Positions 1 to 50,467 of a stretch of 50,467 nt of DNA are shown piece after piece. Under the pieces are notes generated by a model. The model was not told the DNA's origin and did not search any database. It saw only the letters and a list, made by a program, of their open reading frames with translations. The translations under genes were made by a program, and so were the position numbers. Each line of letters opens with the position of its first letter. Positions within the stretch are counted from its first letter, which is position 1. Source of the stretch: an uncultured candidatus Brocadiaceae bacterium (lineage in GTDB: Bacteria; Planctomycetota; Brocadiia; SM23-32); contig CAZSET010000002.1 in assembly GCA_964605915.1 (NCBI GenBank), positions 1 through 50,467 of the forward strand, written 5' to 3'.

Positions 1-54
1 GGTCTCGCCCGAGGTCTTGACAGCGCGGGCGTAGGTGCGCTGCTCGGGGGTCAT
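1..54 (-). CDS. 5' end of an unidentified CDS running off the left edge (MTPEQRTYARAVKTSGET...)
   Basis: ATG at 52-54 (minus strand) overlaps the TGA of the upstream kinase-like gene (ATGA, 51-54). Only 18 codons are visible. It could instead be the frameshifted C-terminus of the kinase gene. Confidence 0.3.
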   Translation of the reverse strand, partial: MTPEQRTYARAVKTSGET

Positions 55-497
55 GCGTCGGGGTCTCGCTCGTCGGCGTCGGCAGCCACGTAGCACTTCA
101 CGTCCATTAGGTCGCGCAGCTCGGGATAGTAAAGCGCGAGGATCCCCTCGAGGATGAAGACGTCTGGGCCTCCGTCCGCGCATGCCCCGACGGCGCGGCA
201 GTGGGCGAACATCCGCTCGCAGTCGAACGAGTCGGGCCGGTTGTAGTCGGGGCGCGGGCCGCCGTGCCGGCGCGAGTGGTAGGTGGGCAGCCGGTCCGCG
301 GGCCAGAAGAACCGGTCCTGGTTGACGACCTCGGTGCGCAGGGGGCGGAGCAGGTCGGCAATCCGCATCGCGATGGTGGTCTTTCCCGACGCGCTGCCTC
401 CGCCGATGCCAATGAAGAGGTGGCGGCGGCCCCCGCGCCGCTCCGACCAGCGGTCCAGGAGACCCTCCACGACGCCGACGGAGTCGCGTCCCGGCAT
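51..497 (-). CDS. Uridine kinase / phosphoribulokinase-family P-loop nucleoside kinase (short, ~149 aa)
   Basis: P-loop GIGGGSASGKTT, then NQDRFF, ILEGILALY and a DADER motif, all typical of the uridine kinase family. GGAGG lies about 5 nt upstream of ATG 497. The ORF-track start at 725 is an unsupported N-terminal extension. The protein ends earlier than typical family members. Confidence 0.7.
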   Translation of the reverse strand: MPGRDSVGVVEGLLDRWSERRGGRRHLFIGIGGGSASGKTTIAMRIADLLRPLRTEVVNQDRFFWPADRLPTYHSRRHGGPRPDYNRPDSFDCERMFAHCRAVGACADGGPDVFILEGILALYYPELRDLMDVKCYVAADADERDPDA

Positions 498-869
498 GGC
501 TGTCCTCCGTTTGCCCATCGGCGCCCGAATCGGTGTCCGCGCACCGGTTCGAGGGCACAAAAGCCTCCGCATTATCGGCGAGAGGCCGCTGGCGCTCAAA
601 TGCCGGATTGCCGTGTCCCGCGTGGCCCCCGGCCCTCCATGAACTAAGAACGTAACACACAAGGCAGAAATGCTTTGTGATAACGCGGCGTTTTTCGGGG
701 AACAGAACGGCCTGCTGAGGACCACAATAGGTAGGAAGGGACGAGATCAGGGCCGAATGGTTGCGAGCGGCCCGGCTGCAAGGAGAGGAAGCGATGGTTG
801 AGCTCGAGAAAGCAGCGGTGAGGCGGGGGCCGGCAGCGCCGGGACTCCGCTCGGGGCTCGGTTTCGCGG

Positions 870-898
870 TAGCCAAGCGGCTCCCGACGGGGTACAAT
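870..898 (+). promoter_or_regulatory. Candidate sigma70-type promoter (TAGCCA-N17-TACAAT) for the FecR-like gene
   Basis: -10 TACAAT at 893-898 and a 4/6 -35 at 870-875 with a 17-nt spacer, about 58 nt upstream of ATG 956. Confidence 0.35.
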
Positions 899-955
899 GC
901 ATTGAGGAAGCCGGGAGCCCTCCGAGGAGTCAGAAGTAGTGGGAAGGAAGGACCG

Positions 956-3241
956 ATGGCTGCCATAAAGCACATAGCAAAAAGACTTTGCGTGATTGCG
1001 CTTGCCCTTGCCCTCTCCTGGTCACCGGCTGCTCAGGCCGATGATTCCGCACCCCTCTACGGCCGGCCCAGCGCGCTGGAGGGGCGCCTGGCCGTGAAGG
1101 GTACGACGGAGCAGGAGTGGTCGAACGTCGAGCTGAACGGCATCGTGGGCGACGGCGACGCGCTGCTGACGGAGCCCGACAGCCTGGCGGAAATCGAACT
1201 GCCGCGCGACTTGTTCTTCCGGCTTGGCGGCTCGACGCAGCTCGAGATCGTCTCGGTAGGCGATGCTCGTTACCGGCTGCTGGTCGGGTCGGCTTACGTC
1301 GTCTCGCAGGCGCCAGCGGAGATCGTAACCGGCGTCGAGACGCCGTCTTGCGACATCGTGGTCGGGGGCGGATCGGTCGCCCGGATCGAGGTGTCGGAGG
1401 CCGGGACTGCACGGATCCACGCCGTGGAAGGCTACGTCGAGGTGCTCGGCGAAGGCGGTTCGAGCGTGGCTCTGCGGCGGGAGCTTGTGCTGACCGTCAG
1501 CCCCGAGGGCGGCTTTGCGGGCCTGGGACCGATGGCCCCGGTGCTGGCGGATGAGCTGGCCCAGTTCCACCTGGCGCGGACCGCCGCGCTGGCCGGCAAG
1601 GTGCTGCCGGAGCCGGCGCCGTACGACGTCGTCGGGACACGAGACCTGGCGGCCAGCGGCGACTGGGTTGTGGAAGAGGAGGTCCGCTACTGGAAGCCGC
1701 GCGTCGTAGGTGCCTCGTGGCGGCCATATTACGACGGATCATGGCGCCACATGGTCTCGGTTGGCTGGTACTGGGTGCCCCGGTACTCCTTCGAGTACGT
1801 GACCTGCCATTACGGCTACTGGCACCGCAGCCACCGGCACGGATGGCTCTGGCGGCCGAGCTGGGTCTGGAGCCCGGCCAGGGTGGCGTGGGTCGTGGTC
1901 GACGACGGCATCTGCTGGGCGCCGGTCGACATCTACCACCACCCGATCGTGAGCTACCGGCCCGTCGCGCCCGTGTCGTTCCGCTTCTCGATCGGCGATG
2001 GCGACTGGGATCTGTCCCTCGGCCTTTGGTGCTTCGGGAGGTTTGACGACTTCCACCGTGACCGGCCGCACTACACGGTAGTCAGGAAGGAAGTGGTGAT
2101 CCGGGACGGCATGATCAACATCGGCAACTCCCGCCTGGTGAACAACATAGACCATCTCAACATCGTCAGGCCGGAAGTCGGCCGGCGCGGGCCGCGCTAC
2201 ACCATCGCCAGGGACGACTTCGTCAGGTTCCGCGAGCGCGAGGTGGCCGTCGAACGCCGCAGGGAGCGGCGTCCGGAGGGCCTCGAGACACGGCTGGCTG
2301 ACCTGCGAGGCCGGTCGAGGCGGGACGATGCCGGCGCCAACCGCGGGCAGGGCGACCGGGGCAGGCAGTCGGCAGGCCCTGACCGCGGGCGGCCCCCGCT
2401 TGAGGCGCGCCAGGACGCCGGCCGTTTCGGCGGCGCACGTCCCGGCATTGACGACAGGGGTCGCAACCGCTCTGAAGGCCCCGGCCGCCCCGAGGGCGCT
2501 CTGTCGCGCACCATCGGTTCCGACCGTTCCGGCCGCGTCGTCGACCGGCCCGAACCCGAGGGCGATCGGCCACAGCGCACGCTGCGCCTCGGCGCCATCC
2601 TGAACCGGCCGGAGGGGGTCGCGGAGCGGAGGGCCGAGCCCTCCCGCAGCGGCGTTGAGCTGCGCCGAGAGGCCCTGGAACGGCTGCGCGAGAGACGGGG
2701 GAGTGACGAGCCGGCTTCCGACCGCGAGAGCCTCGGGCAGACGTTCAACCTTCTGCGCGACCGGAGCAGCAGCCGCGACGCGACGACCGAAAGGCCGTCG
2801 ATCAGGCGCCAGACGCTGGGCAAGGACATCCGCAGCGGGCCCGAGCGAGCCCTCGAGTCCATCCTGCAGCGCGTTGAGAGCAGTCGCTCCAACGCGGCCG
2901 AGCTCGACAGGACGCGCAGGCGCCTGGAGCTGCCCAGCCTGCAGCTCCGTCGGCAGGAGCCCTCCTTGCAGCTAAGGGTGCCTTCGCTGCGCCGGAAGTC
3001 GTCCTCGAGTTCGAGTTCGGGCCGCAGCGGTTTCCTCAGCGGCATCCTCGGAGGCAGCTCGAGGAACCGCGCCAGCTCGAGCAGTCCCAGCAGTTCCACG
3101 AGCGGAGGCCGGAGTCGCTTGAGGGAGCGGATCGAGAGCCGGAGCAAGCGGGACGAATCGTCGTCCCGTTCTTCGCTTGCCGAACGGATCGACCGCCGGG
3201 GCAGGTTCTCGGAGTCCTCCAGGAAGCGAGGACGTGACTGA
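956..3241 (+). CDS. Secreted FecR-domain protein with a W/Y/H-rich repeat segment (DUF6600-like) and a long Arg/Ser-rich disordered tail
   Basis: ATG 956 is preceded by GGAAGGAAGGA. Signal peptide MAAIKHIAKRLCVIALALALSWSPAAQA. FecR-like segment (GRLAVKGTTEQEWSNVELNGIVGDGDALLTEPDSLAEIELP...). Aromatic repeat block WRPYYDGSWRHMVSVGWYWVPRY...HYGYWHRSHRHGWLWRPSWVWSP. The C-terminal ~340 aa are dominated by R/S/E/D/G. Confidence 0.75.
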   Translation: MAAIKHIAKRLCVIALALALSWSPAAQADDSAPLYGRPSALEGRLAVKGTTEQEWSNVELNGIVGDGDALLTEPDSLAEIELPRDLFFRLGGSTQLEIVSVGDARYRLLVGSAYVVSQAPAEIVTGVETPSCDIVVGGGSVARIEVSEAGTARIHAVEGYVEVLGEGGSSVALRRELVLTVSPEGGFAGLGPMAPVLADELAQFHLARTAALAGKVLPEPAPYDVVGTRDLAASGDWVVEEEVRYWKPRVVGASWRPYYDGSWRHMVSVGWYWVPRYSFEYVTCHYGYWHRSHRHGWLWRPSWVWSPARVAWVVVDDGICWAPVDIYHHPIVSYRPVAPVSFRFSIGDGDWDLSLGLWCFGRFDDFHRDRPHYTVVRKEVVIRDGMINIGNSRLVNNIDHLNIVRPEVGRRGPRYTIARDDFVRFREREVAVERRRERRPEGLETRLADLRGRSRRDDAGANRGQGDRGRQSAGPDRGRPPLEARQDAGRFGGARPGIDDRGRNRSEGPGRPEGALSRTIGSDRSGRVVDRPEPEGDRPQRTLRLGAILNRPEGVAERRAEPSRSGVELRREALERLRERRGSDEPASDRESLGQTFNLLRDRSSSRDATTERPSIRRQTLGKDIRSGPERALESILQRVESSRSNAAELDRTRRRLELPSLQLRRQEPSLQLRVPSLRRKSSSSSSSGRSGFLSGILGGSSRNRASSSSPSSSTSGGRSRLRERIESRSKRDESSSRSSLAERIDRRGRFSESSRKRGRD

Positions 3242-3251
3242 GGCGTGAGAC

Positions 3252-3287
3252 GGGCCGGCCCGGATGAGGTCCTCCGGCCGGCTCTTT
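3252..3287 (+). terminator. Weak hairpin after the FecR-like gene
   Basis: GCCGGCCCGGA (3254-3264) pairs with TCCGGCCGGC (3273-3282) with one bulge, followed by TCTTT. The U-tract is poor. Confidence 0.3.
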
Positions 3288-3621
3288 GACGTCGCGAACA
3301 CAGGCGCGGTTCGGGGCTTCCCGGACCGCGCTTTCATTTGGGCTCACAAGTTCGTTCCAACGGCTCATTGTGTCGCATCCAGACTGCCTACCCAAGACCA
3401 TGCTCTCCCGCTGCCGCCAGGTCAAGATTGAAGCCCTTGATCAGGTTGCGCGGCACCGAGAACAGCGGTTCATGCGCCGGCAGCTTCAGCGGCACGGGCG
3501 CTCCCGTCTCCAGGCGGCGCCCGTTTGACTCCTGCGCGGGAATGCCGATAATCGTAGGGATGGCGCTGCCGGATCGGCGGCGCGATACGCCCGAGTGCGC
3601 AAGGAGGGGAACGTGGACGAG

Positions 3622-4746
3622 ATGACGCCCCGCCAGAGGCTGCTGACTGCCTTGGCCCACAAACAGCCCGATCGCGTTCCCCGAGACCTAGGCGGGCGCG
3701 TGACAGGCATCACCGTCAAGGCCTACGCGCGGCTGCAGGAGCACCTCGGGCTCCGGGAAGATATCCACATCACCGACCTCAACCAGCAGCTTGCACGGCC
3801 CTCGGACGAGGTCCTCCGGCGCCTGGGCATCGACACACGCTACGTCATGCCCGCCATCGCGCCGGCCGAAGAGCGGGAGATCACCGAGGACGGGACCGGC
3901 TACAGCTTCGTGGACGAGTGGGGCATCACGCTCCGCATGCCGAAGGAGAACGGCTACTACTTCGACATGGTCTCGCACCCCCTGGCCGGCCTGAAGGTCG
4001 AGGATCTGGACGCCTATCCCTGGCCCGATCCGCACGCCCCCGGACTCACGCGGGGACTCCGCGAGCACGCCCGCCGGCTGGCCGGGGAGACGGACTACGC
4101 CATCGTCGGCGACGCCTCCGCCTCCCTGTTCGAGCGGGCCTGGTACCTGCGGGGGTTTGAGAACTTCATGATGGACCTGGTGACGGACGAGCGGTTCGCT
4201 GTGGCCCTGCTTGAGCGCCTGCTCGAGCTGCGGTTCGCGCAACTCGGCGACTTCCTCGACGCCGTCGGCGAGTTCATCCACGTCATGCGACTCGGCGACG
4301 ACATCGGCCAGCAGGGAGGGCCCTTGATCTCGCCGCCCCTCTACCGCCGCCTGGTCAAGCCCCGCCACCGCGAGATGATCCGTTTCGTCAAGGCGCGTAC
4401 CGACGCCCGGATCTTCTACCACAGTTGCGGCTCGGTCGTGGAGTTCGTGCCCGACCTGATCGAGATCGGCGTGGACATACTCAACCCGATCCAGGTCTCC
4501 GCGAAGGGCATGGACCCGACCCGTCTGAAGGCGGATTACGGCGACCGGCTCTGCTTCTGGGGCGGCGTCGACACCCAGCACGTGCTGCCGCTGGGGACCC
4601 CCGAGGAGGTGAGCCGGGAGGCGCGCCTTCGCATCCGCCAGCTCGGAGCCGGCGGCGGATACGTGCTCAACGCCGTGCACAACATCCAGGCCGACGTTCC
4701 GCCCGAGAACGTCATCGCCTTGTATGCTGCCGCCGATTCCTCGTGA
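3622..4746 (+). CDS. Uroporphyrinogen decarboxylase (URO-D) family protein (MtaA/CmuA-like fold)
   Basis: N-terminus MTPRQRLLTALAHKQPDRVPRDLGG. The internal segments IFYHSCGSVVEFVPDLIEIGVDILNPIQVSAKGMDP and GGGYVLNAVHNIQADVPPENV are typical of the URO-D family. RBS AAGGAGGGG at 3601-3609. GTG 3613 is an alternative start. Confidence 0.85.
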   Translation: MTPRQRLLTALAHKQPDRVPRDLGGRVTGITVKAYARLQEHLGLREDIHITDLNQQLARPSDEVLRRLGIDTRYVMPAIAPAEEREITEDGTGYSFVDEWGITLRMPKENGYYFDMVSHPLAGLKVEDLDAYPWPDPHAPGLTRGLREHARRLAGETDYAIVGDASASLFERAWYLRGFENFMMDLVTDERFAVALLERLLELRFAQLGDFLDAVGEFIHVMRLGDDIGQQGGPLISPPLYRRLVKPRHREMIRFVKARTDARIFYHSCGSVVEFVPDLIEIGVDILNPIQVSAKGMDPTRLKADYGDRLCFWGGVDTQHVLPLGTPEEVSREARLRIRQLGAGGGYVLNAVHNIQADVPPENVIALYAAADSS

Positions 4747-4878
4747 GCGGCCCATTGGACGGTGATTGCGGCGGTGGCGTCCCGGCGGTACGGGGCCGGG
4801 GCTCCTCCTGCGTCGGCGCCCGGTCAGGTCAATCAGTATGCGTGTTTGCCGCGTGCAGAGCGAAGCGAAGAGGCCCGG

Positions 4879-6432
4879 CTACTCCCTGTCGCGCCCTGTC
4901 GTCTGTGCCATGTACAGGACCGCATCGCCGTCGAACGGCGCGGTCATGGAAAAGTCCGCGCCGCCGGTGACCGGTTCGCCTTTGATTGCCTCGCCGGTGG
5001 AAGGGTTGAACCATTCCACTGCCAAGGTTCCCGAGACAGCCGAAAGGTCCACTGTGACCTCTGGCCCCCTGGGCACATACACCAGTAGTTCCGCCTCTTG
5101 GGCCGTGGTATTCGCCAGGCAATAGCCCGACGAGGAAAGGATGCCCTGAGGCGTCATGGCGGCCAGGTTCACCCGGTCCGCATAGCGGCGGGTGTAGCCC
5201 ATGCTGATCCTGATCGTCTCCCAATAGGGGTCGAGTTCCCCGTCCTTCGGCTTGTTACGCTTGGAGTCGTATTCGAGGTAGGGGTCCATGAACAGCGTGC
5301 TGTTGCCGCGCATGAAATTCTTCCACACCCAGGCGCGCTGGCCATCCAAACCGACCTTCTGAAGCCGGGTGTAATAGAAAGAGTGGTCCGTGTCGTTCAG
5401 GACCACCTTGCGGCCCTTCGCGTCGGGCGGGTCGGGGTCTATCCCCCCGTATCCGCCGGGTGTATCATCATTGCCACCGGGAGATATCCAGTCGGCCGGG
5501 CTGTCGAAGAGGTCGTCGTTCGTGCCGCGAAGAAGGAACGTTATCCCCACCGGATGCTGCTTGGGCTTCTTCGCCTCATATTCATGCACGTAGTTGACCA
5601 GGTGCTTCTCCCATTCCAGGCACCCGCGGGGCACGCTGTGGCACTCGTTAGCGACCTCGTATAGCACGTTGTCCAGATCGTTCACCGTATCCACGATCTT
5701 GCGGACATAGGCTTCCTGCAACGGGGTGATCGCGGGGACGCTCAGGGAATCGAAGTCCATTCCCCGGCCGGTCTTGTTCGGATCCCCGTCAATGCCGTTG
5801 ATGTTGTTGTTCACGTTGAAGGGGTGTCCATCCCAACACCACGGCTTCTTTGAGCCAGCAGGGCCGTTTCCGTCGAAGAACATCACGGAAACGTAAATCC
5901 CCCGGTCCCGGGCCGCGATGACGCGCGAACGGAGCCGGTCGAAGAAAGCCTGATCAAACTTGCCCAGGTCGAACTTGGGCTTCCCGTCCAAAGCCAGGCC
6001 GGGCCCTGTCCGCGGCCACGGGTGAGGCCCCGCCACGTACACCATCTGGTCGTCGTACAGCCCCGTGAAGGAGTACTGGGTCAGTTCCTTTCTGCGCAAC
6101 CGGATGAAGTTGTGGTTGTGGACCTGCAGGAAATCGAGGTAGGCGTCGAAGTCGAAGACTGGCGGGGGATCGGTTGTCCCCTGGTCGTTCTGGTTCGACC
6201 AAGTAAGCGATCCCGTCAGGTAAATGGCCCTGCCCGTGCCGTCCGTGAAGTAGCGTGGGTTGCTGGGCAGGGCCCTGAGCGGTCCCTTGGCTGGGCCGAC
6301 GGGCCGCACTGCCTGCCAGGCCGAAGGGGCGCCAGCGCATGACACGGCCACCAAGATGGAAAGAGCCAGAAAGACGACACTTCCCCCGACGATCAGGTTT
6401 GTCGTGCACATGTCCATGGATTCCTGCGTCAT
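4879..6432 (-). CDS. Secreted clan GH-A (cellulase-like TIM barrel) glycoside hydrolase with a C-terminal beta-sandwich
   Basis: N-terminal TM/signal segment (LIVGGSVVFLALSILVAVSCAG). Motifs PRYFTDGTGRAIYLTGSLTW, HNHNFIRL, GIYVSVMFFDG and NVLYEVANE (an NE acid/base-type motif). ATG 6432 overlaps the GH38 stop (ATGA). The upstream 107 codons of the track ORF are Arg-rich junk. Confidence 0.75.
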   Translation of the reverse strand: MTQESMDMCTTNLIVGGSVVFLALSILVAVSCAGAPSAWQAVRPVGPAKGPLRALPSNPRYFTDGTGRAIYLTGSLTWSNQNDQGTTDPPPVFDFDAYLDFLQVHNHNFIRLRRKELTQYSFTGLYDDQMVYVAGPHPWPRTGPGLALDGKPKFDLGKFDQAFFDRLRSRVIAARDRGIYVSVMFFDGNGPAGSKKPWCWDGHPFNVNNNINGIDGDPNKTGRGMDFDSLSVPAITPLQEAYVRKIVDTVNDLDNVLYEVANECHSVPRGCLEWEKHLVNYVHEYEAKKPKQHPVGITFLLRGTNDDLFDSPADWISPGGNDDTPGGYGGIDPDPPDAKGRKVVLNDTDHSFYYTRLQKVGLDGQRAWVWKNFMRGNSTLFMDPYLEYDSKRNKPKDGELDPYWETIRISMGYTRRYADRVNLAAMTPQGILSSSGYCLANTTAQEAELLVYVPRGPEVTVDLSAVSGTLAVEWFNPSTGEAIKGEPVTGGADFSMTAPFDGDAVLYMAQTTGRDRE

Positions 6433-8993
6433 TCTGCCTGGGGCATTGCCCGCAGCGTGACTATCTCGTGCGGGCGCACCTGGATCGTTACTTCTCCGGA
6501 CTGGACGGCGGCCTCGCCGATTGGCGCGCCGAGCAGATCCACCCGTTCCAGTGCCCCGGCATCCCGCACGCGCACGGTGACCGTCTGCGCCGAACCGCAG
6601 GCCTCGAAGAACCGGACGATGATGCCGCCCGTGTCGGCGTCCGGATGCACGGCTGAGAGTACGACCCCATCGCCGTCGATGTCTACGAAAGGCACGCCGG
6701 CCGGAAGCTGTGGGAGACCGGGCCCTCCAGGGCTGGCGGCGACGACGGGACACACGAGTTCCTGGCCCATCCTTGTCGGGAACGCGAGCGACTCGTCCGG
6801 CGCCGTGAAGCGGAACCGGAATGCGAACTCGAGCCGGCCCGTGTGCTCCCAGAAGAAGCGGGGGTCCGCGCCGCTCGGCGTGGTTCGCATCAGGACGGCT
6901 TCAAGCCCGCCCGCGCCCCAGTGGTAGGTAGCGTGGAGGGAGGCCATCGCCAGCGCGCTGTCCACACGGCGCTGATGGATCCAGAGCTGCAGCTCCCGGT
7001 AGTCGTCCCATTGCTCCGGCGAGCCCATCTCGTCCGGGTTGCGCGGCCCGCTTCCGGGAACCACGTTGGGCCAGTTGTTGCCGTAGAAGGGTGTACCGTA
7101 GAAAACGTCATCCCGCGTAGCAGCGGTCGGCATGCACTGGCGCATCTGCACGCGGTGCCGTCCGTGCCATAGAATCGTCGTCTTCAGGTCCACCGCGTCG
7201 ACCGGAGACTGCCAGACAGTCACCTCCTGCACGACGTGGGCATGGAGGATCGACTTGACCACTCGCGCCGAGGCGAAGAGCGGCCCAGCGGCGGACACCT
7301 CTACGCTACGCACCTCCTGCTGGGCCAGCACGCGCGACTCGTCAACGCGCAGCGGCACGTCGAACGCTTCTTCGTAGACGGCGTAGAGCCGGCCGACCCT
7401 GTCGGAGCCCCAGTCGGCGCCCGTGCGGACGTCGCGCAGCGTGGTCAGGGCGCCCGTCCGCCTGTCGACCGCCACAGCGGCGCCGGCCGCCAGCAGGGCG
7501 ATGCTTCCCTCGTCCACGCGGACACGCGGCCCGACCTGCGTTGCGGCCCTGCGCACAGGCCGGATGGTCGCTGCGGCCCACGCCACGGGCGGCACGGCAG
7601 GGAGCGCCATGACCTCCGTCGCGCCGTCCTCGGCGTTCGAGGTACCCAGGGCCTGAACGGGGATCGCGCTCCCGCGTTCGTCGACGAGTTCCAGTCCGCC
7701 GTCCGTCCAGTCGCCCGGAAGGGCGATCTCCACGGGCTCTGTCCTTGCCCAATTGAGCGGATTGAGGAAGAGCACCGTGCTCTCATTGGCGTCGGGTCCA
7801 GCCAGGACAGCCATGCCGTGCGCGACCATCTCGTCCGCATAGGAGAGGGCGCGTTCCTGGATTGTGCGCTTGTCGAACAGCGTCTGAGCCGCAAAGTTGC
7901 CGGAGAAGTTGTGGTCGCAGATGAAGATGTGCATCTTCCACAGCTCGTCCAGCTCGTCGCCGCGCGGTATGGGGTCGTTGCCCAGATAGTAGAGCCGCTC
8001 GAATAGCGTGCCGAACCACTCGCCCCGCGAAGCGTCGATGGTCTCCAGGCCATACCAGCGCTGGAGCGATGCCAGAAGCTCGGCGGTCAGTAGCCGGCCT
8101 TCCAGTCGTCTGGCGCGCTGCCAGAAGGAAGAGGGCACAGACGTCATGCCCCAGACCGAAGGTATCTCGCCGCTCAGGCGCGGCAGCAGGTCCTCGTGCC
8201 CTTCGTACTCGGCCGCTATTTCGCTTACGGTGCCGAAGCGGAACTCGATCTCAGGGAAGGTCCTGCGGTACTCCTCGATGAACTCGCGTGCCGGTCGGCC
8301 GAAGCGCTTGACGAAGCATTCCATGTCCGCCTGGTCGCCGGCGCCCGCTGAGAGCACGACCTTGCCCAGGGGGAAGCCCTTCAGCGCCTCGTCCGGATCG
8401 ACGGAACCCATCCATCCCCGGCCCTCGTTCAGTTCGGCCGCGTTGCGCCTGAGCTTGTGGAAGTCGTAGTGGTTCGGGTGGCTGAACACCCTCAGAGTGG
8501 TGCCGTCAGGTGCTGCGTAGACCCAAACCTGGCCGTTCGGGAAGATCTTCCGCGAGGTGGCGTAGCAGTCGATCCCCGCCTGGCGGTACATCTGGGGGAC
8601 CTGCGGGCAGAGAGCGGGCAGATCGGCGTGTGCGGCCAGTCGCGTGTCAATCCCGAACCCGTCGCGGCAGACCCGGCGGCCCCGAGCGATGTTGCGGATC
8701 TGGCTCTCGCCCAGCACCAGGTGCTCCATGATGTCCACGTAGGCTGCGCCGATGTCCAGCCGCCCTTCCTGCCAGAGCTTCCTGACCGTCTCCTCGTAGT
8801 CGGGGTGCTTTCCCAGGAAATGCTCGAGGAAGACGGCTGTCTCGAGCAGGAACGACTCATCCGGGTACTCCAGGCAGCGGTCGAGGTACTGCTTGATGAC
8901 GTGGCGGCCGCGCTCGAGGCAGTAGCGGAAGTCACCGATCCAGAACAGGTCGAGGTGCGACTCGTGGATGTAGATGAACTGAGGTCGCGTCAT
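6429..8993 (-). CDS. Glycoside hydrolase family 38 (alpha-mannosidase-like)
   Basis: N-terminal IYIHESHLDLFWIG matches the GH38 HxHxDxxW-type motif. WQEGRLDIGAAYVDIMEHLVLGESQIRN and HADLPALCPQVPQMYRQAGIDCY match the GH38 N-domain pattern. At 854 aa the size fits the family. Confidence 0.85.
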   Translation of the reverse strand: MTRPQFIYIHESHLDLFWIGDFRYCLERGRHVIKQYLDRCLEYPDESFLLETAVFLEHFLGKHPDYEETVRKLWQEGRLDIGAAYVDIMEHLVLGESQIRNIARGRRVCRDGFGIDTRLAAHADLPALCPQVPQMYRQAGIDCYATSRKIFPNGQVWVYAAPDGTTLRVFSHPNHYDFHKLRRNAAELNEGRGWMGSVDPDEALKGFPLGKVVLSAGAGDQADMECFVKRFGRPAREFIEEYRRTFPEIEFRFGTVSEIAAEYEGHEDLLPRLSGEIPSVWGMTSVPSSFWQRARRLEGRLLTAELLASLQRWYGLETIDASRGEWFGTLFERLYYLGNDPIPRGDELDELWKMHIFICDHNFSGNFAAQTLFDKRTIQERALSYADEMVAHGMAVLAGPDANESTVLFLNPLNWARTEPVEIALPGDWTDGGLELVDERGSAIPVQALGTSNAEDGATEVMALPAVPPVAWAAATIRPVRRAATQVGPRVRVDEGSIALLAAGAAVAVDRRTGALTTLRDVRTGADWGSDRVGRLYAVYEEAFDVPLRVDESRVLAQQEVRSVEVSAAGPLFASARVVKSILHAHVVQEVTVWQSPVDAVDLKTTILWHGRHRVQMRQCMPTAATRDDVFYGTPFYGNNWPNVVPGSGPRNPDEMGSPEQWDDYRELQLWIHQRRVDSALAMASLHATYHWGAGGLEAVLMRTTPSGADPRFFWEHTGRLEFAFRFRFTAPDESLAFPTRMGQELVCPVVAASPGGPGLPQLPAGVPFVDIDGDGVVLSAVHPDADTGGIIVRFFEACGSAQTVTVRVRDAGALERVDLLGAPIGEAAVQSGEVTIQVRPHEIVTLRAMPQAE

Positions 8994-9129
8994 GGCTCAG
9001 TTCCCCTCGCGCCGTCCGGCCTGCCCGGCTCGCCCGGCGGCCAGCCGTATGCTCTGCAACGGCGCTCGAATGAAGTGCTGCATCAGGGCTGCCATGCCTC
9101 GATTGGCTGCTGTCACGGGCACGGTCATG

Positions 9130-9790
9130 CCGTTATGAGATAGTCCTCTTGGGAGTTCGGCTTTCGCCATCCGGAGGGCTGTGTCCGACTTCGGAGACGC
9201 AAGCCTCCCGCAGGTTCAGAGACGGCTCTCGGTTCAGAAGGTCGTTTCGGCGCCTCCCGTCGAAGCTCGCCACGTAGCCGTTCTGCCCGGCCTCCCATTC
9301 TGTGTGCATGCAGAGTGTATCGACCACCGCTCTCTGAAGCCAGCGGCGAATCCCCTTCGCCATGAGTTCCTGGCTGTTGTGGTGCTACTGTCCAAGTTGG
9401 AGTGTCTGCCCCGGCCAGTGGCGGCTGGCAGAGGGAACCGGAGCCTGGACCTGCTGCCTGGATGGCTGCCTGGACGGCGCGCCGCCAAGGGGACAGAGAA
9501 GCACCGGAAGGCGGACGCGGCCCTGCGCTTCGTGGAGCGCGGCGGCAAGCTCCTGGCGGCAGAGACAGCCCCTTCTTGCCACCAGTCCGCCGACCCGCGG
9601 AGCCCAGCACCACCTGCGCCCGGCGGACCTTGATCCGGTTGGCGTCATGCCGAAGGACCTTCTGGAGCCGCCGGCCCTCACCGTCGGCGATCTCGCGAAC
9701 ATACAGGCACATCGATTCGTTCCTCCTGACCGGGACAGGCAGACGACCTCCATCATCCCGCCACCGAGAGGAACGAATCCTCAATCTGGC
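9130..9790 (-). pseudogene. Degenerate IS630-family-like transposase N-terminal (helix-turn-helix) remnant
   Basis: EGRRLQKVLRHDANRIKVRRAQVVLGSA resembles the IS630-type xxRRAQIILLSAxG HTH segment. The homology then scatters over all three minus-strand frames (ELAAALHEAQGRV; GIRRWLQRAVVD). No DDE domain or terminal repeats were found. Confidence 0.35.
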
Positions 9791-9830
9791 CTAACACGCA
9801 GCGCCATCGGCACTTACCGACGCAAAGATG

Positions 9831-10130
9831 TTACATCACCTTTCTGGAAGTGGCATTAGGCCCTTCGGGCGCAGGCGCAGTCCCGTGAGATTCGGCACGA
9901 TGCTTCAGGCTCGGGGTATTGCCGACGACGGGGACGTCAGAAGGACTTCCCGCCAGTCGTTCGAGAACTGCCTTCACCTCCGCTTCGCCGCTGGGCAGTA
10001 TCTTGCCGTCGGGCCCGACGAAGAACCACGCAGGAACACTTTCCACGCCGTAGTCTGCTGCAATCTGCGAATGCATGCCCACACACGCATGACGCCAGGT
10101 GAGCTTATGCTCCTGCACGTGCCGGCGAAC
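9831..10130 (-). pseudogene. Thioredoxin-fold (TlpA/ResA-like) C-terminal remnant
   Basis: EVRRHVQEHKLTWRHACVGMHSQIAADYGVESVPAWFFVGPDGKILPSGEAEVKAVLERL matches the C-terminal half of TlpA-type thiol-disulfide oxidoreductases. Just upstream (10130-10330, outside this span) are an in-frame TGA and a possible degraded active-site segment in another frame (FCNAG instead of WCxxC). Confidence 0.5.
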
Positions 10131-10394
10131 CTCAAAGGCCGAATCGTCTCACCGGCACGGTATGAGGCATTGTGGCTCCAGCGTTGCAGAAAGATGCACG
10201 AGGCGCCGGAAACGAGAAGAAGGCAAGGGCAGGGGCTCGTCCAGCGACAGATGCAACGGCGTTGGCTCCCCATTCATCCGGGCAGGTTCCTGCCGAGCCA
10301 CCAGTTTCTCGTGCAGCCCATCGCGCGGGCCGACGGGACGCGCGGCGCCGGCGCATGTTCTGTTGGGTCAGGCAAACCGACGGCGCCGCCGATG

Positions 10395-11663
10395 CTACTC
10401 CGATCGCAGCGCTTCGATGGGCTTCACACGCGCGGCCTCCAGGGCCGGCCAGTAGCCGAAGATGAGGCCCGTAAGGCAACTGACGCCGACCGCGAGCACG
10501 ACGGCCCAGCGCGGCACGAATGTGGGCCAGTCCACGAAGTACGTGATGCTGGACGCTATGCTGTAGCCAAGCAGCACCCCCACCAGGCCTCCCAGGCCGG
10601 TGAGGGTGGCGGCCTCGATGATGAACTGGCGCAGGATGTCGCGCCGGCGGGCGCCGATGGCCCGGCGGGTGCCGATCTCCTTGCGGCGGTCGGAGACGTT
10701 CGAGAGCATTATGTTCATGATTCCGATGCCGCCAACCAGGAGCGATATGCCGGCTATCACACCCATGACCAGCGCCCACGTGTTCTGTGTGGCCTGCTTC
10801 TGGCGCATGAGCTCCAGTGGCACGTGCAGCTCGTAGTCGTCCAGTCGGTGAGTGGCCTCCAGGTAGTTGCGCAGGCGTTCGGCGGTCGGCTGCACGAGGC
10901 GCTCGTCCTCCATTTGCAGGCCCACGCCGTCCAGTTCCACCGTCACGGGTTCGCCGCCCTCGGTGCGGGTGTCGCCCCACATTGACGCCGTTTGCAGCGG
11001 GATGATGACGCAGTTGTCCACGTCGAAGTTCCAGCCGGCCATTACGCCGCCCAGGGGCGCCAGCACTCCGACGCAATTGAACACCTGGTCGGCCATGCGG
11101 ACGGTCTCGTTAAGGGGGTCGTGGTAGGTGAAGAGGGCGCGCGCGGCCGTCGCGCCCACCACGCACACGCGCTTGGAGTCGCCCTCGTCCAGCTCCGTCA
11201 GCAACCGTTGGCGCAGGCCGTCCGGCCGCGTGGTCGTTTCGGAGAGGCGCGCGCGCATCAGGCGGAAGAAATCCGGTTCCACGCCCAGGACCGTCAGGTC
11301 CAGGTTGCGTCCCGACCGGGAGTAGAGCTTCGTGCGCAGATTCTGGACGCCGACGGCGTAGCGCACGTAAGGGAAGGTCTGGCGGACGTGCTCCAGGTCC
11401 CGCCGTCGCAGGCCGTATATGCTGCGGTCCACGCCGACGTCTTCGGCCTGGGCCTGGGACGGACGCACGGAGCGCGCGACTATGTTCTCGACGCCCATGG
11501 CCGTGTAGCGCGAGACCTCGGCCTGGCGCGCACCTTCGCTGATGGAGATCATGGCCACCACAGAGGCCACGCCGAAGATGATGCCCAGCGCGGCCAGCGC
11601 GGAGCGGAACTTGTGCAGGGACAAGTCCAGCAGGGCCAGCCGCAGTGTCTCGAACAGACCCAT
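10395..11663 (-). CDS. MacB-type ABC transporter permease (FtsX family with a large periplasmic domain)
   Basis: N-terminus LRLALLDLSLHKFRSALAALGIIFGVASVVAMISISEGA. About 230 aa of periplasmic domain. The C-terminal FtsX helices include GIMNIMLSNVSDRRKEIGTRRAIGARRRDILRQFIIEA. The start shares one nucleotide with the upstream ATPase stop (TGATG at 11661-11665). Confidence 0.9.
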   Translation of the reverse strand: MGLFETLRLALLDLSLHKFRSALAALGIIFGVASVVAMISISEGARQAEVSRYTAMGVENIVARSVRPSQAQAEDVGVDRSIYGLRRRDLEHVRQTFPYVRYAVGVQNLRTKLYSRSGRNLDLTVLGVEPDFFRLMRARLSETTTRPDGLRQRLLTELDEGDSKRVCVVGATAARALFTYHDPLNETVRMADQVFNCVGVLAPLGGVMAGWNFDVDNCVIIPLQTASMWGDTRTEGGEPVTVELDGVGLQMEDERLVQPTAERLRNYLEATHRLDDYELHVPLELMRQKQATQNTWALVMGVIAGISLLVGGIGIMNIMLSNVSDRRKEIGTRRAIGARRRDILRQFIIEAATLTGLGGLVGVLLGYSIASSITYFVDWPTFVPRWAVVLAVGVSCLTGLIFGYWPALEAARVKPIEALRSE

Positions 11664-12403
11664 CAGACGAGCCTTCCGTCGTGCATGTCCACCACGCGTT
11701 GCACCCGTTTACGATAGGCGGAGTTGTGCGTCACCAGCACCAGCGTGCGCCCGGCCGCAATCAGGTCGTCGAATACCGCCAGTATCTCGTCGCCGGTTTT
11801 CTCGTCCAGGTTCCCGGTCGGCTCGTCGGCCAGCAGGAGCGGCGGGTCGCATGCCAGCGCGCGGGCTATCGCCGTGCGCTGCATCTCGCCGCCGGACAGT
11901 TCGCGCGGGCGGTGATGCATGCGGCTGCCCAACCCGACCCGCTCCGCCAGGCGCGTGGCACGTTCACGGCGTTCGGCGCGCGGCACGCCCCCGTAGGCCA
12001 TCGGCGCGGCGATGTTGCCGGCTACGTCCAGTTGAGGGAACAGGTTGAAGGTCTGAAACACGAAGCCGATCTGCGCGTTGCGCTGTCGGGAAAGGCGGTC
12101 GTCATCGAGCCGCGAGACGTCCTGCCCGCACAGGCTGTAGCTGCCGGCCTCGGCTGTGTCCAGCAGTCCTATGATGTTCAGGAGCGTGCTCTTGCCGGAG
12201 CCGGAGGGTCCCATGACGGCCACGTATTCGCCGGGCTGCACGGTCAAAGTTATGCCCTTAAGCACTTCAAGCCGACGCGAGCCGAGCATGTAGTGCTTGT
12301 GGATGCCGTGCATCTCGATTACGGGCGCGGTCACCTCGGGGTCCCCTCTGGGGCCTGAATCCTTCCGCCGCCGGTCGTGCCGGTTCCGCCCCGGCCTGGT
12401 CAT
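11663..12403 (-). CDS. ABC transporter ATP-binding protein (MacB/LolD-type)
   Basis: Walker A GPSGSGKST, Q-loop, ABC signature LSGGEMQR, Walker B LLLADEPTGNLD and H-loop VTHN. The start overlaps the HlyD stop (ATGA at 12400-12403). Confidence 0.92.
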   Translation of the reverse strand: MTRPGRNRHDRRRKDSGPRGDPEVTAPVIEMHGIHKHYMLGSRRLEVLKGITLTVQPGEYVAVMGPSGSGKSTLLNIIGLLDTAEAGSYSLCGQDVSRLDDDRLSRQRNAQIGFVFQTFNLFPQLDVAGNIAAPMAYGGVPRAERRERATRLAERVGLGSRMHHRPRELSGGEMQRTAIARALACDPPLLLADEPTGNLDEKTGDEILAVFDDLIAAGRTLVLVTHNSAYRKRVQRVVDMHDGRLV

Positions 12404-14112
12404 TCCACGCCGCCCCTGCGGGGAGTGCCCGAGCCGGCCTGCCGCGCGGTTCCCATGCGCCTGCCGTCGGTTCCGCCGCCGGCGGGGCCGGGCAGGTCGG
12501 CTCCGCCCCTGCGGGGCATCTCGGCGTCGGCCTCGGGGCCGGCGACGGGCGTGTCGGGCTCGACCTCTGCGCCTTTTTCCTCCTGGCGCCGGCTCACCTC
12601 GGCAGGCCGCGTGAGGGCGACGCGCTCTCCGACTTTAAGACCCTCGAGGATCTGCACGTAATGGTCGTTGCTCTTGCCGGTCACCACCTCGCGGCGCTCA
12701 AGCTTCTCCTCAGCCCCCTGAACGAAACAGACCGTTGTGCCCTCGATGTTGTACACGGCTTCTATGGGCACGATAGTGGCGTCGGGCACGGTTTCGGCAA
12801 CGATTTGGACCTCAGCGGTCATCCCGCTGGCCAGCCGATCGTCTGCCTTGTCGATGGCGATGGCGGCTCTGTACTTCTTGGGCCCCCCGCTGGGCGGCGT
12901 CTTCGCGAAGTTCTCCAGGGTGTTCACGACGCCCTCTATGTCCATGTCGGGTATGGCTTCTATGGTGACCTGTGTACGTGCGCCCTCGGCTATGCGGTAC
13001 CGGTACTCCTCGGCGATGTATATGTCTATCTCGAAAACACTTTCATCGGGGATGGTCATCAGGTTCATCCCCGCCCAGCTCTGCATTCCCACCTTGATGT
13101 CTTCGGGGCTCGGCCGGCTGCGATCCGTATCGCCGTAGAGCAGCCGGCCGGCCACGGGCGCCGTTACATCGGACAGTGCCAGCATCTCGCCCTGTTCCCT
13201 GATCGTCTCGTTGGTGCGCTCGATCTGTTGCTGAAGCGTGCGGACCTCCGTCTTCTGGTTCTCGACGCGGTTCACGGCGTTGACCTTTGTTCGCTGCATG
13301 TCCAGTTTGGCGTTCGTCACGGCTTCGGCGCGCTTCTCCAGCGTCTCGGGGTACTCGTAGGAGCGGAACTTCTTCTGGTTGAGGCTGGCGTCGTCGTATG
13401 CCTTCTCGGCTGTTTCGACGGCCTTAAGGGCCTTCTGCACGTTGGCACGGGCCTTCTCCTGTGCGGCCTCGTCGCCCATGAGTTGCTCGTCGGCCTCCCG
13501 CTGGATGTCGGCGTAGTCCTTGCGCGCCTGCTTGAGCAGTTCAGTCGCGTCGCGCTTGGCGTCAATCAGGGAGCGCAGCCTGTTGGGGGCATCCTCCTCG
13601 CGGTAGCGGCGCAGGCTCTCCTCGGCATCGCCTAGTCGCGTCTCGGCCGCAGCCACGACGGCCGCCTTGGCGGACTCTTCGATCTCTATGTTGAGGATGG
13701 CAATCTCGAGCTTCTTCTCCTGTTCGACCAGTTGCTCCTCGGCCTTGAGGATGGCATCCTCGAAGCCCTGCTTCTCGAACTGGATGATCAGGTCGCCCTC
13801 CTCCACAAGGTCGTCCTGCGGGCGCAGCCACGCGATGGTCGCCTGACTGCGCCGGCTCCCGAAGGGCACGCTGATCTTGACATTGCGCGTGGCGCGCAGC
13901 GTGCCCCGCTCGCTCAGGCCGATGACCAGGTCCCGGCGGCGCACGGTGTAGAACCGCACCTCCTGGGCCTCGGCCGCTTCGATGCTCGCCACGCCCGCCA
14001 GCCAGCCGATAACCCGGGACGGTCCCCACAGGGCCGCCGCGAAACCGAAAACCAGGCCCGCGGCAATGAGCAGCTTGGCAAGGACTTTCGCGACGCGTTT
14101 CATGGCTCTCAT
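12400..14112 (-). CDS. HlyD/MacA-family periplasmic adaptor with a long coiled-coil hairpin
   Basis: N-terminal membrane anchor (KVLAKLLIAAGLVFGFAAALWG). Biotinyl-lipoyl-like segment (ATIAWLRPQDDLVEEGDLIIQFE). About 200 aa of heptad-like E/K/A-rich sequence, then beta-barrel/MP segments (TAPVAGRLLYG, ASGMTAEVQIV). Gly/Pro/Arg-rich C-terminal tail. ATG 14103 is an alternative start. Confidence 0.88.
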   Translation of the reverse strand: MRAMKRVAKVLAKLLIAAGLVFGFAAALWGPSRVIGWLAGVASIEAAEAQEVRFYTVRRRDLVIGLSERGTLRATRNVKISVPFGSRRSQATIAWLRPQDDLVEEGDLIIQFEKQGFEDAILKAEEQLVEQEKKLEIAILNIEIEESAKAAVVAAAETRLGDAEESLRRYREEDAPNRLRSLIDAKRDATELLKQARKDYADIQREADEQLMGDEAAQEKARANVQKALKAVETAEKAYDDASLNQKKFRSYEYPETLEKRAEAVTNAKLDMQRTKVNAVNRVENQKTEVRTLQQQIERTNETIREQGEMLALSDVTAPVAGRLLYGDTDRSRPSPEDIKVGMQSWAGMNLMTIPDESVFEIDIYIAEEYRYRIAEGARTQVTIEAIPDMDIEGVVNTLENFAKTPPSGGPKKYRAAIAIDKADDRLASGMTAEVQIVAETVPDATIVPIEAVYNIEGTTVCFVQGAEEKLERREVVTGKSNDHYVQILEGLKVGERVALTRPAEVSRRQEEKGAEVEPDTPVAGPEADAEMPRRGGADLPGPAGGGTDGRRMGTARQAGSGTPRRGGVE

Positions 14113-15479
14113 TGGATGAGTCCCATGTCTGCCGGTTCGTCAGCAGGTTCGGGTTCGGGCTTCGGCGGCGTCAGGTCGATGATGATGGGCTCGAGCGGCT
14201 CGTAGCTGCGCCTGAGCGGGAGGACCATCGGCTCCTGCTCGCCGCCGTCGACCTCGTCGGCCTCGTCCTCCCGGCCGTGGCCCAGCCGCGGTATGGCGCG
14301 CTCGACGCCCTTGTCCAGGTTCTCCAGCCCGGCCCCCGGCACGTGCATGATGAACCCGCCCGGGCGCCCTTCGTCCAGGATGTTCACGCGCAGGAAGAAC
14401 ACGAGCATCGTCTTCACCTCCGTGTCGCGCGTGCTCTGGAAGAGCCAGCCCACCAGCGGCATGTCGCCCAGGAACGGCACCTTGCGCAGAACGCCCCGCC
14501 GCTCGCTGCGCAGCAGACCGCCGATGGTCAGCAGCTCGCCGTCTTTCACCGAGAGAGTCGTCCGCACGCTGCGCACGGCCACGATGGGATTGGAGACACC
14601 CGACTCCCCGGCCGCGGTGTAGCCCGTCACAGCCGAGACCTCGGGATTGATGTCCAGCCGGGCCATGTCCTCCGTCACCTGCAGCGGTGTGACGTACAGC
14701 TTGATGCCGACGCGCTTGAAGATCGTCGTCGTGCTGACCGACCCGCTCACGACGGTCGCGCTCTGGATGGGCACGTCCTCGCCGGTCACAATGCTGGCCT
14801 GGTTGCCGGCCGCGACGATGATATTCGGCGAACTGAGGATCTGCGCATTGCCCTCCGTGACCAGCAGGCGCACGTAATGGTCCAGCGTGTAGTCGTCGGA
14901 GATGGACCGCACGTTCAGCCGCAGGCCCATGGACGGCGTCGGCGACGAACCGGGCGTTTCCAACGTGATCTCAGAGCCCTGCAGCAGGCGCGAATCCCCA
15001 CCCATTACGTTCTCAAAGATGTGGGAAAGCTCGAACTCGCGGTCGCTGTCGAGCGTTATCTCCACCACGCGGGACTCCACGAGCACCTGCGGCGAGGGCT
15101 GGTCCAGGTCCTGCAGCACGTTCAGCAGGCCTGGCACCTCGCCGCTGGAGTCGTTCACCAGCACGCGGTTCAGCTTCGGGACGGCCTCCACGATGCCTTC
15201 GGGACTTAGGAACGACTCGATGGCATCGCGCAGCATCTCGCAGTGGCTGACGCGGCAGTAGTAGATGAGCGTGCTCTTGTCGTCGTTGATGATGATCTTG
15301 GGCGGCAGCGGAGCCGGTGACACGCGTTGCCCGGCCTCCGTCGGGTCGACCGGCGCAGCATAGCCTGATACTCTCGTGTCGACCTGGATGTCGCGCTTCA
15401 GGTCGGTCTGAACGCAGCCGATGGACAGGGCGATTGCCAGCAGTGCTGCAACAGGCAAGGCACGGATTTGGCGCATCAT
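14109..15479 (-). CDS. Secretin-family outer-membrane lipoprotein (one secretin-N-like domain plus a secretin domain)
   Basis: Lipoprotein-type signal MMRQIRALPVAALLAIALSIGC. N-domain-like MLRDAIESFLSPEGIVEAVPKLNRVLVNDSSGEVPGLLNVLQDLDQPSPQVLVESRVVEITLD. Secretin core SSPNIIVAAGNQASIVTGEDVPI, FKRVGIKLYVTP and VPFLGDMPLVGWLF. The stop overlaps the HlyD start (ATGA at 14109-14112). Confidence 0.85.
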   Translation of the reverse strand: MMRQIRALPVAALLAIALSIGCVQTDLKRDIQVDTRVSGYAAPVDPTEAGQRVSPAPLPPKIIINDDKSTLIYYCRVSHCEMLRDAIESFLSPEGIVEAVPKLNRVLVNDSSGEVPGLLNVLQDLDQPSPQVLVESRVVEITLDSDREFELSHIFENVMGGDSRLLQGSEITLETPGSSPTPSMGLRLNVRSISDDYTLDHYVRLLVTEGNAQILSSPNIIVAAGNQASIVTGEDVPIQSATVVSGSVSTTTIFKRVGIKLYVTPLQVTEDMARLDINPEVSAVTGYTAAGESGVSNPIVAVRSVRTTLSVKDGELLTIGGLLRSERRGVLRKVPFLGDMPLVGWLFQSTRDTEVKTMLVFFLRVNILDEGRPGGFIMHVPGAGLENLDKGVERAIPRLGHGREDEADEVDGGEQEPMVLPLRRSYEPLEPIIIDLTPPKPEPEPADEPADMGLIQ

Positions 15480-16087
15480 GTCTGCTGTTGCTCTCCCAAG
15501 GTTGACGGCCACCCCCGTCGCCAGGGCTGGTGGCATGTGGTATTCTCTTGTGAAGCGGCAGGTTCCAGCGCCTGCTGCGTAAGGGCGCAGAGATTCCAGG
15601 CATTTCCGAGACTCCCTACATTATAGCGACTGCAGCGCAGAACTCTAGCGCATGGCCTCCCCTGCAACCAGAGCACGCGCCGTGCTGAGCGTACAAGGGT
15701 GCCGAAATGGCTGAAAGGCCTCCGCCGCCGGAGGCCGATGCTCCAGCGTGCTGCGCGGCCTGTCGCGGTTGCAGTAGTACCCCGACTGCTCCGCAGGGAC
15801 CTTCGCCCACGTGAGCGTATCGGGGATCCTTCTGAAGAGCAACTCGTCCATAGCCGCGCTCAGCGAAGGGATGTCAGCGGGACCGTCACCCGTGCCCTTG
15901 TTCCAACCCAAGCTTCCACCGAGTCCCGGACCCGTCAACGGCCAACTCCGGCAGCACCTCCAGTGCCCGCGCCACGTCCAGCAGGCTGGGGTCGGTCTAG
16001 ACGTTTGTGGGGAGGTCCAGCGAGGAGTGTCGCAGCCCGCACCCCCGAGGCCATGCGATGGCGGACATCGGCACGCCACCGTCGGGC

Positions 16088-16116
16088 TTGACAATGCTCG
16101 AACGCGGGGCTATAGT
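16088..16116 (+). promoter_or_regulatory. Near-consensus sigma70 promoter of the catalase gene (TTGACA-N17-TATAGT)
   Basis: TTGACA at 16088-16093, an exact 17-nt spacer, and TATAGT at 16111-16116, about 85 nt upstream of ATG 16201. It stands out against the GC-rich background. Confidence 0.6.
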
Positions 16117-16200
16117 CCCCTTGGTGCGCTCAGATCGCCAGCAATAGCCACATGTGTGGAAGATGGTATCAAATGGTTCTTGCTGAGAGGGGGGCCGTAG

Positions 16201-17724
16201 ATGGCGGACGAGAAGAAGAAGCTGACGACTGCGTCGGGGATGCCGGTTGACGATGACCAGAACACGCTGACCGCCGGGCCGCACGGGCCGGCCCTGATGC
16301 AGGACGTGCATCTGATGGAGAAGCTCGCGCACTTCAACCGCGAGCGCATTCCTGAGCGTGTCGTGCACGCCAAAGGTGCGGGAGCCCATGGCTACTTCGA
16401 GTGTACGGCCGAGATGTCGAAGTACACGCGGGCCAAGTTCCTTTCTGAGGTGGGCAAGAAGACTGAGGTCTTCGCGCGGTTCTCAACCGTCGGCGGCGAG
16501 AAGGGATCGGCCGATGCTGCGCGCGACCCTCGCGGATTCGCGGTGAAGTTCTACACCGAAGAGGGCAACTACGACATGACCGGCAATAATACGCCGGTCT
16601 TCTTCATCCGCGACCCGCTGAAGTTCCCCGATTTCATCCACACCCAGAAGCGCGACCCGGCGACGAATGCGCCCAACCCCGATATGTTCTGGGACTTTCT
16701 GTCGCTGACCCCGGAGTCGATCCATCAGGTCACCATACTGTTCTCGGACCGCGGCACGCCGAAGGGCTTCCGCCACATGAACGGCTACAGCAGCCACACC
16801 TTCAAGTGGTACAACGCCCGCGGCAAGTACTGCTGGGTACAGTACCACTTCAAGACCGAGCAGGGGATCCAGAACCTGACACGGGAAGAGGCGACCCGGA
16901 CGGCCGGCGAGGACCCGAACCACGCCACTTGCGACCTCTATGACGCCATTGCGAGGGGCGAGTATCCCGCCTGGCGCGTCTGTGTCCAGATCATGCCGCC
17001 CGAGGATGCCAAGACCTACCGCTGGAACATACTCGACGTCACGAAGGTCTGGCCCCATGCGGATTACCCGCTCGTCGAGATCGGCCGGATGGTGCTCGAC
17101 CGCAATCCCGAGAACTACTTCGCCGAAGTCGAGCAGGCGGCATTCAGCCCCGGCAACTTCGTGCCCGGGATCGCGGCATCGCCCGACAAGATGCTTCAGG
17201 CGCGCATCATTTCTTACCACGACGCTCATCTCCACCGCCTGGGCCCGAACTACCAGCTTCTGCCGGTCAACGCTCCCAAGGCACGCAAGGCGAGTAACTA
17301 CCAGCGCGACGGCTACATGCGGCTGAATGACGGCGGTGGAGCAGGCCCGAACTACTGGCCCAACTCCATGGGGGGACCCGCACCCGACCCGTCGGTCGCG
17401 GAACCGCCCATTGACCTGGAGGGTCAGGCGGCGCGGCATCCCCAGGAGCTTACCGACGATGACTTCTTCCAGCCTGGTGAGCTCTACCGTCGTGTGATGA
17501 GCGACACAGACAGAGACCACCTGATCGGGAACATCGTCGCTCACCTCGGCGGGGCGCAGAGACGAATCCAGCTCCGCCAGACGGCGCTCTTCCTCAAGGC
17601 CGATCCGGACTACGGTCGCCGCGTCGCAGAGGGTCTCGGCCTGGACGTGAAGAAGGTGGAGAGCCTGGCCGCCATGTCACAGGACGAGAGGGTCAAGGCT
17701 ACGGCCGCAGGGACTGAGCCGTAG
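16201..17724 (+). CDS. katA: Monofunctional haem catalase (small-subunit type)
   Basis: [60 protein letters not shown] and [47 protein letters not shown] are textbook catalase core sequences. 507 aa. Purine-rich RBS GAGAGGGGGG. Confidence 0.97.
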
Positions 17725-18195
17725 GGGTGCCCCTCAGTCCTCACTGCTGCTGCTGTTGCGCCGCTTCGGCGGCCCGGGGGATCTGTAGGGTTTCCTTCCA
17801 CGATGGACCGTCGGGCTGCCAACTGCGCAATGCGTCGTGAAGGGCGTCGCGCACGGCCGAGCAGGACACGAACTGACCTAAGCTTCGCGTTGTGAGTCCT
17901 CTGCGGCTCTGGACATCTGAGAGTGGTTGTGAAGACGGTTGGGTTGGGGGAGCCATCCTTCTGTACGCGAATTGCAGGTTCCGCCTCTGGTTAACGCGAT
18001 GGCTGCGTATACTCCTTGTCGCCTGGCGCCTGCAATTGACCGAGGAGATGAGACTCTTGAGTCTCGGCCGAGAAGCGCGCGGCGGTTTCGAGATCATTGA
18101 CCTTGGTCGCTGACGTCTCTCAAGCGGTCGACTGTGAGACCTCAACGCTCGTCCGGGATGATGATGCTTACTCCCTCGATAGGACCAGGTGTGCC

Positions 18196-18640
18196 TCACG
18201 AGAGACAGCCCTGCTCCATCAGTGCTCCGCAAATGCTCCGAATGTGGTCGTGACCCCGGGTCTCCAAGGTAACTGACACATGCACGTAGCCGAGAGGCGC
18301 AGTGCTGTCGAAGCGATGATGCGTAATGTCGAGCACGTTCGCCTGCAGCTCCTAGGCAGTGTTGAGCGCTGCCATGAGCGTGCCAGGGCGGTCCTGCAAT
18401 CTCAGCTGCAGCCGTGTAATCCTGCTGTCCACGCCAAGGCCACGCGTGATGATCCTTCCCAGGGCGTTGACGTCAATGTTCCCGCCGGACAGTATGGAGA
18501 GCACCCGTTTGCCGTGGAAGTCATCCTTATGGCTCAGCAGTGCCGCAAGGGAGACCGCGCCCGCCCCTTCCACCAACACCTTCTCGATCTCGAGAAGAAG
18601 CAGCACCGCGTCGGCCGCCTCCCCGGGCGCCGGTGCCTCA
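18196..18640 (-). pseudogene. Threonine ammonia-lyase (IlvA/TdcB-type) C-terminal remnant with an in-frame TAG
   Basis: EKVLVEGAGAVSLAALLSHKDDFHGKRVLSILSGGNIDVNALGRIITRGL...DRPGTL, then TAG at 18352-18354, then the same frame continues ELQANVLDITHHRFDSTAPLGYVHVSVTLETRGHDHIRSICGALMEQG to TGA 18196-18198. The N-terminal ~2/3 of the enzyme (PLP lysine region) is absent, and the neighbouring gene ends at 18638. Confidence 0.7.
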
Positions 18641-20725
18641 ATTGCCTGAAACGACGTAGTAGCGCCCCTTGCTGCTCTTGTGGCTGCTCAGGCGCATCTT
18701 CAGGTTGTAGGTGCCATGCTTCTCGTAGTAGTCCCTCGCGGCGTACGGCACCACGATTTGGTTCGAGCGCGTGCTCTGCTCTGCCTCGCCAAACACATAC
18801 TCGACTGGCGCCTCGTCGGCCAGGATGCGATGCCACGCAGCCGACCCCGGCCAGAGGACGGCCATCTCGTCCCAATCCTTCGCGTTCCTGGCTTTCCAGT
18901 ATGCCCTCGCCACCTCTCCCGGCGTGCCGGGCCAGGTCTCGCGGGCGTCGACGATCGCGATGGCTGTGTCGAACTCCGCTTGCAGCGGAGTTGACACGCC
19001 CCATGTGGCGAGCATCTCTGGAGTAACGCTCTCCGGGTCCAGCAGCTCGTCCGGGATGTCCACCTCGGTGTCGAGGTGTACGACGACTATCTGCGGCGAG
19101 GCAGCGCGAAGGTTGCTGGTGCTCTCGTGCACTATTCTCTTCGCATACCACTGGCCCTCCGGCGTCTGCCCGTATTCGGCGATCCGGCTCGTCCGGGTGC
19201 CGCGATAGTCCTTCATCTCGTCCAGGTCGCACAGCCAACGGCGCTTGGTGAGGTCGGGATCGGCGCCCTTCATCCAATCCCTGTCCTCCTGCCACGCTGC
19301 GTTGGCGTCTTCCAGTTGCTCCATCTCCTCGCGGGCATAGTCGCGCGCGGGGTTCCAGAACCTTCTGATCCGGCTGGGGAACCATGAGATCTCTCTGTTG
19401 TCGACGCGTCCCTGTGTGTCGTATCCAGTGCCCAGCAGGTGCCCGAACTGCCCTTCCTTCCCGGGGAACACCTTCTCTCCCGTCTTGTGGATCGCCGAGG
19501 ACCAGGTCAGGTCTTCCACGGTGTTACCGCCGGCCACGCCCTGGGTCGTGTCCCGCTGGAGCTCGCCCTCGGGGCTCAGCGAGACCCGAACGCCCTTGGA
19601 GCGAATGGAGTTCTCGTTGAAGTAGACGTCCCGGGGTGCTACCTGTTCGGCCCATTTCTCGAGGGCCGCGCCGTCGTCGGCCGGCAGCCGCTCAAGCAAT
19701 TCCTCGAGCCCACGGCCCCCCGGCAGGGCCAGGGCCACGGGTTCCCTGCCCCACTCCATTCGGTAGCGCCCGTTCTTCTTGTACACCACCACCAACTGGC
19801 TCAGCTCATACGACGTGCCGTTGCGGGAGGCATGCCCTCGCCAGATGATCGCGCGGTAGCTGGGAGCAAAGCTGCTCCGGGCCTGCTCAACTCTCTCGTG
19901 CAGTTGCAGAAGGTCCGTGGTCGGGAGGTTCTCCACAACCTTGGCGTCGCGGGGCACTCCGAGCGCGTAGATGTCCGCAGGCCCTGAATCCGGGTAATCG
20001 AAGGCCAATTCCATGGGTCCGCATCCACCAGGAGGACACGCCTGGCTCTCTATCCTGACCAGCCGTTGCGTCGACGAGTCGACCGTCAACGTGGCCTCCA
20101 TGGCCTCCTCGTTGTTCAGGGTGACCGTGTAGACCTCGTACTTCCTCCCGTCCACCAGCACATGGCGTTTGGTGATCTCGATGAGTCCCTCTTGCTCGGC
20201 ACGTTCGAGCTGCGTCAGCATGGCAGCCAGGAAGCTCGACGCCTGGAGCATTTCAGGCGCTTCGGCCAGGTAAAGGACCGTGAGCGTGTTCGTCGCGGGG
20301 TCATACTTGTACTCGCGATGTGCTTCGGCGTCGGCCGCCTCGACCTGGTCTCCCCGCTTCACGAAGGTGCGGAAGGGGCGCAGTGAACCCCAGCCTTCGA
20401 CCTCTTGGCCGCCTGCTGTCCCGGTCACGTGCAGCCATTGTGCCGCCTGGGAGTTTTGCGCCGCCTCCATGAGTTCCGCGTACGCGGATGGCATGACGCC
20501 ACGTCCGCTCAGCAGGTAGCGTCCGGCGAGCAGGGCAAGACACACGGCTGCGATGGTTGCTCCAACGCGAAGCAGTCGCTTTCGGGAGAGCCCGTGGTGT
20601 CCTGCCTCTCCACGCCGCATTGCCTCGGCCCATAGCTCTCTCATCCGGTTCTCAAGCCGCGGAGAGGGATCGAGCTCAATCCCTTTGAGCAGGCGCTCCG
20701 TTTCTTTCTTGTCGATTGCATTCAT
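18638..20725 (-). CDS. Single-pass membrane protein with a ~620-aa extracytoplasmic domain; putative anti-sigma factor of the adjacent ECF sigma
   Basis: The ATG overlaps the sigma-factor stop (ATGA at 20722-20725). A short cytoplasmic N-terminus is followed by one TM segment (LLRVGATIAAVCLALLAGRYLL) and a large non-repetitive domain. No HxxxCxxC zinc-anti-sigma motif was seen. Confidence 0.7.
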   Translation of the reverse strand: MNAIDKKETERLLKGIELDPSPRLENRMRELWAEAMRRGEAGHHGLSRKRLLRVGATIAAVCLALLAGRYLLSGRGVMPSAYAELMEAAQNSQAAQWLHVTGTAGGQEVEGWGSLRPFRTFVKRGDQVEAADAEAHREYKYDPATNTLTVLYLAEAPEMLQASSFLAAMLTQLERAEQEGLIEITKRHVLVDGRKYEVYTVTLNNEEAMEATLTVDSSTQRLVRIESQACPPGGCGPMELAFDYPDSGPADIYALGVPRDAKVVENLPTTDLLQLHERVEQARSSFAPSYRAIIWRGHASRNGTSYELSQLVVVYKKNGRYRMEWGREPVALALPGGRGLEELLERLPADDGAALEKWAEQVAPRDVYFNENSIRSKGVRVSLSPEGELQRDTTQGVAGGNTVEDLTWSSAIHKTGEKVFPGKEGQFGHLLGTGYDTQGRVDNREISWFPSRIRRFWNPARDYAREEMEQLEDANAAWQEDRDWMKGADPDLTKRRWLCDLDEMKDYRGTRTSRIAEYGQTPEGQWYAKRIVHESTSNLRAASPQIVVVHLDTEVDIPDELLDPESVTPEMLATWGVSTPLQAEFDTAIAIVDARETWPGTPGEVARAYWKARNAKDWDEMAVLWPGSAAWHRILADEAPVEYVFGEAEQSTRSNQIVVPYAARDYYEKHGTYNLKMRLSSHKSSKGRYYVVSGN

Positions 20726-21228
20726 TTCGGTCTTGCTCCTGTCAATCGCTTATGCACTTCCGCCAGCGCGCGGTTGTAGCGCTCGTGAGCGGCGCTCTTC
20801 CCGATGCCCTGAAGGCGCGCGATATGTCTGAAAGGCAACTCTCCCCAGATCTTCAGCACCAATACTCCGCGCAGATCGTGGGGTAACCCACCCAGGGCGT
20901 CGAGTGCGGCGTTCGCTTCTTCTTCACGTGCCGCCGCAGCCGCGGGGTCTTGGACTTCCGACAGTATCTCAGACGGGTCGGGAGGGTCGGTCCGATGGCG
21001 CTTGCGGTATCGGAGCCAGTCGAGTGCCTGGTTTCGGACGCACACGACGAGGTATCTGCGCAAGCTGCTCTTGCGGCGGGGCCACGATGAGTTCTGCAGA
21101 AGCCTGGCGAAGACGTCGTGGACCGCATCTTCCGCTGCGCCCTGGTCGCCTGTAAGGGCGAACGCCATGGTCAGGAGGCGTTTCTTGTGGCGTTCATAGG
21201 CTCTTCGCAGCGCGTCAACCGTGTCCAA
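20722..21228 (-). CDS. ECF (sigma-24) family RNA polymerase sigma factor
   Basis: Region 2: LLTMAFALTGDQGAAEDAVHDVFARLL and RYLVVCVRNQALDWLRYRKR. Region 4: LPHDLRGVLVLKIWGELPFRHIARLQGIGKSAAHERYNRALAEV. TTG start at 21228 with GGAGG 10 nt upstream. Confidence 0.9.
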   Translation of the reverse strand: MDTVDALRRAYERHKKRLLTMAFALTGDQGAAEDAVHDVFARLLQNSSWPRRKSSLRRYLVVCVRNQALDWLRYRKRHRTDPPDPSEILSEVQDPAAAAAREEEANAALDALGGLPHDLRGVLVLKIWGELPFRHIARLQGIGKSAAHERYNRALAEVHKRLTGARPK

Positions 21229-21420
21229 GTGGCCGTTGCCTCCGTTCTGCTTGTGAGCTGAAGGCGATCCCGCGGGGAGGCCCTCTACAATGTTAACGTT
21301 TGGAGAGCGCCTCTGTCCGGCAGGAATCGGCGGAATCTAGGAGCCGCCGTCACAAATCGGTGCCAGGCAAGCATGCTGGCCGAGCGGATGGTGGGATTTC
21401 AGAATCGCCTGGATTGGGTC

Positions 21421-21449
21421 TTGACATGCTGCTACACATGTAGTAGACT
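21421..21449 (+). promoter_or_regulatory. blaI-blaR1 promoter (TTGACA-N17-TAGACT) with an embedded TACA-N2-TGTA dyad (candidate BlaI operator)
   Basis: TTGACA at 21421-21426, 17-nt spacer, TAGACT at 21444-21449. The dyad TACAcaTGTA at 21433-21442 lies inside the spacer. RBS GGGAGG sits 6 nt before ATG 21480. Confidence 0.55.
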
Positions 21450-21479
21450 TGCGGGCACTATGGCAACGGGAGGCAGCCA

Positions 21480-21857
21480 ATGAATCTGACGAGCGCAGAA
21501 TGGCACGTGATGAACGCACTCTGGCAAGACTGGCCGGCCACGGCCCGGGAGATCGAGGCGAGGCTTTCTGACGAGGTCGATTGGGCCTACACCACACTCC
21601 GATCGGTCCTTGCCCGATTGGAGGAGAAGGGGGCTGTGAAGGAGTACAAGAGGAGCAACGTCAGTTTCTACGAGCCCATCCTGACCAGGCGGAAGGCTCG
21701 CATGGCAACGCTCCAGTCGGTGGTGAGCGAGGCTTTCGAGGGCGCTTTCGGACCGCTGGTGCACTTCCTTGTCGAAGAGGACGCGCTATCGGAGGAAGAA
21801 AGACGGAAGTTGATGGACGCACTGGGGCACGAAAAAGAGGGGGCCGACGATGACTGA
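21480..21857 (+). CDS. blaI: BlaI/MecI/CopY-family winged-helix transcriptional repressor
   Basis: LTSAEWHVMNALWQDWPATAREIEARLSDEVDWAYTTLRSVLARLEEKGAVKEYKRSNVSFYEPIL is the canonical Penicillinase_R-type fold sequence. The gene overlaps the downstream M56 gene by 8 nt. Confidence 0.92.
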   Translation: MNLTSAEWHVMNALWQDWPATAREIEARLSDEVDWAYTTLRSVLARLEEKGAVKEYKRSNVSFYEPILTRRKARMATLQSVVSEAFEGAFGPLVHFLVEEDALSEEERRKLMDALGHEKEGADDD

Positions 21858-24800
21858 GACATTGAACAGAATGGGGGAGGGGTGGTGGTCCTGGGTGGGC
21901 GCGATGGCCTGGCAGGTGGCCCTGCTCGCGCTGGTGGTGTGGCTCATCGACCTGGTGCTCCGGCGGCGCGGCTGGCCGCAGGTCCGCTATGCCTTGTGGG
22001 CGCTGGTTCTGGTGAAGCTGTTCATTCCGCCGACCTTTGCCCTCCCCAGCAGCGTCGTTAGCCGCGTGCTCCCGGGCGGCGAGCAGGCAGTTGCCGTGGC
22101 TGCGCCGGTGCGCGTGGAGCTTCCCGAGCCGGCGGAGCCGGCGGCCTTCCAGCCCATGGACCGCGCGGTGTCGGCGGTTCCTCAGGCCGAACCACTTGTT
22201 GCATCCCTCGTGCCCGCGGAGCCCCCTGCACCTGCAAGCAGACCATCCCTCTCCCTGAAAGCGTCGGCAATGCTCGGAAGCGGTACCGTAAGTCTCTTGC
22301 TTCTTGCCTGGCTCATCTGTCGGGCGCTCAGGCTGCGCAGGCTGATCCTGGCTGATTCGACGAAGATCACACCTGACTGGATCAACGGCGTGGTGGCGTG
22401 CTGTGCTCGCCGGCTCGGCCTCCGGGCGGTTCCGCCCGTCGTTGTCACCGAAGGGGTGAAGAGCGCGGCGGTCTTCGGCATCTTTCGGCCGGTCCTGCTG
22501 TTGCCTGTGCAGGCACTTGAGGATGCCTCTGCTGAGCGGACCTGTCCGCCGAAGCCAGAAGGGCGAAGGCGCATGGAACATATCATGCTCCACGAGCTTG
22601 CCCACGTGAAGCGCGGCGACCTGGTGATGAACACGGCGCAGGCCCTGGTGCAGGTCGCCTTCTGGTTCCACCCGGCTGTCTGGCTGGCGGGCATGCACCT
22701 TCGCCACCTGCGGGAGCTATGCTGCGACGCCAGCGTGTCCAGGCTCCTTCGCGAACGCACCTCCGAGTACCGGGAGACCCTGGTGGACGCTGCCCGCCGG
22801 ATGATCTTCGGCACGGAGAGGCCGGGCCTGGGCCTGCTGGGGCTCTTTGAGAACGCGAGCCGCCTGCGCCAGCGCCTGCATCATCTGGAGAAGCCGTCCT
22901 GGAAGCACCGACGGCTGAAAGTCATCGCCTCCCTGGCGGCGGCCGCCCTGATGGTCGCCCTGATCGTGCCTATGGCGCGGATGGCGCGCGCGGAGTCCTC
23001 TCTCCTGGAAAGCCTGCAGAGCGGCGCAGGCGAGGCAAGGGGACGGGCGGCGTGGCGTCTGCTTGAATCGTGCCAACAGGGCCGAGTCAGTGCGAGGGAT
23101 GCCGAGCGGATTGCCCAGGTCCTGCTGCCCCGGCTCGGCAGCGCCGCCGACAGGCTCACGTCTCGGACCGAGGCAGGGCCGAGCATCTATGGTTCGGAGA
23201 TCGCCCTCGCGTGGGGCCTGATAACGAACGACCTGGTGGCACAGTCCACGGCGATTGAGCTTGCGCACAATCTCGGGGCGGCCCGGTGTCAGTACGTGCC
23301 CGGGACGGGGGCACACATCGAGCTCCGTGGGAGACTGATGCGAGCGCCGGTTGGCGTGGTGATGCACCGGGTTCTCCGTGTCAGGGGCATCGACGGACAG
23401 GCCGTGGACGAGAGGGGCCTTGAGCTCTTCATCCTTCTCCATCGCCCATCACCCGTCACCTGGTCGCACCGGGAGCCGCTGGCGTTGACTCCGGCTCCCG
23501 CCCGATCCCTGGCCGTTGAAGTGGATACTGCCTTCTATCAGTTGCCACCGGAATTGATGGACGCTCTGCCGGCCAGCGCGAGATCGTTCTCCCCGGAGAA
23601 GATCGCTCTGGTGAGAGAAGCCCTCGGGGGCACCCAGGCACGGAAGCTTGTGGCGTACACCGACCATGCCCTGCTTACTGCGGAATCGGGATGGCAGAGC
23701 GCCCTCGCGCTGGAACCCGACGAGGCAAGCCCGCCGGCCGAGAGGCCGAGGAAGTATGCCGGCACGCTGCCCAACGGCGTGACCGTGGAGCTGGTCGGCG
23801 TCTCCTACCATCCGTCCCAAGGCGAACAGTGGTGGCGGCCGGACGGCACAACACTGGCAGAAGCGCCGTACGACAAGATGGACGGAAGCGTATCGGGTGG
23901 GCCCGGCGATCCTGTGAAGGCCTACGAATTCGCCCTCCGGACTGGAAATACAACGAACGGCATCGCCAGCGTCAGATGCAGATTCGAACCGAATGCGGGT
24001 TCTTCGGCAAGCGACGGCTCCCCTGGGAAAGGTGAGGGCGAACTGACCAACGTCCGGGCAATTGCTGCGACGTTGCCAGAGGGAGCCTCGAGGTGCACAA
24101 TGCGCGTGGGGGTGGCGGGCACCGCATGGCAGACTCTGGCAAGTGCAGACGGGAAAGGCTCTGCCAGCATGGGCGGAAACCTCGGCTCGGCTGCCTTCTC
24201 GGACGCATACGAGGTTGACGGAGAGGTCCGGATCGTCGTCACGGCGGATCAGTATGGGGCCGACTACCGCGTCCTTGCGACCACCCGGTCAGGCCAGACA
24301 AGATCTGCCGCCGGCACGAGCTTCTCCAGGGTGGGTGGCGCTGTGCAGATAGCGGCCGCTTTCCCCGGGTTAAGGCGGGAGGACGTTCAGGCATTCTCCC
24401 TCCAGACGCGCCTCTTCCAGCGCGTTGAGTTCCGGAACGTCTCGCTGGAGCCGGGGCATAGGACGGACGTGCAGGTCGTCGAACCTGAAACAGAGATCAT
24501 CCCCATCGGGACATCGCGTGTGCAGCCAAAGATCCTGGAGACCGTCAAGAAGCCGCAAGAGTTGACCTTCGGCCCTGTGATCGAGCGCACGGTCAGGGGC
24601 TCTCGTCAACGCACGGGATGTTACATTGATTTTGATACGGGGGGATTGCTGAGCCCGCCTTCCCAGGATACCCCGGGGGATGCCGTGGCTTTCTCGGCCT
24701 GGATTCAAGAGGACGGCATTGACGCCGTCGGTATAGCTTCCGAGAGCGAAAGACGCTTGGGGGGCTTCCACCTCGTAGCGCTTCCCGTTGCGAACGAACG

Positions 24801-27411
24801 TTGGAACACATCGCCATTAGAGGTCGCACGCACGGTCAGTGGGGCGTCCCCGGCTCCCGTAACGCACATGCGGGCAAGCCAGGACCTGCCGGCCACGTTT
24901 TTCATCAAAACGCGCGAAGGCGGTATCGGCATCGTACAGATACAGGACAACGGCCACCGACGTGCCGAAGAGCTAAGCGTTCGTTTCCAGATGTTGTCTG
25001 CCCGGGCTGCGGAGGGAGCAGCAGAAGCTGTGAGCGCCGACCCTTCAATTCGGCTGGTGGCTGTGGCGAATCTCAAGACAGGGAAAACGGTAGATGAACA
25101 CGGGAACCGAATACTCGACATGCCAGAGGGACCGGCAGTGCCTGATCCGGAACGGCTGGAGGCGCCTCTGGTGATCTGGGTAGACGTAACTGGTGGGGAC
25201 CGCAAATCATTGGTGGACTGGTCCTTGGCCGATCGCGAATCGGGACGTTATCTCGGCGGTGGCGGATCACAGAGGCACCACACCTACGAAACCGAAGACG
25301 GTACCAGAGTGTATCGAGCGGCTTTGCAGATGAGGCTGCCCTTGGACGTGGCAGCCGCGCTGGAGCTTCGCGCGAGAGTCGCTGCCGGGAACTGGTATCA
25401 AGTGGGTGACGCGATGGATGTCCAAGAACTTGAGAAGCATCTATCAAGGCCAGACACGCCTGTCTATACCCTCAGCATTGACGGCATTGCTGTTACCAAC
25501 TTGCGGGAAGCAGGTGACGGGGCGCAAATAACCTTAGCAGTGCCAAATTCGATCTGGCGTCAAAGGGTATTCTGGGCTCGAGCTACGCGCATAGACGGCG
25601 AGGCCGTCGAACCCCTTGCGTGGAATCCAGGCACTGAGACAGTGAGCGTGGTTTCTTTCACATTCTCCCGGCAAAAACTTTCCCAGCTGGACTCAATCAC
25701 CGTTCTACAGCGGCCAGCTCACGACATGGCCATCGACCTGCCCACCCCTTCGGTGAGTGCGACCTCAACTGAGGTCGAGCAAGAAACCGAGCCGGGGAAA
25801 CTGACCTTCGGCCCGGTGATCGAGCGGGTGGTTGGCGATGAGCCCAAGGTGCCGGACTGTACCATCGATTTAGACAGCGGAGTGCTCTACACGTTTCCAG
25901 TTGACCTGAAATTCGACGATGAGTCGGTGTTGGCGTGGTGTCGGAAGAACGGGGTTGATGCGATTGGTGAAGTGGGCGGAACACGAGGAGGTCTGGGGCC
26001 TGTGGATGCGGCTGTGATCTCTGCTACTACCGAGATGTGGGCCGCTTCATCCGCGGAGATACGGAAGCAAATCGCATCAGAGCCGGCGGCACCGTTCGAC
26101 ACCAGCTACATGATGCGGACTGCCAAGGATGAAGTACCTGCGACTTGGCTCTTTAGAACCCGCGAAGGCGGCATGGGTATCCTGCAGATCGTCGGCTTCA
26201 CCGAGGACCCGAAGGGAGTCAAGATCCGCTACAAAATGGTGCGCGAGGCAGCAGGGGACGACGGTGTCGGCCAGTCGCCAACGTCGCCGTGCCAGCCTGC
26301 GGAGCGGCTGGTCCAGGCACTGCGTGCCGAGGACCAGGGCGCGGTGGACGCCATCCTGGAGTCCCATCGGAGCTTTGACTATGACGGACTGAGCTTGCGC
26401 TACGACGATTTCCGGGACGGCCAGACCGTGCATCCCACTTTGAGGTACGTGCAAGATGAGAGGATATCCTACGACTTGATGGCGGCAATGGCACAGGTGA
26501 CGGTCGGACGGGCAGGCGAATGGCCTACGTTCACGCTCAAAGACTGCAGGGCCGTCTGCGACGCAGGAGACGAAGGGCTTCGAAGGCAGCTGGCCGCCGC
26601 CGAAGCCCAGTGCAAGGTCGACCCGTCGCGGCTGGGTCAAGCCGGCAGGGAGGCACGCTTCGCACTGAAAGGATTCGAGTTGCGCTGGGGGGACTGGACG
26701 CTTACGGCCCGGGCTGTGGCGGGTGCCGGAACGGAGGCCTTTACTATCTCCGGCCCTGCGGCGACGCTGGGCAATTCCGATCCCCCGCTCCGCCTTGTCG
26801 TCACGGCCCAGAGGGCCACCTATTCCCCGGAAACGGGGACCGTGAGCTTTCGCGGCAGCGTCGAGGCCAGGCGCGGCAATCTTCAGCTTACCGCGGACGA
26901 ACTCACGGTAAAGCGACCCTCGCACGCTATGGTGATCGATGGCCGCTTCGTGCTGCGGGGACGGAGCATTCGCGCCGGCAGCAGTCCGCTGGATGTCGAG
27001 CTGACGGGCCAAGGGGGCGAAGCTGACTTGACCCAGGAAAGACTGGCTGTCTCGGGAGGGCTCACGGTCGTGATCCGCAATCTTTCCGGCGACATCCTCG
27101 CCCAACTGTCCGGGTTGGATGCCTCCGAAATCAGGGGCGCGGAATTGGTGCTGAAGTGCACGGGCCCTGCGGCCTACGACCGGAAGGCAGGGGTGGCAGA
27201 GCTTGCGCAGTTCACGCTGAGCATCGGTGGCAAGCGAATTCTCAAAGGCGATACACTCGAGGTGAGCCGCGCATCCGAGAGCGACGGACGGCTCCGGATC
27301 AAGGCGACCGGTTCGGTGGACGTCCGCCGCCAGGGAGTCACGCTGCAGCGCGACAGCATCGAGATTCTGTGCGGCCCCGACGACGCGGAGGCGGACATCA
27401 CGCGTTTCTGA
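21850..27411 (+). CDS. BlaR1/M56-family zinc-metallopeptidase sensor-transducer with a ~1480-aa extracytoplasmic extension
   Basis: The N-terminal TM helices, the HEXXH motif HELAHVKRGD (22591-22605 encodes HELAH) and FWFHPAVWL are typical of peptidase M56. A further TM segment (VIASLAAAALMVALIVPMA) follows. The large C-terminal region contains two homologous ~147-aa modules and a C-terminal beta-rich repeat region. Confidence 0.9.
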   Translation: MTETLNRMGEGWWSWVGAMAWQVALLALVVWLIDLVLRRRGWPQVRYALWALVLVKLFIPPTFALPSSVVSRVLPGGEQAVAVAAPVRVELPEPAEPAAFQPMDRAVSAVPQAEPLVASLVPAEPPAPASRPSLSLKASAMLGSGTVSLLLLAWLICRALRLRRLILADSTKITPDWINGVVACCARRLGLRAVPPVVVTEGVKSAAVFGIFRPVLLLPVQALEDASAERTCPPKPEGRRRMEHIMLHELAHVKRGDLVMNTAQALVQVAFWFHPAVWLAGMHLRHLRELCCDASVSRLLRERTSEYRETLVDAARRMIFGTERPGLGLLGLFENASRLRQRLHHLEKPSWKHRRLKVIASLAAAALMVALIVPMARMARAESSLLESLQSGAGEARGRAAWRLLESCQQGRVSARDAERIAQVLLPRLGSAADRLTSRTEAGPSIYGSEIALAWGLITNDLVAQSTAIELAHNLGAARCQYVPGTGAHIELRGRLMRAPVGVVMHRVLRVRGIDGQAVDERGLELFILLHRPSPVTWSHREPLALTPAPARSLAVEVDTAFYQLPPELMDALPASARSFSPEKIALVREALGGTQARKLVAYTDHALLTAESGWQSALALEPDEASPPAERPRKYAGTLPNGVTVELVGVSYHPSQGEQWWRPDGTTLAEAPYDKMDGSVSGGPGDPVKAYEFALRTGNTTNGIASVRCRFEPNAGSSASDGSPGKGEGELTNVRAIAATLPEGASRCTMRVGVAGTAWQTLASADGKGSASMGGNLGSAAFSDAYEVDGEVRIVVTADQYGADYRVLATTRSGQTRSAAGTSFSRVGGAVQIAAAFPGLRREDVQAFSLQTRLFQRVEFRNVSLEPGHRTDVQVVEPETEIIPIGTSRVQPKILETVKKPQELTFGPVIERTVRGSRQRTGCYIDFDTGGLLSPPSQDTPGDAVAFSAWIQEDGIDAVGIASESERRLGGFHLVALPVANERWNTSPLEVARTVSGASPAPVTHMRASQDLPATFFIKTREGGIGIVQIQDNGHRRAEELSVRFQMLSARAAEGAAEAVSADPSIRLVAVANLKTGKTVDEHGNRILDMPEGPAVPDPERLEAPLVIWVDVTGGDRKSLVDWSLADRESGRYLGGGGSQRHHTYETEDGTRVYRAALQMRLPLDVAAALELRARVAAGNWYQVGDAMDVQELEKHLSRPDTPVYTLSIDGIAVTNLREAGDGAQITLAVPNSIWRQRVFWARATRIDGEAVEPLAWNPGTETVSVVSFTFSRQKLSQLDSITVLQRPAHDMAIDLPTPSVSATSTEVEQETEPGKLTFGPVIERVVGDEPKVPDCTIDLDSGVLYTFPVDLKFDDESVLAWCRKNGVDAIGEVGGTRGGLGPVDAAVISATTEMWAASSAEIRKQIASEPAAPFDTSYMMRTAKDEVPATWLFRTREGGMGILQIVGFTEDPKGVKIRYKMVREAAGDDGVGQSPTSPCQPAERLVQALRAEDQGAVDAILESHRSFDYDGLSLRYDDFRDGQTVHPTLRYVQDERISYDLMAAMAQVTVGRAGEWPTFTLKDCRAVCDAGDEGLRRQLAAAEAQCKVDPSRLGQAGREARFALKGFELRWGDWTLTARAVAGAGTEAFTISGPAATLGNSDPPLRLVVTAQRATYSPETGTVSFRGSVEARRGNLQLTADELTVKRPSHAMVIDGRFVLRGRSIRAGSSPLDVELTGQGGEADLTQERLAVSGGLTVVIRNLSGDILAQLSGLDASEIRGAELVLKCTGPAAYDRKAGVAELAQFTLSIGGKRILKGDTLEVSRASESDGRLRIKATGSVDVRRQGVTLQRDSIEILCGPDDAEADITRF
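24559..24996 (+). repeat. Intragenic protein module copy 1 (ELTFGPVIER...PATFFIKTREGGIGIVQI...)
   Basis: Shares LTFGPVIER-V, C-ID-D-G-L, W---G-DA-G and PAT--F-TREGG-GI-QI with copy 2. The first ~26 nt are nearly identical at DNA level (TGACCTTCGGCCC-GTGATCGAGCG). Confidence 0.6.
25798..26241 (+). repeat. Intragenic protein module copy 2 (KLTFGPVIER...PATWLFRTREGGMGILQI...)
   Basis: See copy 1. By eye the two copies are about 30 percent identical over ~147 aa, with the same order of conserved blocks. Confidence 0.6.
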
Positions 27412-27423
27412 TGCTACTTTGTC

Positions 27424-27657
27424 ATGTTCGCCAGTTGCGCGCTGAACCAATGGGCCTTGCTCTGTAGGTGCTCTTTGAAAAGTTGGCCGTTGTGTAGAAG
27501 CCAGCACTCCGGGAAGCGCTGCCTCTACGCGCTTGCGCCCGACGGAACGGCCAGCAAGGAGGTCTTGCGCGACCTGGTCCATCTTTCGGCGAAGGGCTAT
27601 GCGATCTGGGCTGAGGAGATCGAGCCGATGGTGGCAGAACTGATGGGAGAGAAGTGA
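27424..27657 (+). pseudogene. SGNH/GDSL-hydrolase C-terminal remnant
   Basis: [38 protein letters not shown] matches the C-terminal DxxH block (D..HLs.kGY..WA..i.P) of SGNH esterases. No N-terminal GDS block is present and the upstream frame is non-homologous. Confidence 0.4.
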
Positions 27658-27813
27658 AGCGTGGTCGGCACGGGCAGGGACCCGATCGGGAGCGTCTCTC
27701 CCTGCGAAGGCGATGCTTCTCTCTGTCCCTCGGATGAGTCGAGTCTGCGGGGGATGAGATAGGAGGCAGCGGGAACGGAAGGTCGTCGCGCGCACTCAGA
27801 AAGAGGGCATGAC

Positions 27814-29166
27814 ATGCGAAGGAAGAACAAGGCTGTGGTCGGGCTGGATGGCATGGAAGCGGCAGGGGAGAGTGGGAGAAAGGACGATCCGGGGCTGGTC
27901 GAGAGGGCGGCCCACAGGAGGGATCAGCGGGACCGGAAGGAGCGGATGCGTTGGTGGCACGAGGCGCGGTTCGGGATGCTGGCGACCTACGGGCTGCATT
28001 CCCATCCGCGCATCCTGAGCGCCGAGGACATGTACTGGGCGAAGATACCCGTCCGGGAGTATGAGAAGCTGGTCCGCGACTTCAAGCCGCGACCGGACGC
28101 CGCGCGCCTCTGGGCTGCCCTGGCGAAGAAGGCGGGCATGAAGTACATGGTCCTGGTGGCCAAGCACGACGACGGCTACTGCCTCTGGGACACGAAGCAG
28201 ACGGAGTTCAACTCCGTCCGGACGGGGCCGAAGCGAGACCTCGTCCAGGAATACGTGAACGCGTGCCGGCGGGCCGGGCTGAGGGTCGGCATCTACTTCT
28301 GCCTGAACGACTGGCGCGACCCCGACTGCGTGCGTGCGGCCAAGAGCAAGCGGGCCCGCAGGCGGTACCTGGACTTCGTCCAGGGCTGCGTGCGGGAACT
28401 CATGACGAACTACGGGAAGATCGACGTTTTCTGGCCCGACTACCCGGCGGCCCTGAAGTCGCCCGAGTTGTGGGAGAGCCAGAAGACGGTCGCCATGGTC
28501 CGCGAGCTTCAGCCGGATATCATCATCAACAACCGCCTCATGCTGCCGGAGGACTTCGGGACGCCGGAGGGCCACATCTCTCCGCAGGACCGCGCCTGGG
28601 AGTCGTGCATGACGCTGACCGGCACGGGCCTTTGGGGCTGGCGTTGGGAGCCTGAGGAGGACTGGGCGAGCCCGCGGGCCATCGTTGAGATGATCCGGCA
28701 GGTGACCAGCGGCGGCGGCAACCTGCTGCTGGACTTCGGGCCGCAGCCGGACGGGACGCCGCCCAAGATCGTCGAAGACCGCCTGCTCAAGGTCGGCAAA
28801 TGGCTGAAGGGCAACGAGGAGGCCGTCTATGGCATGGTCGACCGCGTCGAGCGCAAGCACTTCCACCCCTGGCTGAAGTACGGGAAGTGGACGCGCAAGG
28901 GCAACGTCGGGTACTTCTGGTGCCGGCACTGGCGCGGGAGCGAGCTGGTCATTGTTGACGAGAAGACGAAGGTGAAGCAGATCAGCTTCCTCAAGATGGG
29001 CAAGCCGGTGAAGTTCACCTGGGAACCGGGCAAGCTGGTGCTCAAAGGCCTGCCGGCGAGGGAGCCGGACAGGATTGCGCACACGACGGTGTTCAAGATC
29101 GAGTTCGCGGGGGCGCCAAGGCGAATGTCGGACCACGGCTACCCGCTGGTCTGGTGCGGTCGGTGA
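27814..29166 (+). CDS. Alpha-L-fucosidase, glycoside hydrolase family 29
   Basis: RMRWWHEARFGMLATYGLHS, GMKYMVLVAKHDDGYCLWDTKQTEFNSV, GPKRDLVQEYVNACRRAGLRVGIYFCLNDW and GGGNLLLDFGPQPDGTPP follow the GH29 pattern. RBS AAGAGGG lies upstream of ATG 27814. Confidence 0.9.
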   Translation: MRRKNKAVVGLDGMEAAGESGRKDDPGLVERAAHRRDQRDRKERMRWWHEARFGMLATYGLHSHPRILSAEDMYWAKIPVREYEKLVRDFKPRPDAARLWAALAKKAGMKYMVLVAKHDDGYCLWDTKQTEFNSVRTGPKRDLVQEYVNACRRAGLRVGIYFCLNDWRDPDCVRAAKSKRARRRYLDFVQGCVRELMTNYGKIDVFWPDYPAALKSPELWESQKTVAMVRELQPDIIINNRLMLPEDFGTPEGHISPQDRAWESCMTLTGTGLWGWRWEPEEDWASPRAIVEMIRQVTSGGGNLLLDFGPQPDGTPPKIVEDRLLKVGKWLKGNEEAVYGMVDRVERKHFHPWLKYGKWTRKGNVGYFWCRHWRGSELVIVDEKTKVKQISFLKMGKPVKFTWEPGKLVLKGLPAREPDRIAHTTVFKIEFAGAPRRMSDHGYPLVWCGR

Positions 29167-29381
29167 GAGGCGAGGTCCGGCTTGTGGCCAGTGCGGCTGC
29201 CCGTTGAGCTGATCCGCTGCGGCAGCGAGGTCATCTGGCGTGCTCGAGCTGCGAGGCACGCCTCGAGGGGTTCCCATTCCGACGAAGGCAGTGCATCTGC
29301 AGAGGAACAGAGGGAGCGCCCGGTCGGTCATTCCGGGGGCGTCTGTCACTGAAACTGTGACGGCCCCAGGAGCGGCCCAGG

Positions 29382-31217
29382 TCAGTTCTCGCTCGCGACA
29401 CCCGCTTTCAGGTACGGCATGAGATGCGTCTTGTGGTACTCCCACAGCTCGAAGAGCACGAACCCGTGCGCCCCCAGTTCTCGGGCGGCAGCGATCTCGT
29501 CCACCAGGATGTCCAGAGGGTTCTGGCTGCCGGGGCGTGGCCTCATCGAGGCCTTCATCCCCGGGCAGACCTGCGCACGTCCCGCCACGCGGTCCATGAT
29601 CTCGCCGAGGGTGCCGCGGAAATACGCCATGTCCTCGGTGTAGAGCATGGGACAGATGAAGTCAACAAGGCCCTCATCCACCCAGGCCGGCCAGTCCTGG
29701 CTGACGCGCAGGGCGGAGGGAGCGGGTTCCCAAACGGCTGCTGAGAGCTTCAGGTTCGGTTTCTTCTGCTTGAGGGCGTGACGCACTTCCCGGACGAAAC
29801 CCGTGATCTGTTCCCGCTTGAAGTCCGCATACGCCTCGCCTCTCGGGCCGCCGGGCACAACATCTGCGGGCCAGTTCACCACGGGCTCGCCGGTCTGCTC
29901 CTCGAAGCGCTTCCGGCAACCCTCGCAATAGCAGACGTGGGGCCCCTTATACCGAATGTAGTCCAGGTGGATTCCGTCGATGTCATAGTCGGCGGCCTCC
30001 AGGATTGCGTCCAGCTCGTACTTGCGGTTGCGCGGGTCGCTCGGGCAGAGCACGGGCAGCGTGTTGCCGGATCGGTCCACCTGGAGTCGATTCTCCCGCC
30101 GGAAAGGTCCGTCCGCTCCCCGCTCCGCCTGCCAGCCGATCTCCCAGCAGACTTTCCACAGGTGGACCTGGACGCCGTGTTCGCGCGACGCCTTGACGCA
30201 GGCGGCAAGCTGATCGCCCTCCTCCGCCACAATGGGATGGGTCGGCACCACTTTGCTGGGGTAATAGGCCACTCCGGCGAAGAGCATGTTCGGGAAGATG
30301 GCGTTCAGACCGCCATCGGCGATCATGGGGATCGCCTTATCCCAGGAGGCGCGCTTGCCGTCGATAACGGGGCCGCTGCCGTAATGGCACCAGAAGCCGC
30401 GCAGCTCCCCCGGCCTGGACTTCTGGACCATGGCATACGCCTGAGCCATGAGGTCGTGACAGGTGCGCACTTTCCCTTCGGCAGCGGGGTCATCGAGGCC
30501 CTGCGGGCCGGACAGGATTTCGGCCCTCAAGGCTCGGACTTGCTCAAGGCGGTCCTGTACTGCCTGCCGGTTCTCGGGACGCACAGCGTCCAGGATATGG
30601 TTGCGCGATTCCTCGAACGAACCAAATCTCCCAATCCTGCCGATATCTTCCGGCCGCGATCCCTTCGCCGCTTTGATCCACGCGACCTCAACTACCGTAT
30701 CCCGCCGTGCGCCCGGCAGAAAGCCGAATCTGAGCCGGTCCACGCTGTCCCAACCTGCCGGTTGACCTTCCCTGCCTGCGCGCCTCATCCAGAAGACCGC
30801 CGTTGCCCACTCGCTCTCGAGGCCGACCGTCTGAAAACCGTACCATCCGTCCCCGGTGTGCGCATAGAGGATACACACGACCGCGCCCGGGTCGTCGGTG
30901 CGCATACGGACGAGGAGCCGGTCCGCCCCGGATAGGTCGACGGGGCCAACTCGATCCCAGGCCACGCGCCAATCCTTGAGCGTGCTGAACGGCAACCGAA
31001 GGCGGGCCATTCTCTCGCCATCGGGGCCGACGGCAATGTCGGCCGGCGAGGTCTCCGCATTCTGTGGGCTCCATACCTCCTGAAGCGCCGAGGCGTCAGG
31101 ATAGTCGAACCGCTCGATTTCGATGCCGGTCGTGGGTCCGCCGGCCAGCGCCCAAGGCGCCGCCACTACCCACCACAGAATAGCTGCCAAGGACCTCGCC
31201 CTGCCATGCCTGGCCAT
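29382..31217 (-). CDS. Secreted glycoside-hydrolase-like family 10 (GHL10/DUF187, YngK-like) protein with an N-terminal beta-sandwich domain
   Basis: Signal peptide SLAAILWWVVAAPWALAGG. TIM-barrel segments LRGFWCHYGSG, GLNAIFPNMLFAGVAYYPS, VQVHLWKVCWE, DGIHLDYIRYKGPHVCYCEGCRKRFEE and AHGFVLFE. Strong GGAGG RBS before ATG 31217. Confidence 0.8.
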   Translation of the reverse strand: MARHGRARSLAAILWWVVAAPWALAGGPTTGIEIERFDYPDASALQEVWSPQNAETSPADIAVGPDGERMARLRLPFSTLKDWRVAWDRVGPVDLSGADRLLVRMRTDDPGAVVCILYAHTGDGWYGFQTVGLESEWATAVFWMRRAGREGQPAGWDSVDRLRFGFLPGARRDTVVEVAWIKAAKGSRPEDIGRIGRFGSFEESRNHILDAVRPENRQAVQDRLEQVRALRAEILSGPQGLDDPAAEGKVRTCHDLMAQAYAMVQKSRPGELRGFWCHYGSGPVIDGKRASWDKAIPMIADGGLNAIFPNMLFAGVAYYPSKVVPTHPIVAEEGDQLAACVKASREHGVQVHLWKVCWEIGWQAERGADGPFRRENRLQVDRSGNTLPVLCPSDPRNRKYELDAILEAADYDIDGIHLDYIRYKGPHVCYCEGCRKRFEEQTGEPVVNWPADVVPGGPRGEAYADFKREQITGFVREVRHALKQKKPNLKLSAAVWEPAPSALRVSQDWPAWVDEGLVDFICPMLYTEDMAYFRGTLGEIMDRVAGRAQVCPGMKASMRPRPGSQNPLDILVDEIAAARELGAHGFVLFELWEYHKTHLMPYLKAGVASEN

Positions 31218-31267
31218 GCGTTCACCTCCTATTTCAAATGCTCAAGGGCCTCCGCCCGTGCGGCGGC

Positions 31268-32395
31268 TCACGGCTGCAAAGCAACGCGCCACATCTCGAC
31301 GGGCTGGTAGCTGCCGCTCCAGTTGGCTCCGACTAGCATCTTGCCTGCGTCCCCCAGGTCTGCCACGCAGAGGCCGTGGCAGCCTTGGGTCGCGACGACT
31401 TCGCGCCGCCAGGCCAGGCTTCGGCCTTCGTTCACGTAGACGAGGACGCGCCGCCGCTCTGACTGGTGCATCTCGGCCGTCACGATGTCCGGAGCGCCGT
31501 CGCCGGTCAGATCACAAACGACCAGACTGTGCGCGTAGTCGAGCGAATCGTCCACGACGTGCTCCGTCCAGCGGGCATGCGGGTCGTCGGGCGCCTCGAA
31601 CCACGACAGCGTCCCCTTGCCCTCTGAGCGCGTCAGGACGATGTCGGGGCGGCCGTCGCCGCTCATGTCCGCCACGCGGACGATGGCGGGCGGGAACCAG
31701 TCGGCGAAGACGTGCTCCTGCCACTGGCCTCCGCGCAGGTCTTCGGGCGTCTCGTACCAGCGTCCGCCAATGACGATGTCAAGGCGCCCGGTGCCGGCCA
31801 GTTCGCCCAGTGCCAGGCCCTCGCCCTCGGGGCACTTCAGCTTGCGCGACTCCCATTGCTCTGGGCCGCTGCGCAGCCAGACGACGATCTCTGCGCCGGC
31901 TGAGTCCTGCTGGCGAGTGACGATCTCGAGCTCGCCGTCGGCGTCTATGTCGGCCACCCATACGTCGTGCGCGCGCGGACTGCCGATCTCGTGGCGCTTC
32001 CAGTGTCCGGTCGCCGGATCGCCGTCGGGAAGCGGATTCTCGTACCACTCCAATCGGTTCTTCGAATACCACTCGGGGATGACGAGGTCGAGATCGCCGT
32101 CGCCGTCCATGTCCACGAGCTTGGCGTCGCAGCTCCACTTGCCGGCCGGGGCGATCTCGTGACGGCTCAGGTCGACCAGGTCGTACCAGACCAGCGGCCC
32201 GCCGGCGCTGCTGGCCACCACCAGTTCATCCCTGCCGTCGCCGTTGAGGTCGCCGACCGTCTTGACGTGGGGGTTCTCGGGTCCGTCTGCGTCCACCATC
32301 ACATGCTTGAACATGCCGTTCATACCTCCCGTAGGGCCTGTGGCCGGTACAGTGACTGCGATGAGTGCCATTACCGTCAGGGGCACGTGATGCAT
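31268..32395 (-). CDS. FG-GAP/VCBS-repeat beta-propeller protein
   Basis: Repeated DxDGDG-type blades: GDLNGDGRDELVV, DMDGDGDLDLVI, ADIDADGELEIV, LAGTGRLDIVIG, ADMSGDGRPDIVL and CDLTGDGAPDIVT. The start is taken at MHHVPLTVMALIAVTVPA (ATG 32395) because the upstream 49 codons look non-coding. Confidence 0.85.
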   Translation of the reverse strand: MHHVPLTVMALIAVTVPATGPTGGMNGMFKHVMVDADGPENPHVKTVGDLNGDGRDELVVASSAGGPLVWYDLVDLSRHEIAPAGKWSCDAKLVDMDGDGDLDLVIPEWYSKNRLEWYENPLPDGDPATGHWKRHEIGSPRAHDVWVADIDADGELEIVTRQQDSAGAEIVVWLRSGPEQWESRKLKCPEGEGLALGELAGTGRLDIVIGGRWYETPEDLRGGQWQEHVFADWFPPAIVRVADMSGDGRPDIVLTRSEGKGTLSWFEAPDDPHARWTEHVVDDSLDYAHSLVVCDLTGDGAPDIVTAEMHQSERRRVLVYVNEGRSLAWRREVVATQGCHGLCVADLGDAGKMLVGANWSGSYQPVEMWRVALQP

Positions 32396-32551
32396 CGCCC
32401 GATCCTCCGGCAGCGCCCGAGGGCGGTCCCGCCCATGCCGGGGCCAGCGGAACCGCTCCACTGCCGCCGGCCTGATGCTGGCCAGCGCATCCGGCAGCCA
32501 TGCATCCCGGGACATGCTCGTGACGGACGGACGCGTCAGCAACGCCGGTCG

Positions 32552-34996
32552 TCAGCCGGACCGCCGGGGGACGACGGGCTCTGCACCCCAGGGGACGTTG
32601 TGGGACGGGGCAAAGGGCAAGCCCGGCCGGTAGGGCTCTGTGCCCGGGAAGGCGCCCGTCCGGAGCATGTCGTCATAGCGGCGGCCGTTCATCAGCAGCA
32701 TCACCGCGGCCGTGGCGCCGTAGTTGAAGCCGATGCATGGCTCCGAGAAGTACCAGTTGATGCGCGTGTCCCGCAGCCGCCGCGAGACGAACCGCGACAG
32801 GTTGGCCGAATGGTCGACCGCCATGTAGGGCATGCAGCCGGGGAACCACGCCCTGCGCCGCGGCGTCCACTCCAACATGTGGAACGGCGTGCTGACGCTC
32901 TCCGGCGCCACGTTGGTGATCGTGCAGAGCCGGTAAGAGTTGCGCCCGCCGATGTAGTGCAGATACTCCTGGGCCAGGGCACGGAAGCGCTCCTGCCCGG
33001 AGAACCGCCAGGCTGTGAGCAGCAGCCACGCCGTCTCGCCCATTCGCGCGGGGCTGTGGAACCACCCGTGCGGGTAGACCGCCACGCCGTACGGGTCTGC
33101 TGCGGACAGGTCGAACAGCACCTCGAGCTGGCCGACGAAGCGGCTGACGAACGACTCCCGCAGCTCAGGATCGGCATCCGGGTCCAGGGCGTACGAGATC
33201 CAGGCCACGTGGGCGCTGTCGTTCTTCCACGCGTTGCTGTCCCACTGCGGCTCCAGTCCCGCCAGCTCGGCTGCGACGTCGTGGAAGGACGGGTCCTTGG
33301 TGAGCCGCCACAGCTCGACGGCGGCCCAGAGCACGTCGTCCTGCCAGTTCGCTCCGCGCCGACCGCCCGGCGGAGGTTCGTTTGCGCGGGCCCAGTTCCA
33401 GGCGCGCGTCGCGCAGTCCTCGTACGTCCGGGCCGCTTCGGCGTCGTACGGCTGGAGACACCGCGCCGTCATGGCGAAGCAGGCGCAGATGCGCACGCTC
33501 TCGTCGTAGCTGAACCGATCGTCCCGGATGAAGCGCGGATCCGGGTCGTTCTCGTATCCGACGTCGTAGCCTCTCTCGGGATTGCCGCCGCGCTTGCCGG
33601 TCATCAGGTATCCGAGGCAGGCGCCGTCTTCGAGCTGCACCTCGCGCAGGAACTCGACGTGCCAGCGGACTTCATCGAGCATGTCGGGCACGCCGTTGCC
33701 GCTTTCGGGGATGTTGAGCTGTCCGTCAAAGTGCTTCTCTCTGGACATCTCCCAGGCCAGCAGCAGAGGTCCGACGCGCGTGGTATGTGGGAAGACGCGC
33801 GAGTCACCGGCGTCGATCCAGCCGTGACGGACCAGGTGCGTCCTGGACTCATCGCTCGCGAAGGGGATCGGGTCTGTGTAGATCTCGCCCCGGGCCCATT
33901 CGAACGCGTTCGCCGGAGGCAGCGCGGATCCGTTCCGCTGGAAGAAGAAGAACCTCCCCAGGTGGTGGAAAAGGTAGTCGTAGATGGCCTCGTTGACCAA
34001 GAAGGGGGCGGAAGCCCCCACGCCGGGGACCTCCAGCACGTACCGGCCCGGCTGCGTGACCGGCGTGAAGTCCGCTTCGTACACCCACTCGCCATAGATA
34101 ACGGGCTCGAAGGGCGCCCGCAGGGCGAGACGGCCCTCGTAGACGGAATCGCCGAGGCCGTCTCCCGCCGCGTCGGCCCTGCGGATGACAAACGGCGCTC
34201 CGTCCAGTCCGAACAGCCGGCTGCCGGCCACCAGGCCGATCTTGCGGCCCTGCGGCGCGTAGCCGACGTGGTCCACGCGAACCGGGCCGCGCTCCGGCTC
34301 CGGGCCGTGCGAGCGCAGCACGATGTTGTCCAGGTCCACCTGCAGGCTGCCGGAGAACTTGTCCGAGCCGATCACGAGCCTCTCGGCCACGTGCAGCAGC
34401 GCGTCCGGGCCCCCCAGGTCCATGTCGGCGATGGGGATGGCGACGTGCTGCCAGCCGTCGGCGTCCTCGAGATAGGGGTCGATGAGTGTCAAGGGCGCGG
34501 GCTCTGCGGACCTGTGCAGGCAGTCGAACGTTACGCCGAGTCCCCGGCCTTTGGCGTCTCCGCGCAGGTCGAACTCGAGCGCCCCCTGCGGCCGATACCC
34601 GTAAACGTCGAAGTACGGCTTGCACCGGTCACGAGACGTGACAGTCCCGGTCAGCTCCGGTTGCAGTGTGACCCGCCACACGCTGTCCGGCGTCTCTGCG
34701 TTGAGGGCCAGTTGCAGGCCGCGTTCGCCCTCCTTCGCCGCCGCGTCCGAGAGCAGGTCGCTGGAGTTGCCGAGCCCTGACACTTTGCCAGAGATCACCT
34801 CGCTCCATGCGCAGTTGCTGCTGGGCCCCCAGGGATTCTGCCGCTCGATCCGCTCCCGCAGGAAGACGATCTCCTGGAGGCGGGTCGCTTCGGCGACGCG
34901 CTCGGGCGTCCACTCCTGCGCAGTTGCCAGAGCGGGAACGCACAGCGCCAGAACGAAGCCGATGGCCAGTGCCGTGTGGAGTCCCGGGCCTTGCAT
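32552..34996 (-). CDS. Glycoside hydrolase family 9 with a CelD_N Ig-like domain and an extra N-terminal domain
   Basis: Signal peptide HTALAIGFVLALCVPALATAQE. Ig-like VRVDHVGYAPQGRKIGLV. (alpha/alpha)6 motifs FFFFQRNG, HGWIDAGDSRVF, GVPDMLDEVRWHVEFL and YFSEPCIGFNYGA. GGAGG RBS before ATG 34996. Confidence 0.85.
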   Translation of the reverse strand: MQGPGLHTALAIGFVLALCVPALATAQEWTPERVAEATRLQEIVFLRERIERQNPWGPSSNCAWSEVISGKVSGLGNSSDLLSDAAAKEGERGLQLALNAETPDSVWRVTLQPELTGTVTSRDRCKPYFDVYGYRPQGALEFDLRGDAKGRGLGVTFDCLHRSAEPAPLTLIDPYLEDADGWQHVAIPIADMDLGGPDALLHVAERLVIGSDKFSGSLQVDLDNIVLRSHGPEPERGPVRVDHVGYAPQGRKIGLVAGSRLFGLDGAPFVIRRADAAGDGLGDSVYEGRLALRAPFEPVIYGEWVYEADFTPVTQPGRYVLEVPGVGASAPFLVNEAIYDYLFHHLGRFFFFQRNGSALPPANAFEWARGEIYTDPIPFASDESRTHLVRHGWIDAGDSRVFPHTTRVGPLLLAWEMSREKHFDGQLNIPESGNGVPDMLDEVRWHVEFLREVQLEDGACLGYLMTGKRGGNPERGYDVGYENDPDPRFIRDDRFSYDESVRICACFAMTARCLQPYDAEAARTYEDCATRAWNWARANEPPPGGRRGANWQDDVLWAAVELWRLTKDPSFHDVAAELAGLEPQWDSNAWKNDSAHVAWISYALDPDADPELRESFVSRFVGQLEVLFDLSAADPYGVAVYPHGWFHSPARMGETAWLLLTAWRFSGQERFRALAQEYLHYIGGRNSYRLCTITNVAPESVSTPFHMLEWTPRRRAWFPGCMPYMAVDHSANLSRFVSRRLRDTRINWYFSEPCIGFNYGATAAVMLLMNGRRYDDMLRTGAFPGTEPYRPGLPFAPSHNVPWGAEPVVPRRSG

Positions 34997-35302
34997 CTTG
35001 CATACCTCCGTTAGGGGTCTTGGGCGGCCAAGCTACAGCCGGACCCATCCCGTGTCAAGGATTGAACAGCCGGATGGACGGCCCGTCGCCCAAGCTGCGG
35101 GTGCCTTCCGTGCGCCCGGGGCTGTTATCGAAGCTTCAGTTCGCGGAAGGCCTGACGATTGCCGTAGCGTGGAGCCGCATCCGCACCGAACCTGCTGCGG
35201 CCGGACTGCGTCTGTATCTACAGAAGGGTCGTGGCGGGCCGGCGGACATGGGAGTACACTGGCCAACCGACTTTGTGGAATTGCGCAGGTGCGGGGACGG
35301 CC

Positions 35303-35536
35303 ATGCAGGAACTCGTCGAGAGGGCGCAGCGGGGCGATTTGAAGGCCTTCGGCCAGTTGGTCGAACGCTTCCAGGACGCCGTCCACGAGCATGCGCACGT
35401 CGGGTTTTCCACCTTCGGTGCGGCGCCTGCGCCCGGCAGATGTCTTGACGCTGACCGGGCCGGCGCTACAATAGCCGGCGTTAGTTCGATGGTGCTGCAA
35501 CTCGCACGCAACGCAATGAAGGGCTTTGGGCGTTGA
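35303..35536 (+). pseudogene. ECF sigma factor N-terminal stub (only ~30 codons of homology)
   Basis: MQELVERAQRGDLKAFGQLVERFQDAV is a typical ECF region-2 leader. Homology then stops, with no region 2.2-2.4 or region 4. Confidence 0.5.
35445..35472 (+). promoter_or_regulatory. Candidate promoter for the RM-like module (TTGACG-N16-TACAAT)
   Basis: TTGACG at 35445-35450, 16-nt spacer, TACAAT at 35467-35472, about 170 nt upstream of ATG 35643 and inside the sigma-factor stub. Confidence 0.45.
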
Positions 35537-35564
35537 TCCCTCGTGGTGTGCCTGTTGGCGATCG

Positions 35565-35593
35565 GGGCCGGACAGGGTTGAGCCTGTCGGCCC
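35565..35593 (+). other. Stable hairpin in the 5' leader of the RM-like module
   Basis: GGGCCGGACAGG / CCTGTCGGCCC gives 11 bp with one bulged G and a 6-nt loop. There is no U-tract, so it is not a classical terminator. Confidence 0.4.
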
Positions 35594-35642
35594 GACAACA
35601 CGAATCCAGTCGGCATTCCAGTTCCAGGCGATGGGGGGACAG

Positions 35643-37979
35643 ATGTCGAAGTATGATGAACTAGACGCGCGCACCGAACTGGAGCAGGCGATCGCGGCCG
35701 ACTTGAGGCGAGCTCTGCAAAAGCGGGGGTTCAGGGTCAGGCACAATGGGACTCCTGAAAGCAGCGCACCGGCCGGAACGCCTGACATCCTGGTCACCGA
35801 CGACGACCTAGCCTTCACATTCGAGGCAACGAGGGCCAGGGGCGCGGCACAGGACCGAGAGCTGAACTCCATTCGCGACCACCTCAATCAGATCAAGCAA
35901 GACAACCCCGCGAAGCGCTGCTACTGCGTCTTCGTTTCGCCAGAGACGTCCCGTCGGATGATCGATGGAATTCGCGACCATAACCATCAGCGGGCCAGCG
36001 AAGGCCTCAATGACATGCGAATACTTCCACTGTGCTTCGACACTGTTGAACTGTGGTCTGATCGCCTCCTAAGAAGTGACGCTGATCTTTACCCCGTGGA
36101 CAGCTTCAGGGCAGTCTTCGACCAACACGTGGAGTTCATAGACGACTTACGCGTTCGTAAGGTGCTGCTGGAGCAGGTCTTTCCCAGTGACGAAGGCTTG
36201 TTCGAGGCCGTTCGGAGGCAGGAAACAGAACTCGACCAGAAGACCCTTGAGAGGCTGGTCCGGGACTTGGCGCGCATGGAAGACTACATGCGACAGCACG
36301 GTGTTGCCGTGGGCCGAGCCGCGATAGATAACCTAATCTACCTCGTCTTCCTCAAGCTGTATGAAGAGAAGCGAGAGCGAAACGGAGACGCGAATCGTTT
36401 GCGCTCCGTTGGGGCCTTTGAGCACTACAGGCGCAACAGTGTGAGCGCCCCAGTGCGCCGCGAGAAGCGGGCCATCCACGACCTTTTCAACGACGTAAAG
36501 CAAGAAGGCGAATTCCTGTCGTCGGGGATGTTTACCCGGGGAGACAGTCTCGCTGAAACACTGCGGGACGATTTCGTGATAGACCGTCTAATCCCGATGT
36601 TCAGCGATTACACCTTCCTGGGCACGCACATAGATGCTCTGGGCGCCGTATACGAGGTCCTGGCATTACGCGCAGAGAAAGACGTCAAAGTCGGGCAGTT
36701 TTTTACCCCTGAGAACGTGGTCCGCTTCATGGTCAGCGTTGCCGACTTGGACTACCGGGACCTAGTTCTAGATCCGGCCTGCGGCACAGGGCGTTTCCTG
36801 ATCTGGGCCATGCTCGACATGCTGGGCAAGTTACAGAGGTCAGATGAGCACGATAAGGAGCACCAGTCGGAGCAGATACGTCTACACAGGCTTTTCGGGG
36901 CCGATATCGATGACCGGATCGCCAAGATAGCGAAGATGAACATGTGGATTCATGGGGACGGTAAGGCAAACGTCTTCGGCGGGCCGGCATACAACGGTCT
37001 GACGCTCCATAGGCACGGCTTTGACAGCCATGAATCTTTCGACGACGCCTTTGACGTGGTCTTGACCAATCCCCCGCTCGGTGAGCTCAACTATAGGGCA
37101 GTTGCGTTCGTTGATCGCGCGCGCCGCGACAGCGCTGAAGCAACGCTAGCACGCATGCCCGTGCTGCCAAGAAAGAGCCGGACAGCAGACAGGCTGGATA
37201 CCGTCCGGAAAAGGCTATCGGACCATGAGCACGGGCTTGCGGAGCTTGAGGCGGCTATAACGATCGTCAAGAGGGAGGAACGTGTCAGAGAGTGGCTTGC
37301 TCTAGAGGCGCATCCCCGGACACAGGACGACCGCCGGCGGCGCAGGGAATTAGGCAAGACTGAGGAAGTCCGGGAGTACCGACGACTTCGTTCCAGGGCG
37401 TCGCGCAAGCAAGTCACGATTGACAAGAACGAGCACGAAGCGAGGGAGCTTGAGGTAGACGTTCGTCGCAACGAGTGCGATTGGGCTATCACCGGCAATA
37501 CCATGAAAGGGGGAGCATTGTTTCTTGCTGCGATTTGGCACTACCTCAAGGATATCTCTCGCCCCAACATGCCGCCTGAGTGGAAGGGCGGGAGAATGCT
37601 CATCATTCTCGACGAAGGTATTCTCAACACGGACAACTACGCGGAGGTCAGGGACTTCTTGCGGTCTCATTTCTACGTGAAGGCTGTCTTCTCACTGACC
37701 AGGGACACCTTTGTCCCGGTGTCCAAGACCTCAACGAAAACGTCCATTCTGTATGCAATCAAGAAGACGGGCCCCGATGTCGCACAGAGGGAACCCGTCT
37801 TCTTCGGGCACGTTGAGCGTGTCGGTCTGGACACACGGGGCAAGTCATGTCCGAACGATTCTGCGGCAATGCTGGAGAGGTATCTCGATTTCAAGGCGAA
37901 GGTTCTCTCTTCATACTCAGGTCTTGAGTTCCGGGAAGACTGGTTTGACGCACAGGGCTTCGAAGCGGGCGGCTTATGA
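35643..37979 (+). CDS. Fusion protein: N-terminal PD-(D/E)xK-like domain + HsdM_N-like helical domain + gamma-class N6-adenine DNA methyltransferase (RM subunit candidate)
   Basis: FFTPENVVRFMVSV and DPACGTGRFL (motifs X and I), FGADIDDRIAKIAKMNMWIHG, and motif IV as TNPPLG (37068-37082). Late motifs GGALFLAAIWHYL, RMLIILDEGILNT and VKAVFSLTRDTF. The N-terminal ~170 aa contain GTPDILV-x11-FEATR. ATG 35631 is an alternative start. Confidence 0.88.
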   Translation: MSKYDELDARTELEQAIAADLRRALQKRGFRVRHNGTPESSAPAGTPDILVTDDDLAFTFEATRARGAAQDRELNSIRDHLNQIKQDNPAKRCYCVFVSPETSRRMIDGIRDHNHQRASEGLNDMRILPLCFDTVELWSDRLLRSDADLYPVDSFRAVFDQHVEFIDDLRVRKVLLEQVFPSDEGLFEAVRRQETELDQKTLERLVRDLARMEDYMRQHGVAVGRAAIDNLIYLVFLKLYEEKRERNGDANRLRSVGAFEHYRRNSVSAPVRREKRAIHDLFNDVKQEGEFLSSGMFTRGDSLAETLRDDFVIDRLIPMFSDYTFLGTHIDALGAVYEVLALRAEKDVKVGQFFTPENVVRFMVSVADLDYRDLVLDPACGTGRFLIWAMLDMLGKLQRSDEHDKEHQSEQIRLHRLFGADIDDRIAKIAKMNMWIHGDGKANVFGGPAYNGLTLHRHGFDSHESFDDAFDVVLTNPPLGELNYRAVAFVDRARRDSAEATLARMPVLPRKSRTADRLDTVRKRLSDHEHGLAELEAAITIVKREERVREWLALEAHPRTQDDRRRRRELGKTEEVREYRRLRSRASRKQVTIDKNEHEARELEVDVRRNECDWAITGNTMKGGALFLAAIWHYLKDISRPNMPPEWKGGRMLIILDEGILNTDNYAEVRDFLRSHFYVKAVFSLTRDTFVPVSKTSTKTSILYAIKKTGPDVAQREPVFFGHVERVGLDTRGKSCPNDSAAMLERYLDFKAKVLSSYSGLEFREDWFDAQGFEAGGL

Positions 37980-39397
37980 TCACTGAAACATCGAACTGCT
38001 ACTGCGTTACGCCGGCCGAAATGCAGGGAGACCGATTGGACTTCGTTTCCCACCATCCAGATCTGGAGGAGACACGCCTGTTCAGGAGATCCCATGAGGT
38101 GACACTTGGGTCCATTATCCGGACACCCGAGTATGGTCTATCCCAGAGCGGACAGGCAGAAGGTAGCACCGGCTTCCTCAACGTGCAGCACATAAGGACC
38201 AATGGACGGATCTCGTTCGATCCCCCGGTTTTCCTCCGAGACGATCCCGGCCGCCGGGAGTTAAGAACTGGCGACATACTGATTGCCCGCACCGGTCATA
38301 CTCTCGGCAAAGCCGCGTTGATTCCAGACGAGTTTGCAGGGTACTCGTGGGGGTCTTTCTGCATCCGACTGTCCCTGCTGTGCGACGCACCGTTTCGCGG
38401 GGGGTTCGTTGCGCGCTTCCTGAACTCTCGGCTGGGGCAGCTACAGATCCTCATGCTCAAGACAGGAGCAGGCAAGTTCAACATCAACTCTGAACAGATA
38501 ATGGACATACGCCTTCCCGAGCTTACGCTCGGTAGGCAAGACGAGGTCCTCAGGTCGGTGCGGCCGCTCGAGGCCCAGGCTGCCGAGCTTCAAGAGGAGA
38601 GCAAGCTTGCCCGGAGGGGACTCGAGGCTATGGTGCCCGAAGAGCTGGCCGTCGATGCGGTCAGCGCGACCAAGCGTGATTACTTCTTTCGAACCGGGAA
38701 AGAGGGTCGGTCACTCTGGTTTCATAAGCGCGCTAGTGAGCTTACAGGACGCCTTCACTACCTTTTCCACCACCCTGGCCTGGCAATCCTAGATAGTTTC
38801 TTCGACCGGTACGAGACCGTGGCCCTCAGCGATATCTGCCGCGAGCCCATCAGTAGAGGTGTCCAGCCTGAATATGAGGAAGGGGGTGAAGTCACTGTGC
38901 TGAAAACGGTGGACCTTCAGGACGGCTACATAGACTTCGAAAATGCGCTGAAAGTATCAGAAGACTTCTTCCTCTCCAGCACTGAGGCGCATGTCCGCAG
39001 AGGCGACATCTTGGTGGCGTCGACTGGATACGTATCAATGGGGAAAGTGGATGTCTACGACAGTGACGAGGCGGCCATGATATCTGGTGAACTCCTCGGG
39101 CTCCGCGTCAGGGATGAGTATGATCCCTCCTTCGTCGCTTGCTTCTTGCGCTCGCATCTTGGCAAGGTGCAGTTTGACAAGTGGTTCTCTGGCTCGTCCG
39201 GACAGATACATTTGTATGATAGTGACTTGAGTCAGTTCCTCGTACCCGCAAGTACAGCGGCTGGGGTGCCAGTAGGCGAGCAGATCCGCATTGCCAGCAT
39301 TGTGACCGACCGCATGAGCCGTGCGCGGGACCTGGAGCGCCAAGCAGAGGACAAGTGGCGGGAAGCGCAGCTCAAGTTTGAGGGAATGGTAGCGTAG
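37976..39397 (+). CDS. Restriction-modification specificity (HsdS-like) subunit with two target-recognition domains
   Basis: Two homologous halves, each with GDILIARTG / GDILVASTG, FL.S.LG..Q and a coiled conserved region (LEAQAAELQEESKLARRGLEAMV; RDLERQAEDKWREAQLKFEGMV). The ATG overlaps the upstream stop (ATGA at 37976-37979). Confidence 0.9.
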   Translation: MITETSNCYCVTPAEMQGDRLDFVSHHPDLEETRLFRRSHEVTLGSIIRTPEYGLSQSGQAEGSTGFLNVQHIRTNGRISFDPPVFLRDDPGRRELRTGDILIARTGHTLGKAALIPDEFAGYSWGSFCIRLSLLCDAPFRGGFVARFLNSRLGQLQILMLKTGAGKFNINSEQIMDIRLPELTLGRQDEVLRSVRPLEAQAAELQEESKLARRGLEAMVPEELAVDAVSATKRDYFFRTGKEGRSLWFHKRASELTGRLHYLFHHPGLAILDSFFDRYETVALSDICREPISRGVQPEYEEGGEVTVLKTVDLQDGYIDFENALKVSEDFFLSSTEAHVRRGDILVASTGYVSMGKVDVYDSDEAAMISGELLGLRVRDEYDPSFVACFLRSHLGKVQFDKWFSGSSGQIHLYDSDLSQFLVPASTAAGVPVGEQIRIASIVTDRMSRARDLERQAEDKWREAQLKFEGMVA

Positions 39398-39427
39398 CAG
39401 GGGCGTAGGCATGGTTGCAGTGCGTAG

Positions 39428-39784
39428 GTGGTCGGCTTCCCTAGATTCGCTCAAGCGGATGTGCTTGGGTTCACGAACGGGACGTTCCTTGTGGGCTGTG
39501 CACAGGAACTCCCCTTTCTGGATCGGAAGTCCGCCGCTGTCTCTATGCTTGGGCTACTGGAGAGCATGGATTGGGACGGGGTGCATGGGGTGATGGAGGA
39601 GGTCCGGCGCGTGCTCAGACCTGCCGGCCGCATGGCAGTGCTGGATGGGGATTGGGAGGGTGGCCTGCACCAGTTGCTCATCGCTCCGCATCGACGCCTC
39701 GTGCCTCCTTGCCTCCACTCGTATAGACAGGATTCAAGGGGAGGGGGTTCCGGGGATTCCGAGCTTTCTTCCTGGACGGCATGA
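39428..39784 (+). pseudogene. Class I SAM-dependent methyltransferase C-terminal fragment (lacks motif I)
   Basis: RFAQADVLGF...CAQELPFLDRKSAAVSMLGLLESMDWDGVHGVMEEVRRVLRPAGRMAVLD corresponds to post-motif-II to motif-V of Methyltransf_11-type enzymes. No GxGxG segment lies upstream. Confidence 0.55.
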
Positions 39785-39854
39785 TACAGGCGATCCGGCT
39801 TGATTCCACGACAGAAGGTGGGCAAGTTCACTCGGAAGGCGCGTGACAGGAGGC

Positions 39855-39883
39855 TTGACAGCCTGAAGCACGCCGAGTAGACT
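39855..39883 (+). promoter_or_regulatory. Near-consensus promoter TTGACA-N17-TAGACT driving a leader/sRNA
   Basis: TTGACA at 39855-39860, 17-nt spacer, TAGACT at 39878-39883. This is the same hexamer pair as the blaI promoter. Confidence 0.5.
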
Positions 39884-39927
39884 CCACGCAAGTTCCGGAC
39901 TCCATTGGCTCTAGCCGAAAGGGGGTG

Positions 39928-39999
39928 ATGCAGATGAAAGCGCTCAAGAACATCGTAATCAGCGCGGGATTCGCACGCCTCCTGGAGGCGACGCCATGA
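39928..39999 (+). CDS. Possible 23-codon leader peptide (MQMKALKNIVISAGFARLLEATP)
   Basis: The ATG is preceded by AAAGGGGGTG and the ORF ends 40 nt before the terminator stem. There is no homology evidence, so it may not be translated. Confidence 0.2.
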   Translation: MQMKALKNIVISAGFARLLEATP

Positions 40000-40038
40000 C
40001 GTAGCGCCAGGAGGCGCACAGACAGGCCGAATGTACAG

Positions 40039-40079
40039 GCGGCCACGTTGCGGAATGCCCGCGCGTGGCCGCTTTTTTT
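40039..40079 (+). terminator. Strong Rho-independent terminator
   Basis: 9-bp GC-rich stem GCGGCCACG (40039-40047) / CGTGGCCGC (40064-40072), followed directly by T7 (40073-40079). The RBS GGGAGA of the next gene starts 5 nt later. Confidence 0.8.
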
Positions 40080-40096
40080 CGTTGGGAGATCAACGC

Positions 40097-40921
40097 ATGA
40101 CAGAACCCATTACGACGAACGACGAAGCACGCCGCTGGCAGCAGCTCTTTGGGAACATGCTTTTCTGGGAGTTCGACGGCATCCCGTCCAGCGATAACAT
40201 TCGCTCTGCAGTGGGTTTCATGGAACGGGCACTCAAGCTCACGCAGGGAGACCGAGTGCTCGACCTGGCCTGCGGCCTGGGTTACCACACCATCGCACTG
40301 GCCCGGCGCGGTTACGAGGTGACTGGACTCGACTGGTCAGAACAGTACCTGGAAGTGGGCCGCCGGGATGCACGGGAGGCCGGCGTGGCGATCGACTTCG
40401 TTCAGGGCGACATGGCTCGCATGACATTCGAGGACGAGTTCGACGCCGTCGTCCTGTGGCGCAACACGTTCGGCATGATGTGCGACGACGCGAACGCGGC
40501 GGTCCTTCGCGGAATGCGCCGGGCCCTCCGGCAAGGGGGCCGCGCGCTGATCGACACCCAGAACTACACGGGCCTGCCCGACAAGCTGGACCGCGGGTGG
40601 TCCTTCAAGGAAGGGAATGACAACCGGCTCTTCCTCACGGAAGGCACCAAAGACGTGCGCCGCGGCCGATTCGGCTTCGATGTGCTGGCCATCGACCTCA
40701 CAACGGGGGAACGCCACAGAATGCCGTATTCCTGGCGCCTCTACCTGCTGCCCGAACTGGAGAAGCTGGTCACAGACGCGGGGATGCGACTGCTCGGCGT
40801 GTACGGCGACGATCCGGCCCACGTTGACTGGAAGGGCTGGCGACGAGGCGAGCCTGACCCGTATAGCCCCGAAGGCTTCACGGACAAGGCCGCGAAGCGG
40901 ATACTGCTCTGCGAAGCCTGA
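40097..40921 (+). CDS. Class I SAM-dependent methyltransferase
   Basis: Motif I VLDLACGLGYHTIALARRGYEVTGLD, then FVQGDMARMTFEDEFDAVVLWRNTFGMM and LRQGGRALID. RBS GGGAGA lies 7 nt before ATG 40097. Confidence 0.88.
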   Translation: MTEPITTNDEARRWQQLFGNMLFWEFDGIPSSDNIRSAVGFMERALKLTQGDRVLDLACGLGYHTIALARRGYEVTGLDWSEQYLEVGRRDAREAGVAIDFVQGDMARMTFEDEFDAVVLWRNTFGMMCDDANAAVLRGMRRALRQGGRALIDTQNYTGLPDKLDRGWSFKEGNDNRLFLTEGTKDVRRGRFGFDVLAIDLTTGERHRMPYSWRLYLLPELEKLVTDAGMRLLGVYGDDPAHVDWKGWRRGEPDPYSPEGFTDKAAKRILLCEA

Positions 40922-40961
40922 AGACCATGCCCGCGCTCTTGCACTGGAGGTGGGATGCCCG

Positions 40962-41666
40962 ATGGGATCCATCATCGAGATGCTGGACGAGGAGTATGCC
41001 AGCTACCTCGGCTGCCGGCCTGAGGACCTTCGCATGCACGGAGTCACTGCGCGGGCTGGAGGACGCGCCCCTCTGACAGCCGCGGTGACTGCGGCCGGGG
41101 GAATCGTCAGCTCGGCTCTCCTGGACCACAGGCAGCTGAGGGCGGCCGTCCAGGCCTGTGCCGGAAGCGATCTGCTGGACCAGGTGCATCTTCGGCGGCT
41201 GATCGGCCTCCTGCCTGAGCGGGACAAGCCCTGGAGCGTGGGCGAGCAGAACGTGCTCTACTTCTGCACCCGAGAGACGTTTCGGCCTTGTGCCGGGCCG
41301 GCCGAACCGGTGAGAGCGGACGACGCTGTCTGGGAGGAGGCCCGGGAGGCGGAGCGGGAGTTCGCTGAAGACGGCAAGAAGTGGCACGTCGAGGCGGCGT
41401 TTGCCGTGTACGTCGGCTTGGTTCGGGCGTCAACGGCTAGGCTGATCGACCAGGGACGGCATCCCTTCCGAGCCGTCGGGATCAGAACAGTGCCCGAGTT
41501 CCGGCGACGGGGCTACGCCAAGGCGTGCGTGTCGGCCGTGACGGCCTGGGCCCTGGAGCGCGGCCGCGTGCCGCTGTACAACACACAGACGCTCAACGTT
41601 GCCTCCATCGCCGTGGCACAAGCCGTTGGGTACAGCGAACACATCCGGTACGCCCAGGTGACATAG
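40962..41666 (+). CDS. GNAT-family (FR47-like) N-acetyltransferase
   Basis: C-terminal acetyl-CoA-binding core VGIRTVPEFRRRGYAKACVSAVTAWALERGRVPLYNTQTLNVASIAVAQAVGY. GGAGGTGGGA lies upstream of ATG 40962. The track ORF start at 40617 overlaps the previous gene and is not credible. Confidence 0.8.
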   Translation: MGSIIEMLDEEYASYLGCRPEDLRMHGVTARAGGRAPLTAAVTAAGGIVSSALLDHRQLRAAVQACAGSDLLDQVHLRRLIGLLPERDKPWSVGEQNVLYFCTRETFRPCAGPAEPVRADDAVWEEAREAEREFAEDGKKWHVEAAFAVYVGLVRASTARLIDQGRHPFRAVGIRTVPEFRRRGYAKACVSAVTAWALERGRVPLYNTQTLNVASIAVAQAVGYSEHIRYAQVT

Positions 41667-41842
41667 CGGCCATCTGGATCGAACGAACTGGGGACAAACG
41701 TGACTGGAGAGACGGCTACAGATACAGCTGAAGGCTTCGAGCAGGCGGTGAGGGCGGCTGACTGCGTAGGTCCTTGTGGGCGACACGTCGTTCCGGCTTT
41801 CGCACGCGATAGAGATCAGCCAAAAGGAAAGCGGATGGGAGC

Positions 41843-42663
41843 ATGCTCCGAGCGGTTAGAACTTCAATAGGCAACATGGACGCGATTCTCCAGCTTCTGG
41901 AGCGGCGTCGGCTCCACAACGCGTGGCTGATCTGGTTCGCATGGGACGCGCTCCATGATCCGGACCATTCTGGGGAGGTCGTCATCTGCCGCAGCGGCTC
42001 TCAGCTCCTCGGGGCCGCATATCTGGGACAGAGGCCGTTGCGCGACGAGAAGGCGCCGGCCGACTTCGACGTCCACATGGATGCCGTCAGCGCTGACGCG
42101 GCCAGGGCGCTGACGGAGGCGTTGTGCCCTGGGGCCATCGGCCACTTCCAGCTCTTCACGCCAGAGACTCGGCAGTTCTTCGATGGGCTCGAGGACGCGA
42201 AGCGCCACGAGGACGATCTCTACTACACCGTGTCGGCGGAGCACTTCCGGCCCGTCGGCCGCCCTGATGTGGTCGAGATGACAGAGGCCGAAGCCGGCCT
42301 TTTCGAGGGGTGCGAACGCCAGCCGGACTGGGCGCATGCCCATGAGGAGAGCAGGCTGTTCGCCATCGTCCTGGATGAGAGTGTTGCTGCCTCCGTCTGC
42401 TGCACTCCCATCACGCCCAATGGGGCGACCGCTCCGCGCGTGGTCAGCATCGGAGCGCTGCACACGGAGACGCCTCACCGTCGGCAGGGCCTGGGCCGGC
42501 GGATGGCGCCTACGCCACCCAGTTGATTCTGAGCGAAGGCAACCTGCCGATCTACTGGACAGGGCCGGATAACGCAGCTTCCCAGCGCCTGTGCACAGGC
42601 CTGGGGTACTGGCAATACGCCCAGAAAGTGAACTACGTCTGGCGACGCACGGCCGGGCGATGA
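41843..42663 (+). pseudogene. GNAT-family N-acetyltransferase paralogue interrupted by a frameshift near 42500
   Basis: Frame 1 ends ...LHTETPHRRQGLGRRMAPTPPS* (TGA 42524-42526). The +1 frame continues with the expected GNAT C-terminus (G)AYATQLILSEGNLPIYWTGPDNAASQRLCTGLGYWQYAQKVNYVWRR to TGA 42661-42663. Confidence 0.7.
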
Positions 42664-42678
42664 AGGGAGTGCCTAGAG

Positions 42679-43482
42679 GTGAGCGTGAACCGAACGAACG
42701 TGTACGACGTCGAGCCCCACGTGGCCGAGATCTACGATCAGCAGGAGGACTACACCGACGACGTGGAACTGATCCGCAGGCTCATCGGCCACCGGCAGAG
42801 CCTGCGCATCCTGGAGCCGTTCTGCGGAACAGGCCGTATACTCATCCCGCTCGCGCGGGACGGGCATGAGCTTGTGGGGCTGGATCAGGCGAAAGGGATG
42901 CTCGACCGCGCACGGACCAAGCTCCAGGAACTGCCTGAGCAGGCGCAGTCAAGAGTTACCTTGCTGCGGTGCGACGTCACAGACGGTGAGTGGCCGGGCG
43001 AGTTCGACCTGGTGCTCTTGGGCGGGAACTGCTTCTACGAGCTCGCATCGCCGGAGGAGCAGGAAGGCTGCATTGCCTCGGCTGCGGCGGCGTTGCGCAC
43101 CGGGGGATACGTCTACGTGGACAGCGACCACATGGAGGGAGAGCTTGACGAGTCGTGGCGAAGGCCCGGCGCGGGGCGGAGCTTTCCCACCGGGACCTGC
43201 GCCGACGGCACCCGGGTGGAGAGCAGCACGGAGACCATCTGGGTTGATGCTCGGCGCAGACTCGACAGGTTCCGTCGCCGGACCAAGGTGGTCTCCCCGG
43301 ACGGTCGCGTCACAGCGGCGGAATACATTCAGCAGAAGCATCCGTGCAGCACGGGCGAAGTGCGCGGATGGCTGGAGCGGCACGGCTTCGTCGTCCAGCA
43401 CCTGTTCGGTGATCGAGCCGGAAACCCGTACTCCGAGACGTCCGGAAGGGCCATCTTATGGGCATGCAAGAAGGGGCACTGA
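42679..43482 (+). CDS. Class I SAM-dependent methyltransferase (paralogue of 40097-40921)
   Basis: Motif I ILEPFCGTGRILIPLARDGHELVGLD, then LLRCDVTDGEWPGEFDLVLLGGNCFYEL and LRTGGYVYVD. GTG start at 42679 with GAAGGGAG upstream. Confidence 0.85.
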   Translation: MSVNRTNVYDVEPHVAEIYDQQEDYTDDVELIRRLIGHRQSLRILEPFCGTGRILIPLARDGHELVGLDQAKGMLDRARTKLQELPEQAQSRVTLLRCDVTDGEWPGEFDLVLLGGNCFYELASPEEQEGCIASAAAALRTGGYVYVDSDHMEGELDESWRRPGAGRSFPTGTCADGTRVESSTETIWVDARRRLDRFRRRTKVVSPDGRVTAAEYIQQKHPCSTGEVRGWLERHGFVVQHLFGDRAGNPYSETSGRAILWACKKGH

Positions 43483-43579
43483 GAGCAGGCCTCTGCACGC
43501 ACCACGTCAAGCGCGTTGCCGGCCATGGGAGGAGTTGGCCGCGGCCCGCTTCCGTACTGCATTGATGGCGACCCTCGCC

Positions 43580-43608
43580 TTGACTCAGGCGCACACGTGC
43601 GGTAGGCT
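43580..43608 (+). promoter_or_regulatory. Candidate promoter TTGACT-N17-TAGGCT for the lipoprotein gene
   Basis: Hexamers at 43580-43585 and 43603-43608 with a 17-nt spacer, about 48 nt upstream of ATG 43656. Confidence 0.35.
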
Positions 43609-43655
43609 GCGCGGCCATCGGCACTGCGAACATGCGCTAGGGAAGGAGGGTGAGC

Positions 43656-44078
43656 ATGACCAAGGCGAGACTGTCTGGGGCGCTGGCGATGCTGCTGTCT
43701 GCGGCCGTTCTGACGGGATGTGCGGCCATGGGATCCGGAGGGCCGACCGACGAGGAGCTTGCCCTCAAAGTGCTCGGCGACTACGAAGCGGCCATCGCGG
43801 CCTACGACGCCGACGTGGCCATGGCTCTGCTGGCGGACGACTACGAGGGCTGGCGCGGCAGTGGCAAGGAGGGCATCGCCCGCCTCGTTGACATGATGAA
43901 GGAGCGCGGCTCGGCGATGGAGCTCGACCTGAGCAGTGCCGTCGTGACCGTTGAGGGCGATACCGCCCGTGTCGCCGGCGTGGTGAGCCACATGGGGGAG
44001 TGGGACATGCGGTCGACCTACTTGCTCTCCCGGGCTGACGGGGGCTGGAAGATCAGGGGCATGGAGAGGGAGCAATAG
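43656..44078 (+). CDS. Small lipoprotein with an NTF2/SnoaL-like (DUF4440-type) fold
   Basis: Lipobox LSAAVLTGC. The LADDYEGW...VEGDTARVAGVV...GGWKI pattern is typical of NTF2-like cones. RBS GGAAGGAGG lies 6 nt before ATG 43656 (GTG 43650 is an alternative start). Confidence 0.75.
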   Translation: MTKARLSGALAMLLSAAVLTGCAAMGSGGPTDEELALKVLGDYEAAIAAYDADVAMALLADDYEGWRGSGKEGIARLVDMMKERGSAMELDLSSAVVTVEGDTARVAGVVSHMGEWDMRSTYLLSRADGGWKIRGMEREQ

Positions 44079-44131
44079 GCCGGCGAAGCGCCGCCTGCCC
44101 GGCGCCGGGCGAGCACCGACCAGCGGGCCGT

Positions 44132-46870
44132 TCACCTGGCGACGACCTCATACCAGAGCGTCCGATTGGCCGGGCCGATGGGAAGCACCGCGTGCCCGTT
44201 CTGTTCCGGGCTGAAGGGCACCGGCTCGCGCCGCTGCCCGCGTTCATCCAGCGCCCAGGCCTGGACGCTTTCCGCCGGCAGGGGCAAGATGATGCGGGCG
44301 GGGATGACTTCCACTAGCGTTGGCGGTTCGCCCCAGTTGCTGCGCAGCGTCACGCGGTCGTCGCCCAGCTCCTCCCAGCCCCAATTGGTGTTCTGCCTGC
44401 GCCCCGCCGCCGTGATCAGCAGTCGGCAACGCCCGGGCGAAGAGGGAGGAGCGAGCGGGGGCAAGCCGCCCTCCATGACCGTCACAGTGATTGCGCTGAA
44501 GCCTTCCTGGCTCGTGTCGCCCGGCTCGATAACAACGCCTCCCAGGTCGAACCGCTTGCCGCCGCCGAAGCCAATGACCGCCTTGCTCTTCGCGGTGTTC
44601 ACGGTCACCACGCCGCGCCCTTCGGAGCTGACGTCCCAGACCAGCTCGCCCGTATCGGAAGCGAATCGACCGTCCGGCAGCGACACCTGATCGGGCCGCA
44701 GCGCGCCGGGCGGTACTTGCCGTCCTTCGGTTGCGATGGCGACCCGGTGCAGCAGGGCTGCCTGCGGGGCCACGCCGGCGTGGCCGGCATTGACCAGTTG
44801 CCAGGGCCAGCTTGATGGGAGCCGTTCCAGTTCGGCCTGCACATCGATCTCGGCGACGACCTGCTGTTCGGCTGGCCGCACGTCGCCGCGCCGGAAGATC
44901 GCCATCGCGGGGACCAGGCCGGCCATCCGCACCGGATCCTGGTGGATGTTGAACCATCTGACGGAGCGGCGTTGGCCCCAGCCGTCTTCGCTGCCGTAGC
45001 GTGAGAGCGACAGGTAGTCCCAGTCCTGCAGGGAAGCATAAGCTGCATAGAGGATGTCGGCCTCTGCGCCGTAGCTGTTGGGCGCGGCGTGGCCGTACTC
45101 GGTCACGCATTGGGGCTGGTTGAGAACGCGGCGAAGGGCCAGATCGGTCAGGTTGCCGCCCGGCTGGTTCACCATGGGGACGTTGCTGACGTACCAGTCG
45201 TTCTGGTCCCACGGTCGGTTCGGGAACACCGGATGCGTCCAGTACGCGTGGGCGTCCGAGCAGTCCATGCTGGCCATCATGTTGGGCGTGCTGCAGCCGG
45301 TCGCCGTCCCGATCACCAGCCCCGTGACGCCCAGATCGTTCTTGTAGTAGCTGTGCATCGTCCGCCAGTACTTGTCTTCGGTATCCCAGAGGAACCTGAC
45401 CCAGTCGCGGCTGGCGTCGGCCGTGCGCCGACCCCCGGTGCGGGACAGCAGAAGCGGAACGGTACCGCCCTGGGCACTCTCTCCCTCGCTCAGGCCGACC
45501 AGACCGCCCTCGCGGAACGAGACGTCCGCCAGGTAGAAGACGCCGGCCGGCAGATCGAAGTCGAAGAGCACCCGCGCGTTGTCGTCGTCCGCGCCGGAGA
45601 TGAAGCCGTAGCGGAACTCCTGCCATTCGGTCGTCAGTTCTGCGGGGGCCGGGGACGCGAGGCGTTGCCACGGCGGGTGGGCCTCCTCGAAGCCGACCTG
45701 GATGCCGAGCGGCTCCTCCGCCCTGGCCCGGAAGGACAGCGTGTAGGCCTTGCCCTCGCGGACGGCCAGATGCTGCTGCTCGAAGCGGATCGGCCATCCG
45801 CTCTCCGGCGGCTTGGTGACCGTCACGCGCACCGCCCGCCCGCCCTGCGGCGCGTTGGGGACGTCCTCCACCACGTCCATCCCGCCCTGGGCGTTGTGAT
45901 GCAGCTCGATGACCCATTGGTCGAGCCCCGAAGCAAAGTCACCGTCGACCAGCAGCTCGCGGCCGAGCGGCTCGGCCGTCCTGTCCCAGGCCTCGCGCAG
46001 CCGGCCGGTCGTTCCGTAGCGCTCCGCGAGCCAATCGTTCCACTTGCGCTGCAGTTCGGCGAGGAAGACCTTCGGCAGATCGTCGAGCCGCCCACCGAGC
46101 CAGGCATGCAGGAGGCCGTTCTCGTTGTGGATCTCGACGAACGCGACGGCCGGGTCTTCGGCGTAGGTCAGGCCGGTGTAGGCGTTGCGGTGCGTCAGCA
46201 GCTTGCGTGCGTACTCCTTCTGCAGCTCCAGCGCCGGCTCGTAGAAGAACCCCATGATGTTGCGGTCCGGCGCCTCGCGAATCCGGTCGATCTCGGCCGG
46301 GAGTCCGTCGTCCTTGTTGATATAACGGTAGCAGAGCGTGTTCATGTTGACGTAGATGCCGTTCTGCTTGAGCTGAGCGATGAAGTAGTCCAGCCGGTCG
46401 AGGCCCTCGGGATCCAGGTCGCGGGTGTGCGCAGGATCGGCCGCGATGATGCCCCGGGGGTAGCGCGCCATGTCCATAATGTGGAACCGGACGATGTTGA
46501 TGCCGAACTTCGCCGACCGGGCGGCGATCTTCTCGGCGTTCGCCTTCTGCGGCATGGTGGCGTCGAAGGTCAGGTCGACGCCAAAGAAGCGGATGCGCTG
46601 TCGGCCGACGTAGAGGTGCCCGTCCTCGCCGACCCGCACCGGCCCCAGATCGCCGGCGGGCTTGTGGTTCCAGCCGCTCAGGTCGGTCGGGCCCGGCGTC
46701 GCATCGTCCCAGGGCAGCACGAACGGGCAGAGCTCGTCCGGTTGGCCTTGCCCCCCCAAGGACAAGACTGAGTAAAGGAGCCACACAGCACAGGAGGTCC
46801 CTACCAGTGCAGAGCCCAAAGCGTTCTCCTCTCGGCCTTGAAGAGTACGGGGACACAACCACCGGCGCAT
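44132..46870 (-). CDS. Large secreted GH5-like (clan GH-A) glycoside hydrolase with an inserted CBM4/9-like beta-sandwich and C-terminal beta domains
   Basis: FGINIVRFHIMD, GIYVNMNT, AFVEIHNENGLLHAW (NE acid/base-type motif) and WNDWLAERYGTTGRLREAWD. The CBM-like stretch is LVDGDFASGLDQWVIE...GKAYTLSFRARA. The start is taken at MRRWLCP (46870), before a hydrophobic signal-like segment, and is uncertain (46927 is also possible). Confidence 0.8.
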   Translation of the reverse strand: MRRWLCPRTLQGREENALGSALVGTSCAVWLLYSVLSLGGQGQPDELCPFVLPWDDATPGPTDLSGWNHKPAGDLGPVRVGEDGHLYVGRQRIRFFGVDLTFDATMPQKANAEKIAARSAKFGINIVRFHIMDMARYPRGIIAADPAHTRDLDPEGLDRLDYFIAQLKQNGIYVNMNTLCYRYINKDDGLPAEIDRIREAPDRNIMGFFYEPALELQKEYARKLLTHRNAYTGLTYAEDPAVAFVEIHNENGLLHAWLGGRLDDLPKVFLAELQRKWNDWLAERYGTTGRLREAWDRTAEPLGRELLVDGDFASGLDQWVIELHHNAQGGMDVVEDVPNAPQGGRAVRVTVTKPPESGWPIRFEQQHLAVREGKAYTLSFRARAEEPLGIQVGFEEAHPPWQRLASPAPAELTTEWQEFRYGFISGADDDNARVLFDFDLPAGVFYLADVSFREGGLVGLSEGESAQGGTVPLLLSRTGGRRTADASRDWVRFLWDTEDKYWRTMHSYYKNDLGVTGLVIGTATGCSTPNMMASMDCSDAHAYWTHPVFPNRPWDQNDWYVSNVPMVNQPGGNLTDLALRRVLNQPQCVTEYGHAAPNSYGAEADILYAAYASLQDWDYLSLSRYGSEDGWGQRRSVRWFNIHQDPVRMAGLVPAMAIFRRGDVRPAEQQVVAEIDVQAELERLPSSWPWQLVNAGHAGVAPQAALLHRVAIATEGRQVPPGALRPDQVSLPDGRFASDTGELVWDVSSEGRGVVTVNTAKSKAVIGFGGGKRFDLGGVVIEPGDTSQEGFSAITVTVMEGGLPPLAPPSSPGRCRLLITAAGRRQNTNWGWEELGDDRVTLRSNWGEPPTLVEVIPARIILPLPAESVQAWALDERGQRREPVPFSPEQNGHAVLPIGPANRTLWYEVVAR

Positions 46871-46983
46871 AGTGTACCGGCCCGACCTGCCGAAGTGAAG
46901 CGCAACGTTCCCGTGCTTCCGCCGCATGGTGAGCCGCTCACGCCAGTTGCCGGATCCGGGCGCGGTACTCGGACGCCAGGTGC

Positions 46984-47331
46984 TCAACAAGGAGGCGCGG
47001 CGGGGGGGATAGCAGGCGCTTCGTTGTACTCAAAGGGAACGTATCGGTACACGACGGCGAAGTCCGTCAGATCAGCCAGGGGAGAGAACCCACCGGGCAC
47101 GCTTTGTCCGCTTTCCGTCAGCAGGCCCATGAGTCGTTCGATGTCGTGGATCCGGGGGTAGGTTACACGTGCCAGACTGAGCCACGCCTTCAGTGCTTTT
47201 TCTGCAGCCTGCTGGGCATGGAAACCGAACACCTCGTCTGCGAAAGCGTCCGGATCGCCCATGGCCCTCAGGGCCGTCAGGTCCCTGCGCGCTGCGCTGA
47301 GCATCAGCCGAGCATGGTCAAGGTCGCTCAT
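46984..47331 (-). CDS. HEPN-domain protein (HepT-like toxin candidate)
   Basis: LMLSAARRDLTAL...FHAQQAAEKALKAWLSLARVTYPRIHDIERL is the HEPN helical signature with an R-x6-H arrangement (RVTYPRIH). ATG 47331 overlaps the upstream NTase gene by 14 nt. Confidence 0.85.
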   Translation of the reverse strand: MSDLDHARLMLSAARRDLTALRAMGDPDAFADEVFGFHAQQAAEKALKAWLSLARVTYPRIHDIERLMGLLTESGQSVPGGFSPLADLTDFAVVYRYVPFEYNEAPAIPPAAPPC

Positions 47332-47650
47332 ACAGCACAGCTCCTTCCCGCAGACTGCGCGCAACGATGTGGTTCCGCGAGTTCCGCCACTTGGACAGCT
47401 CCGCCGCACTGACAACAAGTATGTCCTTGGGCACGGCGAAGCCCGACAACGCGCGGCGGATCCTGCGGGTCTCCTGCATGCGCGTCCGGTCGCCGCGGAA
47501 GGGCTCCTCCTCCACGACAAGCAGGTCCACGTCGGAACCCGGTCCTGCGCCCCCTGCTGCCCGAGAGCCGAACAGCACGATCAGGCGAGGATGGACCGCT
47601 TCCACGATAGCCCGAGCCATCTCCTGGACAACGGTCTCGGCAGGCGGCAT
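47318..47650 (-). CDS. Minimal nucleotidyltransferase (MNT/MntA-like antitoxin candidate)
   Basis: GSx10DxD motif (GSRAAGGAGPGSDVDLLV) of the pol-beta-type NTase fold. 110 aa. GGAGGGG RBS upstream of ATG 47650. Confidence 0.9.
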   Translation of the reverse strand: MPPAETVVQEMARAIVEAVHPRLIVLFGSRAAGGAGPGSDVDLLVVEEEPFRGDRTRMQETRRIRRALSGFAVPKDILVVSAAELSKWRNSRNHIVARSLREGAVLYERP

Positions 47651-47671
47651 CGGCCTGTTGCCCCTCCGATT

Positions 47672-48481
47672 CTACGTCAGGTAGCCCAGCAGGCGGGCGA
47701 GGGTGGGCTTGATCCGCTTGCGCTCGACTATGATGTCGATGAACCCGTGCTCCAGCAGGAACTCTGCGGTCTGGAAGTCCTCTGGCAGTTCCTGCTTGAT
47801 GGTCTGCTCGATCACGCGCCGCCCCGCGAAGCCGATCAGCGCCCCCGGCTCGGCGACTATCACGTCGCCCATCGAGGCCCAACTAGCCGTCACGCCCCCC
47901 GTGGTCGGATGCGTCATCACGCTGATATAGCAGCCGCCTGCGCGGTGGAACCGGTTCAGCGCGGCGCACGTCTTCGCCATTTGCATTAGGGACCACGCGC
48001 TCTCCTGCATGCGGGCGCCGCCCGAGGCCGCCACGGTGACCAGCGGCAGCTCGCGCTCCATGGCCAGCTCGACGGCGCGGGTTAGCTTCTCTCCTACCAC
48101 GCTGCCCATGCTGGCGCCGCGGAATCGGAAGTCCATGGCCGCGAACACGACAGGCCGCCCCTCGACCTTGCACGTCCCGCAAATGATGGCCTCGTTGAGC
48201 CCGGTCCTCTCCGTGTCCTTCTTTAGGTCGTCCACGTAGGCCTTCTTGGCCACGAAGTTGAGCGGGTCGCAGGGCAGCAGGTCACCGTCGCACTCCTCGA
48301 AGGTCCCCGGGTCGGTGTGCAGCCGGACGCGGTCCCACGCGCCGATCCTGAAGTGGTAGTTGCACTCCGGGCAGGTCTGGAGGAGCTCCTCGACGTTCTT
48401 GCGGTAAACCATCGCCCCGCACCCGTCGCACTTGACGAAGATCCCGTCGGGCACCTGCTTCTTTTTGCTGAATCTTAGCAT
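47672..48481 (-). CDS. accD: Acetyl-CoA carboxylase carboxyltransferase beta subunit
   Basis: Zn-ribbon VKCDGCGAMVYRKNVEELLQTCPECNYHFRI, followed by FRGASMGSVVGEKLTRAVELA and TVAASGGARMQE. Confidence 0.96.
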   Translation of the reverse strand: MLRFSKKKQVPDGIFVKCDGCGAMVYRKNVEELLQTCPECNYHFRIGAWDRVRLHTDPGTFEECDGDLLPCDPLNFVAKKAYVDDLKKDTERTGLNEAIICGTCKVEGRPVVFAAMDFRFRGASMGSVVGEKLTRAVELAMERELPLVTVAASGGARMQESAWSLMQMAKTCAALNRFHRAGGCYISVMTHPTTGGVTASWASMGDVIVAEPGALIGFAGRRVIEQTIKQELPEDFQTAEFLLEHGFIDIIVERKRIKPTLARLLGYLT

Positions 48482-48539
48482 CCGCCTATGGCGCGTTATG
48501 GTTCATGGCTCCGGGCACAGGACTCACCTGCTGGCCCCA

Positions 48540-48568
48540 ATTCTACCACATTAGCCGGGGTCTGACTA
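48540..48568 (-). promoter_or_regulatory. Candidate accD promoter with extended -10 (TAGTCA-N17-TGgTAGAAT on the minus strand)
   Basis: The reverse complement of 48540-48545 is TAGAAT, preceded by TGG. The -35-like TAGTCA is the reverse complement of 48563-48568. The element lies about 60 nt upstream of ATG 48481. Confidence 0.35.
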
Positions 48569-48635
48569 AATGGCATCGTGCCAGGGAGAGCATCCACCGT
48601 GTGGGCCGCGCGCCGAGCGCCGGATAGCTCTCCGG

Positions 48636-49043
48636 TCATGACCCCTGAATCGGCTCCAAATCGGCGCCCAGGCAGACCTCCTGCCCCGGACAAGTCTCGA
48701 GCTCCACCACCCGGTCTCCGCACCGCACAAGGCAGGGCCCGCCCCTGCCGGACAGGATTCGGGCCTGGGCAAGGGATCCGTCCCGCCACCGGATGTCCAC
48801 CTGGAACCCTCCGCGGGCCCTCAGCCCGCGCACGCTACCCGTCGGCCAATCAGCAGGCAGGGCGGGCAGCAGGTGCAGGCAGCCGGCATGGCCCTGCAGC
48901 AGCATCTCTGCGACGGCCGCGGTGCCGCCGAAGTTCCCGTCTATCTGGAAAGGCGGGTGAGTGTCGAACAGGTTGGGCAGCGTCGATTCGCGGAGCAGCG
49001 CCTGCAGGTTTTCCCGCGCCGGCCGGGTGTACCAGAGCTTCAT
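48636..49043 (-). pseudogene. GH95 alpha-L-fucosidase C-terminal fragment (135 codons of a normally ~800-aa enzyme)
   Basis: [66 protein letters not shown] is the conserved GH95 C-terminal block. Everything N-terminal to it is missing. Confidence 0.7.
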
Positions 49044-49152
49044 CTGGGACGGCCCTCCAGGGGACTAGCCGGCGTGATGGGGCTGTGCCCTGGTCTGGGG
49101 GGACGGGCCTGCAGATGGTCCGACCCGTCGGCCTCGGCCCGAATCGGGGCCT

Positions 49153-49824
49153 TCAGCCCTCTCGACGCAGGGCCTCCAGGGCGGCCTGCTTCAAGTTCCG
49201 CACCGCCTGTGCGGGGGGCAGGTCGGCGTGGAAGACGGCGTAGCCGGCCACCATCACGTTGGCGCCGTACTGCACGGCGGTACCCACGGTCTCGGGCCCG
49301 ATGCCGCCGTCCACGTAGATGTCGATCTCGTCCCCGAACATCCGCCGCAGGGCCGGTATCTTGCGACAGGCGGATTCCATAAAGCCCTGCCCGCTGAAGC
49401 CCGGCTCCACGGTCATAACCATCAGGCAGTCCAGCTCGCCCACGGCGTCTTGCACGCTCTCGGGAGGAGTGGCCGGCTTGAGGGCGAGGCCCACCTCGGC
49501 TCCATGCTCCTTGACCTGGCGGACCGCCGACATCAGGTCCTCGACGGCCTCCACGTGGAACATCAGCACGTCGGCGCCTGCCTCGATGAACGTGGGGGCG
49601 TAGCGCACGGGGTCGGTGATCATCAGGTGGGTGCTGACGGGGACGGTGGCGCACTCGGCGATGGCGGCAGCCAGGTAGGGACCGACCATGATGTTGGGCA
49701 CGAAGTGGCCGTCGGCCACGTCGATGTGTAGCATCTCGACTCCCGCTTCTTCCAGCTCGCGGACCGCCGCTGCCACGTTCGTCAGGTCGGACTCCACCAT
49801 TGAGGGTGCGATCTTGATCTGCAT
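49153..49824 (-). CDS. rpe: Ribulose-phosphate 3-epimerase
   Basis: IAPSMVESDL, LHIDVADGHFVPN, HLMI, MTVEPGFSGQGF and VDGGI are canonical Rpe motifs. Confidence 0.96.
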   Translation of the reverse strand: MQIKIAPSMVESDLTNVAAAVRELEEAGVEMLHIDVADGHFVPNIMVGPYLAAAIAECATVPVSTHLMITDPVRYAPTFIEAGADVLMFHVEAVEDLMSAVRQVKEHGAEVGLALKPATPPESVQDAVGELDCLMVMTVEPGFSGQGFMESACRKIPALRRMFGDEIDIYVDGGIGPETVGTAVQYGANVMVAGYAVFHADLPPAQAVRNLKQAALEALRREG

Positions 49825-49841
49825 TGCGCTCCTTGGGGGTC

Positions 49842-50467
49842 TCAGTCCAGGGCCGTGATGCCCGGCAGCTCTTCTCCGCCCAGGAAGGCGAGGGAGGCCC
49901 CGCCGCCCGTGGAAACGTGGCTGATCTTGTCCTGGAGCCCAAGCTCCTCGACGGCCTCGGCGGTCTCCCCGCCTCCGACGATGGTCGTCGCATCGGACGC
50001 GGCCATTGCCCGGGCGACGGCCTTCGTGCCGGCGGCGAACGCGTCTATCTCGAAGTAGCCGACCGGCCCGTTCCAGGTCACCAGGGCGGCCTCCTTGATC
50101 TTCTGTTCGTACCGGGCGACGGTCTTGGGGCCGATGTCCAGGCCGATCCAGCCGTCGGGGATCTCGTCGTCGAAGGTGCGGACCTCCGCCTCGGGATCGA
50201 TCTTCTGCGCGCAGACGTGGTCGACGGGCAGCATGATCTTGTCCCCGCCGAGCTCGAGCAGTTCGGCCGCCACGTCCAGACGGTCCTCCTCGACCAGGGA
50301 TGCACCCACGCCGACGCCCTGGTGCTTGAGGAAGGTGTAGGCCATGGCGCCGCCGATGAGCATGGCGTCCACTTTGTCCAGCAGGTTTCGCAGGACCTGG
50401 ATCTTGTCGGAGACCTTCGCCCCGCCCATGACGGCCACGTAGGGATGATCGGGGTTTTTGGTGGCCC
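49842..50467 (-). CDS. pgk: Phosphoglycerate kinase, C-terminal ~208 codons (5' end beyond the right edge)
   Basis: ATKNPDHPYVAVMGGAKVSDKIQVLRNLL, WNGPVGYFE, GGGETAEAV and STGGGASLAFLGG. The frame is open to the window edge. Confidence 0.96.
   Translation of the reverse strand, partial: ATKNPDHPYVAVMGGAKVSDKIQVLRNLLDKVDAMLIGGAMAYTFLKHQGVGVGASLVEEDRLDVAAELLELGGDKIMLPVDHVCAQKIDPEAEVRTFDDEIPDGWIGLDIGPKTVARYEQKIKEAALVTWNGPVGYFEIDAFAAGTKAVARAMAASDATTIVGGGETAEAVEELGLQDKISHVSTGGGASLAFLGGEELPGITALD

Follow-up and report, generated by a model that had tools for sequence, protein, structure and literature searches.

Secretins form 12- to 15-mers with a lumen of 55–75 Å, and those of the T2SS and T4P contact their inner-membrane platforms through N0–N2 domains. 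Liposecretins and minimal secretins such as HxcQ, RcpA of the Tad system and pIV of phage f1, which are short and self-contained like the one described here, serve machines assembling pseudopili, pili or phage that work with unrelated ATPases, and lipid anchoring of a secretin can make a separate pilotin unnecessary. Adaptors of the MFP type are hexamers, and an RLS motif at the tip of their α-hairpin is used in tip-to-tip docking to TolC. In MacAB-TolC of E. coli (PDB 5NIK, 9QGY), the adaptor is combined with a permease carrying MacB_PCD and FtsX domains, which is fused to its ABC ATPase, and with TolC at the outer membrane. A type VII ABC transporter with a non-TolC outer-membrane protein has also been proposed, for the Borrelia cluster of BBJ25 (Omp85) and a MacB-like pump (PMC13078400).

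The window analysed here, a stretch of 50,467 nucleotides from an uncultured candidatus Brocadiaceae bacterium, contains a cassette that resembles MacAB-TolC in its MacB-type permease with an ABC ATPase and in the domain set of its MacA-like adaptor with a TM anchor, but where the outer-membrane gene encodes a secretin instead of TolC, ATPase and permease are distinct polypeptides and the hairpin tip does not carry the RLS motif. With respect to the Borrelia cluster, a single plasmid locus with an Omp85 partner and a LolA-like carrier in place of an MFP tunnel, it is a conserved cassette that spans phyla. In our view, the products of the four genes probably make up a single export machine that spans the envelope in the manner of MacAB-TolC, with a short secretin of one N-domain replacing the TolC-family factor. 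The preliminary description of this DNA knew of no characterised example, and in the literature searched we likewise found no description of a secretin paired with a MacB-type pump.

Organisation of the locus

Analysis of the open reading frames gave four co-directional genes on the minus strand, for a short secretin, a MacA-like adaptor (MFP), an ABC ATPase and a MacB-type permease (Table 1), and the products originally assigned to them were all borne out by Pfam, NCBIfam, PDB and Foldseek matches and AlphaFold2 models. Three start/stop overlaps had been reported, of which those at the secretin/MFP junction (ATGA, 14109–14112) and at the ABC/permease junction (TGATG, 11661–11665) were confirmed, whereas the ATGA at the MFP/ABC junction (12400–12403), although present in the sequence, is probably not the true start of the ATPase. 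The first 23 codons of this gene are conserved poorly with respect to a 95%-identical relative (L005) and its orthologues begin about 4 residues ahead of the 'VIE/IVEL' strand, so that the GTG at 12334 seems the likelier start, giving a protein of 223 aa and an MFP/ABC gap of 65 nt. The window shares the 4-nt overlap between secretin and MFP with 20 of 50 loci. A consensus scan of the divergent region upstream of the secretin gave a single candidate site, on the plus strand and facing the catalase gene, and on the minus strand no internal terminator was found within the cassette. As had been noted for cargo, no obvious cargo gene, and equally no OMF/TolC (PF02321), T2SS or T4P gene, was found anywhere in the 50-kb window.

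Table 1. Coordinates of the cassette and of its features in the window
Feature	Position	Strand	Description and basis
Secretin gene	14109..15479	-	456 aa from ATG 15479; Pfam Secretin, PDB and Foldseek matches
Signal peptide with lipobox (…ALSIG-C22)	15414..15479	-	read from sequence
Single N-domain, residues 61-125	15105..15299	-	N3/KH-like, beta-beta-alpha-beta-beta-alpha; AlphaFold2 pLDDT ~90; Secretin_N
Beta-barrel core, residues 131-368	14376..15089	-	with VPFLGDMPLVGWLF motif; AlphaFold2, Pfam, invariant columns in alignment A1
MFP adaptor	12400..14112	-	570 aa; HlyD_3, RND_mfp and MacA matches, AlphaFold2
MFP alpha-hairpin, residues 115-313	13174..13770	-	two helices of ~96-99 residues; AlphaFold2 pLDDT ~95
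ABC ATPase	11663..12403	-	246 aa as maximal ORF; ABC_tran
MacB-type (type VII ABC) permease	10395..11663	-	422 aa; MacB_PCD and FtsX, periplasmic core domain
Divergent intergenic region, secretin / catalase gene	15537..16200	.	presumed cassette promoter region (sequence only)

A short secretin with one N-domain

The longest open reading frame of the secretin (14109–15536) would start at an upstream ATG at 15536 and encode 475 aa. The start at 15479, with a GGGAG about 11 nt upstream, gives a clean lipoprotein-type signal of 22 residues, MMRQIRALPVAALLAIALSIGC, in agreement with the lipoprotein signal proposed before. The lipobox cysteine is kept in most Planctomycetota members of the secretin clade, whereas members from Kiritimatiellia, Lentisphaeria and Verrucomicrobia have ordinary signal peptides instead, so lipidation is predicted for the Planctomycetota members only.

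With the Pfam profile Secretin (PF00263), the match reached 136.5 bits (cut-off 27.5; E-value 8.9e-40). Secretin_N stayed below its own cut-off (E-value 1.5e-4; 22.3 bits against 28.2), though the single N-domain that had been proposed is found in the AlphaFold2 model, which contains exactly one such domain and none of N0, N1 and N2. Together with the barrel domain and the Sec signal peptide with lipobox, this places the protein in the secretin superfamily. Its best sequence matches in the PDB are T2SS GspD proteins (1.7e-53), RcpA and pIV are detectable as homologues in the same search, and Foldseek placed PilQ and GspD at the top (~1e-20). However, it scores under every NCBIfam equivalog cut-off, including that of T2SS GspD (TIGR02517; 166 bits against 351), whose match spans only profile positions 298–592 of 600. 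The canonical β-barrel core and an N3-like domain are thus held in common with GspD and PilQ, but the secretin of the window has one N-domain and no recognisable S-domain, and the secretins of its clade always lie beside an MFP and never beside a pseudopilin, GspE/F or PilMNOP. According to the model, the lack of N0–N2 would count against contacts with platforms of the T2SS or T4P type.

Conservation across the PVC lineage

Conservation of the gene order, which the preliminary description had left to be checked, was found over phylum-level distances. In each of the 53 loci of the clade, the next gene downstream of the secretin encodes an MFP. These loci come from different species of Planctomycetota/Phycisphaerae, Lentisphaeria, Kiritimatiellia and Verrucomicrobia, at least four classes or phyla of the PVC lineage, with one locus recovered per representative genome. 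Since the flanking genes are unrelated between loci, such a recurrent order excludes chance adjacency. The MFP-linked secretins form a single clade in the tree; the nearest secretins outside it have no MFP, and those with 25–30% identity are PilQ proteins in PilMNO clusters. Orthologous secretins lie outside T2SS and pilus clusters and only much more distant ones lie inside, such as L060 in a PilM-PilN-PilO-AMIN-PilQ cluster. No pseudopilin or pilin, GspE/PilB-type ATPase or GspCLM/PilMNOP gene was found in the Pfam-annotated clade loci (L001, L003, L041 and L087). No conserved cargo gene was found either, no family besides MFP, ABC and permease recurring across the clade loci.

The full order secretin-MFP-ABC-MacB occurs in 30 of the 53 loci, while 7 are interrupted by a contig end, 3 are secretin-MFP-permease and 13, one nested subclade plus L036, have the secretin-MFP pair with no ABC or MacB gene within 2–8 kb. 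The invariant unit is therefore the secretin plus its adaptor rather than the whole four-gene set, and the pump is not obligatorily linked. These 13 loci, and the fact that adaptors serve ABC, RND and MFS transporters alike (PMC4446572, PMC8277102), would fit a reading where the secretin and the adaptor are the real unit, a periplasm-spanning duct for which the MacB-type pump is one interchangeable energiser, encoded in trans in other lineages, and where the system would be a secretin-adaptor duct more than a variant of MacAB. We regard this as unlikely, because the complete order is found in all major branches and seems from the tree to be the ancestral state, MacA is the nearest match of the adaptor by sequence and fold, its OEP-linked paralogues are likewise paired with MacB, and a lost linkage does not prove a lost partnership.

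The adaptor and its hairpin

The AlphaFold2 model of the adaptor (pLDDT 80) shows an N-terminal TM helix, a lipoyl domain, a long α-hairpin, a β-barrel, a membrane-proximal domain and a disordered tail. The matching profiles were HlyD_3 in Pfam (1.7e-5) and RND_mfp (2e-18) and MacA (3e-10) in NCBIfam, and MacA was also the best match among PDB profiles (5e-27) and in Foldseek, where it was found within MacAB-TolC (4.8e-23). Of 51 MFP orthologues at about 30% identity, 49 have a hairpin of precisely 199 residues, a constancy that indicates an assembly of fixed geometry. We rejected the idea that a hairpin of ~145 Å is an adaptation to the secretin, this being a trait of the whole long-hairpin MFP family. 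That of EmrA, with 127 Å, is shorter than the one in the window (PMC4158417).

At the hairpin tip, an RLS motif (R-x3-L-x6-S) was found in 0 of 51 secretin-linked MFPs; its absence is weakly diagnostic, since the strict pattern is rare in the relatives of the OEP class too (7/112). Moreover, an aromatic-T-x2-L-x3-4-[FY] signature common in two OEP-type MFP classes (38/57 and 14/55) was seen in none of 50 secretin-linked MFPs, the tips of which are more acidic than OEP-type tips, that of the window being acidic as well. When the hairpin columns were left out of the tree, the MFPs of the secretin-linked length class came together in one clade with a single exception (29 of 30); this clade is separate from the OEP-linked classes and nested inside the large family of long-hairpin MFPs.

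The secretin in the position of a TolC-family gene

Paralogous cassettes of Sedimentisphaerales/Phycisphaerae, themselves uncharacterised, have the same order and tight packing, but begin with a TolC-family OEP of 555–567 aa (OEP-MFP-ABC-MacB in L084, L089 and L090); a further one (L088) is OEP-MFP-MacB, and the OEP and MFP genes overlap in L084/85 and L089/90. Their adaptors are homologous long-hairpin MFPs with 22–23% identity to that of the window, from which they differ by the tip signature and by a hairpin region of 233 residues against 203 (other OEP-linked relatives have 195). Their ABC proteins are 48–51% and their permeases about 35% identical to those of the window, that is, as close as the pump genes of the distant secretin-type cassette L087. 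A tblastn search with the OEP of L084 gave no homologue in any secretin locus. Given these MFP paralogues in OMF-MFP-ABC-MacB cassettes, the place of the secretin is precisely that of the OMF, and the earlier suggestion that it may stand in for TolC gains support from comparative genomics. The lack of a TolC-like partner, on the other hand, holds in cis only: Phycisphaerae, the same class, is rich in TolC-family proteins, so the secretin is an alternative partner and does not make up for the lack of a TolC.

This abundance also bears on whether the genes are merely co-located, the secretin serving a T2SS, T4P or Tad-like system and the pump using a TolC-family protein, both encoded elsewhere, in the manner of E. 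coli, where macAB, acrAB and emrAB have no tolC in cis (PMC8277102). The secretin core is indeed closest in sequence to GspD and PilQ. Such a separation of functions is nevertheless very improbable in view of the adjacency in every clade locus with frequent 4-nt overlaps, the distance of all clade members from pilus or T2SS genes, the loss of N0–N2, the exact position in the OEP slot and the monophyly of both the secretin and the MFP lineages.

The ATPase and the permease

The ATPase matched ABC_tran with an E-value of 1e-33, and in NCBIfam it was similar to the N-terminal half of MacB (4.8e-67) and to LolD (2e-61). The permease matched MacB_PCD (4.7e-29) and FtsX (1.5e-21). These domains agree with a MacB-type permease, which has four TM helices and a periplasmic core domain. 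Both halves of the pump match the MacB model NF007826, although divergence and the split into two proteins keep their scores under the equivalog cut-off. A permease of the FtsX/MacB type rather than ABC_membrane, and no TolC, sets the locus apart from type I secretion (HlyBD-TolC), where HlyD and TolC work with an ABC half-transporter fused to a six-TM exporter domain, often with C39/CLD, and the presence of an MFP together with LolC/E scores of 22–32 bits against cut-offs of 362–540 sets it apart from LolCDE.

In this regard, a role in envelope biogenesis instead of secretion into the medium has to be weighed, where the MacB-type pump would extract lipoproteins, glycolipids or another lipid-anchored polymer from the inner membrane and pass them on, by way of adaptor and secretin, to the cell surface or the outer membrane. 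LolCDE, DevBCA and the proposed Borrelia BBJ25-MacB-like system are its analogues: lipidic substrates are commonly extracted by type VII ABC transporters (PMC12646458, PMC8333309), and a MacB-like pump with an Omp85 partner was proposed to take part in lipoprotein delivery (PMC13078400). The lack of conserved cargo, the unrelated flanks and the single recovered locus per representative genome would fit such a housekeeping function. It is nonetheless quite unlikely, as the permease resembles the C-terminal half of MacB (2.3e-47) far better than LolC/E (~1e-6 to 5e-8) or DevC (1.7e-4), and no gene for a LolA-like or lipid carrier is linked to the cassette. Moreover, we know of no lateral gate into the membrane in a secretin pore.

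A proposed export machine

In the export machine that we favour, the permease and the separate ATPase would act by ATP-driven mechanotransmission, pushing a substrate that has previously reached either the periplasm or the outer leaflet of the inner membrane. The substrate would then enter the tunnel of the oligomerised adaptor, whose α-hairpin barrel of ~145 Å would extend to the secretin, at its N-domain ring or vestibule, and would exit through the gated secretin pore. The mismatch in symmetry and size between MFP and secretin counts against this docking. Such a machine would have arisen once, in the PVC lineage, with a secretin gene displacing the OMF gene that headed an OMF-MFP-ABC-MacB cassette. 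Its coexistence with TolC-type cassettes implies a distinct cargo, which is probably macromolecular and encoded elsewhere. The bulkier cargo suggested in the preliminary description may be possible, though the adaptor tube may restrict its size.

A bolder proposal, which we advance tentatively and hold to be possible rather than probable, is that of an unrecognised secretion machine confined to the PVC lineage, in which the MacB-type pump would open and feed the secretin through the 145 Å adaptor tube, the tube acting as a static 'pseudopilus substitute', and would carry folded macromolecules out of the periplasm in a single step without pseudopili, needles or phage filaments. If the proposed machine exists, tripartite ABC pumps can recruit secretins by displacing the TolC-family factor, and the conservation of the cassette across Planctomycetota and their relatives would point to a class of envelope export machine for which we found no description.

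Architecture of the Cassette

Four co-directional ORFs on the minus strand of the window (10395-15536) had been read from the sequence as a secretin, a HlyD-type periplasmic adaptor (MFP), an ABC ATPase and a MacB/FtsX permease, and profile searches upheld every one of these assignments. In the first product the Secretin profile matches at E 8.9e-40 (136.5 bits, cut-off 27.5), and Secretin_N matches below its threshold (E 1.5e-4). The second product belongs to the HlyD/MFP family (NCBIfam RND_mfp 2e-18, MacA 3e-10), the third scores as an ABC ATPase (E 1e-33) and the fourth is a permease with MacB_PCD (4.7e-29) and FtsX (1.5e-21) domains. The ATG at 15479, claimed as a secretin start with a lipoprotein signal, does yield a textbook 22-residue signal peptide with the lipobox cysteine at its end, and this lipobox is confined to the Planctomycetota members of the secretin clade described below. 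As regards the start/stop overlaps of the preliminary description, ATGA at 14109-14112 (secretin/MFP) and TGATG at 11661-11665 (ABC/permease) stand, whereas ATGA at 12400-12403 is present but is probably not the functional start of the ABC gene. The 23 N-terminal codons that it would add are poorly conserved in comparison with a 95%-identical relative, and ABC orthologues start about 4 residues ahead of the first conserved strand; GTG at 12334 is therefore the likelier start. The 4-nt secretin/MFP overlap was seen in 20 of 50 loci. When the cassette was scanned for promoters, terminators and Rfam families, the sole RNA match was a sub-threshold CcsR1.

Features of the cassette and of its surroundings in the window
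Feature	Position	Strand	Remarks
GH38 glycosidase	6429-8993		other flank of the cassette, beyond the gene-poor stretch
Gene-poor stretch	8994-10394		1.4 kb, permease stop to GH38 gene; no convincing ORF
95-aa ORF	9831-10118	-	contains VPAWFFVGPDGKIL
CcsR1 match	10304-10394	+	sub-threshold, 25.9 bits vs 65.3
MacB-type permease	10395-11663	-	
ABC ATPase	11663-12403	-	
MFP (adaptor)	12400-14112	-	
Secretin	14109-15479	-	
Catalase	16201-17724		flanks the cassette, divergent from it
Giant 1,853-aa protein	21850-27411	+	BlaR1/peptidase M56 sensor N-terminal, LptD_N/LptA-like domain C-terminal; unusual combination
FG-GAP repeat protein	31268-32542		
Dense carbohydrate-active genes	6429-8993, 29382-31217, 32552-34996, 44132-46990		GH38, GHL10, GH9 with CelD_N/CBM30, CBM_4_9 protein
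Low-GC island	35526-39397		GC 0.56-0.585 vs ~0.65 elsewhere in the window

Surroundings of the Cassette

The short ORF of the gene-poor stretch has no Pfam match at E ≤ 0.001, but the segment quoted in the table resembles the C-terminal part of TlpA/redoxin-type thiol-disulfide oxidoreductases; the ORF may be a frameshifted pseudogene remnant. In the low-GC island, an AlwI-like restriction endonuclease domain and an N6 DNA methylase are fused in one protein of 817 aa (type IIG/IIL-like), after which comes a 473-aa protein without Pfam match; the island is probably a horizontally acquired restriction-modification module. Glycoside hydrolases and carbohydrate-binding proteins abound in the window, as would suit a Phycisphaerae-like planctomycete that degrades polysaccharides. 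The relative that is 95% identical over the cassette (L005, CAYUDW010000094.1) is labelled 'uncultured candidatus Brocadiaceae bacterium', and every other close relative of its genes bears the label Phycisphaerae, Tepidisphaeraceae or Planctomycetota; its Brocadiaceae label probably stems from a mistake in binning or classification.

A Clade of Short Secretins

In an AlphaFold2 model built on an alignment of 28 family members, the signal peptide of the secretin is followed by a disordered linker, an N-domain, the barrel and a disordered, acidic and proline-rich tail. The model contains exactly one N3/KH-like N-domain (residues 61-125, pLDDT ~90) ahead of a canonical secretin barrel (residues 131-368), and domains N0-N2 are absent from it. 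The closest solved relatives are the T2SS GspD by sequence (1.7e-53) and both PilQ and GspD by fold. Equivalence to GspD, PilQ, MshL, HofQ or SctC was ruled out, the protein scoring far under every NCBIfam equivalog cut-off. A homologue search revealed a discrete clade of short secretins (~350-520 aa, >150 bits), well apart from classical GspD and PilQ (~100 bits). Public annotation gives its members generic names or misleading ones ('hypothetical protein', 'secretin N-terminal domain-containing protein', 'GspD/PulD', 'CpaC'), and labels such as 'GspD' or 'CpaC' wrongly credit these genomes with T2SS or Tad components.

Conservation of the Secretin-Adaptor Linkage

A search through GTDB, with each species represented by one genome, gave 79 loci, which were checked by tblastn with the four proteins of the window. 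Secretins of the clade, 29-95% identical to that of the window, occur in Planctomycetota/Phycisphaerae/Tepidisphaeraceae, Lentisphaeria/Victivallales, Kiritimatiellia and Verrucomicrobia/Opitutaceae. The gene order, whose conservation had been put forward as a check, is kept: an MFP gene lies directly 3′ of the secretin in 53/53 clade loci, and the full secretin-MFP-ABC-permease order is found in 30 of them, the rest being cut by a contig end (7), reduced to secretin-MFP-permease (3) or limited to the secretin-MFP pair (13). A further full cassette, the distant locus L087, was reached independently via its MFP. Moreover, two secretins of ~54% identity head an identical four-gene order amid entirely different neighbours; plain co-location of genes with unrelated functions is a very improbable account of such a linkage. 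Among secretins at 25-30% identity (Nitrospirota, Myxococcota) no MFP was found, and at least one of them (L060) lies in a PilM-PilN-PilO-AMIN-PilQ cluster. The secretin of another locus, L039, is longer and unrelated.

In a neighbour-joining tree, all MFP-linked secretins form one clade and the pair-only loci a subclade nested within it, which suggests that the full cassette is the ancestral state and that the pump linkage was lost afterwards in the pair-only lineage. Loci of this kind might also be expected of a secretin-adaptor duct served by interchangeable transporters, a second reading that we regard as unlikely. A different transporter after their MFP was searched for and none was found. 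The pair-only loci L040-L046, L048, L050-L052 and L054 show a lineage-specific synteny around the secretin-MFP pair. A 277-aa protein with a zinc ribbon and a PtsN-like PTS EIIA-2 domain (PTS_EIIA_2) is encoded directly 5′ of the secretin in 13 pair-only loci (e.g., L041, 7017-7850), and convergent radical-SAM and esterase genes follow the MFP in 9. This neighbourhood is probably lineage synteny, in which the EIIA-like gene could be a regulator.

Apart from this pair-only synteny, clustering of 1,879 flanking ORFs from 54 loci gave no conserved cargo or accessory gene recurring beyond the four of the cassette, in line with the earlier remark that no cargo gene is obvious in the flanks. Such a result would also be compatible with a role in biogenesis or surface delivery, a reading that we consider quite improbable.

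The Secretin in the Slot of a TolC-Family Protein

Searched as a profile against 1.84 billion representative proteins, the adaptor proved to belong to a large family of 7,839 clusters at E ≤ 1e-30, the best 150 of which all match over their full length. Of the distant members whose contexts were read, two that are 23% identical to the window MFP (P0135, P0134) lie within OEP-MFP-ABC-MacB cassettes, where OEP is a TolC-family outer-membrane factor whose gene overlaps that of the MFP; another (P0136) has an OEP-MFP-MacB context, P0130 is preceded by a secretin and P0138 stands alone. Judged by sequence identity, the OEP-type pumps (ABC 48-51%, permease ~35%) resemble the pump of the window as closely as does that of the distant secretin-type L087 (55% and 37%). 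Since an OEP heads these paralogous cassettes with similar pumps, and neither the window nor any secretin locus yielded an OEP homologue, the secretin sits exactly in the slot of the TolC-family protein. When 266 alignment columns outside the hairpin were used, the adaptors of the secretin-linked length class grouped together, 29 of 30 falling in a single clade distinct from the OEP-linked classes, a monophyly that would be consistent with a single switch of outer-membrane partner. Homologues of the OEP of the OEP-type locus L084 are named TolC family protein and come from Sedimentisphaerales, Phycisphaerae and Planctomycetota. One class thus has both types of cassette, and the secretin therefore does not stand in for a TolC that is lacking.

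Two side observations concern these relatives. In P0131 (JGI 3300047160, 20.7-kb contig), a long-hairpin MFP of the 197 class is followed by a MacB permease and directly preceded, after a 26-nt gap, by a 774-aa protein without Pfam match or annotation; it occupies the slot held elsewhere by an OEP or a secretin, and may represent a third kind of outer-membrane partner. After the OEP-type cassettes of L084 and L089 lie a convergent gene for a ~870-900-aa CBM6, CBM35 and PA14 protein, a candidate cargo or co-regulated partner, and a 538-aa ECF-sigma-like gene (L084: 10969-13590 and 15033-15890; L089: 11073-13766 and 13839-15455).

The Adaptor Hairpin

The AlphaFold2 model of the adaptor (pLDDT 80) has an N-terminal transmembrane helix, as in MacA, and lipoyl, β-barrel and membrane-proximal domains. 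Its top PDB match is MacA, both by profile (5e-27) and, as part of the MacAB-TolC complex, by fold (4.8e-23). The two helices of the α-hairpin (115-210 and 215-313, ~96-99 residues each, pLDDT ~95) correspond to a length of ~145 Å at 1.5 Å per residue, so that the modelled hairpin would exceed the 127 Å reported for EmrA (PMC4158417). Positions 115-313 span 199 residues in 49 of 51 orthologues at ~30% identity; this invariance within the clade indicates a fixed geometry, although it does not thereby identify the partner.

A long hairpin that compensates for the missing 100 Å α-barrel of TolC was an attractive idea refuted by the OEP-linked control, because the region matching window residues 113-315 has 203 residues in every secretin-linked adaptor and 195 or 233 in OEP-linked ones, and long hairpins are common among the 7,839 representatives. 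Hairpin lengths in the best 150 of these have maxima at 195 and 203 and a wide spread over 217-283. Across representatives P0141-P0289 they are quantised and not continuous, as if each outer-membrane partner or periplasm width set a discrete ruler length.

The classical RLS tip motif was found in 0/51 secretin-linked adaptors, which is a weak argument against TolC docking since the strict motif is also rare among OEP-linked relatives. An empirical tip signature discriminates better and was used along with a charge comparison. The signature, aromatic-T-x2-L-x3-4-[FY], occurs in 38/57 and 14/55 adaptors of the OEP-type length classes against 1/36 of the 203 class, and in none of the 50 loci with a confirmed secretin. 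Moreover, the tips are more acidic in secretin-linked adaptors.

Proposed Mechanism

The reading best supported by these data, and in our view a rather probable one, is a MacAB-TolC-like machine with the secretin as its outer-membrane component. By analogy with MacB, the substrate would be picked up from the periplasm or the outer leaflet and driven by mechanotransmission into the adaptor tunnel (PMC5985334, PMC8277102). The α-barrel of the adaptor would then meet the single N-domain ring of the secretin, or go into its vestibule. Adaptors are hexameric and secretins 12-15-meric, which poses a symmetry mismatch. With both types of cassette present in one class, the cargo of the secretin version probably differs and is plausibly macromolecular.

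Implications

To our knowledge, secretins have so far turned up only as outer-membrane gates, serving type IV-filament machines (T2SS, T4P, Tad, competence), injectisomes or filamentous phages. Reviews of tripartite pumps and type I systems name TolC-family ducts as the only outer-membrane partner (PMC8277102, PMC4446572, PMC12646458). The preliminary description knew of no characterised secretin-pump hybrid, and searches of open-access papers and preprints, among them the tripartite-pump review in Chemical Reviews (2021) and recent work on type VII ABC transporters, likewise found no account in which a secretin is the partner of an MFP or of a MacB-type pump, an absence that is not proof. We regard the finding as a variant tripartite ABC exporter whose outer-membrane partner comes from a different superfamily; that it merits the name of a new secretion-system class has a substantial, though somewhat less than even, chance.

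The presence in one class of secretin-type and OEP-type cassettes with homologous pumps offers a natural experiment on the outer-membrane partner specificity of adaptors. If the machine is real, two rules would be broken, namely that secretins serve only filament, injectisome and phage systems and that pumps work only with TolC-family ducts. It would also entail a new way of opening a secretin gate and a structural puzzle, the docking of a hexameric α-barrel onto a 12-15-fold ring, and it could partly explain the poorly understood export of proteins and polymers in polysaccharide-degrading Planctomycetota, Kiritimatiellia, Lentisphaeria and Verrucomicrobia.

Follow-up and report, generated by a model that had tools for sequence, protein, structure and literature searches.

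The window, a 50,467-nucleotide stretch of DNA, carries a pair of adjoining genes, RM and S, whose features are listed in Table 1. The RM reading frame (35526-37979) contains 817 codons when counted from a TTG and 778 from the ATG at 35643. The latter is the likelier start because all homologues begin with MSKYD...; it is preceded by GGGGGGA, and the public gene call starts at ATG 35631. The stop codon of RM overlaps the start of S in an ATGA (37976-37979), read straight from the sequence, through which S is translationally coupled to RM. Re-reading the sequence and checking the coordinates confirmed both ORFs, the motifs and this overlap as given in the preliminary description, except that the spacing reported there as GTPDILV-x11-FEATR is in fact x8, with 12 residues between D48 and E61. 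The full-length RM protein was modelled by AF2 with a pLDDT of 90.7 and a pTM of 0.83. The promoter-like site upstream of RM is weak evidence, since two such sites were found and 1.4 were expected.

Table 1 Features of the RM-S locus, with positions in the window.
Feature	Position	Strand	Basis
Island left edge: N-terminal remnant (~30 codons) of an ECF sigma factor gene	35303..35390	+	NCBIfam RpoE positions 8-35, E 6e-4
Promoter-like site TTGACG-16-TACAAT	35445..35472	+	Consensus scan; ~170 nt upstream of RM start
RM gene, restriction nuclease and N6-adenine methyltransferase fusion, 778 aa	35643..37979	+	ORF; homologue N-termini; Pfam RE_AlwI and N6_Mtase; AF2 model
N-terminal PD-(D/E)xK nuclease domain, AlwI/BstNBI/BspD6I type, aa 1-176, with GTPDILV (aa 45-51, 35775-35795) and FEATR (aa 60-64, 35820-35834)	35643..36170	+	Pfam PF09491; AF2; Foldseek
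Putative catalytic residues E14, D48, E61, E73, H80	35784-35786 (D48); 35823-35825 (E61); 35859-35861 (E73)	+	Alignment; invariance
All-helical connector, HsdM_N-like, aa 177-345, with IDNLIYLVFLKLYEEK (aa 228-243)	36171..36677	+	Model; M-subunit alignments
MTase core, N-terminal half, aa 346-484: QFFTP, motif I DPACGTGRFL (aa 377-386, 36771-36800), motif IV NPPLG (aa 476-480, 37068-37082)	36678..37094	+	Pfam; invariant columns
Charged helical hairpin between motif IV and strand beta-5, aa 485-646	37095..37580	+	AF2 secondary structure; homologue comparison
MTase core, C-terminal half, and C-terminal helices, aa 647-778, then stop codon	37581..37979	+	Alignment
S gene, HsdS-like specificity subunit, 473 aa	37976..39397	+	ORF; PADLOC/NCBIfam matches; internal repeat
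TRD1-CR1, ~aa 1-235 of S	37976-38680	+	PADLOC stretches; internal repeat
TRD2-CR2, ~aa 236-473 of S	38681-39394	+	PADLOC stretches; internal repeat
Island right edge: C-terminal fragment of a class I SAM-dependent (small-molecule) methyltransferase gene	39428..39784	+	Pfam Methyltransf_11/25; NCBIfam

The RM/S pair is compositionally foreign and sits on a low-GC island, with a GC3 of 0.67-0.69 against 0.79-0.89 in the neighbouring genes. The flanking genes are a GH9 glycosidase, the sigma factor remnant, in which RpoE similarity ends after ...ERFQDAV, and the methyltransferase fragment, which matches profile positions 45-97 of Methyltransf_11/25 only; glycosidases occur in the neighbourhood. 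The GC3 contrast and the gene remnants on both sides argue that the module came by horizontal transfer. In some relatives the module is carried by transposons that have inverted repeats and target-site duplications.

[quoted passage not shown] By these match positions the protein lacks the full Type IIS layout, with its own N-terminal DNA-recognition domains and a C-terminal cleavage domain; in the representative search that layout was confined to the tail of the hits. The domain was modelled with a pLDDT of 96, and a Foldseek comparison, proposed in the preliminary description, returned a nuclease fold with Nt.BspD6I as the best PDB match (TMq 0.75, E 3e-7). The nine best matches were to Nt.BspD6I and the R.BspD6I small catalytic subunit (2p14), followed by Hjc and RecU, and a profile search with the domain against the PDB also found Nt.BspD6I (E 4e-11). 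Given a RE_AlwI match above the gathering score and a superposition on Nt.BspD6I and the R.BspD6I small subunit, the domain can no longer be called uncharacterised, as it had been. D48, E61, T63, E73 and H80 align with D456, E469, T471, E482 and H489 of Nt.BspD6I, in which the D456A variant is catalytically deficient (PMC6261011), and E14 would be the counterpart of E418. The motif had also been taken for a divergent one with an altered lysine. This view does not hold, as N.BspD6I has E469-V-T471 in the same columns as the E-x-T of the RM protein, and E-x-T lacking the lysine is the norm for the AlwI family.

Seven residues of the domain (E14, H34, D48, E61, E73, H80 and R105) did not vary across a diverse set of 41 bacterial and archaeal sequences, among them relatives sharing 30-38% identity. 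The (D/E)xK lysine position is T or A among these sequences, and we know of no restriction phenotype for any family member, two points that would suit a modification-only M+S methyltransferase (an epigenetic regulator or orphan) whose nuclease fold is inactive or serves DNA binding only. We consider such an enzyme very unlikely: active Nt.BspD6I has the same E-x-T, all of the acidic residues plus H34, H80 and R105 are retained throughout the 41 sequences, the nuclease domain is conserved as well as the connector (mean conservation 0.60 and 0.59, respectively), and nuclease-less relatives pair with HsdR whereas fused members never do. The seven invariant residues also disfavour the orphan M+S pair with a domain of unknown function that had been offered as an alternative.

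The connector, with helices at aa 184-343 of the AF2 model, is the equivalent of the multi-helical connector of BsaXI, and alignments to the EcoKI M, hsdM and MAD2 models begin at aa ~182-260. Pfam N6_Mtase matched aa 330-484 (E 1e-25), which together with the hsdM and MAD2 alignments firmly supports the original assignment to the gamma-class N6-adenine methyltransferases. No variation was seen among homologues in motif I, QFFTP or the N-P-P of motif IV. The C-terminal half of the MTase, which can be aligned with Type I M subunits and with residues 564-631 of BsaXI, is the best-conserved region of RM (0.71). In place of the gamma-class NPP[F/Y/W], motif IV reads NPPL in every family member (all 40 fused loci), against NPPW or NPPF in relatives. 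Leucine leaves the motif without the stacking aromatic, which could make for weak or unusual methylation. Leucine at this position is found in inactive paralogues such as METTL14 (EPPL) and, like its presence in 40 of 40 fused loci, would fit a restriction enzyme with a crippled MTase, acting mainly as a SAM-binding, base-flipping methylation sensor, with protection coming from a different methylase or from slow methylation limited to maintenance. BcgI is itself an extreme maintenance methylase (PMC4081073). Nevertheless, a crippled MTase seems distinctly unlikely to us, given the invariance of motif I, QFFTP and N-P-P, the lethality that a restriction enzyme lacking cognate protection would entail, and the finding that no second DNA methylase recurs beside the module in the 31 loci.

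Motif IV is followed by an insertion of 107-172 aa in 60 of 60 homologues. In the RM model it forms a hairpin with long helices at aa 513-543 and 574-608; K, R, D and E make up 41% of its residues, and mean column conservation is 0.40. The hairpin is missing from HSDR_N_2-headed relatives and matched none of the PADLOC models. Neither NPPL in place of NPP[F/Y/W], nor this large helical insertion, nor the relatives in which RM is fused to half of S had figured in the preliminary description.

As previously proposed, S is HsdS-like with two TRDs, to which a pair of conserved helices is added: the PADLOC mad5 and Specificity_I models match it in two stretches each, and its halves (aa 14-218 and 254-473) share 27% identity (E 6e-12). 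NCBIfam matches were to MAD5 and PRK09737. Pfam Methylase_S does not reach E 0.1 on S itself although it does on many homologues, and S homologues carry PF01420 with partial-coverage matches. In relatives the S gene lies directly downstream of RM, overlapping or abutting it, or, in an alternative arrangement, half of S is fused to RM (P0010; L025-L037, 955-1032 aa, one TRD-CR half each). A fused relative showed 59% identity to the TRD2 half of S.

Across about 31 related loci in bacteria and archaea, S is the sole recurrent functional neighbour, and the large ORFs nearby are unrelated. In Type I systems, HsdR combines an SF2 motor with a nuclease and is encoded with hsdM and hsdS. In agreement with the first reading of this DNA, neither HsdR nor an SF2 helicase was found in the 50 kb window by a Pfam scan of all ORFs of at least 700 aa, and tblastn with a Type I HsdR query gave no match there. 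The same query placed HsdR next to 14 nuclease-less HsdM relatives but beside none of the fused members, except at one locus that also carries a complete hsdMSR operon as a separate unit. By gene content alone, in the window and the 31 family loci, the system is motor-less and has no separate MTase.

The window is one contig, so an unlinked partner gene may exist elsewhere. An hsdR gene can have its own promoter, and the top NCBIfam and PADLOC models are MAD2 and MAD5 of MADS. These last two points would favour a fragment of a larger system, either Type I with an unlinked hsdR or a MADS-like multi-gene defence, but this is extremely improbable in our view: MAD2 scored 167 (cutoff 720) and MAD5 65 (cutoff 400), MAD6-8 are absent, the neighbours are glycosidases and remnants, RM and S alone recur across the 31 loci, and RM has its own nuclease.

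The RM chain combines an N-terminal PD-(D/E)xK domain with a gamma-class N6A MTase and has a two-TRD HsdS-like partner. We consider it likely that the stretch 35643-39397 codes for a Type IIB/IIC kind of restriction-modification enzyme that is both motor-less and self-contained. Judged from sequence, the module is an intact two-gene unit, built like BcgI and BsaXI and belonging to a rare subfamily. The Type IIB (BcgI-like) architecture suggested at the outset is borne out by the nuclease-connector-MTase order, the separate two-TRD S, BsaXI as the best fold match and the recurrence of the pair without HsdR. Characterised members lack three of its hallmarks: the nuclease head of AlwI type, the invariant NPPL and the 107-172-residue hairpin after motif IV.

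By analogy with BcgI and BsaXI, one S would bind two RM chains, the resulting (RM)2S would act on a site that is bipartite and asymmetric, and the enzyme is predicted to be SAM-dependent. Each MTase would flip and methylate one adenine per half-site, thereby protecting host DNA, and on unmethylated DNA the nuclease heads would cut outside the site at a fixed short distance. The charged hairpin emerging next to the base-flipping motif would, speculatively, probably run along the DNA or else touch the nuclease head or a partner complex. With one active site, an AlwI-family head would require a second head for a double-strand break; two-sided double-strand cleavage would thus need heads in trans from a second complex, as in BcgI, failing which the enzyme would only nick. 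Nicking instead of double-strand cutting is possible, since the AlwI-family enzyme whose structure has been solved is a nickase.

Type IIB enzymes are defined by cutting both strands at set positions on either side of a bipartite recognition site. The same architecture could come with behaviour other than Type IIB, which we judge unlikely. Structurally, the head is closest to the nickase Nt.BspD6I and to its separate small catalytic subunit, which is required for double-strand cutting (PMC6261011), and AlwI and MlyI require transient dimerisation to cut both strands (PMC3017599). However, BcgI has the same limit of one nuclease site per RM and gets round it by forming higher-order assemblies on two sites (PMC4081073), and nothing in the sequence tells the two behaviours apart. 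It is conceivable, though somewhat doubtful, that the family forms a distinct class of TRD-programmable enzymes, in which a nickase-type AlwI/BstNBI head, the charged hairpin and NPPL act together in a cleavage and methylation regime unlike that of BcgI and BsaXI, and which spread between bacteria and archaea as TIR transposon cargo. If so, the site could, for example, be flanked by paired nicks or by blunt or 5'-overhang cuts, or the enzyme might only sense methylation or only maintain it.

Among known systems, a single-chain Type IIG enzyme (MmeI/BpuSI-like, with R, M and specificity in one chain) was rejected, S being a separate gene in the window. The Type I M2S core (EcoKI, StySJI, T. tengcongensis) shares the HsdM_N-like helices and gamma MTase, the two-TRD S and the hsdM-hsdS coupling, but the window system differs in having no HsdR, a nuclease fused to M, a large insertion after motif IV, and NPPL; identity as a Type I HsdM was rejected (TIGR00497 47 bits, cutoff 242.75; no HsdR). 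Of the curated models, MAD2 and MAD5 of MADS score highest over the MTase and S regions, but MAD2 leaves the nuclease head and hairpin uncovered. MAD6, MAD7 and MAD8 are mandatory for MADS (bioRxiv 10.1101/2023.03.30.534895) and are not in the window, and with MAD2 and MAD5 scores far under the equivalog cutoffs this identity was also rejected.

The top PDB match of the RM protein by both Foldseek and phmmer was the Type IIB enzyme BsaXI (PDB 8w0p/8w2p), followed by Type I M subunits. BsaXI has an R-connector-M layout and assembles as (RM)2S (PMC11997821). Both have an N-terminal nuclease, a helical connector and a gamma N6A MTase in one chain, a separate two-TRD S, no motor, and extra helical elaborations on the MTase core. 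However, the two can be aligned in the MTase domain only, at ~15% identity, and the BsaXI nuclease domain, of another lineage than the AlwI-type head here, lies outside the top 50 fold matches of the window N-domain; homology to characterised Type IIB enzymes is therefore supported for the MTase domain and only presumptive for the whole architecture. The knob and paddle of BsaXI follow beta-7 and beta-8, whereas the window hairpin lies between motif IV and beta-5, and BsaXI has NPPF where the window family has NPPL.

Compared by description, BcgI, the prototype Type IIB enzyme (2RM:1S), is likewise encoded by two genes, RM and S, each RM chain carrying a single nuclease site and a single MTase site (PMC4081073). 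It is the predicted model for stoichiometry and for extra heads in trans, and BcgI-like behaviour (two sites, eight bonds, maintenance methylation) would extend to the window family only by analogy. The fused relatives, with one TRD-CR half on RM, resemble HaeIV-type, single-chain RMS Type IIB/IIC enzymes and would be expected to dimerise on symmetric bipartite sites like HaeIV, whereas S of the window system is a separate two-TRD protein. AlwI, MlyI, PleI, N.BstNBI and Nt.BspD6I (PF09491, Type IIS and nicking) share the catalytic fold and the active-site columns D...E-x-T...E...H. In that group the enzymes' own DNA-recognition domains precede the catalytic domain, which is C-terminal, and host protection falls to a separate MTase; in the window RM, by contrast, the catalytic domain alone stands N-terminal to the MTase and specificity comes from the HsdS-like subunit.

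The two open reading frames of the preliminary description, RM (a 778-aa fusion of a nuclease with an N6-adenine methyltransferase, MTase) and its HsdS-like partner S, were both confirmed, including their coupling at 37976-37979, where direct reading of the sequence shows the two frames overlapping in an ATGA. All motifs quoted there were found in place by a coordinate check, and a single detail was corrected: 8 residues rather than 11 lie between GTPDILV and FEATR. ATG 35643 is likely the start of RM, because the homologues all start MSKYD... and a GGGGGGA lies just upstream; the public gene call begins 4 codons earlier at ATG 35631, giving 782 aa. GC3 is 0.67-0.69 in both genes versus 0.79-0.89 in the neighbouring genes. 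A scan for promoters and terminators returned matches at chance level only.

Features of the RM-S module and of related loci (positions are those of the window unless a relative's locus is named)
Feature	Coordinates	Strand	Description
RM-encoding ORF	35526-37979	+	817 codons; 778 codons counted from ATG 35643
S-encoding ORF	37976-39397	+	473 codons
RM head (N-domain)	aa 1-176		alpha/beta domain (AlphaFold2 model)
RM connector	aa 177-345		all helical (AlphaFold2 model)
RM MTase core	aa 346 onward		Rossmann-type, broken at aa 485-646 by an insertion (AlphaFold2 model)
Charged helical hairpin	37095-37580 (aa 485-646)		between motif IV and beta-5; 41% K/R/D/E, poorly conserved sequence
ECF sigma gene remnant	35303-35390		first ~30 codons; bounds the RM island
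Class I small-molecule SAM methyltransferase gene	39428-39784		C-terminal half; bounds the RM island
P0010, in locus L004	1914-4991		single-chain RM-half-S relative
L043	430-2304		HSDR_N_2-headed MTase relative (Pfam)
L045	9446-11914		HSDR_N_2-headed MTase relative with a fused Methylase_S domain (Pfam)
L008 element	8236-13115		19-nt inverted repeats and 7-bp direct duplication ATCATCC around transposase and RM-half-S gene
L019 element	7123-13645		18-nt inverted repeats and 9-bp duplication CTACCAATC around transposase, RM and S
Loci with upstream transposase			L008, L019, L014, L021, L036, L018, L022, L024

Pfam placed N6_Mtase at aa 330-484 of RM (E 1e-25) and PF09491 RE_AlwI at aa 23-130 (34.5 bits, above the gathering score of 23.1), the match covering the catalytic C-terminal end of RE_AlwI, positions 323-433 of 441. 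RM was modelled with AlphaFold2 from an alignment of 60 full-length homologues at 45-65% identity (pLDDT 90.7, pTM 0.83). In this model two long helices (513-543 and 574-608) that run antiparallel, topped by a short helical tip, make up the insertion that breaks the MTase core. The top PDB match of RM, by sequence as well as by fold, was RM.BsaXI, followed by Type I M subunits, and SAM motif I is intact.

The N-terminal domain had been regarded as uncharacterised, and its motif with the altered lysine position as divergent; neither view is supported, since Pfam, fold and profile matches all identify an AlwI/BspD6I-type domain for which E-x-T is normal. Modelled by itself (pLDDT 96), the N-domain had as its best nine PDB matches in the fold comparison the Nt.BspD6I catalytic domain and the R.BspD6I small catalytic subunit, with a TMq of up to 0.75, an rmsd of 3.3 A and an E of 3e-7 towards the former; the Hjc and RecU resolvases ranked after the BspD6I entries. 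Its profile likewise matched residues 430-567 of Nt.BspD6I in the PDB (E 4e-11), aligning RM D48, E61, T63, E73 and H80 to D456, E469, T471, E482 and H489. Because E61 and T63 fall on E469 and T471, E-x-T without a lysine is the usual state of the AlwI-type nuclease family and no divergence. PDB 5lhc is the D456A mutant of Nt.BspD6I, and D456A and E418A are both described as catalytically deficient (PMC6261011); E14 of RM may be the equivalent of E418. Residues E14, H34, D48, E61, E73, H80 and R105 are unchanged in 41/41 sequences, among them relatives as distant as 30-38% identity, and position 63 is T or A across this set. Mean column conservation is 0.60 in the N-domain, 0.59 in the connector and 0.40 in the hairpin. 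We infer from these sequence comparisons that the N-domain is probably an active nuclease. In PADLOC-DB no RM-fusion model spans the AlwI-type head; Type IIS and nicking REase models alone match it, weakly.

The RM family is narrow despite its several hundred members, as found by a word-indexed protein search. A phmmer search with the N-domain against 1.84 billion representatives returned 87 clusters only, in nearly all of which the domain occupies residues 1-175 of RM- or RMS-sized proteins. Scanning one genome per species gave ~37 nuclease-fused loci, both in bacteria (Gemmatimonadota, Acidobacteriota, Bacillota, Chloroflexota, Planctomycetia, Deinococcus, Sphingomonas and Methylobacterium) and in many archaea (Nanohaloarchaea, Thermoplasmata, Methanoperedens, Bathyarchaeota, Aenigmarchaeota and Nanoarchaeota). 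The carriers in culture include Neobacillus sp. OS1-33, Priestia megaterium, Virgibacillus halodenitrificans, Bacillus toyonensis, Sphingomonas mucosissima DSM 17494, Deinococcus radiomollis and Methylobacterium hispanicum DSM 16372. The closer relatives have the S gene directly after RM, overlapping or abutting, while P0010 and the group at 30-38% identity (L025-L037) are single chains of 955-1045 aa with one half of an S protein, a target-recognition and conserved-helix (TRD-CR) unit, at the C-terminus. In P0010 this fused half shares 59% identity with the second half of the window S. The P0010 locus resembles a conjugative element: UvrD, ParB, KwaA and a coupling protein of TraG type are encoded close by.

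S itself was matched by PADLOC Specificity_I, NCBIfam MAD5 and PRK09737, mostly as two stretches, and its aa 14-218 and 254-473 align to each other at 27% identity (E 6e-12). Its homologues contain Pfam Methylase_S, and many align over one half only, at higher identity, the pattern usually left by TRD reassortment. The best PDB sequence match of the first TRD (aa 38-193; window 37976-38560) is to short 'Esub1' chains of ~200 aa (8vsq and 8vsr, E 4e-5), above Type I S subunits.

When the neighbours in 31 loci were clustered all against all, no functional partner other than S recurred. The idea of a conserved third gene was thereby rejected, as the clustering retained nothing else except transposases in 8 loci; other large ORFs near the fused genes encode unrelated proteins. 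The homologue in Neobacillus sp. OS1-33 (CP133262, about 227-231 kb) lies in a defence-island-like region (217-240 kb), where a NucS_C-domain protein and, directly past S, a YgjP-like hydrolase are encoded; the region also contains a complete Type I hsdMSR operon that is separate from the module. The YgjP-like gene did not recur across the 31 loci.

The possibility of a Type I system with its hsdR close by was weighed and rejected, as no helicase lies within 50 kb and tblastn of the window with HsdR was negative. In control loci the query does pick up HsdR of both archaea and bacteria: with this one query, HsdR was found in 14 loci of nuclease-less HsdM relatives, a control built into the same scan. 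It found none in the fused loci, with the sole exception of the Neobacillus locus, where the HsdR belongs to the separate hsdMSR operon. Type I membership is further contradicted by a score short of the hsdM cutoff, and full membership of the AlwI-type IIS enzymes by the layout. MADS was also rejected: MAD2 and MAD5 were the top curated models yet far under their cutoffs, and MAD6-8, which the system requires, are missing. In the window no gene for a helicase, HsdR or a MADS component was found.

The gene remnants on both sides of the module suggest an insertion accompanied by a deletion. Around 35.3-39.8 kb no terminal inverted repeat pair and no flanking direct repeat was found; no transposase was found at the RM island, and the window has no tRNA. 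Among the related loci, 8/31 have a DDE transposase directly upstream of RM, of the SWIM plus DDE_Tnp_1 type in 5 and IS240/IS6-like in 3. Because inverted repeats and target-site duplications enclose the modules of L008 and L019, the RM module appears to be carried as cargo by transposons in a bacterial and an archaeal lineage at least. The terminal repeats of both elements begin (C)GGCTTTG; a GGCTTTG stands at 35522 in the window, at a frequency no higher than chance. Neither the full RM protein nor the N-domain matched any PLSDB plasmid, INPHARED phages matched the MTase domain alone with the RM family not found, and IMG/VR held 2 contigs only with a family member, each at the contig end.

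Elsewhere in the window, an ORF of 1853 aa (21850-27411) carries a BlaR1-type M56 peptidase/sensor domain at its N-terminus and an LptD_N/LptA-like one at its C-terminus, the ~1300 residues between them being without annotation. Downstream of the island (40031-43482), genes for two SAM methyltransferases and for two GNAT acetyltransferases form a run concerned with small-molecule modification, and the methyltransferase at 42679-43482 has a weak likeness to RiPP methyltransferases of the daptide type, scoring 73 bits against a cutoff of 175.

Motif IV of the window RM reads NPPL (37068-37082, aa 476-480), and TNPPLG is unchanged in 40/40 fused loci (L001-L040) and 60/60 aligned homologues. Gamma-class enzymes canonically have NPP[F/Y/W] (PMC4081073); the HsdR-linked relatives of the same scan have ANPPW, and BsaXI has SNPPF. 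Methylation by the NPPL family could be normal, slow or altered; the unchanging NPPL offers a natural test of how far the stacking aromatic is needed in N6-adenine methyltransferases. Every fused-family member also has a hairpin of 107-172 residues after motif IV. The next-closest MTase relatives, at 26-29% identity, carry an HSDR_N_2 head in place of the AlwI type and are without the hairpin insertion. Because they belong to the same MTase lineage, the AlwI-type head looks to have been swapped in, nuclease heads having been exchanged on one MTase lineage. Nothing relevant came out of a literature search for DNA methylases with NPPL or for AlwI-head/MTase fusions; the sole 'AlwI family' match was an ordinary GCATC Type IIS enzyme.

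The domain content, the intact nuclease active site and SAM motif I, a partner with two TRDs and the lack of any motor are direct observations. The Type IIB-like reading of the preliminary description was borne out for architecture and gene context, through the BsaXI match, the S partner and the lack of a motor, and on this basis sequence and model support RM and S as a putative Type IIB-like system. By analogy with BcgI and BsaXI, two RM chains would bind one S, and the complex would read a bipartite asymmetric site, methylate one adenine per half-site and cut unmodified DNA at a fixed short distance outside the site. AlwI-family heads have a single catalytic site, AlwI and MlyI cutting both strands via transient dimers (PMC3017599), so cleavage of both strands on each side of the site would, as in BcgI, depend on heads supplied by a second complex. 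Nicking instead of double-strand cutting is a live alternative for such a head. The ends left by AlwI-type heads are blunt or have 1-nt 5' overhangs, whereas the known Type IIB enzymes, of which 28 are characterised, leave 3' overhangs. If the Type IIB-like reading is true, the family would be a lineage built independently from an AlwI/BstNBI cleavage domain and a Type I-like M+S core, and one more case for restriction types arising through the shuffling of nuclease heads on one methylase-specificity chassis. It would be no major surprise to a restriction-enzyme specialist, and the family is already half-recognised by automatic annotation. TRD-swappable enzymes with a nickase-type head could give new programmable cutters or nickases.

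The closest comparison is with RM.BsaXI, the one Type IIB enzyme of known structure, which RM resembles in its order of nuclease, multi-helical connector and MTase and, by prediction, in an (RM)2S assembly with a two-TRD S subunit (PMC11997821). It differs in the head, that of BsaXI being outside the top 50 fold matches of the N-domain, and in its hairpin, the knob and paddle of BsaXI being placed elsewhere. The single-chain RM-half-S relatives, for their part, mirror the HaeIV-type arrangement (PMC4081073).
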